Source: Thalia democratica (lineage: Eukaryota). From it: a stretch of DNA of 64,000 bases. Position numbers and translations under genes: made by a program. This document shows, piece by piece, positions 1 to 64,000 of this stretch. The stretch spans positions 23,808,001 to 23,872,000 of the forward strand of contig OZ241829.1 of NCBI GenBank assembly GCA_965202585.1. Direction: 5' to 3'. Under the pieces are notes generated by a model. It ran no database searches. It saw only the letters and a list, made by a program, of their open reading frames with translations, and was not told where the DNA came from. The first letter of the stretch is position 1. The number at the start of each line of letters is the position of its first letter.

Positions 1-3000
1 AGCCAGGTTAGTGTAAACGTTGTTTGATGTTTTTTTTTAAATTAAGAAAGCACGAACCTTTTATTTTATTTATTTAAAAACGGGTATGGTTTGTGGTTCG
101 ATAAACAAATTTAAAATTGTGTTATAAAATAGATTTATTTTGATATTTAAAATGTGCTCGTAGTTTGTTCGCTAATTACTTATTACCACTTAAAATTGAT
201 AATACAATGCAATTTTCAGTTTGATGTGATGGCAAATTTCATCGAAGAAACTTCAACTATTGGTGACGTCATAGTTATGGTAGTCAGAGGGGTTTCAAAA
301 CTTTATACTGCAAGTGACGATTCCGAAATCAAAACAACACTAAGAAAGATCGGACTCGCTTCATTTGCAGGATGTATTGATGAATCTTATGCAGGTTTCA
401 CATGTTCTATAATACCAATTTTATCGATATAAATATGTGTTCTTCCTTACAGTTATCATTTGAATTAGTTGGGGTTTTGATTACTTTAATATTTTCCCTT
501 TAAGCGATTAAAATTTAAATTACAATGATTGTAAATTATTTATTTAGTTAAATAATATTTTTCCATGATAACCGCTTGAAATATACAAATTATTCGATTA
601 TTGTGTTTATACCAGACATATTAAAAGAACTTGCTCACATACTTCTTCAAGTTTTAAATGTGTGTACAATTGATTGTATCAAACAGTTTAACCATACATC
701 AGTCATGGTTTTTATTTTTTAAGTTTTTTAAAAGATATTGTTTTTTATTTCATTAAACTATTAATTATGTTACTGGTTGTAGAGAGCTTACTGAAAAGTC
801 ACAGATGTGCTTTTAAAATTTAAAATATAACTGATCTATAGTTAATTGATTTAATTTAAAACGAGATGTTTGTTTTCAATATTTTTTTTCAACAGCTGAC
901 AGCACTTCTTGGGCAGTTTTAACTGGCAGGTTTCCAGAGCACGCTTCCGTTCCAAGCTGGGCCGAATGCAAAACGAGCACAGACGATTCGGTTGTGATTG
1001 ACAAGACGTTCAATTTCGATTGTTAGTTTTTTTGTTATCAATTTTTGCTTAACAGACCAAGCGCTCGTTTCGAACTAGCACTTGCAATTTCGTATTTGAA
1101 AAAGAAAGCAAGTATCATTGTTATTGATTGAAATCATTGTCAAATTTTGTCAAAGCTTCTGTAACATTAACTTTGTTTTTTTAACACGTTTTCTACCCGA
1201 ATTTGTAGTTTAAATATTTTTTGCGTTTTTCCTAACAGCTTGTAGCAAACCTTCGTCAGAACTGAAGAACGGAGCTTATACTAATTTAGAAACGGATGAA
1301 ATATACAATTACGGCGAAAGTTTGAACTTCACTTGCAACAAAAATTTAAATCCAGTCCCCTCAAATAACCAAATTGTTTGCACTTTGATGGGATGGGAAC
1401 ACGAAGCTGGCTGTTTTGAAAGTTTATTAAAATATTTTGTAGTTAAATAGTGTAATAGTGTACTTTAAAAGCTATACCAAGTTATGTTAACAGTTTAATA
1501 TTTTTTAAAAAATTTTTTTTTTACTTTCTGTCTTTAGTAGCTATTTAACTGATGTATAAGCAAAAAAGAAAAAAATTTGAGAATAATTATCAGTTGCATT
1601 GAGTTGTAATTAGGAATTTCCAAGAAGTTTAAAAAATTTTAAATGCTTAATAATTAAAACATAATTAGTAATCACACAAAGACCAAAACTGCCAAAATAA
1701 GTTCAGCCTATTTTGTATCGTTATAAATTTATTTGAACAAGAATCGCAGTTTGACAATCCGGTAAATGGTGAAACTTATTTACTGCATGAATTATAGAAT
1801 CTTTGACTTGAGAAGATTCATTTGCTAAATCTGATACACCACATATTTAATTACTTAATTATTGATAGAATTATAAGTTATATTATACTGATACATTATA
1901 AAGTAACAAAATTTATTTGAGTCACCAATTTTTGAAAATTATTTTGTCATAAAGCTTTCTGCTCGTATTTTTCAAAAATCAACTTTCTGCAATTCGTTTG
2001 TTATATTGAAATGTACATTTCCTGAAATTTAAAATTTTAAGAAATTTTTCATGTTTTTTTGCATTTTGTTGTATCGGATTTTACGATTAAATTATCGAAA
2101 AAGTGTTAATTTTTGTATAAATATAAAATACACTTAGAAACTTAGAAATACAATATTTAAGAAGGTGTTTAGTTATTGAGCATTTAATTTCTCCATGAGA
2201 AACTTTCATAAGAAATTTGTAAGAATTAAGTATTAAATAAGGAAAATTATAATTTAATTGATTTATTGTATATAAAAATAAATAGTTGTGATAATATCCT
2301 TAATAAAAGCTTATAAAGAGAATGTTTATTAATTATAAACGGTGACTTCACTTATTTACGCATTTGACCCAAAGAATAAATTATGAATATTTTTTTAGTT
2401 TTTTTGTAACTTCAACATCAGTGCCAAAAATTGACCTTTACTTATAGACCCTTGCCAACATTTAAATTAAAGTAAAGTATTTTGTATAAACAGTTTCTTT
2501 ATCAATCCAGATCACTAAATATATTTTAAATACTTCGCTTAACTTTGAGCGTTCAAATTAAAAAATGTTGGAAAACTTTACTGGAATTTGTTTTTGATAT
2601 GTTTTTTTGTGTTGTCAAAAATAACTGCATAAACGTTCTTCATTTTTTACTGAATTAATTTCTATAAGAATAGTTTTAACAGATATTTACCTAACAGTTA
2701 AATATATCTGAAATGATCACTTAGCTGTAGTCTTGAATTAATCTTTTTCCAAACTTTAAAATTATTATTTTTGTTTAGTATTATATTTATTTTCAAATGA
2801 TATTATATCAACCTAAAAATTTAATAGTAACGATTTTTTATTAGTTTTGATAAGTGAAACGGACTAGTTACTTTATTACTTTATGTACAAAATAAAGATG
2901 TTTCCTATAACTTAAAAGAAATCAAAACGGTTATGAATTTCTCAATTTAAAAAAAATAAAGTTATGTTATAAAGATTATAAATCTTAATCGAATTAATGA

Positions 3001-6000
3001 TAAGTTTGCATTCGTGATGTGTGACTAGAGTGATTTTTTTTTTAGTAAATATTTTTAGGCTCATACCATAGACACGCAATTTACCACAAATAGCTAAAGT
3101 CTTAATGTTTGATTTCAGCAAACAAATTTTGCAAAACAGCTAAATAAAATGTGAACGTCATTGAGTAGTATATCACAGTTATTGAATATGTGGGTTTGCC
3201 ACAAATCTGTCTTTATTTGATAGCACAGAAATAAATAAACATGTTTTCTTTCACTTTAAATAAAATCTAAAAAAGTTATATGTAGAAAAATGTTGCTAAA
3301 TTCATTGACCCGAACAAAATTATATTTTATTTTTTAGAAACTCTTTTAGTACCCTCATGTGTGTATTAATTACCCGATATATATTACACTTAACTTGATG
3401 CCAAGGTTTGGACTCGATTTTAAAAAGATAGTTTTCTTTTTTTTAATTTTCTGTTTGTTGCCGATTTTCAAATTAATAGATTATCATTTAAATTAATAAA
3501 GGAAGACGTATATTATTATAGTTTCCTTAACTAATTGACTAACTTATACAGATCTAGAGCGTATAATTCATTCATTACAGATTGTCCTGACGTTCCATCA
3601 TTTAATAACACACAATTATCACTGACCGACCATGCTCCTTATCATCGCGTAGCAAATTTCATGTGCGAAGTTGGTTTTTCGCTCTTTTTAGATGACGGGA
3701 GCAGCGCAGATTCGTTCCAACTTACTTGTAGCAAGAACGCAACATGGGTTGGTGTAGAAGGAAAATGTAGAAAAGGTGATGTAACATTTTTTTCTATTAA
3801 TCATGCTCTGTAGTATGTTGTGTAGAGTTAGTACTTATTACAACTGTTTAATTCTACCAGGCAATGCTTTTAAATTGTGCGTTCCTTTAAACTTTACTAG
3901 CGATATAACAAATTGTATTAAGTTAAGAGTATTTCGTCAAGTTTGCAAACAGGTAAATTAGTTTGAAAAAGCTTCGGTTTTTGTGCTGAATGCTTAGTTT
4001 TGAATGTTAATTTAAATTTATCAATTAATTCGTTGAAAATTTTATTATTTTTTGTAAAACAACAGTAAAAACATTATAAATTTTTTGTCGTTTTTATAAA
4101 AATCAAAGTAAAATATCTATGCAATTTGCTTGATTTTAAAAACTTTTATAAACTTTAAAATATCCTGTTTTTGTTTTTAAAAGTCATATGACCAAAGTTA
4201 AAAGTAAAGTTATTTTGAAAAGTCATTTTCACAAATAAAAGTTTTTCTTTAGATTATTTTGAAACTAACAAATAGTTAACTTGCTTTGAAGAAGTATATT
4301 CTATAAAATTAAAAGCCCTGCTTATTCCCTTACTTAATCTACTTGATCCAAAATCAGTATACAACTGTTTATAAAACACACTTTAATAGTTATTTTATAT
4401 GCATTTTTCGCAACAAACTAAAAGGATGTTGCTTGTATCAATTTAAGCTTTTAACTTTTTACGAAACGCGAGAAATCTGAATGAACATTTATAAGTGTTG
4501 TTTCTGAAAAGTCACTTTACCATACACTGTTATATTGCAGACTGCCCGGCTGCAATACCTGATGATAAGCTCGAGATTTACAACATTGAAATGGTAACGA
4601 AAACGGAAGCGAGTTACGACGAGGCACTGCAAGTTGAGTACGTGTGCAAAAGTAATTACGACAAGCTGTATTTGGGTGACTTTGTTTATAAGTGTCAGGA
4701 AGATGGTACGTGGAACAATAAAAATGTACTCCAGTGTCTTAACAGTCAGTTGCTTTTTCTTCTTTTTTTAGTTTTCAGCGTCTGCGCGGTTACTACTCCT
4801 CTAAGGATAAAATTTAGTTTTCAAGTTTTGATATTTTGTTCGCAATATAAAAGTTTTTTAGGTCTGTGATTTGATTGCCTTTTAATTGTAGTCAATTATT
4901 AAAATTATACCATTTTTAATAAAAGTACTCAACTCATAAATTTTTGTTTTGTGCTTTAACCAAATAGGTTTGCTTTCGAGATAGTTTAATATAGTTACAA
5001 ACTTATTCCTAAGTTATGAATAAAACACACTTTGAATGAATGCAATTTACTTTATTTTCAATAATAATTCTTAGTTCTGAAGAAAGAAACTATTAAATCA
5101 CGACACAAATAAAATCTATAAAAAGTATCAACAATCGTAAAGTTACATAAATACTAACATCAACTCCGCGATGTAGACGTTTTCTTGATTCTCGATAAAT
5201 TGAAGTAAAACGTTAAACTTAATCGTAACTAGATCATACCGCGGAATAACTTTGCAACTGACTTTAACGCGTATTTGAAAGACAAACGCCGATATATACG
5301 CGTCGGAATGAAATTAACTCCTTGAAATAATAAAAATGTTTGTTTTTTTATAAAAATATGTTTGTTTTTTTAATACTAGAAGCACGTCACAAATATCTGC
5401 ACAAAACACTCCACAACATTCGCTTTAAAATACGAAAATGAGATGTTAATATCATTACATTGTTTCTTTTTAAATTTTCAATTTTAACGTTTAAAGCCTG
5501 GTTTTAAATAATATAAATCTTTAAAATCCTACTTAACTTTAAACTTTTTTATAATTTTTAAAAAGGGGGGGGGGGGGTCAAAAAAAAAAAAAAAGTAAGA
5601 AAAAGAAACTGTATAACTTATTATCTCAAAAATTACATAATTTACAAAAATTAAGATAAGACACAACATAAGGACAAATTAAAAATGATAGTCATTTAGT
5701 TGGCTTCTGGCTTGTTGTCCTCAGGCTGCTTCTTTTACTGTGGTTTATTTAGCAGGAACGAACTCTTTTAATTCGCTTGTTCTTCTCCAAATTCAAAAAT
5801 TCATCGAATTCACTTGTTGACATAGAAAATATTCATCTTTTCATTGTCCATCATTGTAGTATCCATTTGAAAGAATTCATTCCAAAAAATACGCGGCTCA
5901 AAAAAAAAGTTCAGATATTCTTTCAAGAAAGTTTAGTAAAAACTACTATGTTATTATGCCAAAAGACAATAACGAAACTGTCAGAAACTTTCAAACCCAT

Positions 6001-9000
6001 TTTTTTATACAAAACAAAAATTAAGCATTTAAATATGCATTAAAAGAAAATTAATATTTTAAAACACATGAAACATTTTAATTTTGTTTTTAACTTAGAA
6101 AAACATATGTTCTTAATATTTAACTCGCAAACTTTAATAAACAAAACAGAAAACATTTTCTTTAAAGTATTTTACAAAACAATAAGTACTATTTTCATGC
6201 ACAAACTTTTATAGGATTCAAGTATAAAATATCTCAAAAAGCAACACGAGCAATTTCTAAGCATTATAGAAATTTTAAAGAGAAAAATTTAGCGAGTGCT
6301 TTTGTTCGATCATTAACAGTTAAAACTAAATGGGAGTTGAAAGTACTTTTAAATTCAAAATTTATAGGAAAAGTTTATCACGAGTCGAATTTTAAAGCTT
6401 TAAACTTGAACTTGATTATTTTACGAGCAAAAACTCTGGTAATTTAATTTTGTTTTAAATTTAGAGAAAAAAAGTAGTTACTAAAATTTTAATGCAAAAA
6501 ATAGGCGTATGAAACTTTTCTATATTATAATTGCTATTTGATAGCTTTTAATTAATAGTTTAATTACTAAACTGTAATTTATAATATAAAAAACTTCATA
6601 AATCATCATTAAAAGTAAAAAAGCTATAAACTTTACAATTCAGAAATTTTATCAGAAAAGAATACAAAATAAATACACGTAATAGTTTCTTTCATTTTAA
6701 CTTCTTAAAAAAATTACCTGAGTTTAGAAAATATTTAAATAGATTTTCATGTTAATAAAAAGTTACAACTTTTTACCTTTATTAAAGTCTGTTTCGTTAG
6801 TTTTGTGAAAATGTTTATATTTTATCTTCAAAATGCTTTAAGATAAATGTAAAAAGTTTTAGACCTGCTATTAGTAATTCTGACTCTTTTTTATTTTGTG
6901 TTATAATTTCTTTTTTGTCAAAGGAATTAAGTACTGCCAAATTGTTGTTCTCTTTAGCTAATATGTTGCTTGATACGCTAGTTTGTGATTTTGTTTTTGA
7001 AGAATTGTAATAGCCTGAGTCTTGTTTATAACTTTTAAGCTGCACTGTTGGCACTTGATATTTTGGCTTGCTATCATACTTTTTATTGTAACTGATATTT
7101 TTCTGCTGTTGTTTCTGATGTTTTTCTTTGATAAGTTTACCTTGTTTTGCTTTAAAAGCAAAAGCTTTCTTATAAGCTCTACTAGCTTTTATTTTCTGCT
7201 GTTGGAGGTTACGAGAATGATGGTTTGCGTTAAATATATTTTGTTGAAGTTTTTGATTGTAGTTTGAATTTTTATCTACAGCATACTTAGACCCTTGAAC
7301 TGTTTTACCATTAGGACCTGTCACGTTTGCGGCTTCTGACATGTTATTTTTACCTACAACAATATCAAACTGGACTTTTTCTCCTTGTGCAAGAGACCTT
7401 AAGAATTTGTTAGGGTTATTTTTGGCGATAGCTGTATAATGAACAAAAACATCGCTGTTCTGATCATCACGATGAATAAAACCGTAACCTTTGCGAACAT
7501 TAAACCATACTACTTGACCAGTTACTCTAATTGCTTTAGTGTTTTTGGTTACCTGAGCTTTTTCTTTGGTTGTTTGAAACTCTTTGCTTGTATTAGATGT
7601 TTTTGTAGGTAAGTGTTGATGACATGACAAACAGTGTGCTATGTTAACATTATTACTACTATTCCCATTGTATGATTTTCTTGGTTTAAAACTATCTCTA
7701 TCTTGGTTATGTTGACGATAATTGTAATTATGATTAATACCATTATCTCGGAAATGAAAATTTTGTTGATAATTAGGACGAACTCGCTTATGGTAATTTA
7801 TTTTAGACCTATGCTGACTTTGCTCATACTGCTGTAGTCTATTGTAATTAACTTGCTTAGGTACTAATGCGTTTTCTTTATAAGCATTCCATATGGCTTG
7901 TCCTTTTCTTTTAAAAAGTTCTAAGCTTTCATCAAAATGTTCCCTAATCTTATCTTTGATCGAAAAGGGCATTAAGTATGCAAGAAAAAACTTAATTCTG
8001 TCCTGTTCTCGACATTTGGCCCAACTTACGGCTGTAGCAAATATTTTATTAAAGTTTGTACACTCATTCCAAATTGGAATTTTATCTAAAATTTCAGCTA
8101 ACTGATTGTCCCTATTAATAAAAAAGTTTCTTAAAGAACTGTAATTTCTTTCACCTCGTTCTGTCATTTTATAATAGTCTGACAACTCTTCTCTCGGCCA
8201 AAACCCAGTTAGAAATTTATACTTTTCTGTATTACTAGAAATATTTTCATTTAACATTTCCTCCTTGAAAAAACTAATAATATCACGAGGGTTTCTTACA
8301 AAGTCTAACCTTTTAAACTTTTTACTTAGTCTTTGCGCCTTAAATGTGTCGCTAAAAATGTTTAAATTATTTTGATTACTTTTTTCGTAATCATCGTAAA
8401 AAGGTTCGCGTTTTTCTAGCATCGCACGTTCGTAATGTGGTGATCTAGACTGCTTTAATCTATTATTTAACTTTTTTATTTGCATTTGCAAAACTCTTAA
8501 CTCTTCTTCATTTGTTAGCTGCTTAACTTCGCTTGATTTTCTAAATTGTTGTTGAATGCTGTTTGACGGATAAAATTCAGCATTATCATTCATCATCTCT
8601 GCTTGATGAGAATTATTAAGATTGATATCGTCATTGTTGTTTGTGTGCATTTATTCTGTTTACTGCTTAAAGATTTGTAACCAGAAGATTCAAGGTTCTT
8701 AAAAGACACTGCGTGGTTTCCACTTTAACCAAATGGGTTATTTTAATGGTTTTTATGTTTTATGTCTTAACTACGTGGTCTCCAGTAACTTACTAACTGC
8801 TATACTTACGAGAAGTAAATAATATACTAACAGTATAAGTTACAAAACTATTTCCTAAGTTATGAATAAAACACACTTTGAATGAATGCAATTTACTTTA
8901 TTTTCAATAATAATTCTTAGTTCTGAAGAAAGAAACTATTAAATCACGACACAAATAAAATCTATAAAAAGTATCAACAATCGTAAAGTTACATAAATAC

Positions 9001-12000
9001 TAACATCAACTCCGCGATGTAGACGTTTTCTTGATTCTCGATAAATTGAAGTAAAACGTTAAACTTAATCGTAACTAGATCATACCGCGGAATAACTTTG
9101 CAACTGACTTTAACGCGTATTTGAAAGACAAACGCCGATATATACGCGTCGGAATGAAATTAACTCCTTGAAATAATAAAAATGTTTGTTTTTTTATAAA
9201 AATATGTTTGTTTTTTTAATACTAGAAGCACGTCACAAATATCTGCACAAAACACTCCACAACATTCGCTTTAAAATACGAAAATGAGATGTTAATATCA
9301 TTACAGTGCAAAAGGGAATAAATGATAGTTATAAGTACTAGCTTAGTTTTATCTACCTCTAAATTATTAGATTTATTCTATTCTAAAATTAAAAAATAAT
9401 TCATTTCAGTTAAGACTTATCTTAAACTTTTATTTATGTTTTTTGTAGATTTATACAGTTCAATTAGTTATAAATTATATAATTAGCTTATTGAAATACT
9501 ACGTTTAATAATAAAATTATTTAATAGAGATACTCGCATTTTAGATTAATTAATTGTTTTTTATGTCTTTATGTAAAATTTTAATCTATAAAATTAGTTT
9601 TTAGGTTATTATGACATTTTTTTACTAAGGTAGGTGATAACAATTGACTTTTAGTATGATGATTTTCTATTTACTGATATCGTAGCACTGAAAATTTAAA
9701 ATTAGTAAATTAGGTTCGAAATAACTAAGTATGATGGTTTTCAATGTGGAATTTTTATCATTAAAAGTAGTTACAACTCTATTATTTCGTTATCAAAAAT
9801 GCAAACAATTTAGATATTGTATGTGTTGAAAGACGTTTATACGTTTTTAGATACCATTCAATTGCAATCAAAATTACCTTTTTCATGTATTTAATTTAGT
9901 AAGCACTGTTTTAAAAATAGAACTAATTTTATTTTCAAATCAAATTAAATAAATACATACAAAACTATTTAATCAAACAAAAATATGGGCAAACTTAAGA
10001 AACAATTTATGAATTATGAATACTAATCAAACACCAAGTAAATACAGGGTTGTCACTCGGTCAGGAAAAGTCAGGAAATTAGGAAAAGTCAGGAAAACTT
10101 TAAAAAAATGACAAAAGTCAGGAAAAAATGGGGGGTTTTGAAAAAAAGTCAGGAAATTTGATAAAATTAAAAAAAAAAGTCAGATTTTGTCAGTTTAAAT
10201 TTACAAAATTCCTTGTTTTCCAAAGCCTTCAAATGGTAATATTTAATTAAAAGTCTATTAAAGTCAGAAAAAATTCCAAAATTTCCTAGAAATTTACAAA
10301 AATATTTAATTTAATTTCCAATGCCTTCATCTGGTATAAATTAGTAAAACATATTTAATAAAACTGCAAAAATTTTCAATTAACATATTGAACAAGTACC
10401 CTACTTGAACAAGCAGATTTTGTAAGCTTTTTAATATTGATGATCTGTAGCAAGAACACTTCCATAGTGAAACTGTGGTATATACATAAAATTTTATCTA
10501 GCATAATTTTAGAACCAAAGTTCTTTTTAACTAAGCAGTTACTTACATGTCGTTTGTTTATCTAGATACATTTATGCTAGGAAATGCTAAAAAATTGTGT
10601 CTTTTTTCAGACAAGCTGTTTTTATAAGTTATAATACAAGTATTTTGCTGATGGAGCTGTTTATTACAAACATCAATCATACACAGTTGGTTCAAGTAAT
10701 GTACTGGAAGTTTGATGATAGAATTCAGCAAAAAACTGTTGTTTTTAACCTGTATTAAAATTAGATTGAAAGCTTTATATAGTTTCAATTGTTAGATTAT
10801 GTACTTTAGAATAAGTTTAATTTAAGTTTTTGATTTAGAAAAGTCAGGAAAATTTTTGTAAAAAGTCAGGAAAAGTCAGGAAATTTTTCTCAGCTTGATC
10901 AATGGCAACTATGTAAATAGTAGTTAGAACAAAAAAGATTTAAAAAAATAGTAATTGACTATATAAAGACATTTTGCGGAATCCGAGATCCTTTATAAGA
11001 TGCTGGTTAAAAATTAACATTCGGTTTATTTTATTTAATCATTATTGCTGATAAACTGCTGCGTTTTAAGTAGGCCAATGATTTGACATATCGATGTTTT
11101 TTAAATTTTTTATTTAAAGTTAATAGGTAGAAAGCCAAGACCCTAGCGCATATAAGGCTTCAAAACAAATTTTAAAATTCGGTTTACAATGGTAGTTGGC
11201 GCGAGACCGTTTGAAGAGTTTTAGGAAAGATTATATAATGATATATTAAATAATTTATATTAAACCGCCAAAGCGAAAATCTTTAAAAAGAACTTCTACT
11301 TCAAAGTATTTAATTAATATTCCATAACTTAAAAAAGGTGTTTAAATGTTATGTTTAATAAGTAGTTTAATCACATATTTCTGACTTTTTTTTATCGTTT
11401 ATTTAAAAAATTGATAAAATAAGATATTTTGGGGAGAAACCAAAGATGCATATATATTTATTTCTATAAGCCTTAGACTTAAAACGTTTTAATAAAATTA
11501 TAAAAATTGTATTAACTCAATTTCAAAGCTGTAACTACTGTTTACTTTCAGATTGCTTTCAGTTCATCACGTCTGGTACATTTGAGGTCTTTGGAGACGC
11601 TAAAAGCTATTGTGAAGGTAATAGTGGACGTTTGCTAGAGCAAAGTATGAAGCTAAGGTGGAAAAACTATCACGAGTAAGTTGCTTAAAAGAAATTCAAA
11701 TTTTTTAATTATAAATCCTTTTTTTTCAATGTGGACCTGGGCATCAAAAGTTTAGCAACTTAAACAGTATACATAAACATAATTTTTATAAAATAAACAA
11801 ATGTATAATTTTTAAAGCAAATTGTTTTTAAACTTTGGTCACTTTTGCATTAAAACTTGAAAATAAAGGAAACTTGTATCTAAGCTTAGTATATAAAATA
11901 GCATAATATTTTAAAATAGGTAAATATTTATATGAACTGCACTAAAAACTTTGACAAACCCAGTTAATTGCTCAGTTGTAAAAAGTAATTGATTTTTTGA

Positions 12001-15000
12001 ACCAAGTACGAAATTATTGTAACATTTGAACGAGCTTGTTTAGTTTGGATCTCTTTTATCAAATTTGGTAGATACTTTGAAACTTTATAAACACAGTTAT
12101 GGAAGTTTCTACCTCAGGTTGTAAAATACATAGACAGTTAATAAAAAAAAGTTCTGTATAGAAAATATAATCATTAAGATTTAATAAAACATCAGGAATA
12201 GTTAATTAAGATAAAGTTTTCCTAATTAGGTTATTTTCGTATTTACTTTTTTGGGTACCTATCGAATTTTATTGATAAATATTTTACCTAGATTTTTTAT
12301 TTTTTAATTTCAGTCGAAAATGTTGTCCTCCGACGCAAAACTGTCGAATAAATAATATAAAACAAATAAATTTTAATAAGTATATACCAACTTTAAATTG
12401 CTGTTTTTCTATTTTACCTTTTAAATTAATTAAAGATTGTAAGTTACTTTATTGATTTTGTATGTCTGCTCGGGGGGCCCGGTAGCCCCGATGGAACAGA
12501 TACTGCCTTTGGGTCACTTGAGATCATCTTAATATACTCTTACAAGATAACAATATTAGAGTATTAGACAATATTAGAATATCAAATATTAGAATATGAA
12601 TATTATTAATGGATATCAATAACAATAACAAATAATAATAATAATAATAATATAAATTTTTAATAGAATCTAATAATTGTAAATAATTATTTATAAATAC
12701 AGAAAACTTAAACTACCACTAACATACTAATTAAATCACTAATACATTATAAACAACTATGAAATCAATTTTATTTAACAAATTAGAAATGTAAACAAAT
12801 CAGGAGAAAATTACAGCATTTACAAGTTCAATAGCAGTCAACAAAATGTTATACTAAGTTCTCTGAAGCCCTATCATGTCACTCTCCAAACATAAAACCT
12901 GTCTTCAAAAACAAAAAATTCTATTAATTATTACGTCATATGTTTTGATTTTAGCATTCTTAGAAATATATAACTATTTTGTACTTTTTCGAATTTGAAT
13001 TCCAATACAACGTTACATGTTAATTCGAACAACGAAAACATCGGCGAAAGTCTACAGAGCCTAAGCCTGGACTGTCGTATGCCGTAAGACAAGCTCAAGT
13101 TTAACATAAGCTTTGATCATACCAATTCGATCATCACACCACAAGCCTTCGGTAGACTGAGACCGGTTTCGTCCTTATTAGGACTCATCAGTCTGATGAC
13201 TGCAAGCTTTTTCATTGTGACTGACTGATGAGTTTTAATAAGGACGAAACCGGTTTCAGTCTACCATATAACAATGTAGTCGTGAATTTAGCATTAACTT
13301 TTACTCACAACTTAATTTATATCATACTTGTAATTTTAATGATTTTTTTCTCGTTATTTGTGTAGTACAAACTTTTTCAGTTAAAAATAAGTAGCGGCCC
13401 GAATAAATTTGCTCAGTAGTATAAGTTGCAGTTCCGATAACTCCGGCACTGCTCTTTCGGGTAAACTAAAGTTTAATTGCATACTATTTCAAAAAGATTG
13501 ACGCTAATTTTTCACAGTAAAATAGAAAACAGCCTAGAAGATTTCATCAGGGAGTGCTGGACCGGTATAAGAGACTCAGAAACCGAAGGAGTCTTCAAGT
13601 TTGTGTCAGACAACTCAATAGCGTACGAGGCAAATAAAGATTCGAGAATTAAGGATTACGGTGAGACGCCGACAACAGAAGAAGATGTGAAGTATACGTG
13701 GTCATCTGGTGAGCCCAACCACGCTATTCCTCCTGAAGACTACGTAACCCTCTCAAAACAACAAAAGTTTATCGACCAAACCTCTACGTTGATGTTCTCT
13801 GTGCTCTGTGAAATACCAACACCGGAATGTCATGAAAGTACTAATTTTGTTATTTACATAATAAAACTAAATTTCTTTTTTTGTATGTGTAGAATTTTTT
13901 TAACACTTGATATGTTTGTATTAATTTTTGTTTCTGTATGTAAAACAATTGATAAAAAATAGATGTAAGATGTCCAGCAATACCTAATGCATCTTACAAT
14001 TTCGAAGAGAGATATTTAGGAGATCAACTTGTACGGGGCGTCCAATTAAATTACGTTTGTAATGAAGGATTTGTACGTATTTCTGAAAGCAACTCTACTA
14101 CATGCACTGTAGATGGGTGGTCAGAAAACGCAGAATGCGTTAAAAGTAAGCATAAAACAATAAACAAAAAATATTTGAACTAAAACTATTGCTTTATTAG
14201 AGTTTTTTGTAAAAGTTTTAAGCGTTTTTAATTCGTATAATCTATAGCCTATAGATAAACACAAGCATGTTTCAACACTTTTTAAATTGTGTTAAAACTT
14301 TTTGCTTTTAAACAACAATTTTATTAAGTTTGTCCTCCCCAACCAACCCCGGACAATTTCAATGTGAAAATCGTAGAACTAGACTTTACTGACGACACCA
14401 TGACTAGATACGCTTGCGATGATTCAAATTACCAGTTTTTGTACTTTATTCATCTAAACATCACTAAGTGATGAGTATATTTCAAGTTAAAAATCATTAA
14501 TTAAGTTAAGGTTTTTAGTTTCACCAACATAAAAAGCATAACTACGAAATAAACCACATAAATATAACGACCAAATAAAAGCTTAAGTTGTATAAATTAA
14601 AACCTTCGTTACTAAAATTGTACCTTGACCAAAATGCTTAATAAGTTGGTTTCTTATTGAGTTATTTTTAACTAACAAACAACTCACAGGGAAATACGAG
14701 TTCAGAATAACGAATACAACGGGTACGTTTAACCAGGCTCGGGAGCAATGTATAGAAATGGGTGGAGACCTAATATTTGAAAACTTGGGACCCGGCGGGA
14801 AAATATATCACCCGTAAGTTGTATTTTAAATATATATATATATATATGTATATAAAACAAAACAGCATTTCGTTCGACAACTTGATCATGACTTGAATTA
14901 GTGTGAAAATACTTTTTTACGGTAAAAAATATTTCTTTTTTACCAGCTTAAAAAATCTCGATCAATTATGTGTGTTTCACTAACACATAATAAGAATATA

Positions 15001-15491
15001 ATAAACAAATTAAGTTTTGATTTAGTTAACAAAATAACAACAACAAAAATTTTTTGAGTAAAATCGGACGTACACAACTTTGCATATAAAAATAAACCAC
15101 TGACAACTGACATGCTTAATTTTTACTTGATCTCCTTTCCTGAAAAAAATCACAGTGGATTTGTTTTAACTGTATTAACGCGTAAATCTCAAAGTAAAAA
15201 ATAAACAGAGAAATCAGGGATTTGATCGAGGACAATCCAGCGTGGATCGGCCTGACCGACGAAGTAGTTGAGGGTGAGTGGCGAAAACCGGGATCTAATG
15301 AGGTTTTCGACACTAGAAATGCTGGAAACTTGTTCTCGTGGGCCCCAGATGAGCCAAATAACGGTCAAAACAATAAACAGCACTGTGTATATGTCGGTTG
15401 GATGGGCCCATTTAATATGGACGACCACGAATGCTCGTTAGAAGCACACATATTTTTTGGTCTTTGCGAGATAAAACTGCCCGAAGATTAA
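1..15491 (+). CDS. Copy A: multi-exon gene (5'-partial) for an ILEI/PANDER-like + CCP/sushi + C-type lectin mosaic protein; visible part ILEI(part)-CCP-CCP-CCP-CTL-CCP-CTL, about 640 aa
   Basis: AG/GT-bounded exons join in phase without stops: 1-6, 220-394, 896-1021, 1239-1421, 3581-3775, 4541-4744, 11552-11675, 13518-13837, 13963-14145, 14690-14813, 15209-15491 (TAA). Exon lengths match copy B except the last. No transcript evidence. Confidence 0.85.
220..394 (+). CDS. Copy A exon, ILEI/PANDER-like domain middle
   Basis: [24 protein letters not shown]...IKTTLRKIG; ttttcag acceptor, gcag|gtttca donor; phase 0 to 1. Confidence 0.8.
896..1021 (+). CDS. Copy A exon, ILEI/PANDER-like domain end
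   Basis: [25 protein letters not shown]; SWA..G matches the ILEI SWAFIG motif; aacag acceptor, gttagt donor. Confidence 0.8.
1239..1421 (+). CDS. Copy A exon, CCP/sushi domain
   Basis: CSKPSS...FTCNK...[14 protein letters not shown]: four Cys plus Trp; phase 1-1. Confidence 0.85.
3581..3775 (+). CDS. Copy A exon, CCP/sushi domain
   Basis: CPDVPS...FMCEVGF...[16 protein letters not shown]; phase 1-1. Confidence 0.85.
4541..4744 (+). CDS. Copy A exon, CCP/sushi domain
   Basis: CPAAIP...YVCKSNY...[17 protein letters not shown]; phase 1-1. Confidence 0.85.
4955..9305 (-). mobile_element. Non-autonomous LTR retroelement (4351 bp), gag-like ORF fused to a cold-shock domain, no pol
   Basis: Direct terminal repeats 4955-5459 and 8724-9305, identical over about 453 bp; element-sense ends TGTAA...TTAAA; 4-bp TSD GTGC (4951-4954, 9306-9309); empty site with a single GTGC in copy B near 41070; purine tract AAAAAGAAACAA before the 3' LTR. 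Confidence 0.85.
6815..8650 (-). CDS. 611-aa Gag-like protein with a Y-box-type cold-shock domain (CSD at about 7270-7535)
   Basis: Intronless open ORF between LTRs. The [42 protein letters not shown]...EAANVTGP...VQGSKYA matches the YB-1 family including Y-box-specific segments. The N-terminal coiled coil and helical region resemble Gypsy-type capsid (inference, by eye). Confidence 0.85.
10045..10913. mobile_element. MITE with CAGGGTTG-type TIRs, AGTCAGGAA subterminal repeats, TAAATA TSD
   Basis: CAGGGTTGTCAC...TGGCAACTATG; TAAATA on both sides; absent from copy B, which has a single TAAATA near 40335. Confidence 0.75.
11552..11675 (+). CDS. Copy A exon, C-type lectin domain 1, N-terminal half
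   Basis: [29 protein letters not shown]; tttcag acceptor, gtaag donor; phase 1-2. Confidence 0.8.
12455..12910 (-). repeat. Probable 3' end of a non-LTR retroelement
   Basis: GC-richer tail ending at an AATAAA-rich tract, (AAT)n inside; shared with copy B (about 38340-38800). No recognisable ORF, so class assignment is weak. Confidence 0.3.
13155..13197 (-). ncRNA. Minimal type I hammerhead ribozyme, stem I partly mismatched
   Basis: CUGAUGA-GUCC uaauaa GGAC-GAAA-CCGG-UC-UCAGUC; the 5' stem I strand is AUCAGA instead of GACUGA. Confidence 0.7.
13219..13261 (+). ncRNA. Minimal type I hammerhead ribozyme
   Basis: GACUGA CUGAUGA GUUU uaauaa GGAC GAAA CCGG UU UCAGUC: 6-bp stem I, stem II with G.U pairs, palindromic ACCGGU stem III. 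Confidence 0.8.
13518..13837 (+). CDS. Copy A exon, C-type lectin domain 1, C-terminal half
   Basis: CWTGIRD...EGVFKF...WSSGEPN...LCE; phase 2-1. Confidence 0.85.
13963..14145 (+). CDS. Copy A exon, CCP/sushi domain
   Basis: RCPAIPNA...YVCNEGF...[13 protein letters not shown]; gtaag donor; phase 1-1. Confidence 0.85.
14329..14471 (+). pseudogene. Half-CCP exon ending in TGA TGA (pseudoexon or alternative last exon)
   Basis: attaag|tt tgt cct acceptor; [11 protein letters not shown]...RYACDD has only 2 of 4 CCP Cys, then stop; the same 143-nt structure is in copy B at 36806-36948. Confidence 0.55.
14690..14813 (+). CDS. Copy A exon, terminal C-type lectin, N-terminal half
   Basis: [27 protein letters not shown]; cacag acceptor, gtaag donor; phase 1-2. 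Confidence 0.8.
15209..15491 (+). CDS. Copy A last exon, terminal C-type lectin with EPN motif
   Basis: [14 protein letters not shown]...WAPDEPNN...HCV...MDDHEC...LCE, TAA stop. Confidence 0.9.
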
Positions 15492-15596
15492 AAAGAAATT
15501 TGAGCTGTGCGAAGTAGAACAGCGCTTGAAGGTGTTGTTGTTTTGTATTTATTTTATGAGTTCCTGTTTTTAAATTATTTTATTTTTCTTCGTTTT

Positions 15597-15602
15597 AATA
15601 AA
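15597..15602 (+). terminator. Candidate poly(A) signal of copy A
   Basis: AATAAA about 105 nt after the stop, conserved in copy B (35611-35616, minus); AATAAA is common in AT-rich DNA. Confidence 0.4.
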
Positions 15603-16319
15603 ACTTTGTACTTTTTTCATTTAGATTTTATAGCTCTGTATTTTTTTTTAGTTTTTAAAGTTTAGTTTAAACCTTGTTAGATATATATCATTAAAATGCT
15701 GTAGTAAAACATTTTTTCATCTTTAAATCACCTAATAAGTCATCGTAACACTGTAGAATATTTTAGTATAGTCTAAAATAATATATAAGGTTATTTATTG
15801 CATTTGTTTAAAGTTTAAAAATAAAAGCTATATGCATGTTTTTCTGCTGTACAGTGAAAATAAAACTTTATTTCACGTTATTGTTTCAGATATTTTGGTT
15901 GTTTTATCCCGTAAGATACACTTGCGAACAAACAGCTTTACTGTGCCTAAATATTTCCTTAAAAAAAGACTTTTTAACATAAGTCTGCTTGAAACAGTTA
16001 TCTCAGCTAACTCAGTAGGGAATACTTTATTTTATGTCAAATCATAAACATCTATAACTATGTTTTATTTTTTTTTTTACAATTCAAAATATTAATCTAA
16101 AGAGTAACTAGATAGAAAATGCTGCAATCTAGACTAAACTACTGTTATTGTAACCAAACAAATCAACTTTCGAACAAAAAAAGTTTCGAGTATTAAATGA
16201 CAAATACAGTGCTTATTCACTTATCCGGACACGTTGGGCAAGATTTTTCTGTAGACATTTCCGGATAACCAAAGTTCTAAATAAATACAAAAAATCAATT
16301 TTTTATTTAATAATAAAAA

Positions 16320-17030
16320 TAAAAACAAATTATACAGTAATCTTCCTTTATTCTACCAACATATGTTTCTGTGTGTCAACGAATCAACACACTTCAACTG
16401 GGTTCTGTAAAAAAATAATTACTGTAATGAGAGAATAGAAGCATAGAATAAAGTAGGTGTATACATGTTTTCATTAAAATAAGATATTTTCTACAGATAA
16501 TAGTTATTAATAGGTGAAATACTTTATATTAAATCCGACTGTTATAAAACTATATGATATTTGTAATTATTAAGTCTAAAATAAATAAGCTAAATTACAA
16601 AACATAATATAAAAAAACAACTCACGTTAATAGGAAAGATAACTAAATCAAAATTTACTGTTGTTAAATAACGAAAAAAATACATTCGTTACAACTAATA
16701 ATTACGTCACAATGTAAATAAGGTTATTTAAACTATTTAATTTGTATTGTAAACAACATTAATTTTGTTTTTATGTAATCTATTTTGAACAAAAATAAAA
16801 CATTAACCATTAGTTAGTAAATCAATAAAATTTAATAAAACTTAACGACGCTGAAGGCAATAAAAGTCACAGAAACTCGGTGTAACATGTATATTATATA
16901 TTGAATGTTAATAATGATTGAATCAAAGTTATATAGAATTAGGAAGCAGATTTAGTTCAAATGTAAAAATCAAAAAGTGAAAAAATTAAACTTTAAGGAA
17001 AAACAAAACACAAAAAACATAATTATAAAC
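16320..17030. repeat. Dispersed AT-rich repeat, direct copy at about 42725-43440
   Basis: Collinear similarity starting at aaaaacaaatt(a/g)tacagtaatcttcctttatt; boundaries approximate. Confidence 0.7.
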
Positions 17031-17513
17031 ATAAACTATAATTACTGAGAGTTTAATATTAAAAGTTTAAAGAAAAAGCTAAAAGTTATCTTTTTAATAG
17101 CATTGCTTAACATTTTTAACTTGACTTACTTTACATGCAAATGTTTTTTATAACTAAACTATTTTTTTAACAAAAATGGAACGTAATCTTTAGAAGTATA
17201 GTAGAGTCATAATAATGAACAAAATTGTAGAATTTATAAAATCTATTAAAAATTTTTACATGATGAAATCTTAAACATTTGTACCATACAAAAATATTAG
17301 TGTTTAATATTGAAATTTTTTTGAATCTTCTTCTGACCAAAACTGTTCGGATAAAAAAACTATCACTGTACTAGTAACTGATTTACCAAAAGTAAATAGA
17401 CGAGCAGCAATGATCACTAATGACGTTAATAATCAATATTTGATAGACAATTTTTAAGTTCATCCGGGAACTTTCTAATATGACTTTTATTTTTTAAACA
17501 TTATTACTGATTT

Positions 17514-20252
17514 AAAAAAAAGGTTATGGTTGATGTTTTGCCAAATGTGTTTAGGTAAGCAATAATTTAATAAAACAAATTTTATGTATAGTGAAAGAGC
17601 TTAATTGTTTTAAAGTTAAAACACATGCCAAAATACATCTTGAAATAAACTAATTTTTGTAGACTTTACCAATTAAGAGATTTAATATATGTATTAAGCT
17701 CAAAAGATACAATTTATAGTATATTTATTACTGTACATTTAGAATGTAGTAGATTCTTAATTTTTATTTCTAATTTAATATACTTTAGTCTCTTTTAAAA
17801 AACACTTATTTCGCTAGTTAGTTCTCCGCTATTTTTTTTAATTCTTAAATAAAAATTAAAGCTTAATTTTAAACCAATTTACGGTAAATTTTTTATTGTG
17901 CACAGATTTTTATTTGTAATTTACCGCGTTAAAATTGTCCTGGAGAAGAGTTAAAAGGTATCCGTGGTGTGCAACTTTGATAACCGAAAGGTTCTTTGTT
18001 CACCAGGTCCTAGGACCAAATATTTTGTCTTTCAATAAACTAGATAGCTGTCTGAGAAAGTAATGTTATGTTTAATTCTCAAAAGAATTTATACAAATTT
18101 CAAGTATTTAAACAAATAGTGTAAAACTGGTTTTAATATTGTTGACTTATATTAGACCTAAAAAATATATACAATTTAATAATATTACCCTAGTCCTGAT
18201 AAGTTTGCTAATTTTAAGGAAAGTCTTCATAAAAGTGTAAGTGCTGTATAACACATAAAAAAGCAGTTGAATACCATATGAAATATATTCTAGAAGTTAT
18301 TCGCTAATAATATTATTATAACACATACTTCAAAAAGAATCAAAAAATAAAACTTGTATATCGTTGAGTACGACTATCTTACTTAAAGAATATTGTTAAA
18401 CCAAGAGGTACTACAATTTATTTTATGTTTATGGTGTTCATTATAATCTGTTTTTTTTTTTTTCTGAAAGTCTTTGATGAATAGTTGAACAACTATAAGG
18501 GTCTTAGTTTGTTTTTTTTTAACGGTAGAAAAAAAAATAAAAAGTTAAGTATATTTTACTTTAACATCTTAAACTTTTGAAACTCTGGTACACACTAAAT
18601 ACTGTTTTTAAAAGTCTAGAATCAAGTCAAATTTGAACAAAAATGTTAAGTTAACTCTAACTCTGTTTAAGTTCTTTATAAACTTAACACTTTATTCAAG
18701 TTTAAACCGTATGTCCTTTATGTATTTTATATAACAGATGACGGGCGTTTATTTCAATAGTAAAAACTATTATTTCTACTTTAAATAAATCTGCTTTAAT
18801 TACGTAAACTTTATAAAAAACTATTTTTAAGTATTAATTTGTTACGAACTTAAAAAGAAATAAAACTTTGTTATTAAATTTCAATAAACATTATTATTTT
18901 TTTAATTGTTTCTAATTTAAAGTAGTTTTAAAGAAATTAAGTATGGCTTAGTTTTGTGAAATTTAAAATCAAAAACTTTTATAGGGATAAGTTTTTTATT
19001 TCCGTTAAAGCTAACTTTTATAACTTTTAATAAAACTTCATATTTTTTTTTATAAAATATAAATAGTGTTTTAGTAAAAATAATAAAACATCTGCCTAAA
19101 GTAATTTTGAACAAAAATGAAAATTATCTGCTCAAGAACAGAAAAAAGTACTTAAAACAAGTAAAAAGTATAAACTGATAAGAACTAGTCAAAACTTAAG
19201 GGACTTTTATAGAGCGTACTGGAAAAGCGTACAAGTTTCGTTAAAACGTGTTTTTTCTTGCGTTAAAAAAAAAACTAAGACCCTTATAGCTGTTCAATTA
19301 TTCACTAAAGACCTTCACAAATTAACGAGTTTTCAATAAACATCCTAAACATAAAATAAGTTGTAGTACAACTTGGTTTAACAACATGTTTTAAGTAAGT
19401 TAGTCATATTGAATGTTATTTCAAGTTCAAGTTTTATTTTTTGCTTCTTTTTGAAGTGTTAGCGAATAATTTTTAGAATATATTTCATATGATATTATGT
19501 GTTATACAGCACTTACATTCTTATGATGACTTTCCTTAAAATTATCAAACTTATCAGGACTAGGGTAATATTATTAAATTGTAGATATTTTTTAGGTCTA
19601 ATATAAGTCAACAATATTAAAACCAGTTTTACACTATTTGTTTAAATACTTGAAATTTGTATAAATTCTTTTAAGAATTAAACATAACATTACTTTCTCA
19701 GACAGCTATCTAGTTTATTGAACGACAAAATATTTGGTCCTAGGACCTGGTGAACAAAGAACCTTTCGGTTATCAAAGTTGCACAACATGGATACCTTTT
19801 AACTCTTGTTAAGGACAACCTTAAAATCTTAACGCGGTAAATTACATTAAAACTTCTATGGACACTAAAAAATTTACCGTAAATTGAATTAATATTAAGC
19901 TTACTAAGCTTTATTTTTTATTTAAGAATTAAAAAAATAGCGAAGAACTAACTAGCGAAATAAGTGTTTTTAAAAGAGACTAAAGTATGTTAAACTAAAA
20001 AAAAATTAAGAATTTACTGCATTCTAAATGTACAGTAATAAATATACTATAAACTGTATCTTTTGAGCTTAATATATATTAAATCTCTTAATTGGTAAAG
20101 TCTACAAAAATTAGTTTATTTCAAGATGTATTTTGGCATGTGACTAAAAAATTTAAAAGAGTTAAATTCTTTCACTATACAAAAATTTTGTTTTATTAAA
20201 TTATTGCTTACTTAAACACATTTGGCAAAAAATTAATCATAACCTTTTTTTT
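17514..20252. repeat. Inverted repeat with arms of about 1 kb (17514-18537 / 19252-20252), spacer about 700 bp
   Basis: Arms align reverse-complementarily along their length (for example 17990-18030 vs 19730-19770); same family at 26009-26125 and 33350-34620. Confidence 0.8.
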
Positions 20253-20331
20253 AGCACATTAAAAATCAGATTTCAAAATTTAACAACAAAATGAATACTA
20301 ATGTTATGTTAAAACAGCCTGTTATTTACAA

Positions 20332-20527
20332 CAGTGCTTCTGAACCTTTTTCTAGTGGCGGAACCCTTTTCCAAAGTTCAACTTTTCCGCGGAACCCCTA
20401 ATTTTAATTTAACATAAAATGTTTAATTAAATAAATATTCTTTTTTTAATTTCGAAAGGCTACGCGGAACCCCTGAGGGGCGTCGCGGAACCCTAGGGTT
20501 CCGCGGAACCCCATTTCAGAAGCACTG
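20332..20527. mobile_element. hAT-type MITE (196 bp)
   Basis: TIR CAGTGCTTCTGAA...TTCAGAAGCACTG, 8-bp TSD ATTTACAA (20324-20331, 20528-20535), internal CGCGGAACCC repeats. Confidence 0.85.
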
Positions 20528-23374
20528 ATTTACAACATTATGAAAATAGTTATGGTTTAATTTAAAGCATGGTCTACATTAATTGAAGCTTTATCACTTT
20601 ATACCTTAAAATACATTAAATCGATTCGTCGAGTATAACTCGGTAACCGAAAGGTTTTTTTTAGACCTAGTCCTTAGACTAAACTTTTTGAGCGCTTTTT
20701 TTGCCGTTAAAACAAAAACTCTTATAAGCTTTGGAACTCTTTTTTATTTTATTTAAGTAATACCGTAAAAAGCTCAAAAACTTTAGTTGTGAATAAATCT
20801 ATTTATGTAAAGTAAAGTAAATAAACAATATTTACAAAATGAAGAAAATAAACACTTAGTTTTTTATATAAATTACTTACAAAAAAACTAATACACAAAA
20901 ACAAATAACTATAAAAAAATGAACCGAATTTTTAAAGCTTAAATGTTTATTTAATTCACTAATTATTCAATAAACAATCCTAATAGTTTTTTAATCAAAA
21001 ATTTAATTATTGTATAGAATTTTAATGTAATAATTATATATGTTTATACCTTTTCAGATTGGATGAACTTTGAAATTTATACAAAAAGTATGGAAAGCTT
21101 CAGATATTTCGTTTAATTTAAAAAAAAGTAGTTATAATAGTTTTATTATGGTTTTATAAAATAATGGTAACACACTAAACTCTTACAAACTGAATAACAT
21201 TTGAACAAACATTAATTATTTTTAGAAGCAAATTTTCTGTGCATTTTTCAAAACTGACTTGTTTCATACTAGTTTGGCTTGTCAGAAAGCAGCATACTGT
21301 ACTTACATGTAAATTTACTCTTTAACACAATATTTTGCAACTAAATTAGTTTTTATTTGTATATCAATATGTTATTTCGATACGATTTTACTTTATCATT
21401 AAATTAAGTCATAGCTTCAGTAAAGACTTTTTAAAATAATATTTGTCCGCGATTTGCTATTTCTAGTAAAAAAAGCTGGTTAATTAAAAAAGCTGCCAAC
21501 CCCTACAAATACCAGTGTTGTTTAATAAGACCACAAGAATATATCAGATGAACTATTAAGATTTAAAATTAATTTAATTTTACTTGCTAACAATATTGTG
21601 CAAGTTTTGTTTATGTCCTGGAAACTGCTGCTGGAAACAAAATAAAATAATTAGTCTTTGAAGTTTCAGTTGTTATGTAACTGCTACAGACATATTTAAC
21701 ATTTTATCTTTAGGGTGTAGCTCTCTTTTTGATGATTTTGAAAAAAATTTCACTTAAAACTTTTACCCCTTTAAATAATTTCCAAAAATGCCTTAGTTGA
21801 AAAGTACATACTTTACTGGTTGGCAAGTTACTCAAAAAAAATTCTCGAATTTATTTTAGAAGTTCAGAAGGTTTCATACATTTCTAACCGACATACTGGC
21901 AAAAAAAAACACTTATTGAAAAAAAAATACAACTTAATGGTCTACTGAGAAAAAAAAAATTAGTTTATTTTTAGAAGTTCAGAAACTTTCTAGCACCTGA
22001 ACTGGTAAAAAATGAAGTTTATAAATTTAACGCATTTAAAGAGACAAAAACTGACATTGTTTAAAAAATTAACAGAATAATAAAAGAGATTTTGCCTGAC
22101 GGGAGTGCAGGAGTCTGGAAAAACTAACATATGTAAAAAAAGACATGCAAGAAAAAAGCAAAATATTTGTATATGAATTTGAAAAAATTGCACAGTTTTT
22201 TGATTTAACAACTAATATATTTTTCTCTGTGTTTTACAAGTTAAAAGTAATATCCTAATTGAGTTAAAGAAAAGTAATGTGTAAGTTGTGTAAGTTGTGT
22301 AAGTTGGGTACAGCAAACTTGCTTCGCTAGGATCTGTATTAACAAACGACTAGCTTGTACTTTTGGTTATTTATTTGTATTAGATATATATACTGAGATT
22401 TTATTTAGTTATAAATTAAAAAAAAATATCTGACAGAAAATATTTTAAATCAACTTATTAACCTAAATTTAACTTCAAAAAAAAATCAATTTATCTTTAT
22501 ACGTTTTTCATATATAAGTCTGAATAAATAAACTAAAAGCTTATTTTGAAAGACAATATTGATCGCAGGAAGCTAAATCAAACTAAAATTTTTTAGACTA
22601 TAAAGAAACATCTTAATATTTAAAAAGTAGTATCACAAAAAAAATATTATCAAAAATAAAACACAAAAAATTCAATTAACATTCTATTTAATTCACCTAC
22701 CCAAATAAACTAGGGGTTTCTGCTCTTGTTGGTAAAACTTTTGCTCATCGGTGTTTTGCTCTCTTCTTCCATCTCATACATGCTGCGCACTTTCTTCGTG
22801 GCAATATTCGAGTTTGCCTGACACAAAAGCCTGGAAAGATCAAAGGCCAAGTCGATCTGTTTCAATTGAGTAAAGTTGATTTTTCAAAAACAGTCTTGTT
22901 TAATAATTAGTATGAACACAGAGGTTGTGACCATTGTAAACTCAAGTTTGATTAATTTAAAGCTATGAATTGCCATTCTTTCTAATAGAACTACTGTGAC
23001 ATACTTTCCTCTTTTTTTGTGATAGTCAAAAAATCGAAAACTAAAACTGACTTAAACTACTTTAAACTGAATCCTTTACATTTTTTCATCGCATTACACT
23101 TTTTGTTGTTTTTCGATTGAGTTTTAATGATTATTTTCGAATAGTAATTCTAAAATAAGTTTGCTTGATATAATAATTACTAAACTCACTACCAGTGGTA
23201 ACATTCCAACTTGAGCAACCCAACGGTTAAAACAGAATGTATTCATATTTGGTGTTAATTATATTTATCCGTTATTCGCCGCACCTTCACGATTCAAAAG
23301 ACCAAAACAACGATACGTACTCAGAATTCTTCGAATTCAACGGAATTAGAAGACTGAGCGACTTACAAGTGACG

Positions 23375-25357
23375 CACAGTGGGCTGAAAACGGGGATCAA
23401 GCGGCCATTGACATAAAACTGTCATAAAAAGCACTATAATACAATTTAAAGTTACACTTCGTGTTACAATAAGAATAATGTTTGTTTTTATTTAAAAATA
23501 GTTTAAAATTTTAATTTTCAATGAAACTTTAAAGAAAGAAACTTAGAAAAAAAGAAAATTATAATGGCTGCCTCAAGAGAGTCACATTTACTTCCATTTT
23601 AGTTTAAATATGAATGAATTTTCAATATCAAGCCGGGTGAAACTATACTCTAAATACAGTTTAATTTTAATTTAAGGCTGATCTTTGTATATCAAAGTTT
23701 GTGTTATTAATAACGTTACATTTGTACTAGTTTATCAATAGAAAAAAAACCGTAAACATTTTGAACAATAAAAAAATTTATTTGTTGCAAAATAGTGCAA
23801 AAAACAAAATAATTTAGCCTGTGATTTAAAAAAAGCACTTTAAATTTACTAGAAAATATAAGTCAAACAGTTAGTTCTTAAAACTTCTTTGAAGTTAAGC
23901 TTCTCAAATAAATAAAACATTCTATTCAGTAGCACAAAGCATATGTAACAACGTTTCCCATTCTGAACTACATGATGAAATTTTTTCATTTAGCTGCAAA
24001 CAACTTCGCGCAGTATGTCCGACTTCTTTACAATAAGAGCAATTCAGTCTGTCTAAAGTGTTGTTAACATCGTAGTCACTCTTGTCCCATAATCGAAATA
24101 AACAGTCTGTTAAATTTTCATACTGAGAAGTTTTCCTTGAAAAGTTCATTCTGTACAATCTTAGAAACTTGTTGTTAGCTTCCAATCCACTTTCGGTGTA
24201 ATTTAGCAAACCTCTACCGTTGTTTTGCTCAATTAAATCAGGACTATGTGCAAGAACAGTATGCGCAGTTGGTGTGAAGCGAATCCATTTAAACGACATG
24301 ACCAGCATCATTGTTTTTTGACATAAAACTGTGTATTTCTCTACATTAATCTTTTTGTTAGAATTTATCGGCCATAAAATAATGGAAACATACAAAATAA
24401 TTTTGTTAATGTTTTCTTTTAAACTAACATCAGAAATATGCTTCGTCAGCAGAGTCCTATTATTGGTGTTTAGCAAAGTTTTGACTACGTTACCTGTTGT
24501 AGAAGTTCCACCATGGCCTGTGGGATACTGTTTTTCAAGAAAACTTTTAATTTGCTAAAATAGTAAAAAAAAAACTATTTCAATAACTAAAACATATACT
24601 AAGCTACCATGTTTTGACCAATACTAACTGTTCTCATCATTCTTGGAGCTTAAATGATCTGTGAACAAAAGTAAGTGAATCTATACACATTAAGAACCTT
24701 CTAGAACATACAGAATAGTCTTTTTTGTCAAAGTGAAAAACCAGGGATAGGATATTATATCAATTTTTTTAACAGAAATATCGCTTGTCAAAACCTAAAA
24801 AAATAGTTATATTCCACATGATAGATTTGTCGGTAAATTTGTATATCGATTCCTTGTGATTTTTACTAAATTATAAAAAAAAAAATTATGTTGGTTCTAC
24901 GGTAGTGAATTGAGAAAATTAACCCTGAAGAATATCCAAAATTGCCAGAAAATCATCAATGAACTTTCGGTGAGAATAGAAGGTTTTTTAAATGAGAAAT
25001 AATATACTTTTATATTTAAATATTCAAAGAATTTTGACTTTTTTCAATTAACATTAAACCAAATAAATGAAAATACTTAAAAAAAGTATTTGTATAAAAG
25101 CTTATAAGGTGTTTTTTAACAGTAGATGTAGACCTTAACTTTGACAAAAATTTAAGCATTTTTCGAGGCTTTTTTAAACTTAAAAAAAGCAAACTTTGGC
25201 TACATTTAAGCTTACATAACTTTTAGTATACTTTAAGCAGAACAGAAACAAACCCAGTTTTTAAAAGACGAATCCCCGCTCTAAACAATTAAATAAAAAT
25301 CTTGCTTTAACTGTTTAGTCGCTAAAATAGTCAATGGCCACTTGCCAGCCCACTGTG
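23375..25357 (-). mobile_element. Transib/RAG1-like DNA transposon, internally deleted (1983 bp)
   Basis: TIR CACAGTGGGCTG...CAGCCCACTGTG, 5-bp TSD TGACG (23370-23374, 25358-25362), transposase C-terminal fragment inside. Confidence 0.9.
23922..24554 (-). pseudogene. C-terminal part of a Transib/RAG1-family DDE transposase
   Basis: Open frame GHGGTSTTGNVVKTLL...TPTAHTVLAHSPDLIE...TESGLEANNKFLRLYR..FSRKTSQ..L.D.L.RLW; Hx4H zinc ligands and E-x3-E-x2-NK catalytic helix as in Transib/RAG1; Cx2Cx3GHx4C tail. The upstream two catalytic Asp are not found. Confidence 0.85.
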
Positions 25358-25699
25358 TGACGTACTAGTAAAGCGGAACCAGAAGTCCACTAGCTCAAAT
25401 AGTTGATCCTAGTACAGCTATTTTGTTTATAGTTAGTTTTGAAAATTTCTTACTTTGAGAAGACATTGAAACCACTTAAAAATTCCTTGGAGCCGCTGCG
25501 CACTCGGTGCAAACCGAAGATATAAGTTTAAACGAAGAATGCCCCGAAGTGAATCTCGCTCTTGTTGTTGATGCCGAACCTGTTACAGAGGCGGTTTCAA
25601 GACGCAAGTAGCTCGGAGAGCATCAATATAAATCTTGAAAGTAAGCTTTTGAAAAGTTTTATTTTTACAGCCTCGAATTTATAAGTTAACTATTATATT

Positions 25700-26600
25700 T
25701 ATAAAGTTTGAATAGCAAGAACACAACGAAAATCTCGTACAGCTGTTTGCCTAATATGAGAAACATCATCAACTCACACAACAAAAAGATTTTAGAGACT
25801 GAAAACCAAACGAAAAAAACTTGCAACTGCAGAAACAAGATGAATTGCCCATGTACTGGTAAATGTTTATTAAAAGGTGTATATAAAGCAAAAGTTAGAG
25901 ATAAAGAATACATTAGTTCTACGAGAAATTCTTTCAAAACAAGGTGGCAACAACACAAGCACAGCATCCTCAAGAAATTGCAAACAACTGCCCTGGCTAG
26001 ATTTACCACATCAATATTGTTTATTAAACGACAAAAAAAGCGATCAAAATATTTGGTCCTAGGACTTGGTGCACGAAAAAACCTTTCGGTTATCGATTCG
26101 TAGACCACGGATACCTTTTAACGCCTAGCCCAGGACTGATGACAATGAATTATTCGAAATTGAATGGCAAATGCTATTTAAAATCAACTGATCAGTGCCC
26201 AGAAAGACAGATAAGTGCTCTATCTTCAACCTAGGAAGAATGGCCATTGCTGAAGCGGACAGAGATAAAGCACTTAATGTAAGAACATAACTAACTTCGA
26301 CATGCCCCAATTTTAGATCTGGTTATTTTTATTTTTTATTTTATTTATTGTTGTAATTTTTGTTTGTTATACCATCCTAAGTTTTATTTTTTCAATTTCT
26401 TTTTACTGTCAGTTTTTGCTTAGTTTTCATTTTTAAATTAATTAGTTAATTTCCCTTGTACTTACTTAAGCACGTATGACTAATTAGTTACTTTCTCATT
26501 ACCTTATATTACTATATTTGTGTGCTTCATGTTATTATATTGTTACTTAAAAAACTCTGAAGATAATTTTATGAGAAACAGTGTTAGTTAAAGTAACAAT
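25700..26600 (+). mobile_element. 5'-truncated, degraded Penelope-like element (GIY-YIG endonuclease end)
   Basis: KISYSCLPNMRNIINSHNKKIL...CNCRNKMNCPCTGKCL...YISSTRNSFKTRWQQH; continues 26131-26290 (FEIEWQML...IAEADRDKALNVR) after a 26009-26125 repeat insertion. Confidence 0.8.
26553..26589 (+). ncRNA. Degenerate minimal hammerhead at the PLE 3' end
   Basis: AACU CUGAAGA UAAU uuu AUGA GAAA C agu G UU AGUU; 4-bp stem I, stem II has one mismatch. Confidence 0.5.
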
Positions 26601-26769
26601 CCTTGAAAAAGTAAATATTTTAAAATTAAGCTCTTATATATTAAGCTTTTTATTTCATACAGTTTTATAACTTATGTAAAGCTTGAATGTATTAAGCAGG
26701 TAAAATAAAAATATTATTTTTTACTATTTAGATAGACGCCAGCCATCTCTTATGTGAAATACGGGAGCC

Positions 26770-27227
26770 GATCATTTCTAACCCGCTATCATTTCTAACC
26801 CATTCACTTCTAACCCGATCACTTCTAACCCGATCACTTCTAACCCGATCATTTCTAACCCGATCACTTCTAACCCGATGACTTCTAACCCGATCATTTC
26901 TAACCCAATCATTTCTAACCCAATCACTTCTAACTCGATCACTCTAACCCGATCACTTCTAACCCGATCACTTCTAACCCGATCACTTCTAACCCGATTT
27001 AACCCATTCATTTCTAACCCGATCATTTCTAACCCGATCACTTCTAACCCGATCATTTCTAACAAGATCATTTCTAACCCGATCACTTCTAACCCGATCA
27101 TTTCTAACCCGATTTAACCCATTCATTTCTAACCCGATCATTTCTAACCCAATCATTTCTAACCCATTCATTTCTAACCCGATCACTTCCAACCCGATCA
27201 TTTCTGACCCGATCGTTTCCAACCCAT
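26770..27227 (+). repeat. 15-bp tandem array (left arm)
   Basis: About 30 units of ccgatca(c/t)ttctaac; source of the spurious MIGLE/SNPII ORFs. Confidence 0.95.
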
Positions 27228-29625
27228 TCTACTTGTTTATTTTACTTTAATCTGGATTTCATGCAAAAAGAAACTATTCCTAACTAAGTTATTAATTTTT
27301 TTTTTAGTTTGTTTATAACATTATGATTTTCATGTGTTACGTAGAGTACATTGTTAGTTTAAATTTTAATTTTAGTATTAACTTAACATAAGTTTAATTT
27401 ATTTTTATTACCTCGTTTTTTCAATCCTACACATAATTTCAATTTTTTTTATTTTTTTTTTCTTTCAATCTTTTTTAACGGACGTTTTTCGTTAATCATA
27501 TACAATTGACTAAATAGTTAACTTTAAAATATTTTAAATTATTCTTTGTAGGATTATAAAGTAAACAGTTATAATTATGTTTAAGTTGGATCTTATAGTA
27601 ATTCACGTCACTATAATAGTTTTAACATAAGCAAATTTTAAAAAGTAAACATTTACCATTGTAATATTTAGATACAAAAACCTTTATTACGGTCTAAAAA
27701 CTACATTGTAAGTCTGTTGTAAATGTTGTATTATTGCTGACTAATGTATTTACGTTTTATAGTAGGCTAGTTTTAAGTTTCATTTTAATAACTTTTACAA
27801 ATTTTATACAACTTGCATAGGCCTATTAAGATAGTGGAATTTAAACAAACACTAGGAGAAATTAAATACTTTTGTTATATTAAGTAGAAAAGCATGATTT
27901 TTAGGTATAACCTAGATAATAGTTATGTCATATAACAAACCGCAAAAGTATATTACGTCGATTGACCGTCTTGATTTCACATCATTAATAAATTTCTACT
28001 TAGTCCTAGAGCAAATAAAAGTAACTTATAACTACACAGACATGTCTATTTATATAACAATTCCGAGGTTAATCAAATCTCGCCTAGGTAATCTTCTTTA
28101 AAAACTTCACGTAATCTATATAATATACAAACTATTTCAATTACGACTTAAATTAGTACTTTAGTTGACAAATAATTCTTTAAAATTTACTTTAGTTTGA
28201 ACAGTTGCAATAACGTAAGTAAAAACGAAATAAGTACTGAAAAACATTTTGAAATAGAATAAAAAATCAATTATTGTTAATTTAAGTATAACTAACAGCA
28301 GAAGTTTATAAAAATTCTTTCAAGTTCTTTTTTCCTTTAGTCAACTAAAACTAAAGACGATTATTACACGCAACATATTTACTTTTTATTCATTACAGTA
28401 AAGCCAGCTTGAAGACTATTGACTTTATTCTCGGTGTCTTTTGCACCTCTAAATTTCTATAAATGTAATGAGTTTTTTCTTTAGTAGAAATTTAAATCTA
28501 TAGCAGAGTTTCACAATACCAACTAATTTTATTATTTTATTATAAGTGTTTAAGTTATGTAAGTTAATCAAATAACTTAAACTTATATTTCAAATTTAAT
28601 TATCACTAAATAATCTTAGGATTTTGTGGTTTTGGAAACCTGTGAAACAATAACTTTTAAAAGATATCAAGAAATCTTTTTTAAGAAGTTTTTACTTTTA
28701 ATTGTGAGAAATTCTTTTTGCAATTTTAAATTTTGAAAACTTTTAAATTTTCATGGTAAAATTAAATTTATTTTGCTCTATATACAATATTTTTTGAAAA
28801 AAAAGTTAAATAATAAGTTTTCGAAACTCAACTTTTATAGTTAAGTTTATTGTATAATATATCTTATAATCTTTAAATATAATTTACCATTGGCTAAAAG
28901 AAAGAAAATTAAATTTTAGTTCTAGTAAATGACAGGATCTAGATATTAAAAAAAAACGTCTACCTCTAGTTTTGACTTATTAAACAATGTACACTTTCGT
29001 TTTAAGAACATAGAATTAGATAATGGTAATTTAAATAAAACCACCATACTAATTAAGATAAATAAATTTTATTAATTGTATTATTTCAAGTTTCATATAT
29101 ACTAATATAAATTTTCTTAAAAAGTTGTAATTCATATAAATTTGCCCTAAATTCAAATTCAACTTGCCAATCTGGTCTCCATACTTGAAAAATATATATT
29201 AACCATATAGAAAATCTTCAAAGAAAAAGTACGGTATGTATTTAACGGCTGCAATACTCATTATATATCTCACATTGACAACTATCAAAACTTAATATTT
29301 AATCTTTAGAATTCAAAAGACTTATACTTTTCCTAATGCTTTTTAAAACTAATTAAATACAATTAATTAATAATCCATTTTTGAACCTTTTTAGAATAAT
29401 TAATTACCACAAAAAAAAATCAAAAAATTCATGCAGTCATGGTTATCTTTCAGTTTAAATGTTGAATTAGCTTTCAAAGAAAACTAATCTTTGTAAAAAA
29501 ATTAAACAACTTTGATTTAAGTTTACTTGATTAAGATTAGATACTTTATATTAGAAACTATAAGTAACTTCACAAGTTTTAAACTTATAGACCATTGATT
29601 AAATATGTAGAATTCGGTTCATTAT

Positions 29626-31427
29626 TAGTGATGTACCGGACTCACTATCCGGGTCCGGGTCCGGCCGGATATTGCCATTTTTGTCTGATATCCGGATACG
29701 GCCGGATTCTAATTTGAAAAAAAAGTCCGGATCCGGTTCCGGCTGGACTCTAATTTGAAAAAAAGTCCGTGTCCGGTTCCGGCCGGATTCTAATTTGAAA
29801 AAAAGTCCGGGTCCGGTTCCGGCCGGATTCTAATTTGAAAAAAAAGTCCGGATCCGGGTCCGGCTGGATCCTAACAGAGATCCGGCGGACCCGGATCTAG
29901 TTAGTAAAAAAGGGTATACTGAAAAGTATTTTTTCAAAAACAAACCCTGTGTAAATTAATAAGAGTCATTTTCGTCAGTTAAAATTAAACACCTACCGTG
30001 ATTAGCTCATTCTGTACCAAGACTAATTTACATTTGTTTACATTTGAACTATGAAAAAAACATTTCATAAATGCAACTCTTTACATATCTTGTAAAATTA
30101 AAAGCTTTGGAATGAATACTTGCATTATTTATTTTTTCAAGTTGTGCTCAGAGAATATTTAGAATTAATACGTTGAATGTACGAGCAAATGAGAATCATA
30201 TGACAAAATGTTTCAAACTAAATACTGATGCAACAAAACATCAGAACATGACAGGCAGTTTATATGTAAGCAGTTAGTTAGTTTAGTGTGCAGCTTGAAG
30301 CAATAACATATTTTGAACTTTTTTGTGAATACTTATTGTAAGTAGTGTTTTGTTTTAAAAGTGAATATTTCAACTGGTGTTTAATTGTTTAAATATTTAA
30401 GCTAGGTTTAAAGTTTAATAGTTTATTAAAAATTTTTCAGTTTCTTGTTTACTAAAAGTTTTATTTAATTTTTAGTTTGTTGTTTTAAGTCTTTTGATAT
30501 AGATATAAATAGCTTCCAGATTTTAAAGTGTTACCAAAGTAATTAATAATTTTGTATATGCTAGTATTTCTTGTTGTGTTTTATATAAAAGATTCATCAC
30601 TCAAAACTGTCGTGTCTGATTATAGAAAGTAGCCTCAGTTAGAATTTAGTATTTGTTAGATATTAATTAAACAAGGTAGGATTTAATTATGATGGGTAGT
30701 ACTAATAAGTTAAGTGTACCACAATCAGTCCAAAACTTTACTACCAAATTGTCAACCTTTGCTAGCTGTCTGATTGTTAGATTAAAGTAATTTTTTCAGT
30801 TTTTAAAAACCTCATTCTGACTCCGGCTTGTTTATACTCACTCTAGCTAGTTTAATTGACTTAAACAGTGGCAACCCTGCTGGTTAGAAAATTTTTAGGA
30901 ATTTTAGAAAATCTTGGACTGCCTCAGGCTAGTTTAGTTTTTTATAAAAACTCAGGCTAATTTTCTTTTAGATTTTGAATGGTTTGAGCTGATCCAGTTT
31001 TCAATATTTTGTATTTTTCAAGTGTATTTTGTTCCAGAACTTGATTTCAGATTTTTAATTGTAAATAAGACCTAAATTTGTAAACCTTGTGGCTAGCTGT
31101 TCTACTTATTATTATATTAAAGTTCTCTTTTTTTTCAGTTTTTAAAAACCTCATTCTGACTTAGGCTAGTTTATACTAGTGATGTACCGGACTGACTATC
31201 CAGGTCCGGGTCCGGCCGGATATTGCCATTTTTGTCTAATATCAGGATCCGGCCGGATTCTAATTTGAAAAAAAAGTCCGGATCCGGTTCCGGCCGGACT
31301 CTAATTTGAAAAAAAGTCCGGATCCGGTTCCGGCCGGATTCCAATTTGAAAAAAAAAAGTCCGGATCCGGTTCCGGCCGGATTCTAATTTGAAAAAAAAG
31401 TCCGGATCCGGGTCCGGTACATCACTA
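29626..31427. mobile_element. Composite hAT-type non-autonomous element with ~40-bp GC-rich tandem repeats
   Basis: TIR TAGTGATGTACCGGA...TCCGGTACATCACTA, 8-bp TSD TTCATTAT (29618-29625, 31428-31435); a second left end at about 31177. Confidence 0.8.
30140..30640. repeat. Dispersed repeat, direct copy at about 56275-56750
   Basis: Collinear diverged match, for example aatgagaatcat...aaactaaatactgatgcaac in both. Confidence 0.7.
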
Positions 31428-31819
31428 TTCATTATATAGTTTGATTTTATTAGCAGCGCCTTTCCTCTGTAAGTAATAAACCGTTTTTTAATATTTTCAA
31501 TAGATATTTATTTGATCTGTATTCATAATGTGCTTTGGACTTTAAATTTAGTGGTTAGTCAATGCACTTAAATTTTTGTATTTATTTACAATTGTCTGTA
31601 CCTTAATTTCAATAAACAAAAAACATTGGCGAAAGTCTGCAGAACAGAAGTCCGGACTTTCGTTTGCCGTGAGACAAGCTCAAATTTAACAAAAGGATTG
31701 ATCATGCCAATTCGATCATCAGACCACAAGTTTCGGTAGACTGAGGCCAGCAAACGGTCGCTTCATGTAAAAGCATTATAAACCGTTTGTAGATTGACGA
31801 CTACAAGTTTTTCGGTTGT

Positions 31820-31862
31820 GACTGACTGATGAGTCCTAATAAGGACGAAACCGGTCTCAGTC
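31820..31862 (+). ncRNA. Minimal type I hammerhead ribozyme, intact consensus
   Basis: GACUGA CUGAUGA GUCC uaauaa GGAC GAAA CCGG UC^UCAGUC; all core nucleotides present, GUC site after 31856. Confidence 0.9.
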
Positions 31863-32772
31863 TACCGAAACTTGTGGTCTGATGATCGAATTGGCATGAT
31901 CAATCCTTTTGTTAATTTCAATAATGTTTATTTTAATTGTATCGATTATGCTTTGGCATAGCGAAAAAAATAATTGATGAAAAACAATGAAATACCAAAC
32001 GGTTGCACAAATGTACATAACCTAACTCTAAAAGTCAGGATGTGTATATCCAGTTGATGTTTGAACAAGATAAATTTTGTTCATGAACTTTGGAGTTTGT
32101 TTAAATTCTGACATTCTAGTATGTTCTAAATAAATTTTATAAAAGTAACCATGAATCTTATTTTAATGAAGAAGTGCGTGATTCAGACTGTTTTGCTGAT
32201 TGCTGCACTAAATCATTGAAATATTTTACTAAATCGTCTAAATATGTGTTGCTGAGTTTTTAAGAGAAGGTTTTTTTTGTTGAAAAGAAATCGGAACTTA
32301 ATTCTAAATTGAAATATTGTGCAGCTGTGTTTGGTTTTATTGGAACTAACTGATCGATGAAAGAATTGATGTCAAACTTGCTTATTATGAAGTTAAAACC
32401 AAATTTGTTAAAAACCTTCTCCTTCAAATCATAAATAAGTCAATTAGTATTATAATAAATTGTTGATTTCTTTTGCTGTTAATCTATAAATGTTTGATAA
32501 AACTGAAGTTTTTAATTTTAAGCTAAATAAACTTTCGTCTCTTTGTTAAGTGTCATTCAGTTTAAGTGGCCCAGATTTTGGTGCCTGGGTCTAGCGTAGG
32601 ATAACAAACTTCCAATAGCAAAAATAATGTTTTAACAAAAGCTATCTGAACATTAAGTCTTATTTTAAACAAAACAAACTAATTTCATTAAAAAAACAAC
32701 TTTATTGAGATTAGTTTGTTTCCAAAACAAACCCTTATTTTAAAACAATAATAAACAAACATACTAATACAG

Positions 32773-33115
32773 ATCGGGTTAATAGTTGTCGGGTTAGTTC
32801 GGGTTAAAAATGATCGGGTTAGAAGTGATCTTGTTAGAAATGATCTTGTTATAAATGATCGGGTTAGAAGTGATTGGGTTAGAAATGATCGGGTTAGAAA
32901 TGATTGGGTTATAAATGATCGGGTTAGAAGTGATCGGGTTAGAAGTGATCGGGTTAGAAGTAATCGAGTTAGAAGTGATCGGGTTAGAAGTGATCGGGTT
33001 AAAAGTGGTCGGGTTAGAAATGATTGGGCTAGAAATGATCTGGTTAGAAATTATTTGGTTAGAAGTGATCGGTTAGAAATGATCGGGTTAGATATGATAG
33101 CAAGTTAGAAATGGT
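32773..33115 (-). repeat. 15-bp tandem array (right arm)
   Basis: gatcgggttagaa(g/a)t units, reverse complement of the left array. Confidence 0.95.
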
Positions 33116-33349
33116 AGTAAACCGTGAAATACATAAATGGCATATGATTTTAACATGACTTAAGTGTTTAGTTTAAAATTATTTAATCAAAATTAAACTT
33201 AACTTAACATAAAAGAAAAACATTTTTATATTTAATTGCATATTATACTCTGTAAAAAAGTATTTAGTATGTACCAGAATTTTATAGGTTTAAGATCTTA
33301 AAATAAAATATTTTTAATTTTTTAGTAAGTCCTCTACCGATTTAAAAAA

Positions 33350-34620
33350 CTAAAACTGTTATAGTTGTTCAATTGTTCATAAAAGACATAAAAATTTTTT
33401 TATATGAAGTATCATAATCACAAAATACAGTTTAACAATATGTTTTAAGTTAGTCATATTGAATTTTATATAAACTTAACTTTTGTTTTATGCTTTTTTT
33501 GTGAAGTGTTAGCGAATAACTTCTTGAAAATATTTAGTTCAGTTCCATATTATATTCAACTGCCTTTTTATGTGTTGTATACTTTTATAATGATATTCCA
33601 AAAAAACTTTCAGGACAATATTAATGAACATGTATATTATCTTTAGGTTTAATTTAAATAAACAACATTAAAACAAGTTTTGTACTCTTTTCTTAAATAT
33701 TTGAACTTAATGTTAAGTAACTACTTTTTATGAATTAAATATTAAATTACATCTTTAAACTTTTTGTAATCTAACGCGGTAAATGAAAATTCTTTGCACA
33801 CTTAATAGTTTAGCATAAACTAGCTTAATATTTAAACTAGTTTTATTATAGTTTAGATAAGCTTAAAAACTGTATTTTTTAGTATTTTTGTTTATGTAAA
33901 GTAAATAAAGAACATTTTCATACTAGAGTAAGTAAATACTTAACTTTTTTTTGTATCAAATACTTACAAAACATTTGATATAAAAACAAAGAATAATGAA
34001 AAAATGAGTCGAGCTTTTAAACCTAATGTTTATTTAAAACATTTATAATTCAATAAACAATCCTAATTGTTTTTCAATCAAAAATTTAATTTTTATGTAA
34101 TATGTTAATTATTTATACTTTTTTAGACTGAATGAACTTTTAAATTTATACAAAAAATATCTTAAATTTCAGATATTTCTTTTAACTTTTTTTATGCTTT
34201 CAAAAGTAATGGTTACACACTAAACTCTTACAAACTAAATAATATTTGACTAAACATTAACTCGTTAAAAAGCAAATTTTTTGTGAATTTTCAAAAACTG
34301 ACTTGTCAGAAAGCAGCATACTGTATTTACATGTTAATTTACTCTTAAACACAATATTTTCCAACTAAATTAGTTTTTCTTTGTGTATCAATATGTTATT
34401 TTGATACGATTTTATTTATTCATTAAATTAAGTTTTAATTTCAGTATAGCCTTTTTTAATTGTACTCCAAATGAAGAAAGCCAGTTAATCAAAAAAGCTT
34501 CCAACCCCTGCAATAAACTTGTGCTGTTTAAAAAGACCACAAGAAAATATCAGATGGCTTATTAAGATTAATAATAAATTTATTTTTACTCGCTAATAAA
34601 ACTGTGCAAGTTTAGTTTAT
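33350..34620. repeat. Diverged direct copy of about 19300-21610
   Basis: Shared collinear blocks, for example caataaacaatcctaat and gacttgtcagaaagcagcatactgta; with deletions. Confidence 0.7.
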
Positions 34621-35721
34621 TTCGTTAAGTTAATTTAGTTCAATTTCAAAAATGTAGTTTGAATACTTATTTCAACCACTAAAAAAAATTAAGTTACTAT
34701 TTTACAAATAAATATAAATTAGTTTTACCCTACTTCATCTTTTGAAATAAAAATGTTTAGTTTCTATCATTATGCGGTGCCTAACTTACTTTATTTAGGT
34801 AACCTTAAAATATACAACTATTATTATTAATTCTATTCTTATGAAGCATAATTTAAGCTTAAAGAGATATATCAGAAAAAAAAAATATTACAAGTATTAA
34901 ATAAAAGGTTGGTATTATATACTGTAAGCTAAATTAAGTGAACGTAGTCTACCGCGGACCGTTTACTGTTTTAATAAAAATAGAAATTGTTTTAAAAAAC
35001 AATCAAGTACTACTGAAATAATTTAAAAGCCAATTAGCTTCTACCACTTTTATTTACTTTATTTTTTATTACCTATTACTTTTATTATCTACCACTACCT
35101 AAATACTTTATTTATTTAGGTTGTTTCAATTAGAAAATGAGTCCAAGGCCTCGTATTTACGTTTGCTTTAGGAGTATAAATACAATAAAGGAGTGCCTCA
35201 TCGAGTAATTTTTAAATGTTTAGTATTAACTAGTTTTAAATATGAAATAATTAAAAACTATTTAGCCACAGTAAAGCTGTTTTGTTCGCAAGTGTATCTT
35301 ACAGCATAAAACAACTAAAATATCTGAAACAATAACGTGAAATAAAGTTTTATTTTCACTGTACAGCAGAAAAACATGCATATAGATTTTACTTTTAGAT
35401 TTTAAACAAATGCAATAAATAACCTTATAAAATATTTCAGACTACACTAAAATATACTACAGTGTTACGATGACTTATTAGGTAGTTTAAAGATAAAAAA
35501 ATGTTTTACTACAGCATTTTAATGATATATATCTAACAAGGTTTAAACTAAACTTTAAAAACTAAAAAAAAATACACAGCTATAAAATCTAAATGAAATA
35601 AGTACAAAGTTTTATTAAAACGAACAAAAATATAATAACTTAAAAACAGGAACTCATAAAATAAATACAAAACAACAACACCTACAAGCGCTGCTCTACT
35701 TCGCACAGCTCAAATTTCATT

Positions 35722-36058
35722 TTAATCTTCGGGCAGTTTTATCTCGCAAAGACCCAACTTGTCGCCTGAGTAAAAAGATGAGCAAGTTCCAACCGGAACA
35801 TCGGCGCAGCAGTTGGTGTCGTCCATACCCAGTGGGCTCTTCCAACCAACATATACACAGTCCTGGTCAATTTCGGTGTTCCCATTAACACGGCCGTTAT
35901 TGGGTTCAGGCGGTATCCACGAGAACAAGTTTCCAGCCTTTCTAGTGTTGAAAACCTCATCTGTAGCTGAAGATCCCGGTTTTCGCCACTCACCCTCAAC
36001 TACTTCGTCGGTCAGGCCGATCCACGCTGGATTGTCCTCGATCAAATCCCTGATTTCT
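35722..36058 (-). CDS. Copy B last exon, terminal C-type lectin (EPN), 54 nt longer than in copy A
   Basis: AWIGLTD...WIPPEPNNGRVNGNTEIDQDCV...MDDTNCC...GTC...LCE, TAA. Confidence 0.9.
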
Positions 36059-39000
36059 CTGTTTATTTTTTACTTTGAGATTTACGCGTTAATACAGTTA
36101 AAACAAATCCGCTGTGATTTTTTTCAGTAAAGGAGATCAAGTAAAAATTAAGCATGTCAGTTGGATTTAATTTTATATGCTAAGTTGTGTACGTCCGATT
36201 TTACTCAAACAATTTTTGTTGCTGTTATTTTGCTAATTATATCAAAACTTAAGTTGTTTATTATATTCTTATTATGCGTTAGTGGTACACACATAATTGA
36301 TCGAGATTTTTTAAGCTGGTAAAAAAAGAAATATTTTTTACCGTAAAAAAGTATTTTCACACTAATTCAAGTCATAATCAAGTTGTCAAACAAAATGCTG
36401 TTTTGTTTTATAGACATATATACATATATATATATATATTTATTTATTTAAAATACAACTTACGGATGATATATTTTCCCGCGTAGTCCCAAGTTTTCAA
36501 ATATTAGGTCTCCACCCATTTCTATACATTGCTCCCGAGTCTGGTTAAACGTACCCGTTGTATTCGTTAATCTGAACTCGTATTCCCCTGTGAGTTGTTT
36601 GTTAGTTAAAAATAACTCAATAAGAAACCAACTTATTAAGCATTTTGGTCAAGGTACAATTTTAGTAACGAAGGTTTTGATTTATAGAACTTAAGCTTTT
36701 ATTCGGTCGTTATATTTATGTGGTTTATTTCGTAGTTATGCTTTTTATGTTGGTGAAACTAAAAACCTTAACTTAATTAATGATTTTTAACTTGAAATAT
36801 ACTCATCACTTAGTGATGTTTAGATGAATAAAGTACAAAAACTGGTAATTTGAATCATCGCAAGCGTATCTAGTCATGGTGTCGTCAGTAAAGTCTAGTT
36901 CTACGATTTTCACATTGAAATTGTCCGGAGTTGGTAGGGGAGGACAAACTTAATAAAATTGTTGTTTAAAAGCCAAAAGTTTTATCACAGTATTGAAACA
37001 TGCTTGTGTTTATCTATAGGCTATAGATTATACGAATTAAAAACGCTTAAAACTTTTACAAAAAACTCTAATAAAGCAATAGTTTTGGTTCAAATACTTT
37101 TTGTTTATTGTTTTTTGCTTACTTTTAACGCATTCTGCGTTTTCTGACCACCCATCTACAGTGCATGTAGTAGAGTTGCTTTCAGAAATACGTACAAATC
37201 CTTCATTACAAACGTAATTTAATTGGACGCCCCGTACAAGCTGATCTCCTAAATATCTCTCTTCGAAATTGTAAGATGCATTAGGTATTGCTGGACATCT
37301 TACATCTATTTTTTATCAATTGTTTTACATACAGAAACAAAAATTAATACAAACATCTCAAGCGTTAAAAAAACTCTACACATACAAAAAAGAAATTTAT
37401 TTTTTTAATGTAAATAACAAAATTAGTACTTTCATGACATTCCGGTGTTGGTATTTCACAGAGCACAGAGAACTCCAACGTAGAGGTTTGGTCGATAAAC
37501 TTTTGTTGTTTTGAGAGGCTTACGTAGTCTTCAGGAGGAGTAGCGTGGTTGGGCTCACCAGATGACCACGTATACTTCACATCTTCTTCTGTTATCGGCG
37601 TCTCACCGTAAACCTTGATTCTCGAATCTTTATTTGCCTCGTACGCTATTGAGTTGTCTGACACAAACTTGAAGACTCCTTCGGTTTCTGAGTCTCTTAT
37701 ACCGGTCCAGCACTCGCTGGTGAAATCTTCTAGGCTGTTTTCTATTTTACTGTGAAAAATTAGCGTCAATCTTTTTGAAATAGTATGCAATTAACCCGAA
37801 AGAGCAGTGCCGGAGTTATCGGAACTGCAACTTATACTACTGAGCAAATTTATTCGGGTCGCTACTTATTTTTAACTGAAAAAGTTCGTACTACACAAAT
37901 AACGAGAAAAAAACATTAAAATTACAAGTATGATATAAATTAAGTTGTGAGTAAAAGTTAATGCTAAATTCACGACTACATTGTTATATGGTAGACTGAG
38001 ACCGGTTTCGTCCTTATTAAAGCTCATCAGTCAGTCACAACCAAAAAGCTTGCAGTCATCAGACTGATGAGTCCTAATAAGGACGAAACCGGTCTCAGTC
38101 TACCGAAGGCTTGTGGTGTGATGATCGAATTGGTATGATCAAAGCTTATGTTAAACTTGAGCTTGTCTTACGGATTACGACAGTCCAGGCTTAGGCTCTG
38201 TAGACTTTCGCCGATGCTTTCGTTGTTCGAATTAACTTGTAACGTTGTATTCGAATTCAAATTCGAAAAAGTACAAAATAGTTATATATTTCAAAGAACG
38301 CTAAAATCAAAACATATGACGTAATTATAGATAGAATTTTTTTGTTTTTGAAAACAGGTTTTATGTTTGGAGAGTGACATGATAGGGCTTCAGAGAACTT
38401 AGTATAACATTTTGTTGACTGCTATTGAACTTGTAAATGCTGTAATTTTCTCCTGATTTGTTTACATTTCTAATTTGTTTAATAAAATTAGTTTCATAGT
38501 TGTTTATAATGTATTAGTGATTTAATTAGTATGTTAGTGGTAGTTTAAGTTTTCTGTATTTATATATAATTATTTAGAATTATTAGATTCTATTAAAAAT
38601 TTATATTATTATTATTTGTTATTGTTATTGATATCCATTAATAATATTCATATTCTAATATTTGATATTCTAATATTGTCTAATACTCTAATATTGTTAT
38701 CTTGTAAGAGTATATTAAGATGATCTCAAGTGACCCAAAGGCAGTATCTGTTCCATCGGGGCTACCGGGCCCCCCGAGCGGACAAACTAAATCAATAAAG
38801 TAACTTACAATTTTTAATTAATTTAAAAGGTAAAATAGAAAAACAGCAATTTAATGTTGGTATATACTTTTTGAAAATTTATTTGTTTTATATTATTTAT
38901 TCGACAGTTTTACGTCGGAGAACACATTTTCGACTGAAATTAAAAATAACAAATCTAGGTAAAATAATTATCAATAAAATTCGATAGGTACCCAAAAAAG

Positions 39001-42000
39001 TAAATACAAAAATAACCTAATTAGGAAAACTTTATCTTAATTAACTATTCCTGATGTTTTATTAAATTTTAATAATTATATTTTCTATACAGCACCTCTC
39101 CCTGAAAACTAACTTTTTTTTATTAACTGTGTTTGTATTTTACAACCTGAGGTAGGGAAGTTTTCAAAGTATACAATAAATTTGATAAAAGAGATCCAAA
39201 CTAAACAAGCTCGTTCAAATGTTACAATAATTTCGTACTTGGTTCAAAAAATCAATTACTTTTTACAACTGAGCAATTAACTGGGTTTATCAAAGTTTTT
39301 AGTGCAGCTCATATAAATATTTACCTGTTTTAAAATATTATGCTATTTTATATACTAAGCTTAGATACAAGTTTCCTTTATTACCAAGTTTTAATGCAAA
39401 AGTGACCAAAGTTTAACAACAATTTGCTTTAAAAATTATACATTTGCTTATTTTATAAAAATTGTGTGTTTATGTATACTGTTTAAGTTGCTAAATTTTT
39501 GATGCTTAGGTCCAACGTTGAAAAAAAACAAGCATTTTTATTTAAAAAATTTGAATTTCTTTTAAGCAACTTACTCGTGATAGTTTTTCCACCTCAGCTT
39601 CATACTTTGCTCTAGCAAACGTCCACTATGATTTTCACAATAGCTTTTAGCGTTTCCAAAGACTTCAAATGTACCAGACGTGATGAACTCAAAGCAATCT
39701 GAAAGTAAACAGTAGTTACAGCTTTGAAATTGAGTTAATACAATTTTTACAATTTTATTAAATTGTTTTAAGTCTAAGGCTTATAGAAATAAATATATAT
39801 GCATCTTTAGTTTCTCCCCAAAATATCTTATTTTATCAATTTTTTAAATAAACGATAAAAAAAATGTCAGAAATATCTGATTAAACTACTTATTAAACAT
39901 AACATTTAAACACCTTTTTTAAGTTATGGAAAATAAATTGAACATTTTGAAGTAGAAGTACTTTTTAAAGGTTTTTGCTTTGGCGGTTTAATATAAATTA
40001 TTCAATACATCATTATTCAATCTTTCCTAAAACTCTTCAAATGGTCTCGCGCCAACTACCATTGTAAACTGAATTTTAAAATTTGTTTTGAAGCCTTATA
40101 TGCGCTAGGGTCTTGGCTTTCTACCTATTAACTTTAAATAAAAAATTAAAAAAATCTTCGATATGTCAAGTCATTGGCCAACTTAAAACGCAGCAGTTTA
40201 TCAGCAATAATGATTAAATAAAATAAACCGAAAGTTAATTTTTAACCAGCACCTTATAAAGGATCTAGGATTCCGCAAAATGTCTTTAAATAGTCAATTA
40301 CTATTTTTTTTAAATCTTTTTTGTTTTAATTACTATTTACTTAGTGTTCGATTAGTATTCATAATTCATTAATTGTTACTTAAGCTTACCCATATTTTTG
40401 TTTGATTAAATAGTTTTGTATGTATTTATTTAGTTTGATTTGAAAATAAAATTAGTTCTATTTTTAAAGCAGTGCTTACTAAATTAAATACATGAAAAAG
40501 GTAATTTTGATTGCAATTGAATGGTATCTAAAAAAGTTTAAACGTCTTTCAACACATACAATATCTCAATTGTTTGCATTTTTGATAACGAAATTATATG
40601 GTTGTAACTACTTTTAATGATAAAAATTCCACATTGAAAACCATCATACTTAGTTATTTCGAACCTAATTTACTAATTTTAAACTTTCAGTGCTACGATA
40701 TCAGTAAATAGAAAATCATCATACTAAAATTCAATTGTTATCACCTACCTTAGTAAAAAAATGTCATAATAATCTAAAAACTAATTTTATAGATCAAAAA
40801 TTTACATAAAGACATAAAAAACAATTAATTAATCTAGAATGCGAGTTCCTCTATTAAATAATTTTATTGTTAAAAGTAGTATTTCAATAAGCTAATTATA
40901 TAACTTATAACTAATTGAACTGTATAAATCTACAAAAAAAATAAATAAAAGTTTAAGATAAGTCTTAACTGAAATATATTATTTTTGAATTCTGAATAGG
41001 ATAAATCTAAAAATTTAGAGGTAGATAAAACTAAGCTAGTACTTATAACTATCATTTATTCCCTTTTGCACAAAACAAAAAATTTATGAGTTGAGTACTT
41101 TTATTAAAAATGGTATAACTTTAATAATTGACTACAATTAAAAGGCAATCAAATCACAGAACTAAAAAAACTTTTATATTGCGAACAAAATATCAAAACT
41201 TGAAAACTAAATTTTATCGTTAGAGGAGTAGTAACCGTGCAGACGCTGAAAACTAAAAAGAAGAAAAAGCAACTAACTGTTAAGACACTGGAGTACATTT
41301 TTATTGTTCCACGTACCATCTTCCTGACACTTATAAACAAAGTCACCCAAATACAGCTTGTCGTAATTACTTTTGCACACGTACTCAATTTGCAGTGCCT
41401 CGTTGTAACTCGCTTCCGTTTTCGTTACCATTTCAATGTTGTAAATCTCGAGCTTATCATCAGGTATTGCAGCCGGGCAGTCTGCAATATAACAGTGCAT
41501 AGTAAAGTGACTTTTCAGAAACAACACTTCTAAATGTTCATTCAGATTTCTCGCGTTTCGTAAAAAGTTAAAAGCTTAAATTGATACAAGCAACATCCTT
41601 TTAGTTTGTTGCGAAAAATGCATATAAAATAACTTTCAAAGTGTGTTTTATAAACATTTGTATACTGATTTTGGATCAAGTAGATTAGGTAAGGGAATAA
41701 GCAGGGCTTTTAATTTTATAGAATATACTTCTTCAAAGCAAGTTAACTGTTTGTTAGTTTCAACAAATAATCTAAAGAAAAACTTTTATTTGTGAAAATG
41801 ATTTTTCAAAATAGCTTTACTTTTAACTTTGGTCATATGACTTTTTAAAACAAAAACAGAATATTTTAAAGTTTATAAAAGTTTTCAAAATCAAGCAAAT
41901 TGCATAGATATTTTACTTTGATTTTATTAAAACGACAAAAAATCTGTAATATTTTTACTTTTGTTTTAAAAAGAATAATAAAATTTTCAACGAACTAATT

Positions 42001-45000
42001 GATAAATTTAAAAATAACATTTAAAACTAAGCATTCAGCACAAAAAACCGAAGCTTTTTCAAACTAATTTACCTGTTTGCAAACTTGACGAAATACTCTT
42101 AATTTAATACAACTTGTTATATCGCTAGTAAACTTTAAAGGAACGCACAATTTAAAAGTATTGCCTGATAGAATTAAACAGTTGTAATAAGTACTACCTC
42201 TACACAACATACTACAGAGCATGATTAATAGAAAAAAATGTTACATCACCTTTTCTACATTTTCCTCCTACACCAACCCATGTTGCGTTCTTGCTACAAG
42301 TAAGTTGGAACGATTCTGCGCTGCTCCCGTCATCTAAAAAGAGCGAAAAACCAACTTCGCACGTGAAATTTGCTACGCGATGATAAGGAGCATGGTCGGT
42401 CAGTGATAATTGTGTGTTATTAAATGATGGAACGTCAGGACAATCTGTAATGAATGACTCATACGGTCTTGGTTTGTATTAGTTAGTCAACTAGTTGAGG
42501 AAACTATAACAACATACGTCTTCCTTTAATAATTTAAGTGATAATTTATTAATTTAAAAATCGGCAACAAATGGGAAATTTAGAAAAAAAAACTATTATT
42601 TCAAAATCAAGTCCAAACATTGGCATCAAGTTAAGTGTAATATATATCGGGTAATTGACACACACATGAGTGCACTAAATAAGTTTCTAAATAAACTTAC
42701 AAATATATATATATAATATACATAAAAACAAATTGTACAGTAATCTTCCTTTATTGTACCAACATATGTTTCTGTGTGTCAACGAATCAACACACTTCAA
42801 CCAAGTTCTGTAAAAAAATAATTACTGTAATGAAAGAATAGAAGCATAGAATAAAGTGGGTGTATACATGTTTTTATTAGAATAAAATAATTACTACAGA
42901 TAATAGTTAATAATAGGTAAAATACTTAATATTAAATCCGACTGTTATAAAACTATATAATATTTGTAATTATTAAGTCTAAAACACCTAAAGTAAACTA
43001 AAATACACAACAAAACAACAAATCATAATATAAACAAAGCACTCACGTTAATGGAAAGAATAACTGATTCAAAATTACTGTTGTCAATGAATGAACGAAA
43101 TACATTCATTACATCTAATAATTACGTCACAATATAAATGAGGTTATTTCAACTGTTTAATTTGTATTGAAAGTTTGTTAATTTATTTTTTATGTTTGTA
43201 ATCTATTTTGGACAAAAATAAAACATCAACCATTAGTTAGTGAATCAATAAAATTTAATAAAACATAACAACGGCGAAGACAATAAAAGTCACAGAAACT
43301 CGATGTAACATGTATATTATATATTAAATGCTTGTAAAGAATAAATCAAAGTTATATACAATTAAAAAGCAGATTTAGTTCAAATGTAAAAATCAAAAAT
43401 TTAAAAAATTAGAGTTTTAGAAATCAAAACACAAAAAAAATCAAACTTGTTATTGAGCTTACAAAGTACTGACCGATAAATAAGTTGCAGCGACATACAT
43501 AAAATCACAATGACTTAAATTACATATATATTGTGTTTTATAATTATAAGAATATAAAAAAATTAAAAAATATGATTGATTGATAAAGTAGCGGTCGGGT
43601 GTTTAAATTAAATATCCCATATAGATATTATAAATATTTATAAGTAAACTGTGTTATATATGAAAGTTAAAATGTAAAATAACAAAGTGGTCATATGCTA
43701 GGTATAAAAACTGCAGTAAAAAACTTACTAGCTCAATTTTTTTTTACTGCAGGTTTATACTTAGCAAATCATTTAAATATCTGTTAAAACTATTTTAATA
43801 GAAATTAATTCAGTAAAAAATGAACAACGTTTACGCAGTTATTTTTGACAACACAAAAAAACTTATCAAAAATAAGAATGATTCTAGTAAAGTTTTCCAA
43901 CATTTTTTTAATTTGAACGCTTTATTTAAGTATTTAAAACAAATTAAGTTATCTGGATTGATAAAGAAACTGTTTATACTAAACAACTTAGTTAAATTTA
44001 AATGTTGGCAAGGGTCTATAAGTAAAGTCAATTTTTGGCACTGATGTTGAAGTTACAAAAAAACTAAAAAAATCTTCATAATTTATTCTTTGGGTCAAAT
44101 GCGTAAATAAGTGAAGTCACCGTTTATAATTAATAAACATTCTCTATATAAGCTTTTAATAAGGATATTTTCACAACTATTTATTTTTATATACAATAAA
44201 TCAATTAAATTATAGTTTTCTTTAATTACTATTTGATACTAACAAATCTCTTATGAAAGTTTCTCATGGAGAAATCAAATGCTCAATAACTAAACATCTT
44301 CTTAAAAGTTGTATTTCCAAATTTTTAAGTGTGTTTTATATTTATACAAAAATTAACACTTACTTCATTGAAAGCTTAGAGTATATACTGTAAGATACTT
44401 TTTCTAGAACAAAAAACAATTAACCTTTGTGTTATAACCAATTTTGTAAAAACAAATCCGATACAACAGAATGAAAAAAAAAAAACATAATAGAATTTCT
44501 TAAAATTTTAAAAAAACTCACTACAAATCTATCTCCACTTAAACTTTTAAAGCTACTTACTTTTAAATTTCAGGAAATGCACTTTTCAATATAAGTAACA
44601 AACTGCAGAAAGTTGATTTTTAAAAATTACAAGCAGAAAGTATTATGACAAAATAATTTTCAAAAATTGGTGACTCAAATAAATTTTGTTACTTTCTAGT
44701 GTATTAAAATGATTAAATTAATTTTAATATAATTCTATCAACAATTAAGTAATTAAATATGTGGTGAAAACAGATTTGGCAAAGGAATCTTCTCAAGTCA
44801 AAGATTCTATAATTCATGCAGTAAATAAGTTTCACCATTTAGCGGATTGTCAAACTGCGATTCTTGTTCAAATAAATTCTATAACGATACAAAATAGGCT
44901 GAACTTATTTTGGCAGTTTTGGTCTTTGTGTCATTACTAATTATGTTTTAATTATTAAGCATTTAAAAATGTTTACACTTCTTAGAAATTCCTAATTACA

Positions 45001-48000
45001 ACTTAATGCAACTGATAATTATTCTTGAATTTTTTCTTGCTTTTTTTGCTTATACATTAGTTGTATAGCTTCTAAAACAGAAAGTAAAAAAGAAAATAAC
45101 TTAAAAAATGTATAAAATTTTTAACAATAATATGGTATAGCTTTTTGAGTACACTATTACACTATTTTACTAAAAAAATATTTAATATTTTATTTGACTT
45201 AAAGAGGTCGCAATTTTTCTGTCACCGAAACCTGGTCGTAAATTAAATATTTAATTTGCACACCTCTTTTTAAATAAGCTCTTTACATTCCAGTAAACTG
45301 AGCAATCTTTTTTAATTAAGACAAATAACTATATACAAAATGTTTTAGTAAACAACAAAAACTTTCAAGACAGGCAGCTTCGTGTTCCCATCCCATCAAA
45401 GTGCAAACAATTTGGTTATTTGAGGGGACTGGAGTTGCATTTTTGTTGCAAGTGAAGGTCAAACTTTCGCCGTAATTGTATATTTCATCCGTTTCTAAAT
45501 TAGTATAAGCTCCGTTCTTCAGTTCTGACGAAGGTTTGCTACAAGCTGTTAGGAAAAACGCAAAAAAAATATTTTAATTACAAATTCGGGAGAAAACGTG
45601 TTAAAAAACAAAGTTAATGTATCAATGTTACAGAAGCTTTGACAAAATTTGACAATGATTTCAATCAATAACAAAGAAAACTTGCTTTCTTTTTCAAATA
45701 CGAAATTGCAAGTGCTAGTTCGAAACGAGCGCTTGGTCTGTTAAGCAGAAATTGATAACAAAAAAACTAACAATCGAAATTGAACGTCTTATCAATCACA
45801 ACCGAATCGTCTGTGCTCGTTTTGCATTCGGCCCAGCTGGGAACGGAAGCGTGCTCTGGAAACCTGCCAGTTAAAACTGCCCAAGAAGTGTTGTCAGCTG
45901 TTGAAAAAATAATAATGAAAACAAACATCTCGTTTTTAATTAAATCAATTAACTATAGATCAGTTATATTTTGACTTTTAAAAGCACATTTGTGACTTTT
46001 CAGTAAGCTCTCTACAACCAGTAACATAATTAATAGTTTAATGAAAAAAAAACAATTTCTATAAAAAAAACTTAAAAACTAAAAACCATGACTGATGTAT
46101 GGCTAAACTGTTTGATACAATCAACATTTAAAACTTGAATAAGTATGTGAGCAAGTTATTTTAATATGTCTGGTATAAACACAATAATCGAATAATTTGT
46201 TTATTTTAAGCGGTTATCATGGAAAAATATTATTAAACTAAATAAATAATTTACATTCATTGTAATTTAAATTTTAACCGCTTTAAAGCAAAATATTAAA
46301 GTGATCGAAACCCCAACTAATTCAAATGATAACTGTAAGGAAGAACACATATTTATATCGATAAAATTGGTATTATAGAACATGTGAAACCTGCATAAGA
46401 TTCATCAATACATCCTGCAAATGAACCGAGTCCAATTTTTCTTAGTGTTGTTTTGACTTTGGATTCGTCACTTGCAGTATAAAGTTTTGAAACCCCTCTG
46501 ACTACCATAACTATGACGTCACCAATAGTTGAAGTTTCTTCGATGAAATTTGCCATCACATCAAACTGAAAATTGCATTATATTATCAAATTTAAGTTGT
46601 ATTAAGTAATTAGCGAACAAACTACGAGCACATTTTAAATATCAAAATAAATCTATTTTATAACACAATTTTAAATTTGTTTATCGAACCACAAACCAAA
46701 CCCGATGAAAAATAATGAATAAATAAAATAAAAGGTTTGTGCTTTCTTAATTTAAAAAAAAACATCAAACAACGTTTACACTAACCTGGCTATATTCATT
46801 AGTGTCAATCTTTTGATATTCATATTCACCAGTCAAAGGGTTTATGATTGCAACTCCGGTACCTCTCCCGCCACTGGCTATATTATCAGATTCTTGCCAC
46901 TTGATTATTGCATTCGTTACTCCATTTCTGAAGGCCGCCGATAACGCATAAACGGTAAAACTTTCTGCAAAAAAAAATACACTGAGGTGTACATCAAAAG
47001 TACACGGAACGTCACTTTTGAACTAGTGACTCTTTTGAACAGGGTATATTTTAAAATGAGGCTTAAAAGATATATTCTCAAAAGTCAATGGTTATAGACA
47101 AATTATAAGGTGTAACCCGAGGTGGACGTGAGGTCTAAATCATCGAGCAACAGGGGGTTGTAGTTGAAGCTGGTTCTAAGTAACAAACATAACACTATAA
47201 AGTATATCTGCTTCAAAACAAGTCAAACGATTTTAAATGATACATAGATATAGATTTGGTACAGAACCACACAAAATAGCTTTAAAGTTTTATAGGAAAA
47301 AAAATAAATTACATTATTTAATCGAAAAAAACAAACATAGAATTAACAAATCTGCCATTCAAATATACTTTTAAGCTTCGCGATAAACAAAACAACTTTT
47401 AAATATCAGGAACTCTTCCAATATACTAAACTTTTATTTGATTTATTTCTACCTGAGCAAGCGATTTTGGATGGTATATTTGTAATTTTCAAGTTTTGTT
47501 AAGTTTAAATGATGTCCACTTCGTTTTTAAAAAGCGTAAGGGGTTATTCTTATTTTAATGCAACATTTTAAAATGTTTTAAAGACATTTAGAGGGCAGCC
47601 ACTGGTTTTTGGAAAAAATTTCTCCAGAATTTCAAAATTTCTTCTAGGTTTTTAAAATTAGTTTTGGGTCTATTTCTAGTATAAAATTAAATTTAAGGTA
47701 AAAAGCTGAGTTAAATGAAGTAACAACACTGAAAAAATACTGCAAAGCTACTTTAAATCTGTTTTTTGATAATAATAATTATAAAATTGATGCTGACAGA
47801 AAATGTTATCTATATGATAGATTTTTCGTTTCGTTTCGAAATCTCATTACTTGGCATGTAAAAATAGTTTAAAATTCTAGATTCTTTAATTTTTCTATTG
47901 ATTTTGTTAAAAAACTCAAGTTTTTTCAAATTTTTATTGAAAATTTCTCAAATTCCAGGTTTTTTACCCGAAATTGTCAAATTCCAGGTTTAGTGGCTAC

Positions 48001-51000
48001 CCTGTAATTATGCTGTCAATAGTTTAAATAAGCTTTAAGTCAGCTCACTTATGAAGCTTAAAATTAGTTATTTCTAGTTTTATCCTAAACAGTATTTGTA
48101 AGTGACATATATAAATTATTTACTTAATATATAAAGTGTAGAATTTTAATAATAAATATTGAAAGCTAATTAAAATTCAAGATATTGTTTATACTTTTGT
48201 ATTGATATTTAAATTGAATAATTAAAAAATGTATAACTAAAGTATTTTTAAAAACATTTATACGCTATAGTTTTACAATATTCTATAACAAAAATTTCAG
48301 AACCCTAACTTTTTTGTTATTCTAAGTATTAATTTATTAGTTACATTTGAAACAAAGCAACTAGTTTAGCAAAGTTCTACAACGTTTTAAAATTAAAAAA
48401 AGCTCTGTAAATATAACAGTATTTTTTGCAGTTTTGTAAAAATTTAGACCAATATGTATCCCTGGAATAAACTATTAAATAATTAAAAGCTAAAACTGAT
48501 GACTTGGTGCCTAGAAGCTTTTTATGAAACTAACTTTATCTCTAACGTTCATGAAACTTAATTTATCTAAAAAACGTTAATAGTCTTTGTCTTAAGTTTT
48601 ATTGAAAATTTAAAAATAACACTATTAAGTGAATTTGTGGTTAAGTATTAAATTTAAATGCAATTGATAAAAAACAAATTTAAACACAACAATTAGACAG
48701 TAAGCACTCAACAGTTTCTATTATTAAACCAATTGTACTTGTACTAAAAATATGAGATAATATCCGTTTAGACTGTTAATTAATATAAAAACTGACTTGG
48801 GGAGCAAGTGGGAGCTGTTTCGTGATCCCAAACACCATCCAGACAAGTGATCGTGTTTGAACCCGCCATGGTGTGGTAAGCATCGCATGTGTAGACGGCT
48901 CGTGTCCCGCGAATCAACCGTCTGTCATCTGTGTTGTACTCCAACACGTAAGTGGACCGACCGTCTCTTGGTGGGTCCGGGCAAACTGGTTAAAAAGTTG
49001 ATAAGTTATGTCTCTACTATTGGTGGGCAGTTTTATCAAAATATTATTTTAAATATTTTCAAGGAGGTTGGACAATTTTATATACATATATATATATATA
49101 TACATGAGAAATTTGGACTTGTAAGTCTAAATAAAACAGGCAAACTATTTTTAAACTGCATCAAAGTTGAGTTTAAAGATTTTTATAATTTTACTATTTT
49201 GATTAAATCAAGAACTTTTCTAGGTTGTTACTGTGTTTATCCTAAACTGTGCTGCATAAATTTAAATTATAGCAAGTACATTTGATTTCCAATAAACACA
49301 CGTTTAAATTATCAATTATATATTAAAGTTAGGACAAAAACGAACAGATATAATCTGATTATTTAAAAAATATATATATAATTAAATACTGCGTAGGAAA
49401 GTCTGGTTTTTTAAAAAGCAGATTTAAAACTTAAGAATAGTTTTGAGAATACAAAATTAAAGAGAAAAAGTTTAAGAAATATAACATTTATTTAAAAGGT
49501 AGACACTTGTATGTTAAATGAACTATTTTGTTTTACAGCTGGGAACGATATTAACCAAAGAACGAAGAATCTAAGTTGAACAATCTAATGGTAAAACAAA
49601 ATTATTAACAATTTATTAATAAACATATTCTTACTCAAGTTTTGATTACTGCATGTTAAGAATTTTTGCATTTGTTTAACACTTATACTTATAGGTAGTG
49701 ATCTACCGGATCCGGCCGGATCCTTAATTTAGAAAAATAATCTGGACCCAGTTGGATCCTAGCTAAGGTTGGATCCAGCAGGATCCGGATCCAATTAGTT
49801 TGGAAACACTTTGTTTTCTTCGATCATTTTCATTCAGTTTTATATACATACTTAGACTATTGTGTTTTGAATATTAATTTATTATAAAATTAGTCAAGCG
49901 AAACAGACTAATTAAAGTTTAATTTAATTATGCTATCAACTTAATAGCCAAGGTCGGTCAAACTGTTGGCCACTCTTCTTTTAAACTCATTCTTCTAAAG
50001 CGTGCAAGAAACTAAAAAAGATCCAGGTTACTTCAGCTTCGTCAGTGTCAATGCAAAAAGCCTTGCTACTTGTGCAAGATGTATAAATTCGTTTGTATAA
50101 ATTCGTTTCGAATTATTGATTTACCGGATCCAGTATCTGGATCTAGCGAAACAATGACTTTTTAGATCCGAATCCGACTGAATACTAATTTTAAGTCGAG
50201 ATCCGGATCCGGTCGGATTCTAATTTAAATAAAAGTTTCGGATCCGACCGGAATCTAATTTTATGGCTACAGTTTATAACTTTTTTGAATCTTTCAAATT
50301 ACTTTCTTAAGTATGACAACTTAAGATGCAGATTTAGTCATGTCAGATGTTTAAAAATTGTCAATAAATAGAATTGACATTGTAATTGACAAAGCTACGT
50401 CTGTAAAAAATCGTACTTGAAAAAACACTTTGCTTGAGGTAATTTGACAAATAGATATTCCAACTAAGTTAGAATAGAACAAAACAAAATAATAGGACAA
50501 AATAGTGTATTTATTAGTACACTTCAATTTATAAAGTCATTTTATAGCATGATTTTAAAGTCAGATTCTTACAGTTTTGTTTTTTGAAAATATGATACAA
50601 AGTTTCATAAAAGTTTTATAATATTGACCCTTTGCATGCCTGTCACTTTGCTGCGGGCCGGTACCCATTAAAGTTTAAAAAACGGTAGGGAACCGGAATT
50701 TTCACTCTGCGGGCCGGATCCGGCCCGCGCGCCGTACGTTGCCCATCCCTACTGTAGACGTTCATAACGCAGCTTGATAGCAAATTGTAATAAAAAATTC
50801 CAAGTATATATACCTACTTACATAGAAAATTTGTTTAACTTAGACAATTAAATACTAAAACTTTAAAAACAGGCCTTGAATCTTAATATTTTAGTTTTAT
50901 AGTATTAAGTTTTTACTTAAATTGATTTTTTAATGACTTTTAAAACAGCATCGAATTTTTACTTTAAAAGAGCTTTAACTTTAAAAACAAAATATCTAAA

Positions 51001-54000
51001 AAAACTAAATTCAAAGTTAGGCATTCCATTATTAAATTAAGTAGTTTATATGTCAGATAACTAATACACACAGGAGTATATTTCAAACTTTAGTAATCTT
51101 AAGTTTAATCAAGCTTCTTAAGTAATCAAACTATTTTTATGACTACGGAAATTTACATGAAATTAAAATACAAATACCTTCAAAGCAGTCTGGTTTCAGT
51201 TTTTCGCAAAATGCATACCGACCAGTTAAATAATAAGGAAGATCGTTTAAAACGTGTTCCCCAGCTATTTTAAAAATTTCAACACGATTTTCATTATGAT
51301 CTCCAGAATTGTCAGGGGCATTCTTTCCCCATTTGAGAAACACATCTTCCTCGCCAGATGGGTCTTCATCGTCGTACCGTTTGATGCTCGACCGTGTTCC
51401 GTCGAGAAACTTGAAATTGCCATACGGATTATCAACTACATTAGGATTTTCGTCGGTTATTCCGGTCCACACTCTTTTGCTTCCAATCATCGACGAAATC
51501 TTTCTGTTGAGAGAAGTTTTGGTGTAATGTTGTGGTTAAAAAAAGCTTCATTTTTGACACACTTGCGGTTAAAATTTGCATTAAGAGTATAGCTTTAAAA
51601 TTTTGCTTAAAACTAGATAATCTAAAGTATTATGTTTAATAATAAATATGAAAACTGTATGTATAGCCAGCATGCATCTTAGAATTCATATGATTGCGCT
51701 AAAATTGCCAAAGTAAAAAAAATTAAAGTTTGTATAAAAAATTTTTAGTCACAGGGTTATCCTAAAAACTAAAAATAATATAAAAGTGATAGCTTATTTA
51801 TAAACAATTTTAGCATAAGAACTCTTACAAAAATTTAGTAGATTGGATTTTTTATGAAAATCAATTGAGTATTTTAATAAATATATTTTACACTTGACAA
51901 AATCAATTGTTAATTAATCAAAGCAGCTACTTCATGGTAAAAAGATATTCAAAGATTTTTAGGAACAAGTCTACCTGCTTAGTTTTATGAAGAAATAAAA
52001 ATAAGACAGCAACAAAAGTTTGTAATTTACTGCTGTGCTTTTTACAAGCTTTTTGTTTGATAAAAGCATAATGAATTAGTTTGAAACATTAAATAAAAAA
52101 CATTACTATACTTGAAAAAAGTATGTAACTTTCTCACACCTTTATTAACATAAATATTTAGATAAGTCAAATTTTAAAAAACAAACTATTGAAATAACTA
52201 TAGAACTACAAAAGTTTTAAAATTGTCATGTTTAATCGTAGTCAAGTTAACTTCTTTTTTTGGTAACAATACCTTTTATTTGATTCTACAAAATATAAAA
52301 ACTATAAAATTTTCAAAACTATTATTTTAATCATAGTCAAGTAAACTTTTTTTAATAACAATACCTTTTAATCGATATTACAAAACATAAAACTGAGTAT
52401 TTAAAAGCACTTTTGTTTAAAGCTAGAGTTGTCAAAAAATGTAGTATTAAACTATTTATATTAATATACAACGGAGGAGAAAGAATGAGCTGTAAAGCTG
52501 AAAAACATCTAAACTTTAAAAAGTATTTGCTTTTTCTATTAGCAAGGGGTTGAGTGAACAGTTCTTTTTAAGCTAAAAACACTATCTGTAAAATAACTTT
52601 CAAAAAACCTATACTTATTTATTTAACAACCAAAAACAAATAATAAACTTTAGCAGTCTAAGGTGGTACATAACAAACTTAAAATAAATATTGTAAATAA
52701 GTTATTGAAATTACTCACTTATGGCATACACTATGTTTAAGTCTTAAGGCGTGCTGCAACAAAGTTCCTCCAAATTCCGCTTGACAGTATTCTAAAGCTC
52801 CGTCGTAGTTAAACCTTCCTTCAGAAACTTTTAACTCGTAGCACTCTGAAATTGATAATTTTGGTGTAATGTTTTATTTAATTGATGTTATATTATGTTA
52901 CTGACCAAACCTTCGATTTTTTTAGCATATAAAATTAAAATTTTGCGTTTGTCTTAGGCCACAAAGAGGTTAAATTGCTTTCTACAGCTTGGTTTTTTAG
53001 AAGTTCGGTGAGCTATGAGTTTCTTTTTACCATCTAAAAATTAACTTAAAAACGTAGAAAAAAAAAACTTAGGATAAATAGCGGGTGAAATTTTGAGAGT
53101 TCAAATGTTTTCTGATGGAAGGCTCAAACTAACCAGATAAATAAAACATTTCATTAAAAAAGTATCTTTTATTACAGTTTTTGTGCAATTTTTTCATATC
53201 TTTCATGTCTACTTATTAGAAAATAGTTAACAAAATTTTGCTTAGTTTTTTGGTGTTTAAGTAACCTTTTTCTGTAAATATTAAATATAAAAACAAATTT
53301 TTGCTTACCATTATTTACTTAAAAAATTTTTTACTGTTTTTGAACAACTTTATTGAACAAATTGTTTTAAATTATGCTTTAGAGCATTTAATGAAAATTT
53401 GACGTTCTTAGTTTAAAAGACCTAGAAGAAAATTGCTATAAAAAATCTTTTAACATTTGTATTGTAAACTTTACACAATACTGACTTATTTTGAAAGTTA
53501 GTTATATTTCTTATACTCTACAAATGTTCTAAATATACAGAAACTTTATTGAAATCAGATATATACGAACTGTATATGACTTACTACAAAAGTTCTAAAA
53601 CTTTAGTTTCATTAAACTTTAGGGCATAGGGGAGATCTAACATTTTTTCTACATAAATTAACGTTAGCTTTAATTTAAAAGCTAAAAGTAAATACTATAA
53701 GATACTTTTTATAGAACAAAAAATTAACTTTTGAGACATAAAAATTTTTGTAAAAAAATTCCGATACAACCGTATGAAATCAAAAACTTTCAAGGCCGAT
53801 TTTCTCTGAATTTTAAATTATTTACATAAATCTATCTTCTCCTTCAATTTTAAAGCAATTTACTTTAAATTTTCAGAAAATGTATTTATAAATTTTACAA
53901 ATAACTTGTAGGAGGAAGATTTTTGAAAAAAGGCAAAATAAAAATTGTGGTAAAAGTTAAAAAAATCAACTACTTTCGTTAGTTTTTTATAAAAATTTTT

Positions 54001-57000
54001 TTTATAGTAACTACGAAATATGTTTCCTACAAGTTGTTTTAATTTTATCATTAAATACTTTACAAAAGTTTTAAAACATTTGCTCAAAAATTGAAGGAGG
54101 AGATAGCTTTTTAATAAAATAGTCTATTTTTGCCCTTTTAGTTTGCGCTCCCATAAAGAACCTATTGAACGCTTTAACTTTGATGGTTCTACAACGTTTT
54201 AAAGTAAAAAAACTAAGAAATAAACGCATAAGGTGAGTTATTCTGATTTATATGTTTAATTTAGTTTATACATAGATAAATATTCAACTGTTTTTTCAAA
54301 GCCTTACCCTTGGCAAACAAGCAAGGCAATTATACTTTATAGACTCGTTTACAGATATTTTTTATATTTATTAATTATTATTGTTTAATTTTTATTCAAA
54401 GAATAACACAAAATAAAAGTTCTCAAATACTGTACCAATTTAACGGATACAAATTTTAAATAAAGATTATAAGAAAAAAAAGAGAAAGCCTCTATCACCT
54501 AAACCTTTAATAAAGCTTTATAGTTAATCAGTATACTGTAAAAATATCTATGAAATTAACTTACTATGCTTCTAACTTGCATTTGTTAAGATTATATTTT
54601 TTAGGTATTCTACAAGGGTCATAGGATATAGAATTAACACATAATACTTTTTAATAATAAATTTATTTATTTATACAAAGGCAACGACGTTTCACCCCTA
54701 AGGGATCTTCAGGCCTGCAAATAACATAAAAATAAGACGATGGATAACTAGAAAATATATATAACAATGTAAGATATTACAATCAAACTAAAATTAAGTT
54801 AAAAATCATTAAATCAGTATAGTATTAGTACTAAATAATTAAACTAACATAAGTAAAAAACAAAAATAAGAATAAGAATAATATATTTAAAACAGTAGTA
54901 TTTTTACTTACAACTATAGATATGTTTTATACAGATTTAGATTTAGCTTATAACAACCCAAAACAAAATGGCATTTAACAAATAAGAGTACAAGCAAAAA
55001 CAAAAACAAGTAATAAAAGTTTTGAATACGCTAAGTTTTAAAATAAAGTTTCCTAAAGTGCGGGCAGGTGTAAAAGAGCTCTTGTTTTTTGTTTAAATTT
55101 CGTTTCTTGTTAGCAAGTGCTATCTCAATTTTTTCCAGGTTGCAAATTTGCAGTATTTACCTATATTTTTTACTTCTCTAATCTAATGCATAATGTTCCA
55201 CCTCATTTCGTAGCAAGTGCTATTGTTTTTTTAATCTCCAAATGTACTTGGAAAGTTCTGTTCCTTTGTTATTTTCATTCCTATTATCACTAATGTGTGC
55301 ATACTATCTCTTTTTGAATTGGCCTCCTGTGGATCCTATATATTTCTTGGTTTCGTTCTGGCTAGTGATGGTCGCCTTAAATACAACATTCTCCTGCAAG
55401 CATTTGCCACTTAAGGGGCAGAAGTCTTTGTCGCGGCAGTTGCACGCCTTATTCTTTTGGTCTTTCTTACGGTTCAATTTGCTTAGTATCTTCTTGTTGT
55501 GGCCATTTATCAACTATTTAACATTTTCCATACAACAGTACGATACTTTGCAGTTGCTTCTGTTAAAATCTTTTTCATGCTCTCTGTTTTGAAGTGTTTG
55601 TCAATTAGGTACAATAAATTTTTCCCAATGTTAGTTTTAACTGATTGGCAGTATGGGGGATTGAAGAACATAATTTTTCTTGTTCGTTTCCGTTTCTTTT
55701 TGTCAACAGGGTTGGCTTTGTTTTCATAATTAAGTCTGTGTTTGAAGATAGACTGGCGCAGAGCAAGTTGATAGCTATGCTTTGCATCATCCAAGGTTCG
55801 TTGGTCTGTAGACAGTCTATTTAATCTTTTCTCTATCATTTTAGGTAGGTTTTTCTTGATTATCGTCGGGTGGTTTGAGCTATTGTTCAAGTATCTGATT
55901 GAGGAGTTTTCTTTTCTGAAAATTTCATCTTGCATTATTATATATATTTTCTAGTTATCCATCGTCTTATTTTTTTGCAGGCCTTAAGATCCCATAGGGG
56001 TGAAACGTCGTTGCCTTTGTGTAAATAAATAAATTTATTATTAACTTTGTCTCCAAGATTAATTTTGTTGAGACCTATTGTATTAAGGAATACTCCTTGC
56101 ATATACATAATACTTTTTAATAAACTAATTGTATAAAAGATGTACATAAAACATTAATTTAAAATTTAAATCTTGTTCTTATTTGAAAATTATTTTTATT
56201 ATAATCTGCAATATACTCTTTGCACAATATTTAAAAGTTTGTAATGACAGTGCAAAATTCTTCCTTGCATTGTCATTGTGTTAGAGATTTAGATACGCTT
56301 CATTGCACGAGCCAATGAGAATCATCTGATGTAATGTTTTAAACTAAATACTGATGCAACGGGACGTCAAGGCGTGATGGGCAGTTTCATGTAAGCAGCT
56401 AGTTTAGGTTTGGTGTGCAGCTGGAAGCAACAACATCTTGAACTGATTTGTGAATGTATATATCTAGTATTGTTTTAAAGTTAATATTTCAACTGGTGTT
56501 TCATTGTTTGAACATTTAAGCCAGGTTTATATTTTAATAGTTTGTTAAACCTTTTAAAGTTTATTGTTTACTAAAGTTTTATTTAATTTTTAGTTTATTG
56601 TTTTAAGTCTTTTGATAGATTTAAATAGCTTCCAGTTTTTAAAGTGTTATAATAGTAATTTATAATTTTGTATATGCTTTTATTTCTTGTTGTGTTTTAT
56701 ATAAAAGGTTCATCACTCAAAACTGTCTGTCTGATTTATATAAAGTAGCCTAGAATAGCATTAAGTATATATTGTTATTATGTCCAACTTAGATAGTATT
56801 AATGATAAGTTGCCTGCAGCGGGTTCTGAACATAAGCCTGTTAGAAGGTCACCCCGCTTGCAGGAAAAGTATGAACAAAAAGGTCAGGTTGACTATCTGC
56901 CCACAGTAAGTCAACCTGACCCAACTGAGGCTTTAGATGTTGGGCCACCAACATCGGTAGCCCACAAGTTAACAAATTACTAGTTTTATAAATTTTAACC

Positions 57001-60000
57001 ATGAAAATGTACATACTTAGTTAAATATCTAAAAATTTAAAACCTTACTAAATACAGGGTTGCCACTCTTTGAGCCAAAAAATTTTCCCTGAGTGACCAA
57101 AAATTTCCCTGAGTAACCTTAAATTTCCCTGAGTTTCCCTGAGTATTTTTCAAATCTTAAAAAAAAAAATTCTCTTCTAACACATATTATTAATACCTCA
57201 TTCTCATTTTTCTTCTTTAATAATAAAAGGAGGGTTGTATGTGTATGCTTCTGCATTAAATTTATGAAAAAAACTGTTTTAAAAAACTCAATCTTAAAAG
57301 GTTTAAACCAATTAAAAATTAAAAACTAAATTTTTGCACAACTTTGTGTAAACTTGTAAACTGAAAACAAGTAGTTGTAAACAAATAACAAATAACTTTA
57401 TTATTTAAAAAATAAGAACTAATAGTACAACATAGTGTTTTTTAAACTACATAAGTAACTAAAAATAAAAAGTTTATTAGAACTTTTCAATGAATAGTTA
57501 ACAACAACTTTCATTTCTCTAAACTGTTTGATTTTACTTAAGTAAATATAAATTTAAAACTTAAAAAAACTACAATGTTAATACTAAGAATATTAAAGAA
57601 CTAGCCGCAAGGCTAAAAAAATTCTAAATAACCACTTAAATGATAAAAATTACTACTTTTGAGCAAAATATTGAAACTGGATTTACTAAACCTCATTCTA
57701 GATCTAGAAAGAAATTTCCCTGAGATTTTCAAAAACTTCCCTGAAATTTAGAGAAAAAATCAAAACTTCCCTGAGTTTCCCTGAGTTAAAAGAAAAATGC
57801 CAAAATTCCCTGAGTTTCCCTGAGTTTCCCTGAGATTTTCTACAGCTTGAAAATTCCCTGAGATTCCCTGAGTTCCCTGAGTGTGTGGCAACCCTGTAAA
57901 TACTTATTTACTTTTATATTTAAGTAAGGTATCAAAAATTTCTGTGAATGTAATTCAAAAAACTCATGTACATAAAGTAAAATATGTCATTACCCGTTTA
58001 TAAGCACAGTCTTAATAAAAAAACTTACAAAAGTTTGAGGGTTTGTTTAACTCAAATTTTAGTTAAATAAGCAAATTGTAGATAAATTATGTTTGATAAA
58101 AAAACTATCCGATAGGTGGCTCCATAGAGCCGCATTTTTTTTAACTGAGATTGAATGAATTTGATTTAAAAAAATTAATATTTTTCTCTATACGTGCTTT
58201 TTCACCACGCGCTGTCACTGTTTTGGATTTAAAATTTCAATCACCAAGCAAAACAAAAACAGAATTTATAGGGATTTCTAGGGATTTTCACATATTTTTT
58301 ATTTTTCTAGGGATTTATCGGGACTCTTCAGAATCATGCAAATTTATAGGGTAGTGGGAAACCTGTATATATTTTTTTCAATCTTTTTTCATTTGCAACA
58401 TCCGTAAGATACCTATTACATTGACCACTTTTATCTAAAGAAGCATTTTAAGTTTAGCTAGGCTGTAAAAGCTATTTGGATGAAATATCTTGAATTCCAA
58501 AAATACATCAAGTCGTAGAAAACAAACTGACAGACCTAGGCCTTGGCTTTTTTAGAATAAACTATCGCGTAATTTCTAATTAACATTAAGTAAGAGATTT
58601 ATTTTTTTAATTAAGATACTATGTCATGTAGCATGTTATGGTATATAAACATTTAGTCTTTTGTAAAGGTAGATAGTTAATACTACATACAACAAAACAA
58701 AAGTTTTAACTAAAACCATTTGAATGTTTAAAATTAAATGAAAAATATATTATATTCTAGTTGAATATTATTTAAAACATTTTACTAACCTAGGATGCAC
58801 TCGGGAAGCGCAGGTTCGAACCTTCCCGTCGACCCGTCGCAATTCAGTATTGTTACTGTGTTCGGTTTCACACCGTAACCTTCGTTGCACGCGTACTCCA
58901 GCGTTTGTGGGTAGCCCACCAGCGAACTACCGCTTGAAACAGAAATTTCTGATTGTTTGGCCAAGTATCCGTTATCTATTATTTCCGAATAGCCACCGCA
59001 GTCTGTGAAGTTGCAGTTTGAATACCTTATACGAACTTGTCTAAGTTGATTTTAATTACTTACTTGGTACGCATTCGATTTGCGGTGTCCATTTTCCATC
59101 TACGCCACAAGTAACTTCTCTATAACTCTGAACGTAATGCTCATGACATTCGAATTCAAATGTTGTTCCGTTCAGATAATTGCCATCTCTTTCGTTCTCA
59201 TTTAATTTAGTAGGGGCGTTTGAGTTGCTCACAGTTGGTAAATCGTCGCAGACTAATGAGAACATTTTTAAGTTTTTTGATGCTAAATACAAAAGGTTAA
59301 AAACTACCAAAAGCATATTACAACCTGTAGAATTTGGTATACTGGACTACTAGTCATAATTAAACGCTACCTAACTTAATTATTATCTTATAAATACTAA
59401 TTTATGTAAATCAGGCAGATAGGTTGATTGATGAATTTAATCTAAAATGAACCACAATAAACTAAGAAAAGCACTATATTTCAAAATAACAAATTACTTT
59501 TATAACTTTTATAAATCACTCGGAAAAAGTGCAAAGTTAATAATGAACCAATTGTTAGTGCAATAAACTATGAAACACTTAAGAAACTATTAATATTCTA
59601 GTCTATTTTAAAAGACTTTAAATAACTAATTACAGTTTAAACAAAAACCTTTAGTGAGTAACAAATTAAAACGTTTAATAAGCTATTAAACATTTAAGTC
59701 TATTTCAGTTAATTTTAACGATTAAACAAAGAGTATAAATATTAATTCTTTGTTTAAACAATACCGAAAAGAAACGTAGAACAAATACAGTTCTAGGTAA
59801 GAATTCTTTAAGTAGATACTTCACTCAACTACACAAAAAACAAGTAAGTTTAAAAAACTAAGTTACTAATGTTATGTTTAAATAATTTTAAGCTTTAATG
59901 CTGCGCTTTGCTTCAGTATATGGTTATCTAAAAGCTACTTCCATATATTCAACATTCAAAACAAATAAAATGAAAGTCGAATTGTCAGAACTCGAAATGT

Positions 60001-62810
60001 CAGAACTTGAATTGTCAGAACTTTAACAGTCGTGCACCCAAAAACTATACAATGACTGCATAAAGCTATTCAACACTGTGTAAGAAAGTATTATAAAGGC
60101 GCTTCTTGATTTGATTTGATTATTATAAGTTTTCTTGAACTTTAATCAAGGAGTACCTCCACAAACTTTATTTAAATTGTTATAAATTGTGCCAAATGAT
60201 TTTTGTGATAATTTCCACATGTAAAACAATTTACAGCAAAACACTTTTAGGTTGCATTTTTGATCCCTGACAGTTTGCATTGGGGTGGCTTTCAAAAAAT
60301 CAAATGGTGCCTGCGTGAAAGTTTCTTCAAATCATCTAAAATTTTTCACAAGGTCTTGTTGTAATATTTGCTAATTGTAAAAAAAATTAGCTGAAAACCA
60401 AAAGTCGCTGTTTTTATAAGCACCTTACTGTGCAAAGTTGTTTAAAATTTTGAATAACATTACAAATGAAAATAATAGTATGCTCACAATTCCAAGCCGA
60501 TTTTTTTTTAATTTTATGATTTATTTTATATACCCCTAATCCCTCCCTGTAACTTTTATTCATACTTATTTCTTTATTAATTTATTTTCAACTACAACTG
60601 AGCGTGTCCTAAAAATAATACATATATTTAGCATACTGTTTACAACTAATAAAGTAATTGGTTATCATTAAAATTTTCAAATGAAATCAAATAGTTTTAA
60701 AAATTATTTTTCAACTAAACGTTACCTTTAAAGCATACTAAGCTGGATACGTCAACTTCACCAGGTGTTGTCTGTCCACATTCTGCCATCAAAGTAGTTT
60801 TGGAAGCGTAACCACTGTTACATTCAAAGTCAACCTGAGTACCATGTTTGACTGGTAGAACAGGTTTTAATCCATTTACTGTTGGCGTGGCATAATCTAC
60901 TGAAGGAATACTGCTGCACTCTGGGACAAAAACCAATAATGTTAAAGATAAAATATTACCGTATAGAACAACATTAAATTAAATAAGAAATAAAACAAGT
61001 TACAAGTTTTATATTTTAGGTATGAAAAAATTGTTATCTGTTGTTCATTATTTTACAATAAATGTACAATTAAACATAAAGAAACTAAAAAATAATGAAA
61101 AGTCTTAACAATTTTGCAACACTAACTTTATTTTAAGTGTAAATATTTCTGGTAACATCACAAACTTTAAAACCAGCACTAGAATAAAAACTCGTAAAGA
61201 TTTACTTATATTAAGAATTTTAAAAAAATTCCGTATTAAAAAGTTACTTATAACTTAGATTTTATTTTGTGTTTTTTAAGGCAGGTCACCACATTCAGCG
61301 ATATTAATTGTGTTAGACAGAAAATCGCAAAATAATTACCATAAAAAATTATAAAATTAAATTGTTGAAATTAGTACAGCTTTTAAACTGTCGTCTTATT
61401 AAAGTGTTTTACCAAACAACAAAACCTTTATAGCAGCCAGCTTCGTGTTGCCATCCCATCGTAGTGCAAACAATTCGGCTGTTTTCAGGACTCGGTTGCG
61501 CGTCTTCGTTGCAGGTGAAGCTGAAATACTCGCCGTCCGTGTAACTTTCACTCGCGTCTACACTGTACTCTCCGAACTCGAGTTCTGGCAGCAACTTGCT
61601 ACAATCTGTCCGAATGGTTGCGTAAAAAGTTAATTTTACTTGAAAAGATAACAACAATTTGGCGTGGAGCGGAAAACGTTTTTGAAAAACCAGTTGCTGT
61701 TACAAAAGCTGTTTTGTAGTTGTTTTCAAACAGCAACGATAAAAACCTGCTTTTCTTTTTAGTTACAAGAAATTACCAGCTAAAAACAAGCGCCTGGTAT
61801 ATTTTTTTAACCAAAAACTAACGATCGAAGTGGAACGTCTTGTCAATTACAAGCTCATCAAAGGATTCCGATTTACACTCGGCCCAGCTGGGAACATTTT
61901 CGTGCTCCGGAAATCTTCCGGTCAGCAACACCCACGAATGGTGGTCTTCTGTTGAAAAAAATAACATGAAACTTTTCGTTAAGCTCTCCACCGCCGAAAA
62001 ATAAAAAGAAATAATAAACATAAAGTTTTGATCTTTAAATTATTTGCAGTTATAAGCCCAAATACTTTTGTTTTTCGTAATTCAAGTAGCTTCAAAACCA
62101 AAACTGTGACTGATGTATGGCCAAACTTTTTAATAATTGACTGTAAAATATATTAAATTTAGATAAAAACTTCAGCCAGTGATGAGCATTTATTTCACCT
62201 AAAGTTACACAATAACCGAATACTTTAATTATTTTAATTTGAACAAAACAAACCGCTATACGAGATTGAGCAGCCTGAAATTTCGTCAACTCCGATACTT
62301 CTCAGTATTGTTTTGATCTGAGAATCATCGTTGGCACTGCGAAGTGCTGAACCACCTCTGACTGCTATTACTATGACGTCACCAAAAGTCGAGTTGTTCT
62401 CGATGAAAAGGCCCATATTTGTGATCTGTAAATGGTATTAAGTAAATAGAGAACAAATTAGGAGCATGTTTTAGATATCAAATCAGAATTTTTGTTTAAA
62501 AAAGTTTTCAAGATGCACAACAACAAAAAAAACCTGTTGCGGTTTAACAAAAATTGGTAAAAAATATTTTGATAGCTTTTTCATTTACTTTGAAAACAAA
62601 CAACTTTAACACTGACCCCATCGATTTCTTGAGTGTCGAACTTGTCGTATTGAACTTCATTAGTCAGGGGATTTATGATCGCAACTGCGTGTCCTCTCAC
62701 TTTCTTAGTGTCCAAGTTATCACCTGCTTGCCACCTGATAACTGCATTTGCACTCCCGTCACCATCTGTTCCTGAGTAGCCAAGCGATGACGCGTAAACG
62801 CGAAAAGTTT
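35722..62810 (-). CDS. Copy B: multi-exon gene (5' end not found) for ILEI-CCPx4-CTL-CCP-ILEI-CCPx3-CTL-CCP-CTL, about 1350 aa
   Basis: 21 exons join in phase (4061 nt): 62617-62810, 62254-62425, 61823-61948, 61426-61605, 60726-60920, 59064-59252, 58790-59002, 52719-52845, 51178-51503, 48797-48985, 46786-46964, 46391-46565, 45772-45897, 45363-45545, 42250-42444, 41278-41481, 39575-39698, 37430-37749, 37123-37305, 36464-36587, 35722-36058. A single transcript is inferred from phase compatibility. Confidence 0.8.
36464..36587 (-). CDS. Copy B exon, terminal CTL N-terminal half
   Basis: [27 protein letters not shown]; 124 nt as in copy A. Confidence 0.8.
36806..36948 (-). pseudogene. Half-CCP exon ending in TGA TGA (copy B)
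   Basis: Same structure as 14329-14471. Confidence 0.55.
37123..37305 (-). CDS. Copy B exon, CCP
   Basis: Same translation as 13963-14145. Confidence 0.85.
37430..37749 (-). CDS. Copy B exon, CTL C-terminal half
   Basis: CWTGIRD...WSSGEPN...LCE; 320 nt. Confidence 0.85.
37994..38036 (-). ncRNA. Minimal hammerhead (counterpart of 13219-13261)
   Basis: GACUGA CUGAUGA GCUU uaauaa GGAC GAAA CCGG UC UCAGUC; stem II has one mismatch. Confidence 0.7.
38058..38100 (+). ncRNA. Minimal hammerhead (counterpart of 13155-13197)
   Basis: Core, stem II and stem III intact; stem I partly mismatched. Confidence 0.7.
39575..39698 (-). CDS. Copy B exon, CTL N-terminal half
   Basis: [29 protein letters not shown]. 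Confidence 0.8.
41278..41481 (-). CDS. Copy B exon, CCP
   Basis: CPAAIP...[16 protein letters not shown]. Confidence 0.85.
42250..42444 (-). CDS. Copy B exon, CCP
   Basis: CPDVPS...FTCEVGF...[15 protein letters not shown]. Confidence 0.85.
45363..45545 (-). CDS. Copy B exon, CCP
   Basis: CSKPSS...FTCNK...[13 protein letters not shown]. Confidence 0.85.
45772..45897 (-). CDS. Copy B exon, ILEI domain end (module 2)
   Basis: [25 protein letters not shown]. Confidence 0.8.
46391..46565 (-). CDS. Copy B exon, ILEI domain middle (module 2)
   Basis: [24 protein letters not shown]. Confidence 0.8.
46786..46964 (-). CDS. Copy B exon, ILEI domain start (module 2)
   Basis: SFTVYALSAAFRNG...GGRGTGVAIINPLTGEYEYQKIDT matches the ILEI GRG.NVV.I.P.TG....FDT pattern. 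Confidence 0.8.
47591..48004. mobile_element. Degenerate MITE of the CAGGG...CCCTG group
   Basis: GAGGGCAGCCACT...AGTGGCTACCCTG, ATTCCAGGTT repeats, flanks CATTTA/TAATTA. Confidence 0.55.
48797..48985 (-). CDS. Copy B exon, CCP (not in the ORF track)
   Basis: CPDPPRDG...YTCDAYHTMAGSNTITCLDGVWDHETAPTC; aaccag acceptor, gtcagt donor; phase 1-1. Confidence 0.85.
49695..50270. repeat. Degraded relative of the TAGTGATGTACCGGA hAT family
   Basis: tagtgatctaccggatccggccgg start and ccggattctaattt repeats; possible hAT dimerisation-domain remnant at about 49950-50090 (weak). Confidence 0.5.
51178..51503 (-). CDS. Copy B exon, CTL C-terminal half (module 1)
   Basis: VWTGITD...FLKWGKNAPDNSGD...LNDLP...FCE; APD in place of EPN. 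Confidence 0.85.
52719..52845 (-). CDS. Copy B exon, CTL N-terminal half (module 1)
   Basis: ECYELKVSEGRFNYDGALEYCQAEFGGTLL; gtgagt donor; phase 1-2. Confidence 0.8.
54679..54716 (-). ncRNA. Minimal hammerhead in PLE 3' pLTR
   Basis: AGGC CUGAAGA UCCC uuag GGGU GAAA C guc G UU GCCU. Confidence 0.75.
55979..56016 (+). ncRNA. Hammerhead copy in the inverted pLTR, core mutated (CUUAAGA)
   Basis: Same fold as 54679-54716, but G5 is replaced by U. Confidence 0.6.
57055..57896. mobile_element. MITE with CAGGGTTGCCAC TIRs, TTCCCTGAG repeats, TAAATA TSD
   Basis: CAGGGTTGCCAC...GTGGCAACCCTG perfect 12-bp TIR; TAAATA at 57049-57054 and 57897-57902. Confidence 0.85.
58790..59002 (-). CDS. Copy B exon, CCP (module 1)
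   Basis: CGGYSEIIDNGY...YACNEGY...LNCDGSTGRFEPALPEC (Trp replaced by Phe); 61-nt intron to the previous exon. Confidence 0.8.
59064..59252 (-). CDS. Copy B exon, CCP (module 1)
   Basis: CDDLPTV...FECHEHY...VTCGVDGKWTPQIEC; gtaagt donor. Confidence 0.85.
59976..60039 (-). repeat. Orphan terminus of a 15-bp-repeat TIR element
   Basis: Three gaa(t/a)tgtcagaact(c/t) units ending in gtcgtgcaccc (GGG start on the minus strand). Confidence 0.5.
60726..60920 (-). CDS. Copy B exon, CCP (module 1)
   Basis: CSSIPSV...FECNSGY...AECGQTTPGEVDVSSLVC; gtaac donor. Confidence 0.8.
61426..61605 (-). CDS. Copy B exon, CCP (module 1)
   Basis: CSKLLPE...FTCNEDA...IVCTTMGWQHEAGC, paralogous to 1239-1421. Confidence 0.85.
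61823..61948 (-). CDS. Copy B exon, ILEI end (module 1)
   Basis: [23 protein letters not shown]; 126 nt as in module 2. Confidence 0.8.
62254..62425 (-). CDS. Copy B exon, ILEI middle (module 1)
   Basis: MGLFIENNSTFGDVIVIAVRG...IKTILRSIG. Confidence 0.8.
62617..62810 (-). CDS. Copy B exon, ILEI start (module 1)
   Basis: TFRVYASSLGY...VRGHAVAIINPLTNEVQYDKFDT. Confidence 0.8.
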
Positions 62811-62895
62811 CTGAAAAATAAACAATGCGAAAACCCAGGATATACGTCGAATATACACGCAACGTTACCTTAGCACTGGTGACTGTTCTGCACAG

Positions 62896-62930
<35 letters not shown>

Positions 62931-62934
<4 letters not shown>

Positions 62935-63353
62935 AGGTTAATGTTTAAACTTAAACACTTTCAACTGAGCCCACTTGAAGGGCTTTTAAATAATTTATTA
63001 AAATGGCGATTTTAAAAATTCTTTCATAATAACAAAAAAGATTGTCTCTAAATTAACGAAAACAACAGTTAATTGACTATAAAATACTTCAAAATTTGTT
63101 GTATTTTATAGTCAATTAACTGCTGTTTTCGTTAATTTTAGTTGTTTGATTAGTTAGAAGGTAGATCGATTTTTGTACTGAATATTTGTAATGTACAATA
63201 TTACGTCATACTGTTTTTTGTTTTTTTGCATAACTTTTGTATCTTTGTTTAGTACAGTGCTTTTATTTTGAAAATAACTGGCTGATGATTAGAGCTTTAT
63301 GAAAAATTAAAGCTTTATGAAACATATGTTCCAGAATTTTTAAAATCGCCATT

Positions 63354-63389
<36 letters not shown>

Positions 63390-63843
63390 CAAATAAGGTT
63401 AATGTTCAAACTTAAACACCTTCTACTGACCCCACTTGAAGGGCTTTTAAATAATTTATTGAAATGACGATTTTAAAAAATGCTGTAAAATATGTTTCAT
63501 AAAGACAAAAAAGATTGTCTCTAATCTTCAGCCAGTTCAAATTTAAAATAAAAAGAACTTTAGTAAACAAAGATGCAAAAGTTTACAAAAAAACAAAAAC
63601 ATAATGACGTAAGAATTGAACATTGTACATTACAAATATTTAGTACAAAAATCGATCTACCATCTAACTAATCAAACAACTAAAATTAACGAAAACAGCA
63701 GTTAATTGACTATAAAATACAACAAATTTTGAAGTATTTTATAGTCAATTAACTGTTGTTTTCGTTAATTTAGAGATAATCTTTTTTGTTATTATGAAAC
63801 ATATGTTCCGGAATTTTTTAAAATCGTCACTTCAATAAATTAT
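62931..63843. mobile_element. Two tandem (TA)n-bounded MITE-like units with ~30-bp TIRs and an internal 38-bp-arm palindrome
   Basis: Perfect 31-bp TIR 62991-63021/63334-63364; second unit 63452-63480/63814-63842; hairpins 63050-63138 and 63683-63771. Confidence 0.7.
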
Positions 63844-63955
63844 ATGTATATATAAATATATAATTAAGTTATTTAACTTAATAAATTAAATTTTTCACAC
63901 TGAGCCCACCTTGAGGGCTTTATTAATAAAAAGGTTTATTTAAAGATGCAAAACT

Positions 63956-63996
63956 CAAAGGACTCGAGTTTCGTTACTATTCACTCATCAGCTTCA
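63956..63996 (-). ncRNA. Minimal type I hammerhead, another family
   Basis: UGAAG CUGAUGA GUGA auag UAAC GAA ACUCGAGU C^CUUUG; 8-nt palindromic stem III, GUC site; stem II has one mismatch. Confidence 0.75.
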
Positions 63997-64000
63997 AAAC

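Follow-up and report, generated by a model that had tools for sequence, protein, structure and literature searches.

Binding cores and flanks of different ancestry in an inverted pair of C-type lectin genes of Thalia democratica

Genes A and B of Thalia democratica share a nearly uniform backbone, but the core of the last exon has a different ancestry from its flanks, the borders between them are sharp, and the two cores belong to two distinct types that are each conserved in the gene family. We consider it very probable that the A–B difference represents a block exchange between old types, brought about by some form of recombination and not by mutation in place. The genes were compared as two copies within one stretch of 64,000 nt (the window), where self-BLAST placed gene A (+ strand) and gene B (− strand) on the two arms of an inverted duplication. 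They are convergent, have one last exon each and encode Sushi repeats and C-type lectin domains. The shared Sushi and lectin stalk differs by only ~2% between the two proteins, whereas the binding cores are wholly different.

The inverted duplication is at least 26 kb long, with ~4% substitutions between its arms. Arm A, which carries gene A (1–15956, + strand, by self-BLAST), extends at least 10 kb beyond the left end of the window. A locus in that region (L062) matches window positions 52672–50104 (98.6%) and 50087–46792 (92.7%), and these matches together with self-BLAST delimit arm B (35255–52672, − strand), which carries gene B together with the 3′ portion of the next paralog. The substitution difference averages 4.1% and varies strongly along the arm (index of dispersion 6.7). 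Arm identity ranges from 89% to 98.6%, and mismatches per 500 nt from 0.2% to 11% (over-dispersed, p = 2e-27). When the aligned arm segments from 3321 to 15956 were scanned in sliding windows, A–B identity was 87–100% with the sole exception of the core, at 74%. Divergence in the core far exceeds what chance would give and exceeds that of any other coding sequence in the arms. The only other mismatch-rich windows, near 12067 and near −1138, are both non-coding and of indel or low-complexity character. The lectin-like exon of the neighboring paralog, which is duplicated in the same palindrome (51146–51535, − strand) and served as a control, had no differences in 390 nt in the arm-to-arm comparison. 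Because the sliding windows and the control exon are near-identical, comparable divergence throughout the arms is not what is found. The initial annotation had described near-identical copies with confined divergence, and this holds: framework, intron and 3′ end are near-identical, and the core is 62% identical.

The terminal C-type lectin domain is split over two exons. In gene A, its first half is encoded by an exon within the open frame 14629–14813 (+ strand), where 14629 is the limit of the frame. A donor site (GTAAGT) starts at 14814, and the counterpart in B is 36464–36648. The second half is encoded by the last exon, which is of a short type in A (15209–15491, + strand, with the stop codon TAA at 15489–15491) and of a long “L” type in B (35722–36058, − strand). 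Taken alone, the last exon of A scores 23.6 bits with Pfam Lectin_C (PF00059), above the cut-off of 22.6. That of B, a half domain with insertions, scores 17.1 bits and falls below it. The best solved relative of the A exon is the langerin CRD (E = 2e-4); a search for solved relatives of the B exon gave none at E 0.01 or better, and a Pfam search with the putative N-terminal exons gave no match.

The sequence AWIGLTD (the WIGL motif) is present, and the cysteines before β3, after MDD and in GLCEI are kept in 24/24 family exons. The predicted partner cysteine sits in the preceding exon (REQCIEMGG). EPN occurs in A, B and the L, S1 and O types, and EPS in some S3 members. Across the family, MDD occupies the position of WND (one S1 reads MND) and Gln replaces the Glu that lies two residues ahead of the β3 cysteine (one S1 reads Thr), so neither WND nor Glu was found at its site. 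Alignment with langerin sets EPNNAGNN-EHC...WND against [12 protein letters not shown]...MDD in A. Both changes (WND to MDD and Glu to Gln) would keep oxygen ligands, which makes Ca2+-dependent sugar binding of the mannose/GlcNAc type possible.

The divergent part of the last exon consists of two pieces, a 9-nt indel and a separate hyperdivergent core. The first 88 nt of the exon and the preceding 53 nt of intron are 100% identical in A and B, giving ~140 nt of complete identity that ends at 15296/15297, where the divergent segment begins on its 5′ side. At this point B has nine additional nucleotides in frame (Ser-Ala-Thr; 35962–35970, − strand) that are absent from A, and the 45 nt that follow contain only three substitutions. 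The core itself comprises 39 codons in A (15342–15458, + strand), from after GNLFSW to before GLCEI, and 54 codons in B (35755–35916, − strand). Its borders are sharp (15341/15342 and 15458/15459), and the GNLFSW and GLCEIK codons next to them are nucleotide-invariant across the family. The identity of 62% refers to aligned codons, with 45 nt of in-frame indels, in an alignment that is uncertain inside the core. Beyond it, the last 33 nt of the exon are identical in A and B, and the following ~470 nt (3′ UTR and flank) are 95% identical and include an AATAAA common to both genes (15597–15602), a putative polyadenylation signal.

Core A holds the EPN loop, β3, MDD and the β4–β5 loop. Core B has an EPN loop that is five residues longer and an inserted Cys-rich segment of 10 residues, or of 13 relative to the shortest types. 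The translations in the initial annotation, together with its count of 18 additional residues and two additional cysteines in B, were all correct. The indels are in frame only (9+15+12+18 nt) and both frames are open, as had been stated, and the change is indeed focused on the Ca2+/sugar-site region (EPN loop, strand β3, MDD motif and β4–β5 loop).

The synonymous sites of the core are saturated between A and B (13.2 differences in 22.7 sites; pS 0.58, dS 1.1). All other recognizable A–B coding sequence (440 codons) has 6.0 synonymous differences in 273.5 sites (pS 0.022), and the contrast is highly significant (Fisher p = 1.5e-12). The duplication as such has a dS of 0.02, and whole-pair dN/dS is about 1. 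Trees of core and flank conflict in the same manner. The tree of the 5′ flank joins A and B as sister sequences (support 98/97), whereas the core tree places B within the L clade (100/99) and A with the short-type cores. AU tests, in which the groups were named only after the core types had been seen, rejected A+B in the core (p = 0.009) and B+L in the framework (p = 0.008–0.011). For flank plus framework they rejected both B+L (p = 0.00016) and A+S1 (p = 7e-6). At sites that differ between A and B along the whole arm, the L-type paralogs (P) agree with A at 113 and with B at 114, in no clusters (z = −1.3), whereas in the patch 15297–15458 they agree with B at 31 sites and with A at 10. In the family-wide tree, frameworks group by genomic neighborhood and cores by type.

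The 3′ flank behaves differently: A, B and a metagenomic lineage (O, described below) are equidistant at ~5%, and A is not grouped with B against O. The flanks on either side of the core may therefore differ in history. For the A–B comparison, the earlier suggestion of patch conversion from other paralogs fits the saturated core, the near-zero synonymous change in the flanks and the conflict between the trees. The word “rewritten,” if taken to mean a recent change in place, fails on the same synonymous sites, which are saturated in the core and near-unchanged elsewhere.

The L form of B is shared with other members of the family. Its motif NCC.DVP.GTC.SFY.GDK is kept in seven other exons of the genome, which core B matches over its full length, insertions included, and the CC...C pattern also occurs in distant metagenomic relatives. 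The extra-cysteine form is thus not new to B, contrary to the proposal of a new disulfide loop there, although a disulfide in the L insertion may form. The closest L cores, those of the full-length paralogs P1/P2 (C5:18.31–18.33 Mb and C2:61.35 Mb), are 86–87% identical to core B at the nucleotide level (dS 0.19–0.23), about equal to the B-to-P1/P2 backbone identity of 88–90%. The nearest relatives of core A are S1 modules (73–74% nt over core codons) and lineage O (69–71%); the best match in the assembly is 82% over a 146-nt BLAST match that includes conserved flank. Between A and S1, core dS equals framework dS (0.23 in each), and core dN is 0.37.

The search for donor paralogs that had been recommended, carried out in the assembly with whole exons and with the core alone, gave no sequence of at least 95% identity to either core. 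A metagenome protein search with both exons gave no core closer than those in the assembly, among matches that are exon-sized fragments only (the length filter excludes full-length proteins). A literature search returned no description of the A/B lectin family or of salp lectins. In P1, P2 and repeated modules, an S2 unit whose flanks are homologous lies ~1.1 kb downstream of an L unit, and other modules of the same array have S2 alone or S1 alone. In the array at C5:18.3 Mb, 8.1-kb repeats contain three exons of type L, four of type S2 and one of type S1. Core A is not orthologous to the S2 unit of P1/P2 (dS ~1.1).

Four ocean-metagenome contigs (L061, L063, L064 and L065), which make up lineage O, are collinear with A and have A as their nearest relative in the genome, at a divergence of 4–8%. 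The three longer contigs (L061, L063 and L065) are collinear with A through the end of the arm and the repeat junction. The flank past the end of arm A (15957–16315, + strand) is 92.5–93% identical to these three contigs; it has no counterpart beside B, to which it is unalignable. The junction with a high-copy repeat at ~16207 is also present in the contigs. The segment 15900–16207 recurs downstream of S3 paralogs, and 16207–16320 is a dispersed repeat. The core of lineage O is of the short type, at dS 0.18 and dN about 0.43 from core A. Because contigs with the unique junction of A also carry a related short core, the short “QHC” core is native to the A locus. Taken with the backbone site patterns (AB|OP 41, AO|BP 1 and BO|AP 4), the short core of the contigs makes this type, by parsimony, ancestral for the A/B pair. 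The idea that the core of A had been imported, which came from the smooth B–P1 identity across the patch, was reversed since the contigs show the short core to be native. In the metagenome protein search the A-type locus was found four times and a B-type ortholog was not found, in patchy sampling. The 9-nt indel is polymorphic among the contigs, being present in L061 and absent from L063 and L065.

We propose that genes A and B arose by a recent inverted duplication. Their last exon is a three-part mosaic of shared framework, core, and shared framework with 3′ UTR. The two cores represent two old, separately conserved loop types, the short “QHC” form and the long L form with its extra Cys pair. 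In the history that we consider most likely, ectopic gene conversion (non-reciprocal homologous recombination), with a tract of up to ~216 nt that ended within the GNLFSW and GLCEIK codons, would have copied an L-type core into B after the duplication, the outcome being one stalk with two different binding heads. A tract of 160–216 nt lies within the usual size of ectopic conversion tracts. The specific direction, import of the L-type core into B after duplication, we rate as evenly balanced between true and false. We infer this direction, the molecular mechanism of the exchange and any ligand difference. The nearest L core (86–87%, dS ~0.2) is too far from core B for a copy made after a dS of 0.02, so a “ghost” donor that is lost, unassembled or allelic has to be assumed.

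No ghost donor is needed if A and B are instead an old short-type/L-type pair facing each other, in which repeated arm-to-arm conversion in the palindrome keeps everything except the cores 93–99% identical. The cores would have escaped since 38% mismatch and indels stop heteroduplex formation, or since selection removes conversions that erase a type. We regard this history as possible, if less probable than import. The age of each core is roughly that of the divergence between the A/B backbone and other family members (B–L core dS ~0.2; A–S1 core dS equal to that of the framework). Uneven arm identity is expected from repeated arm-to-arm conversion and therefore fits, in particular the over-dispersion of mismatches, and the same can be said of the complete identity right up to 15296/15297 and of the different relationships of the 5′ and 3′ flanks to lineage O. 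The grouping of frameworks by neighborhood and cores by type is as expected under concerted framework evolution. However, beyond the core no residual stretch is seen in which B joins the L-type paralogs (113 against 114 sites), and at least two conversion tracts must have stopped exactly at the core borders. The finding of A-type but not B-type loci among metagenome proteins also speaks against an old pair, if weakly, given the patchy sampling.

Differential loss would likewise produce the mosaic. If the ancestor had tandem alternative last exons (L then short unit, as in P1/P2), unequal crossing-over after the duplication could have removed L from A and the short unit from B. With the exchange point in the shared flanks, just such a mosaic would result and the donor would be consumed. 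The arrangement of P1, P2 and the repeated modules (L then S2), beside modules with only S2 or only S1, is in keeping with this, but we think it unlikely. The contigs have an A-type locus with the short unit only, which implies that L was lost three times independently, core A is not orthologous to the S2 of P1/P2, and the identity of A and B right up to the core would require the crossover to fall at the border.

A true cassette system, in which the GNLFSW and GLCEIK codons are dedicated recombination joints, is improbable. If it existed, the last-exon arrays at C5:18.3 Mb and C2:61.35 Mb would be donor libraries, cores would be moved between stalk genes at a high germline rate or even somatically, in the manner of chicken immunoglobulin gene conversion, and a planktonic tunicate would possess a lectin-based variable receptor repertoire. 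The exchange and the invariant joints seen here carry no information on rate, dedicated machinery or somatic change.

It is very improbable that the assembler set two haplotypes of a single locus side by side as A and B, or that the patch was mis-assembled. The arm divergence (4%) does resemble that between A and the wild contigs (4–8%), but the window is gap-free, the arms are inverted around a unique, transposon-rich spacer of 19 kb, the outer flank of B is unrelated to that of A, arm A has an LTR element and an 860-nt insertion that arm B lacks, and a chimeric patch of 160–216 nt would be far below read length. Rewriting of one copy in place, by positive selection on point mutations and small indels, would account for the exclusively in-frame indels with both frames open, the fast amino-acid change of the core in other comparisons and a whole-pair dN/dS of about 1, but is close to refuted by the synonymous contrast (0.58 in the core against 0.022 elsewhere) and by the full-length match of core B to seven other L exons.

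Selection is a separate matter, and the proposal that it diversified the binding loops finds some support in the A–O and A–S1 comparisons but not in the A–B core difference itself. Between A and O, pN reaches 0.33 in the core and 0.085 in the framework (p = 6e-6), with no significant difference in pS (p = 0.35). Core dN/dS is ~1.6–2.4 (A versus the orthologous or allelic contigs, and A versus S1 paralogs), and a one-sided Fisher test of core dN > dS gave p = 0.07, on 3–4 synonymous differences. Contig L061 differs from L063 and L065 by 3.7–4.4% in the exon and by 0.7–1.35% outside it (p = 0.005 and 8e-6). L063 and L065 show no such exon excess, among 3–4 contigs in all that possibly do not come from one species. 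Within the short type, the rate at which the core gains amino-acid replacements and in-frame indels is several times that of the framework, which suggests diversifying selection.

The mechanism proposed for the A/B locus is an already known one, as block exchange is known from immune-type gene families. The peptide-binding exons of the MHC undergo patchwork (interlocus) gene conversion and have long-lived binding-site lineages. As there, the ligand-contact blocks are much older than the surrounding intron and exon, synonymous sites included, their borders are sharp, motifs are mosaic among loci and alleles, and polymorphism may be concentrated in the same exon. Unlike the MHC, the fold is that of a C-type lectin, the exchange is between palindrome paralogs, and the population evidence consists of four metagenome contigs, not a survey. 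Cassette-type diversification is seen in chicken immunoglobulin (pseudo-V conversion), lamprey VLRs and the DGR-diversified C-type-lectin-fold proteins of phages. A and B share with these systems a constant scaffold, a variable binding segment between conserved joints and a lectin fold that tolerates massive variation. Those systems are somatic or retroelement-driven, however, whereas the A/B exchange is germline and evolutionary, with no sign of somatic change, a template repeat or a reverse transcriptase. A and B also differ from the last-exon arrays of their own family in being two complete palindrome genes with a single last exon each.

Accelerated evolution next to conserved non-coding parts is known from phospholipase A2 and conotoxins. 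It is also described for venom gene families that include C-type lectin-like proteins (PMC6062510). In A and B, too, the stretch that encodes the interaction surface is less conserved than introns and UTRs, and its estimated dN is at or above dS (A versus O and S1). The venom families are explained by point substitutions. The A–B difference is one of exchange and not of acceleration, because its synonymous sites are saturated and it matches a pre-existing type. The NKG2/CD94 C-type-lectin-like receptors of NK cells, another lectin-fold multigene family, show concerted evolution, inferred from synonymous substitution frequencies, with gene-conversion-like events on discrete gene parts (PMC2195720). 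In NKG2 the lectin domain is homogenized and the other end of the gene diverges (PMC2195720), whereas in A and B the stalk and lectin framework are homogenized and the binding core is distinct.

The A/B pair constitutes a clean natural experiment, in which an open-ocean outgroup locus shows the native core. Both heads could be expressed for a comparison of ligands, and given related genomes the pair could be used to date and orient exchanges. The pair shows that lectin diversity in this tunicate lineage draws on a small number of old, conserved loop types, which are passed around as blocks, with fast amino-acid replacement within a type added to this. MHC-like and NK-receptor families follow the same logic, which applies here to a C-type lectin scaffold in an animal without adaptive immunity.

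Self-comparison of the window (GC 28%, no gaps) revealed an inverted duplication with arms A (1-15956, forward strand) and B (46791 down to 35255, reverse strand), separated by a repeat-rich spacer of ~19 kb. Each arm carries a gene encoding Sushi repeats (PF00084) together with a lectin-like domain in its middle and a C-type lectin domain at its end; genes A and B are convergent. When the 10 kb directly left of the window (L062) was added, the arms reached at least window position 52672. An outer block, L062:1-2570, is 98.6% identical to window 52672-50104, the palindrome extending past the window, and an adjoining block, L062:6694-10000, is 92.7% identical to 50087-46792; a 4.1-kb insertion separates the two in the left arm. 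Such a step in identity suggests either that one arm converted the other recently or that the duplication took place in two stages. An LTR element (4955-9305; two 472-nt LTRs, 99.2% identical) interrupts an intron of gene A and, being absent from arm B, arrived after the duplication. Arm A also has an ~860-nt insertion (10044-10908) that arm B lacks, and the spacer contains two mutually inverted tandem arrays with a 15-nt period (26768-27228 and 32772-33113).

The last exons of gene A (15209-15491, forward strand) and gene B (36058-35722, reverse strand) were aligned. They are 100% identical at the exon start and across the final 53 nt of the preceding intron; their final 33 nt are also the same, and identity is 95% over the ~470 nt that follow (3′ UTR and flank). 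The exon of B is 54 nt longer owing to four in-frame indels of 9, 15, 12 and 18 nt. The divergent part consists of a 9-nt indel, a stretch of 45 nt with just three substitutions, and then the core (A 15342-15458, B 35916-35755), which is 62% identical over 39 aligned codons, although the alignment inside it is uncertain. This bears out the initial annotation, which had contrasted near-identical ends with a divergent middle altered by in-frame indels. Sliding-window identity, a check it had proposed, confined the divergence among coding stretches to the core: in 200-nt windows across the segments of the arms that align from 3321 to 15956, identity is 87-100% and drops to 74% at the core alone. 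The remaining windows rich in mismatches fall in non-coding sequence with indels or of low complexity, and core-like divergence recurs nowhere else in the coding part of the arms; a second duplicated lectin-like exon of the palindrome has no differences in 390 nt. Arm identity is very uneven (index of dispersion 6.7).

Differences between A and B in the core number 13.2 over 22.7 synonymous sites and 31.8 over 94.3 non-synonymous sites, versus 6.0 over 273.5 and 22.0 over 1046.5 in the other 440 recognizable codons (Fisher p = 1.5e-12 and 1.8e-23, respectively). Synonymous saturation of this order is beyond the reach of selection on new mutations in so young a pair, which indicates that the two cores are separately descended and old; the loops do not appear to have been rewritten in place, as had been supposed. 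Over all non-core exons, dN approximates dS (0.021 versus 0.022), as in a young pair without sign of purifying selection. The middle lectin-like exon (13519-13836 versus 37748-37431) has eight non-synonymous differences and one synonymous difference.

A genome search with both last exons as queries uncovered at least four loop types. The L type, defined by a longer EPN loop and the insertion NCC.DVP.GTC.SFY.GDK, comprises B and seven other exons (C5:18.315, 18.323 and 18.331 Mb; C2:61.346 and 61.356 Mb; C4:55.31 Mb; contig C1574). S1 occurs at C5:18.347 Mb and C2:61.338 Mb, S2 as a second last-exon unit ~1.1 kb past the L unit of the same locus, and S3 at C5:6.09-6.13 Mb and 33.30 Mb. The CC...C insertion is also kept in the more distant metagenomic relatives P0009 and P0010. 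The two extra cysteines of B are therefore old and conserved, and not the new disulfide loop once suggested. Compared with the L cores of two full-length paralogs, P1 (C5:18.31-18.33 Mb) and P2 (C2:61.35 Mb), the B core shows 86-87% identity (dS 0.19-0.23), roughly the distance of the whole backbone (88-90%). The A core is closest to S1 (73-74%), with a dS of 0.23 equal to that of the framework, the lectin-coding sequence around the core, few synonymous changes being counted. In the framework, with its border motifs GNLFSW and GLCEIK, at least 90% of third codon positions are invariant, versus 50-60% in the core. At C5:18,290,001-18,350,000 (L051-L060), an 8.1-kb unit lies behind one full-length paralog in ~4-5 copies, 94-97% identical. 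It comprises the gene's last 1.7 kb (an exon resembling Sushi, the first half of the lectin domain, then last exons L+S2, S2 only or S1 only) and ~5 kb containing an unassigned 279-aa open frame. The C2 cluster (L054-L059, C2:61,325,001-61,365,000) mirrors it, and the S2 exon at C2:61,345,044 has an internal stop.

In a word-index protein search, marine metagenomes (Tara and others in ENA) yielded exon-sized fragments. Some are 99% identical to paralogs of the genome, so the species itself is present in such samples. Four contigs (L061, L063, L064 and L065; lineage O) are mutually 96-99.7% identical, collinear with A and closest to A within the genome. The three longer ones cross the arm end into the repeat junction at ~16207, a flank that B lacks. 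The short dispersed repeat at this outer junction of A (16207-16320), with many ~90% copies on all large contigs, occupies the same site in the orthologous contigs. In the flanks, O matches A and B alike at 92-96% identity, and site patterns (P, P1/P2) were 41 for AB|OP, 1 for AO|BP and 4 for BO|AP. The O core is of a short type akin to that of A (synonymous distance 0.18, non-synonymous 0.42-0.45, with few synonymous changes and an uncertain alignment). Between A and O, non-synonymous differences are in excess in the core over the framework (p = 6e-6) and synonymous ones are not (p = 0.35). Together, these features indicate that the short core is native to the locus and that its amino acids change fast. 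When O contigs are compared with one another, differences and in-frame indels cluster in the last exon (3.7-4.4% versus 0.7-1.35% outside). The indels include the 9-nt one that also separates A from B and a 6-nt Leu-Glu indel shared with A and S1. The 9-nt (Ser-Ala-Ser) and 6-nt indels of the A-type alleles L061, L063 and L065 recur in other family members, a hint of micro-conversion or of indels arising repeatedly at fixed points.

The core covers all elements of the Ca2+/sugar site. EPN is retained in A and B; all family members have MDD at the WND position and Gln in place of the Glu before the β3 Cys. With EPN kept but MDD and Gln elsewhere, Ca2+-dependent sugar binding by A and B may plausibly occur. 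The sequence gives no read-out of specificity; A and B may bind different ligands.

Trees for core and flank conflict. A and B are sisters (98/97) over 450 nt of intron and exon start; the core tree instead nests B within the L clade (100/99) and places A with the short types. In AU tests, with groups set after the loop types were known, A+B was rejected for the core (p = 0.009), B+L for the framework (p = 0.008-0.011) and for flank plus framework (p = 0.00016), and A+S1 for flank plus framework (p = 7e-6). Family-wide, frameworks cluster by genomic neighborhood and cores by type. At A-B differing sites across the arms, P1/P2 side with A 113 times and with B 114 times, unclustered; in the patch 15297-15458 the counts are 10 and 31. 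Every line of evidence favors non-reciprocal recombination ending in invariant framework codons. The patch conversion from other paralogs proposed initially gains support from the saturated synonymous sites and the tree conflict. Under parsimony, the ((A,B),O) topology would give the ancestor a short core and have B receive its L core after the duplication, the tract being of a size compatible with ectopic conversion. We give this order of events about even odds. A weakness is that the genome search found no L copy in the assembly closer to the B core than 86-87%, so a lost, unassembled or allelic donor has to be assumed. A long-standing pair of one short-core and one long-core gene, in which palindrome conversion kept the arms alike and spared the cores, needs no such ghost donor and fits both the uneven arm identity and the differing behavior of the 5′ and 3′ flanks; however, the arms contain no other unconverted islands, and we consider it possible but less probable. 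Differential loss of tandem last-exon units is unlikely, and in-place rewriting and artefact are each very improbable. The locus is a dated, polarized example of the block exchange that characterizes this family.

Follow-up and report, generated by a model that had tools for sequence, protein, structure and literature searches.

Here we show that a 1,983-bp insertion in a 64,000-nucleotide stretch of DNA (hereafter the window) is a dead, non-autonomous deletion derivative of a Transib superfamily transposon. We consider it highly probable that this insertion is an internally deleted copy of a high-copy Transib, with bipartite ends and a one-helical-turn offset between them that is conserved throughout a clade. 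The element occupies positions 23375-25357, its features are read on the - strand, and it is flanked on both sides by a perfect duplication of a 5-bp target site (TSD), TGACG (left copy 23370-23374, right copy 25358-25362, neither assigned a strand). Elsewhere in the 64-kb window, genes are limited to lectin/sushi exons and transposon open reading frames (ORFs).

Both element ends carry the consensus heptamer of recombination signal sequences (RSS), CACAGTG, at 23375-23381 and, as its reverse complement, at 25351-25357. The perfect inverted repeat extends to 12 nt, CACAGTGGGCTG, a terminal block with 2 occurrences in the window (0.02 expected from shuffles), and is accompanied by a 15-nt inner block, CAAGYGGCCATTGAC, whose 2 occurrences (0.04 expected) both lie in the terminal inverted repeats (TIRs). 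The 3' TIR is the long form (38 nt, 23375-23412, - strand) and consists of the terminal block (23375-23386), an 11-nt G-rich insert, AAAACGGGGAT (23387-23397), and the inner block, CAAGCGGCCATTGAC (23398-23412). The 5' TIR is the short form (28 nt, 25330-25357, the + strand showing its reverse complement), in which the inner block (25330-25344) and the terminal block (25346-25357) are separated by a single nucleotide (G, 25345). The spacer between the blocks thus measures 1 nt at the 5' end versus 11 nt at the 3' end, an offset of exactly 10 nt. Expressed as distance from the heptamer, GCCATTGAC lies 22 nt away at 23404-23412 and its reverse complement 12 nt away at 25330-25338. The initial annotation had reported this location, the TSD, the CACAGTG ends, the 12 versus 22 nt distances and the 10-nt offset, and all of these were reproduced in the window sequence.

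The TIR lengths of 28 and 38 bp compare with 28 and 39 for RSS12 and RSS23, and the two signal lengths differ by about one helical turn, the 10-bp difference being invariant across 20 ends examined in this family and its relatives; the heptamer is the exact consensus here and CACAATG at one relative's 3' end. The parallel with an RSS nonamer, also drawn in the initial annotation, does not extend to the inner block: an A-rich nonamer (ACAAAAACC-like) was not found, CAAGYGGCCATTGAC having no A-tract. The units conserved across families are the 12-nt terminal block and the 15-nt inner block, and a division into heptamer, spacer of 12 or 22, and nonamer is a matter of framing, as the initial annotation itself acknowledged.

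Further copies of the family were compared with the window. The non-coding part downstream of the transposase stop codon (23413-23921), from which homologue-bearing ORFs are absent, is 92-94% identical to copies L008, L009, L010 and L020, the last of which carries a near-full-length transposase gene and a matching 3' TIR at 94% identity across 1.18 kb. The long 3' TIR form recurs in L008, L010 and L020, and the short 5' TIR is identical in L009. Read depth is ~60-210 in the flanks versus 17,000-109,000 within the element, reaching ~60,000-100,000 over both TIRs, where no indel of at least 5% is found in either TIR among those listed. Position 23375 is exactly where contigs of other copies part from the window (two runs gave 31 and 25 loose ends there); 42 contigs have loose ends at 25357/25358, and 17 contigs cease to resemble the window just past 23412. 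Read depth suggests that the family is high-copy, with hundreds of copies. One contig (L007), sharing 543 bp with the element and having an unrelated upstream part, was excluded as rearranged or chimeric. The offset could in principle have been a private indel of the window copy, but the same forms in L008, L009, L010 and L020, and in four diverged families described below, together with the absence of listed indels over the TIRs at high depth, rule this out and leave it a probability of practically nil.

The coding part of the element is a transposase remnant comprising the last ~210 codons and stop codon (23922-24554, - strand). It retains TAHTVLAHS, which is a ZnH2-type H..H motif, ESGLEANNK, with the third catalytic Glu, and CSYCKEVGHTARSC, a zinc knuckle of the form Cx2Cx3GHx4C; both catalytic Asp regions are absent from this copy. 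Full-length transposases (670-790 aa) match the window through their last ~190 residues alone, and comparison with twelve full-length relatives revealed no extra transposase exons upstream of 24554 or elsewhere in the 64 kb. The remaining 5' part is a non-coding leader (24555-25329) with no homologous ORF and 92% identity to L009. The deletion junction lies at 24540-24554, where contigs of other copies have loose ends (24540) and beyond which, upstream of 24540 in the element's orientation, other copies are longer: L010 has an extra ~415 bp (its positions 198-611), coding for transposase residues 2-63 fused to 482-end, and L020 keeps nearly the entire gene, so that the family contains a series of deletions. 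With its transposase reduced to the C-terminal third, the window copy cannot move by itself and is not a full element.

A homology search returned 927 homologues of the remnant. Its best matches among solved structures were the HzTransib transposase (7e-8) and then amphioxus BbRAG1L (3e-5). Since the Pfam RAG1 match is weak (E 9e-4, under the curated cut-off), assignment to Transib rests on the HMMER, PDB and fold searches. The features expected of a Transib, namely a 5-bp TSD, CAC/heptamer-like termini and a RAG1-core-like DDE transposase (its C-terminal third in the window), are all present, and the Transib identity that had been proposed from the sequence alone is borne out by the TSD, the CAC...GTG ends, the RAG1-core-like remnant and the HzTransib/RAG1L matches.

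The element had also been labelled RAG-like, and could be the remnant of a RAG-like (RAGL) transposon that once carried both RAG1-like and RAG2-like genes. The Cx2Cx3GHx4C tail defines the CTT* of invertebrate RAG1L (PMC7204232), and the modelled fold (see below) is as close to RAG1 as to HzTransib. However, the best solved relative by sequence is HzTransib, the same tail is already published for Subgroup I Transibs (PMC9435367), and the complete relatives (3.6-4.9 kb) have a single transposase gene and no convergent RAG1L-RAG2L pair. In the complete, TSD-flanked relatives L011, L013, L014 and L021 the TIRs enclose one transposase gene each, no further gene with a recognised domain and, in particular, no RAG2-like gene of the kelch/PHD kind proposed as a check. 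As the full-length relatives lack a RAG2-like gene, we classify the element as a Transib and not as a RAG-like transposon, and regard a RAGL origin as extremely unlikely.

The same layout was found in four diverged families, one of them in the copepod Caligus rogercresseyi and the other three in assemblies of marine metagenomes, whose transposases are 50-60% identical and whose sequence beyond the TIRs is unalignable. Across the five families, the spacer is 1 nt in all 7 short ends and 11 nt in all 13 long ends, the short end is upstream of the transposase gene in all cases, and insertions are flanked by perfect 5-bp TSDs (CAGTA, TAGTA, TTCAA and CCCTA in relatives, TGACG in the window element). 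Conservation of the offset, the failure of which would by the initial annotation's own criterion have refuted its reading, therefore holds in other copies and in the four diverged families, with the same 10 nt and the same polarity, and symmetric TIRs were not found among them. It is important to note that copies within a family inherit their ends by descent, so that only the five families are independent observations. The sequence of the 11-nt insert is also conserved between families (AAAACGGGGAT, AAAACGGGGGT, AGACAGGGGGT and AAATGGGGTGT; ARAYRGGGGNT-like), and the 5' ends bear their own conserved motif past the inner block (ATTTT-GCAAC-TTTC-like). One degenerate copy, L012, has a 5' TIR with a 14-nt offset, 4 nt being missing; this was rejected as an exception to the spacing, being a private 4-nt loss, since L013, a sister copy found in that assembly too, is standard. 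For P0192, the closest full-length relative, the contigs (L022 and L023) end short of the TIRs. Separately, JGI metagenome contigs were scanned with a pattern of both TIR blocks; the six loci that this gave were discarded as G+C-rich chance matches.

In a tree built without curated references, the five families form a single clade (support 100/100), whose sister group includes a Mnemiopsis leidyi protein (support 93/89). All five families lying in one clade means that a single origin suffices for the asymmetry, which might accordingly be a functionless indel that arose in the clade ancestor, was tolerated and has been inherited since. Against this, none of 20 ends departs from a spacer of 1 or 11 despite 50-60% transposase identity, the insert sequence is retained though regions beyond the TIRs cannot be aligned, and the lone deviant, the 5' TIR of L012, belongs to a degenerate copy with a standard sister; we therefore find a functionless offset very unlikely. 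The Cx2Cx3GHx4C tail is present in 8/8 clade members (one with a G-to-D variant), and the nearest Mnemiopsis protein in the tree is without the motif. Transposases of the full-length relatives measure 704-715 aa and several are apparently intact; in the alignment, where L020 and the relatives supply the regions missing from the window, D265, D365 and E630 are nearly invariant.

A structure was modelled for the closest full-length relative, which is 60% identical and is not the host's own enzyme (pLDDT 85). Model residues 162-715 match the HzTransib and RAG1 folds (Z 31 each; 466 residues aligned at rmsd 2.6 with HzTransib, 486 residues with RAG1 459-1008), residues ~93-161 match the RAG1 nonamer-binding domain (NBD, 391-458), and the tail aligns with BbRAG1L through residue 698, beyond the CCGHC motif. 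The linker before the core (156-162) is of low confidence. The solved HzTransib chain starts at the equivalent of model residue 162, and nothing in those structures corresponds to the NBD-like domain. A search for the GRPR/K motif found none; the NBD-like domain has KRP...RQQRRR in place of GGRPR. This relative's transposase is thus predicted to combine a RAG1-type fold, an NBD-like domain whose linker is of low confidence, and a Cx2Cx3GHx4C tail.

In our reading of these data, full-length copies must have provided in trans the transposase that inserted the window copy and created the 5-bp TSD. Each end is bipartite: the RSS-consensus heptamer plus GGCTN makes up a 12-bp terminal block, which is followed by the 15-bp inner block. 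The one-helical-turn difference is a conserved and probably selected trait of the whole marine-animal Transib clade. A transposase dimer would cut at the heptamers by the nick-hairpin chemistry of RAG1 and Transib, with the zinc-knuckle tail clamping heptamer-adjacent sequence, as in amphioxus RAG1L. The NBD-like three-helix domain, on a presumably flexible linker, may read the inner block and may pivot one turn further out at the 3' end, like the RAG1 NBD on 12/23 RSS pairs. Given that the inner block is not A/T-rich and that KRP...RQQRRR replaces GGRPR, a RAG-like nonamer reading is offered as an analogy only. That the enzyme needs one short and one long end is a possibility that we hold tentatively, at somewhat below an even chance. 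The stronger proposal, that a RAG2-less Transib transposase alone enforces a 12/23-like rule on a 28-bp and a 38-bp end via a hinged NBD-like domain, is on balance unlikely. RAG2 has been suggested to help impose the 12/23 rule (PMC4840297), and the clade elements are without the RAG2 to which RAG work ties that rule, which counts against a pairing rule.

Conservation of the 11-nt insert points to a binding site of its own rather than a neutral spacer. The asymmetry might be conserved for reasons other than 12/23-like synapsis geometry, the G-rich 3' insert acting as a distinct cis element, for instance one more site for transposase or a host factor that marks the 'right' end, or a transcript 3'-end signal. 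Non-identical ends without a spacer rule are common in transposons, the internal repeats of piggyBac, for instance, lying 3 bp and 31 bp from its terminal repeats. Retention of the insert sequence across families, unlike RSS spacers, and the end-specific motif that 5' ends carry after the inner block both fit a separate cis element. On the other hand, short and long ends differ by exactly 10 bp in 5/5 families, which keeps the inner block on the same helix face, and the modelled NBD-like domain sits on a low-confidence linker, the device by which RAG1 accommodates length asymmetry; we regard a separate cis element as possible but doubtful.

Asymmetric Transib ends, with an RSS12-like 5' TIR and an RSS23-like 3' TIR, were reported in 2005 (Kapitonov & Jurka, PMC1131882) for Transib5 of Drosophila melanogaster and for Transib2_AG and TransibN1-N3_AG of Anopheles gambiae. 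Compared by published description, these share with the window element the 5-bp TSD, CAC-heptamer ends and a bipartite TIR of ~38 bp, with a short 5' and a long 3' form about one helical turn apart; they differ in their insect hosts, an A-rich nonamer-like second block and the heptamer CACAATG, whereas the window clade has a CAAGCRGMCAT-like inner block and exactly CACAGTG. Subgroup I Transibs (Mnemiopsis, Pleurobrachia, Hydra Transib-9 and a bacterium) have asymmetric TIRs in all members, a CTT1 tail, no RAG2-like gene, a phylogenetic position nearer to RAG1L than that of Subgroup II and, as a further defining feature, a zinc-binding domain that keeps its alpha11-alpha12 (RAG2-binding) region (Tao et al. 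2022, PMC9435367). The window clade resembles them in its asymmetric TIRs (28 versus 38 nt, five families), RAG1L-type zinc knuckle and lack of a RAG2-like gene, and shows two of the three named Subgroup I features, asymmetric TIRs and the CCGHC C-terminal tail; its hosts differ in including a copepod, and the nearest Mnemiopsis protein lacks the tail motif. HzTransib (Helicoverpa zea, PDB 6PQN and related) is the best sequence and structure match, and the window-family transposase would be expected to share its cut-and-paste chemistry. Hztransib has symmetric TIRs (PMC8289069), and we read it as belonging to Subgroup II, which carries a different tail, CTT2, from the position of HzeTransib in a figure legend (PMC9435367).

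Among RAG-like elements, PflRAGL-A of Ptychodera flava (Martin et al. 2023, PMC10462144) shares the heptamer, a conserved adjacent block (TR2), an asymmetric spacer, a second block, a 10-bp length asymmetry, the CCGHC tail and an NBD, but has RAG2L, an A/T-rich nonamer-like block and the GRPR/K motif, none of which occurs in the window clade. Amphioxus ProtoRAG likewise has bipartite asymmetric TIRs and a CTT* tail, and its preference for 5'/3' end pairs has been shown experimentally (PMC8289069); its spacers of 27 and 31 bp, however, differ by 4 bp, which is not a helical turn, and it requires RAG2L (PMC8289069). The GCCAT start of its inner block, as given in the initial annotation, is correct (TR5, GCCATCTTG, versus GCCATTGAC here; PMC8289069), but the resemblance amounts to 5 nt and is restricted to the window family, the sister families having GACAT instead.

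Positions in the debate over how the 12/23 rule of V(D)J recombination arose include one that credits RAG2 (PMC4840297) and one that derives the rule from transposon ends that were already asymmetric (PMC1131882, PMC8355894, PMC10462144). One-turn asymmetry is already published (PMC1131882, PMC9435367, PMC10462144), and what is gained here is consequently new material and a wider range of taxa; the concept itself is not new. The clade provides clean test material, with short, sharply bounded 28/38-bp ends, an exact RSS heptamer and a 10-bp offset that is invariant in five families, as well as several apparently intact 704-715-aa transposases, unaccompanied by RAG2, with a predicted NBD-like domain and a RAG1L-type zinc-knuckle tail. 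This Transib type is extended to marine zooplankton, namely to a copepod and, provided that the host assignment is right, to a pelagic tunicate. Our literature search returned no published Transib from a tunicate and no match for the terminal sequence together with Transib. To our knowledge, no RAG-like genes have been found in tunicates, the chordate lineage closest to vertebrates. Should a RAG2-less, 12/23-like rule prove true, V(D)J recombination would have a length-asymmetry rule older than the capture of RAG2; and, with a tunicate as host, that very lineage would be one in which an element of this sort thrives.

The element, a shortened Transib transposon at 23375-25357 in minus-strand orientation (1,983 bp, 28.7% G+C vs 27.9% in the window), has bipartite ends: at the 3' end the second block sits one helical turn further from the terminus than at the 5' end. 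TGACG is present at both flanks. Both termini read CACAGTGGGCTG inward, a 12-mer with no further match in the window (0.02 expected from shuffles), and within the window the inner block, CAAGYGGCCATTGAC, occurs only at the element's two ends (0.04 expected). Terminal and inner block are separated by 11 nt (AAAACGGGGAT, 23387-23397) at the left end and by 1 nt (G, 25345) at the right. The initial annotation had described RSS-heptamer ends with a 12-vs-22 nt asymmetry; its coordinates were all right on re-check of the window sequence, as was the 12/22 count, the 10-nt offset being the direct observation.

The sole homologous reading frame of the element (minus strand 24554-23922, ~210 codons) carries the motifs TAHTVLAHS, ESGLEANNK, and CSYCKEVGHTARSC. 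This remnant matches Pfam RAG1 weakly (positions 555-616 of 653), has 927 homologues in a library of 1.8 billion proteins, and among solved structures matches HzTransib transposase (7e-8), followed by amphioxus RAG1L (3e-5). Twelve full-length transposases (670-790 aa) align to the element only through their last ~190 residues, which places it on the minus strand, and have no further matches elsewhere in the 64 kb. Its 5' end is therefore the short one (25357) and its 3' end the long one (23375). The two catalytic aspartates are absent from the window copy, which cannot encode an active enzyme. Elsewhere in the window, two ORFs of ~130-145 aa whose motifs are cysteine-rich or basic (CNCRNKMNCPCTGKC...; ...FFNPPYCQSVKTNIGK...), at 25705-26100 (+) and 55513-55950 (-), have no Pfam match and resemble pieces of a different mobile element. 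At 26781-27247 and 32691-33105 a short unit is repeated in long tandem arrays with several frames open on both strands (translations include SNPIT and LTRSL repeats), probably minisatellites, and residues 377-445 of a 611-aa ORF at 6818-8650 (-) form a clear cold-shock domain (Pfam CSD, 6.7e-22).

Other copies of the family, which is abundant in marine plankton metagenomes, were reached by exact-protein look-ups leading to Tara Oceans assemblies and one JGI sample. Contigs L008 and L010 have a long 3' end identical to that of the window (one substitution in L010) within different flanks, and L009, a JGI contig holding a whole copy plus flanks, has an identical short 5' end as well as a long 3' end. 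The family's transposase gene is nearly complete in contig L020 (1-1977), where it has one in-frame stop codon, at L020:628, and aligns to a relative's residues 55-528 and C-terminal part; the 3' 1.18 kb of L020 shares 94% identity with the window and ends in the same long TIR. In L010, ~415 bp absent from the window copy (198-611) encode transposase residues 2-63 fused to 482-end, and the start of the transposase kept in this fusion is also lost in the window type. Given the near-full gene and the fusion, the window copy (deletion junction 24540-24554) stands at the end of a series of deletions.

When contigs of two organism-labelled runs (A and B) were mapped onto the window, summed word depth was ~60-210 in the flanks vs 17,000-109,000 inside the element, a measure that is not itself a copy number and is read only as hundreds of copies. 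The exact points where contigs turn to unrelated sequence are 23375 (31 and 25 contigs) and 25357/25358 (42 contigs), and among the indels listed none of at least 5% falls inside either TIR. Similarity to the window ends just after 23412 in 17 contigs, and several single-contig joints, some in both runs, end at or near 25330 (range 25317-25338); these break points are compatible with functional ends of 38 and 28 bp, a fit drawn from few contigs. Because A and B contigs bridge both junctions (23212-23401 and 25331-25500) with 3-4 differences, the insertion is common to both samples, which may represent the same species or close relatives. Contigs from marine metatranscriptome runs X13 and X20 cover much of 23375-25329; transcription of the element is possible, with DNA carry-over as the alternative source.

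Complete relatives flanked by TSDs were reached through proteins sharing 50-60% identity with the remnant. These were one element on Caligus rogercresseyi chromosome CP045893.1 (L011, 3289-7285, TSD CAGTA, transposase 531 + 184 aa), two in one ENA assembly (L012, 3647-7063, TSD TAGTA, degenerate; L013, 4654-8259, TSD TTCAA, two called pieces of 305 + 238 aa, not intact), one family from marine metagenomes (L014-L018; 411-5326 in L014, whose TSD is imperfect at 3/5; 533 + 183 aa), and one on a 4.8-Mb assembly contig (L021, 2962-6914, TSD CCCTA) with an intact 711-aa transposase. A regular-expression scan of all fetched loci found a 1-nt spacer in 7/7 short ends, an 11-nt spacer in 13/13 long ends, and no other length, with the gene always downstream of the short end; the 10-nt offset is thus conserved beyond the window copy. 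The sole exception, outside the scan pattern, is the L012 5' end, where 4 nt are missing, a private loss since the 5' end of L013, the sister copy, is of the standard form. In each family, end-to-end similarity within the element stops ~15 nt into the inner block, so that the ends measure 28 and 38 bp in all of them. The families' inner blocks are CAAGCRGMCAT-like, so the nonamer first proposed, GCCATTGAC, is family-specific, and "12/22" can be seen as one framing of the 28/38 architecture. The 11-nt insert is also conserved across families (AAAACGGGGAT, AAAACGGGGGT, AGACAGGGGGT, AGACAAGGGGT, AAATGGGGTGT), and this conservation suggests that the insert may be an independent site.

A motif specific to the 5' end is common to four families and lies immediately internal to the 28-nt 5' TIR (window 25290-25329; L012:3675-3700; L013:4682-4707; L014:439-465; L021:2990-3015). 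Its form is ATTTT(T)AGCRAC in the window, L012, and L013 and AATTTTGGCAACTTT in L014 and L021. Nothing comparable was seen at the 3' ends, and the motif may serve as an additional binding site or as a promoter element.

A maximum-likelihood tree built from 26 transposases puts the window family's protein (P0208) within a clade of eight (support 100/100) as sister to P0192, its closest full-length relative, and all eight members carry a zinc-knuckle tail; the next group outside in this tree holds a Mnemiopsis leidyi protein. Gene calls in the Caligus (L011 5800-6001) and L014 (3799-4293) families break just after ...TGHGG(S/T)(S/T)TTGNIAKV, suggesting an intron; in the window family and several 704-715-aa metagenome proteins this point is read through.

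P0192 (715 aa; 60% identity to the remnant) was modelled from an alignment of 25 homologues (mean pLDDT 84.9). Residues 162-715 match HzTransib (Z 31.3, 466 residues, rmsd 2.6) and RAG1 459-1008 (Z 31.2); RAG1 chains that also contain a nonamer-binding domain (NBD) lengthen the match to residues 91-161 vs RAG1 391-458, and with amphioxus RAG1L it reaches residue 698, beyond the CCGHC motif (677-690). Residues 156-162, joining the NBD-like helices to the core, have pLDDT <50, as expected of a flexible linker. Clade members carry KRP...RQQRRR at the place of RAG1 GGRPR.

All five families keep the one-turn layout, and the fold modelled for the transposase has an NBD-like domain and a RAG1L-type tail. 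From work on RAG, ProtoRAG, and HzTransib (PMC10462144, PMC7204232, PMC8289069), the heptamers would be cut by nick-hairpin cleavage, the tail would clamp positions 8-17, and a hinged NBD-like dimer would read the inner blocks, tilting for the extra turn. The enzyme might require one short and one long end, a reading we hold to be somewhat improbable. RAG2 is implicated in the 12/23 rule (PMC4840297) and is absent from complete elements of the clade, where the RAG2-like gene sought after the initial annotation was not called and has no space.

Transib families with 5' and 3' termini like RSS12 and RSS23, were described by Kapitonov and Jurka 2005 (PMC1131882), who state that the 12/23 rule can be derived from such families; a later hypothesis by Yakovenko et al. 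2021 (PMC8355894) starts from this. Subgroup I Transibs combine asymmetric TIRs, a CTT1 tail, and an alpha11-alpha12 region (Tao et al. 2022, PMC9435367); the window clade shows two of these three defining features, the TIR asymmetry and the tail. Martin et al. 2023 (PMC10462144) state that Transibs have been observed with TIR asymmetry, with the CCGHC tail, and with a GRPR/K NBD, and they describe a 10-bp asymmetry in PflRAGL-A ends. According to the literature surveyed, tunicates have yielded no RAG-like genes, and our search of it turned up no report on a Transib from a tunicate. The clade as such is new, with its marine zooplankton hosts, exact RSS heptamer, invariant 28/38 geometry, and conserved G-rich insert; the host is possibly also new for such an element.
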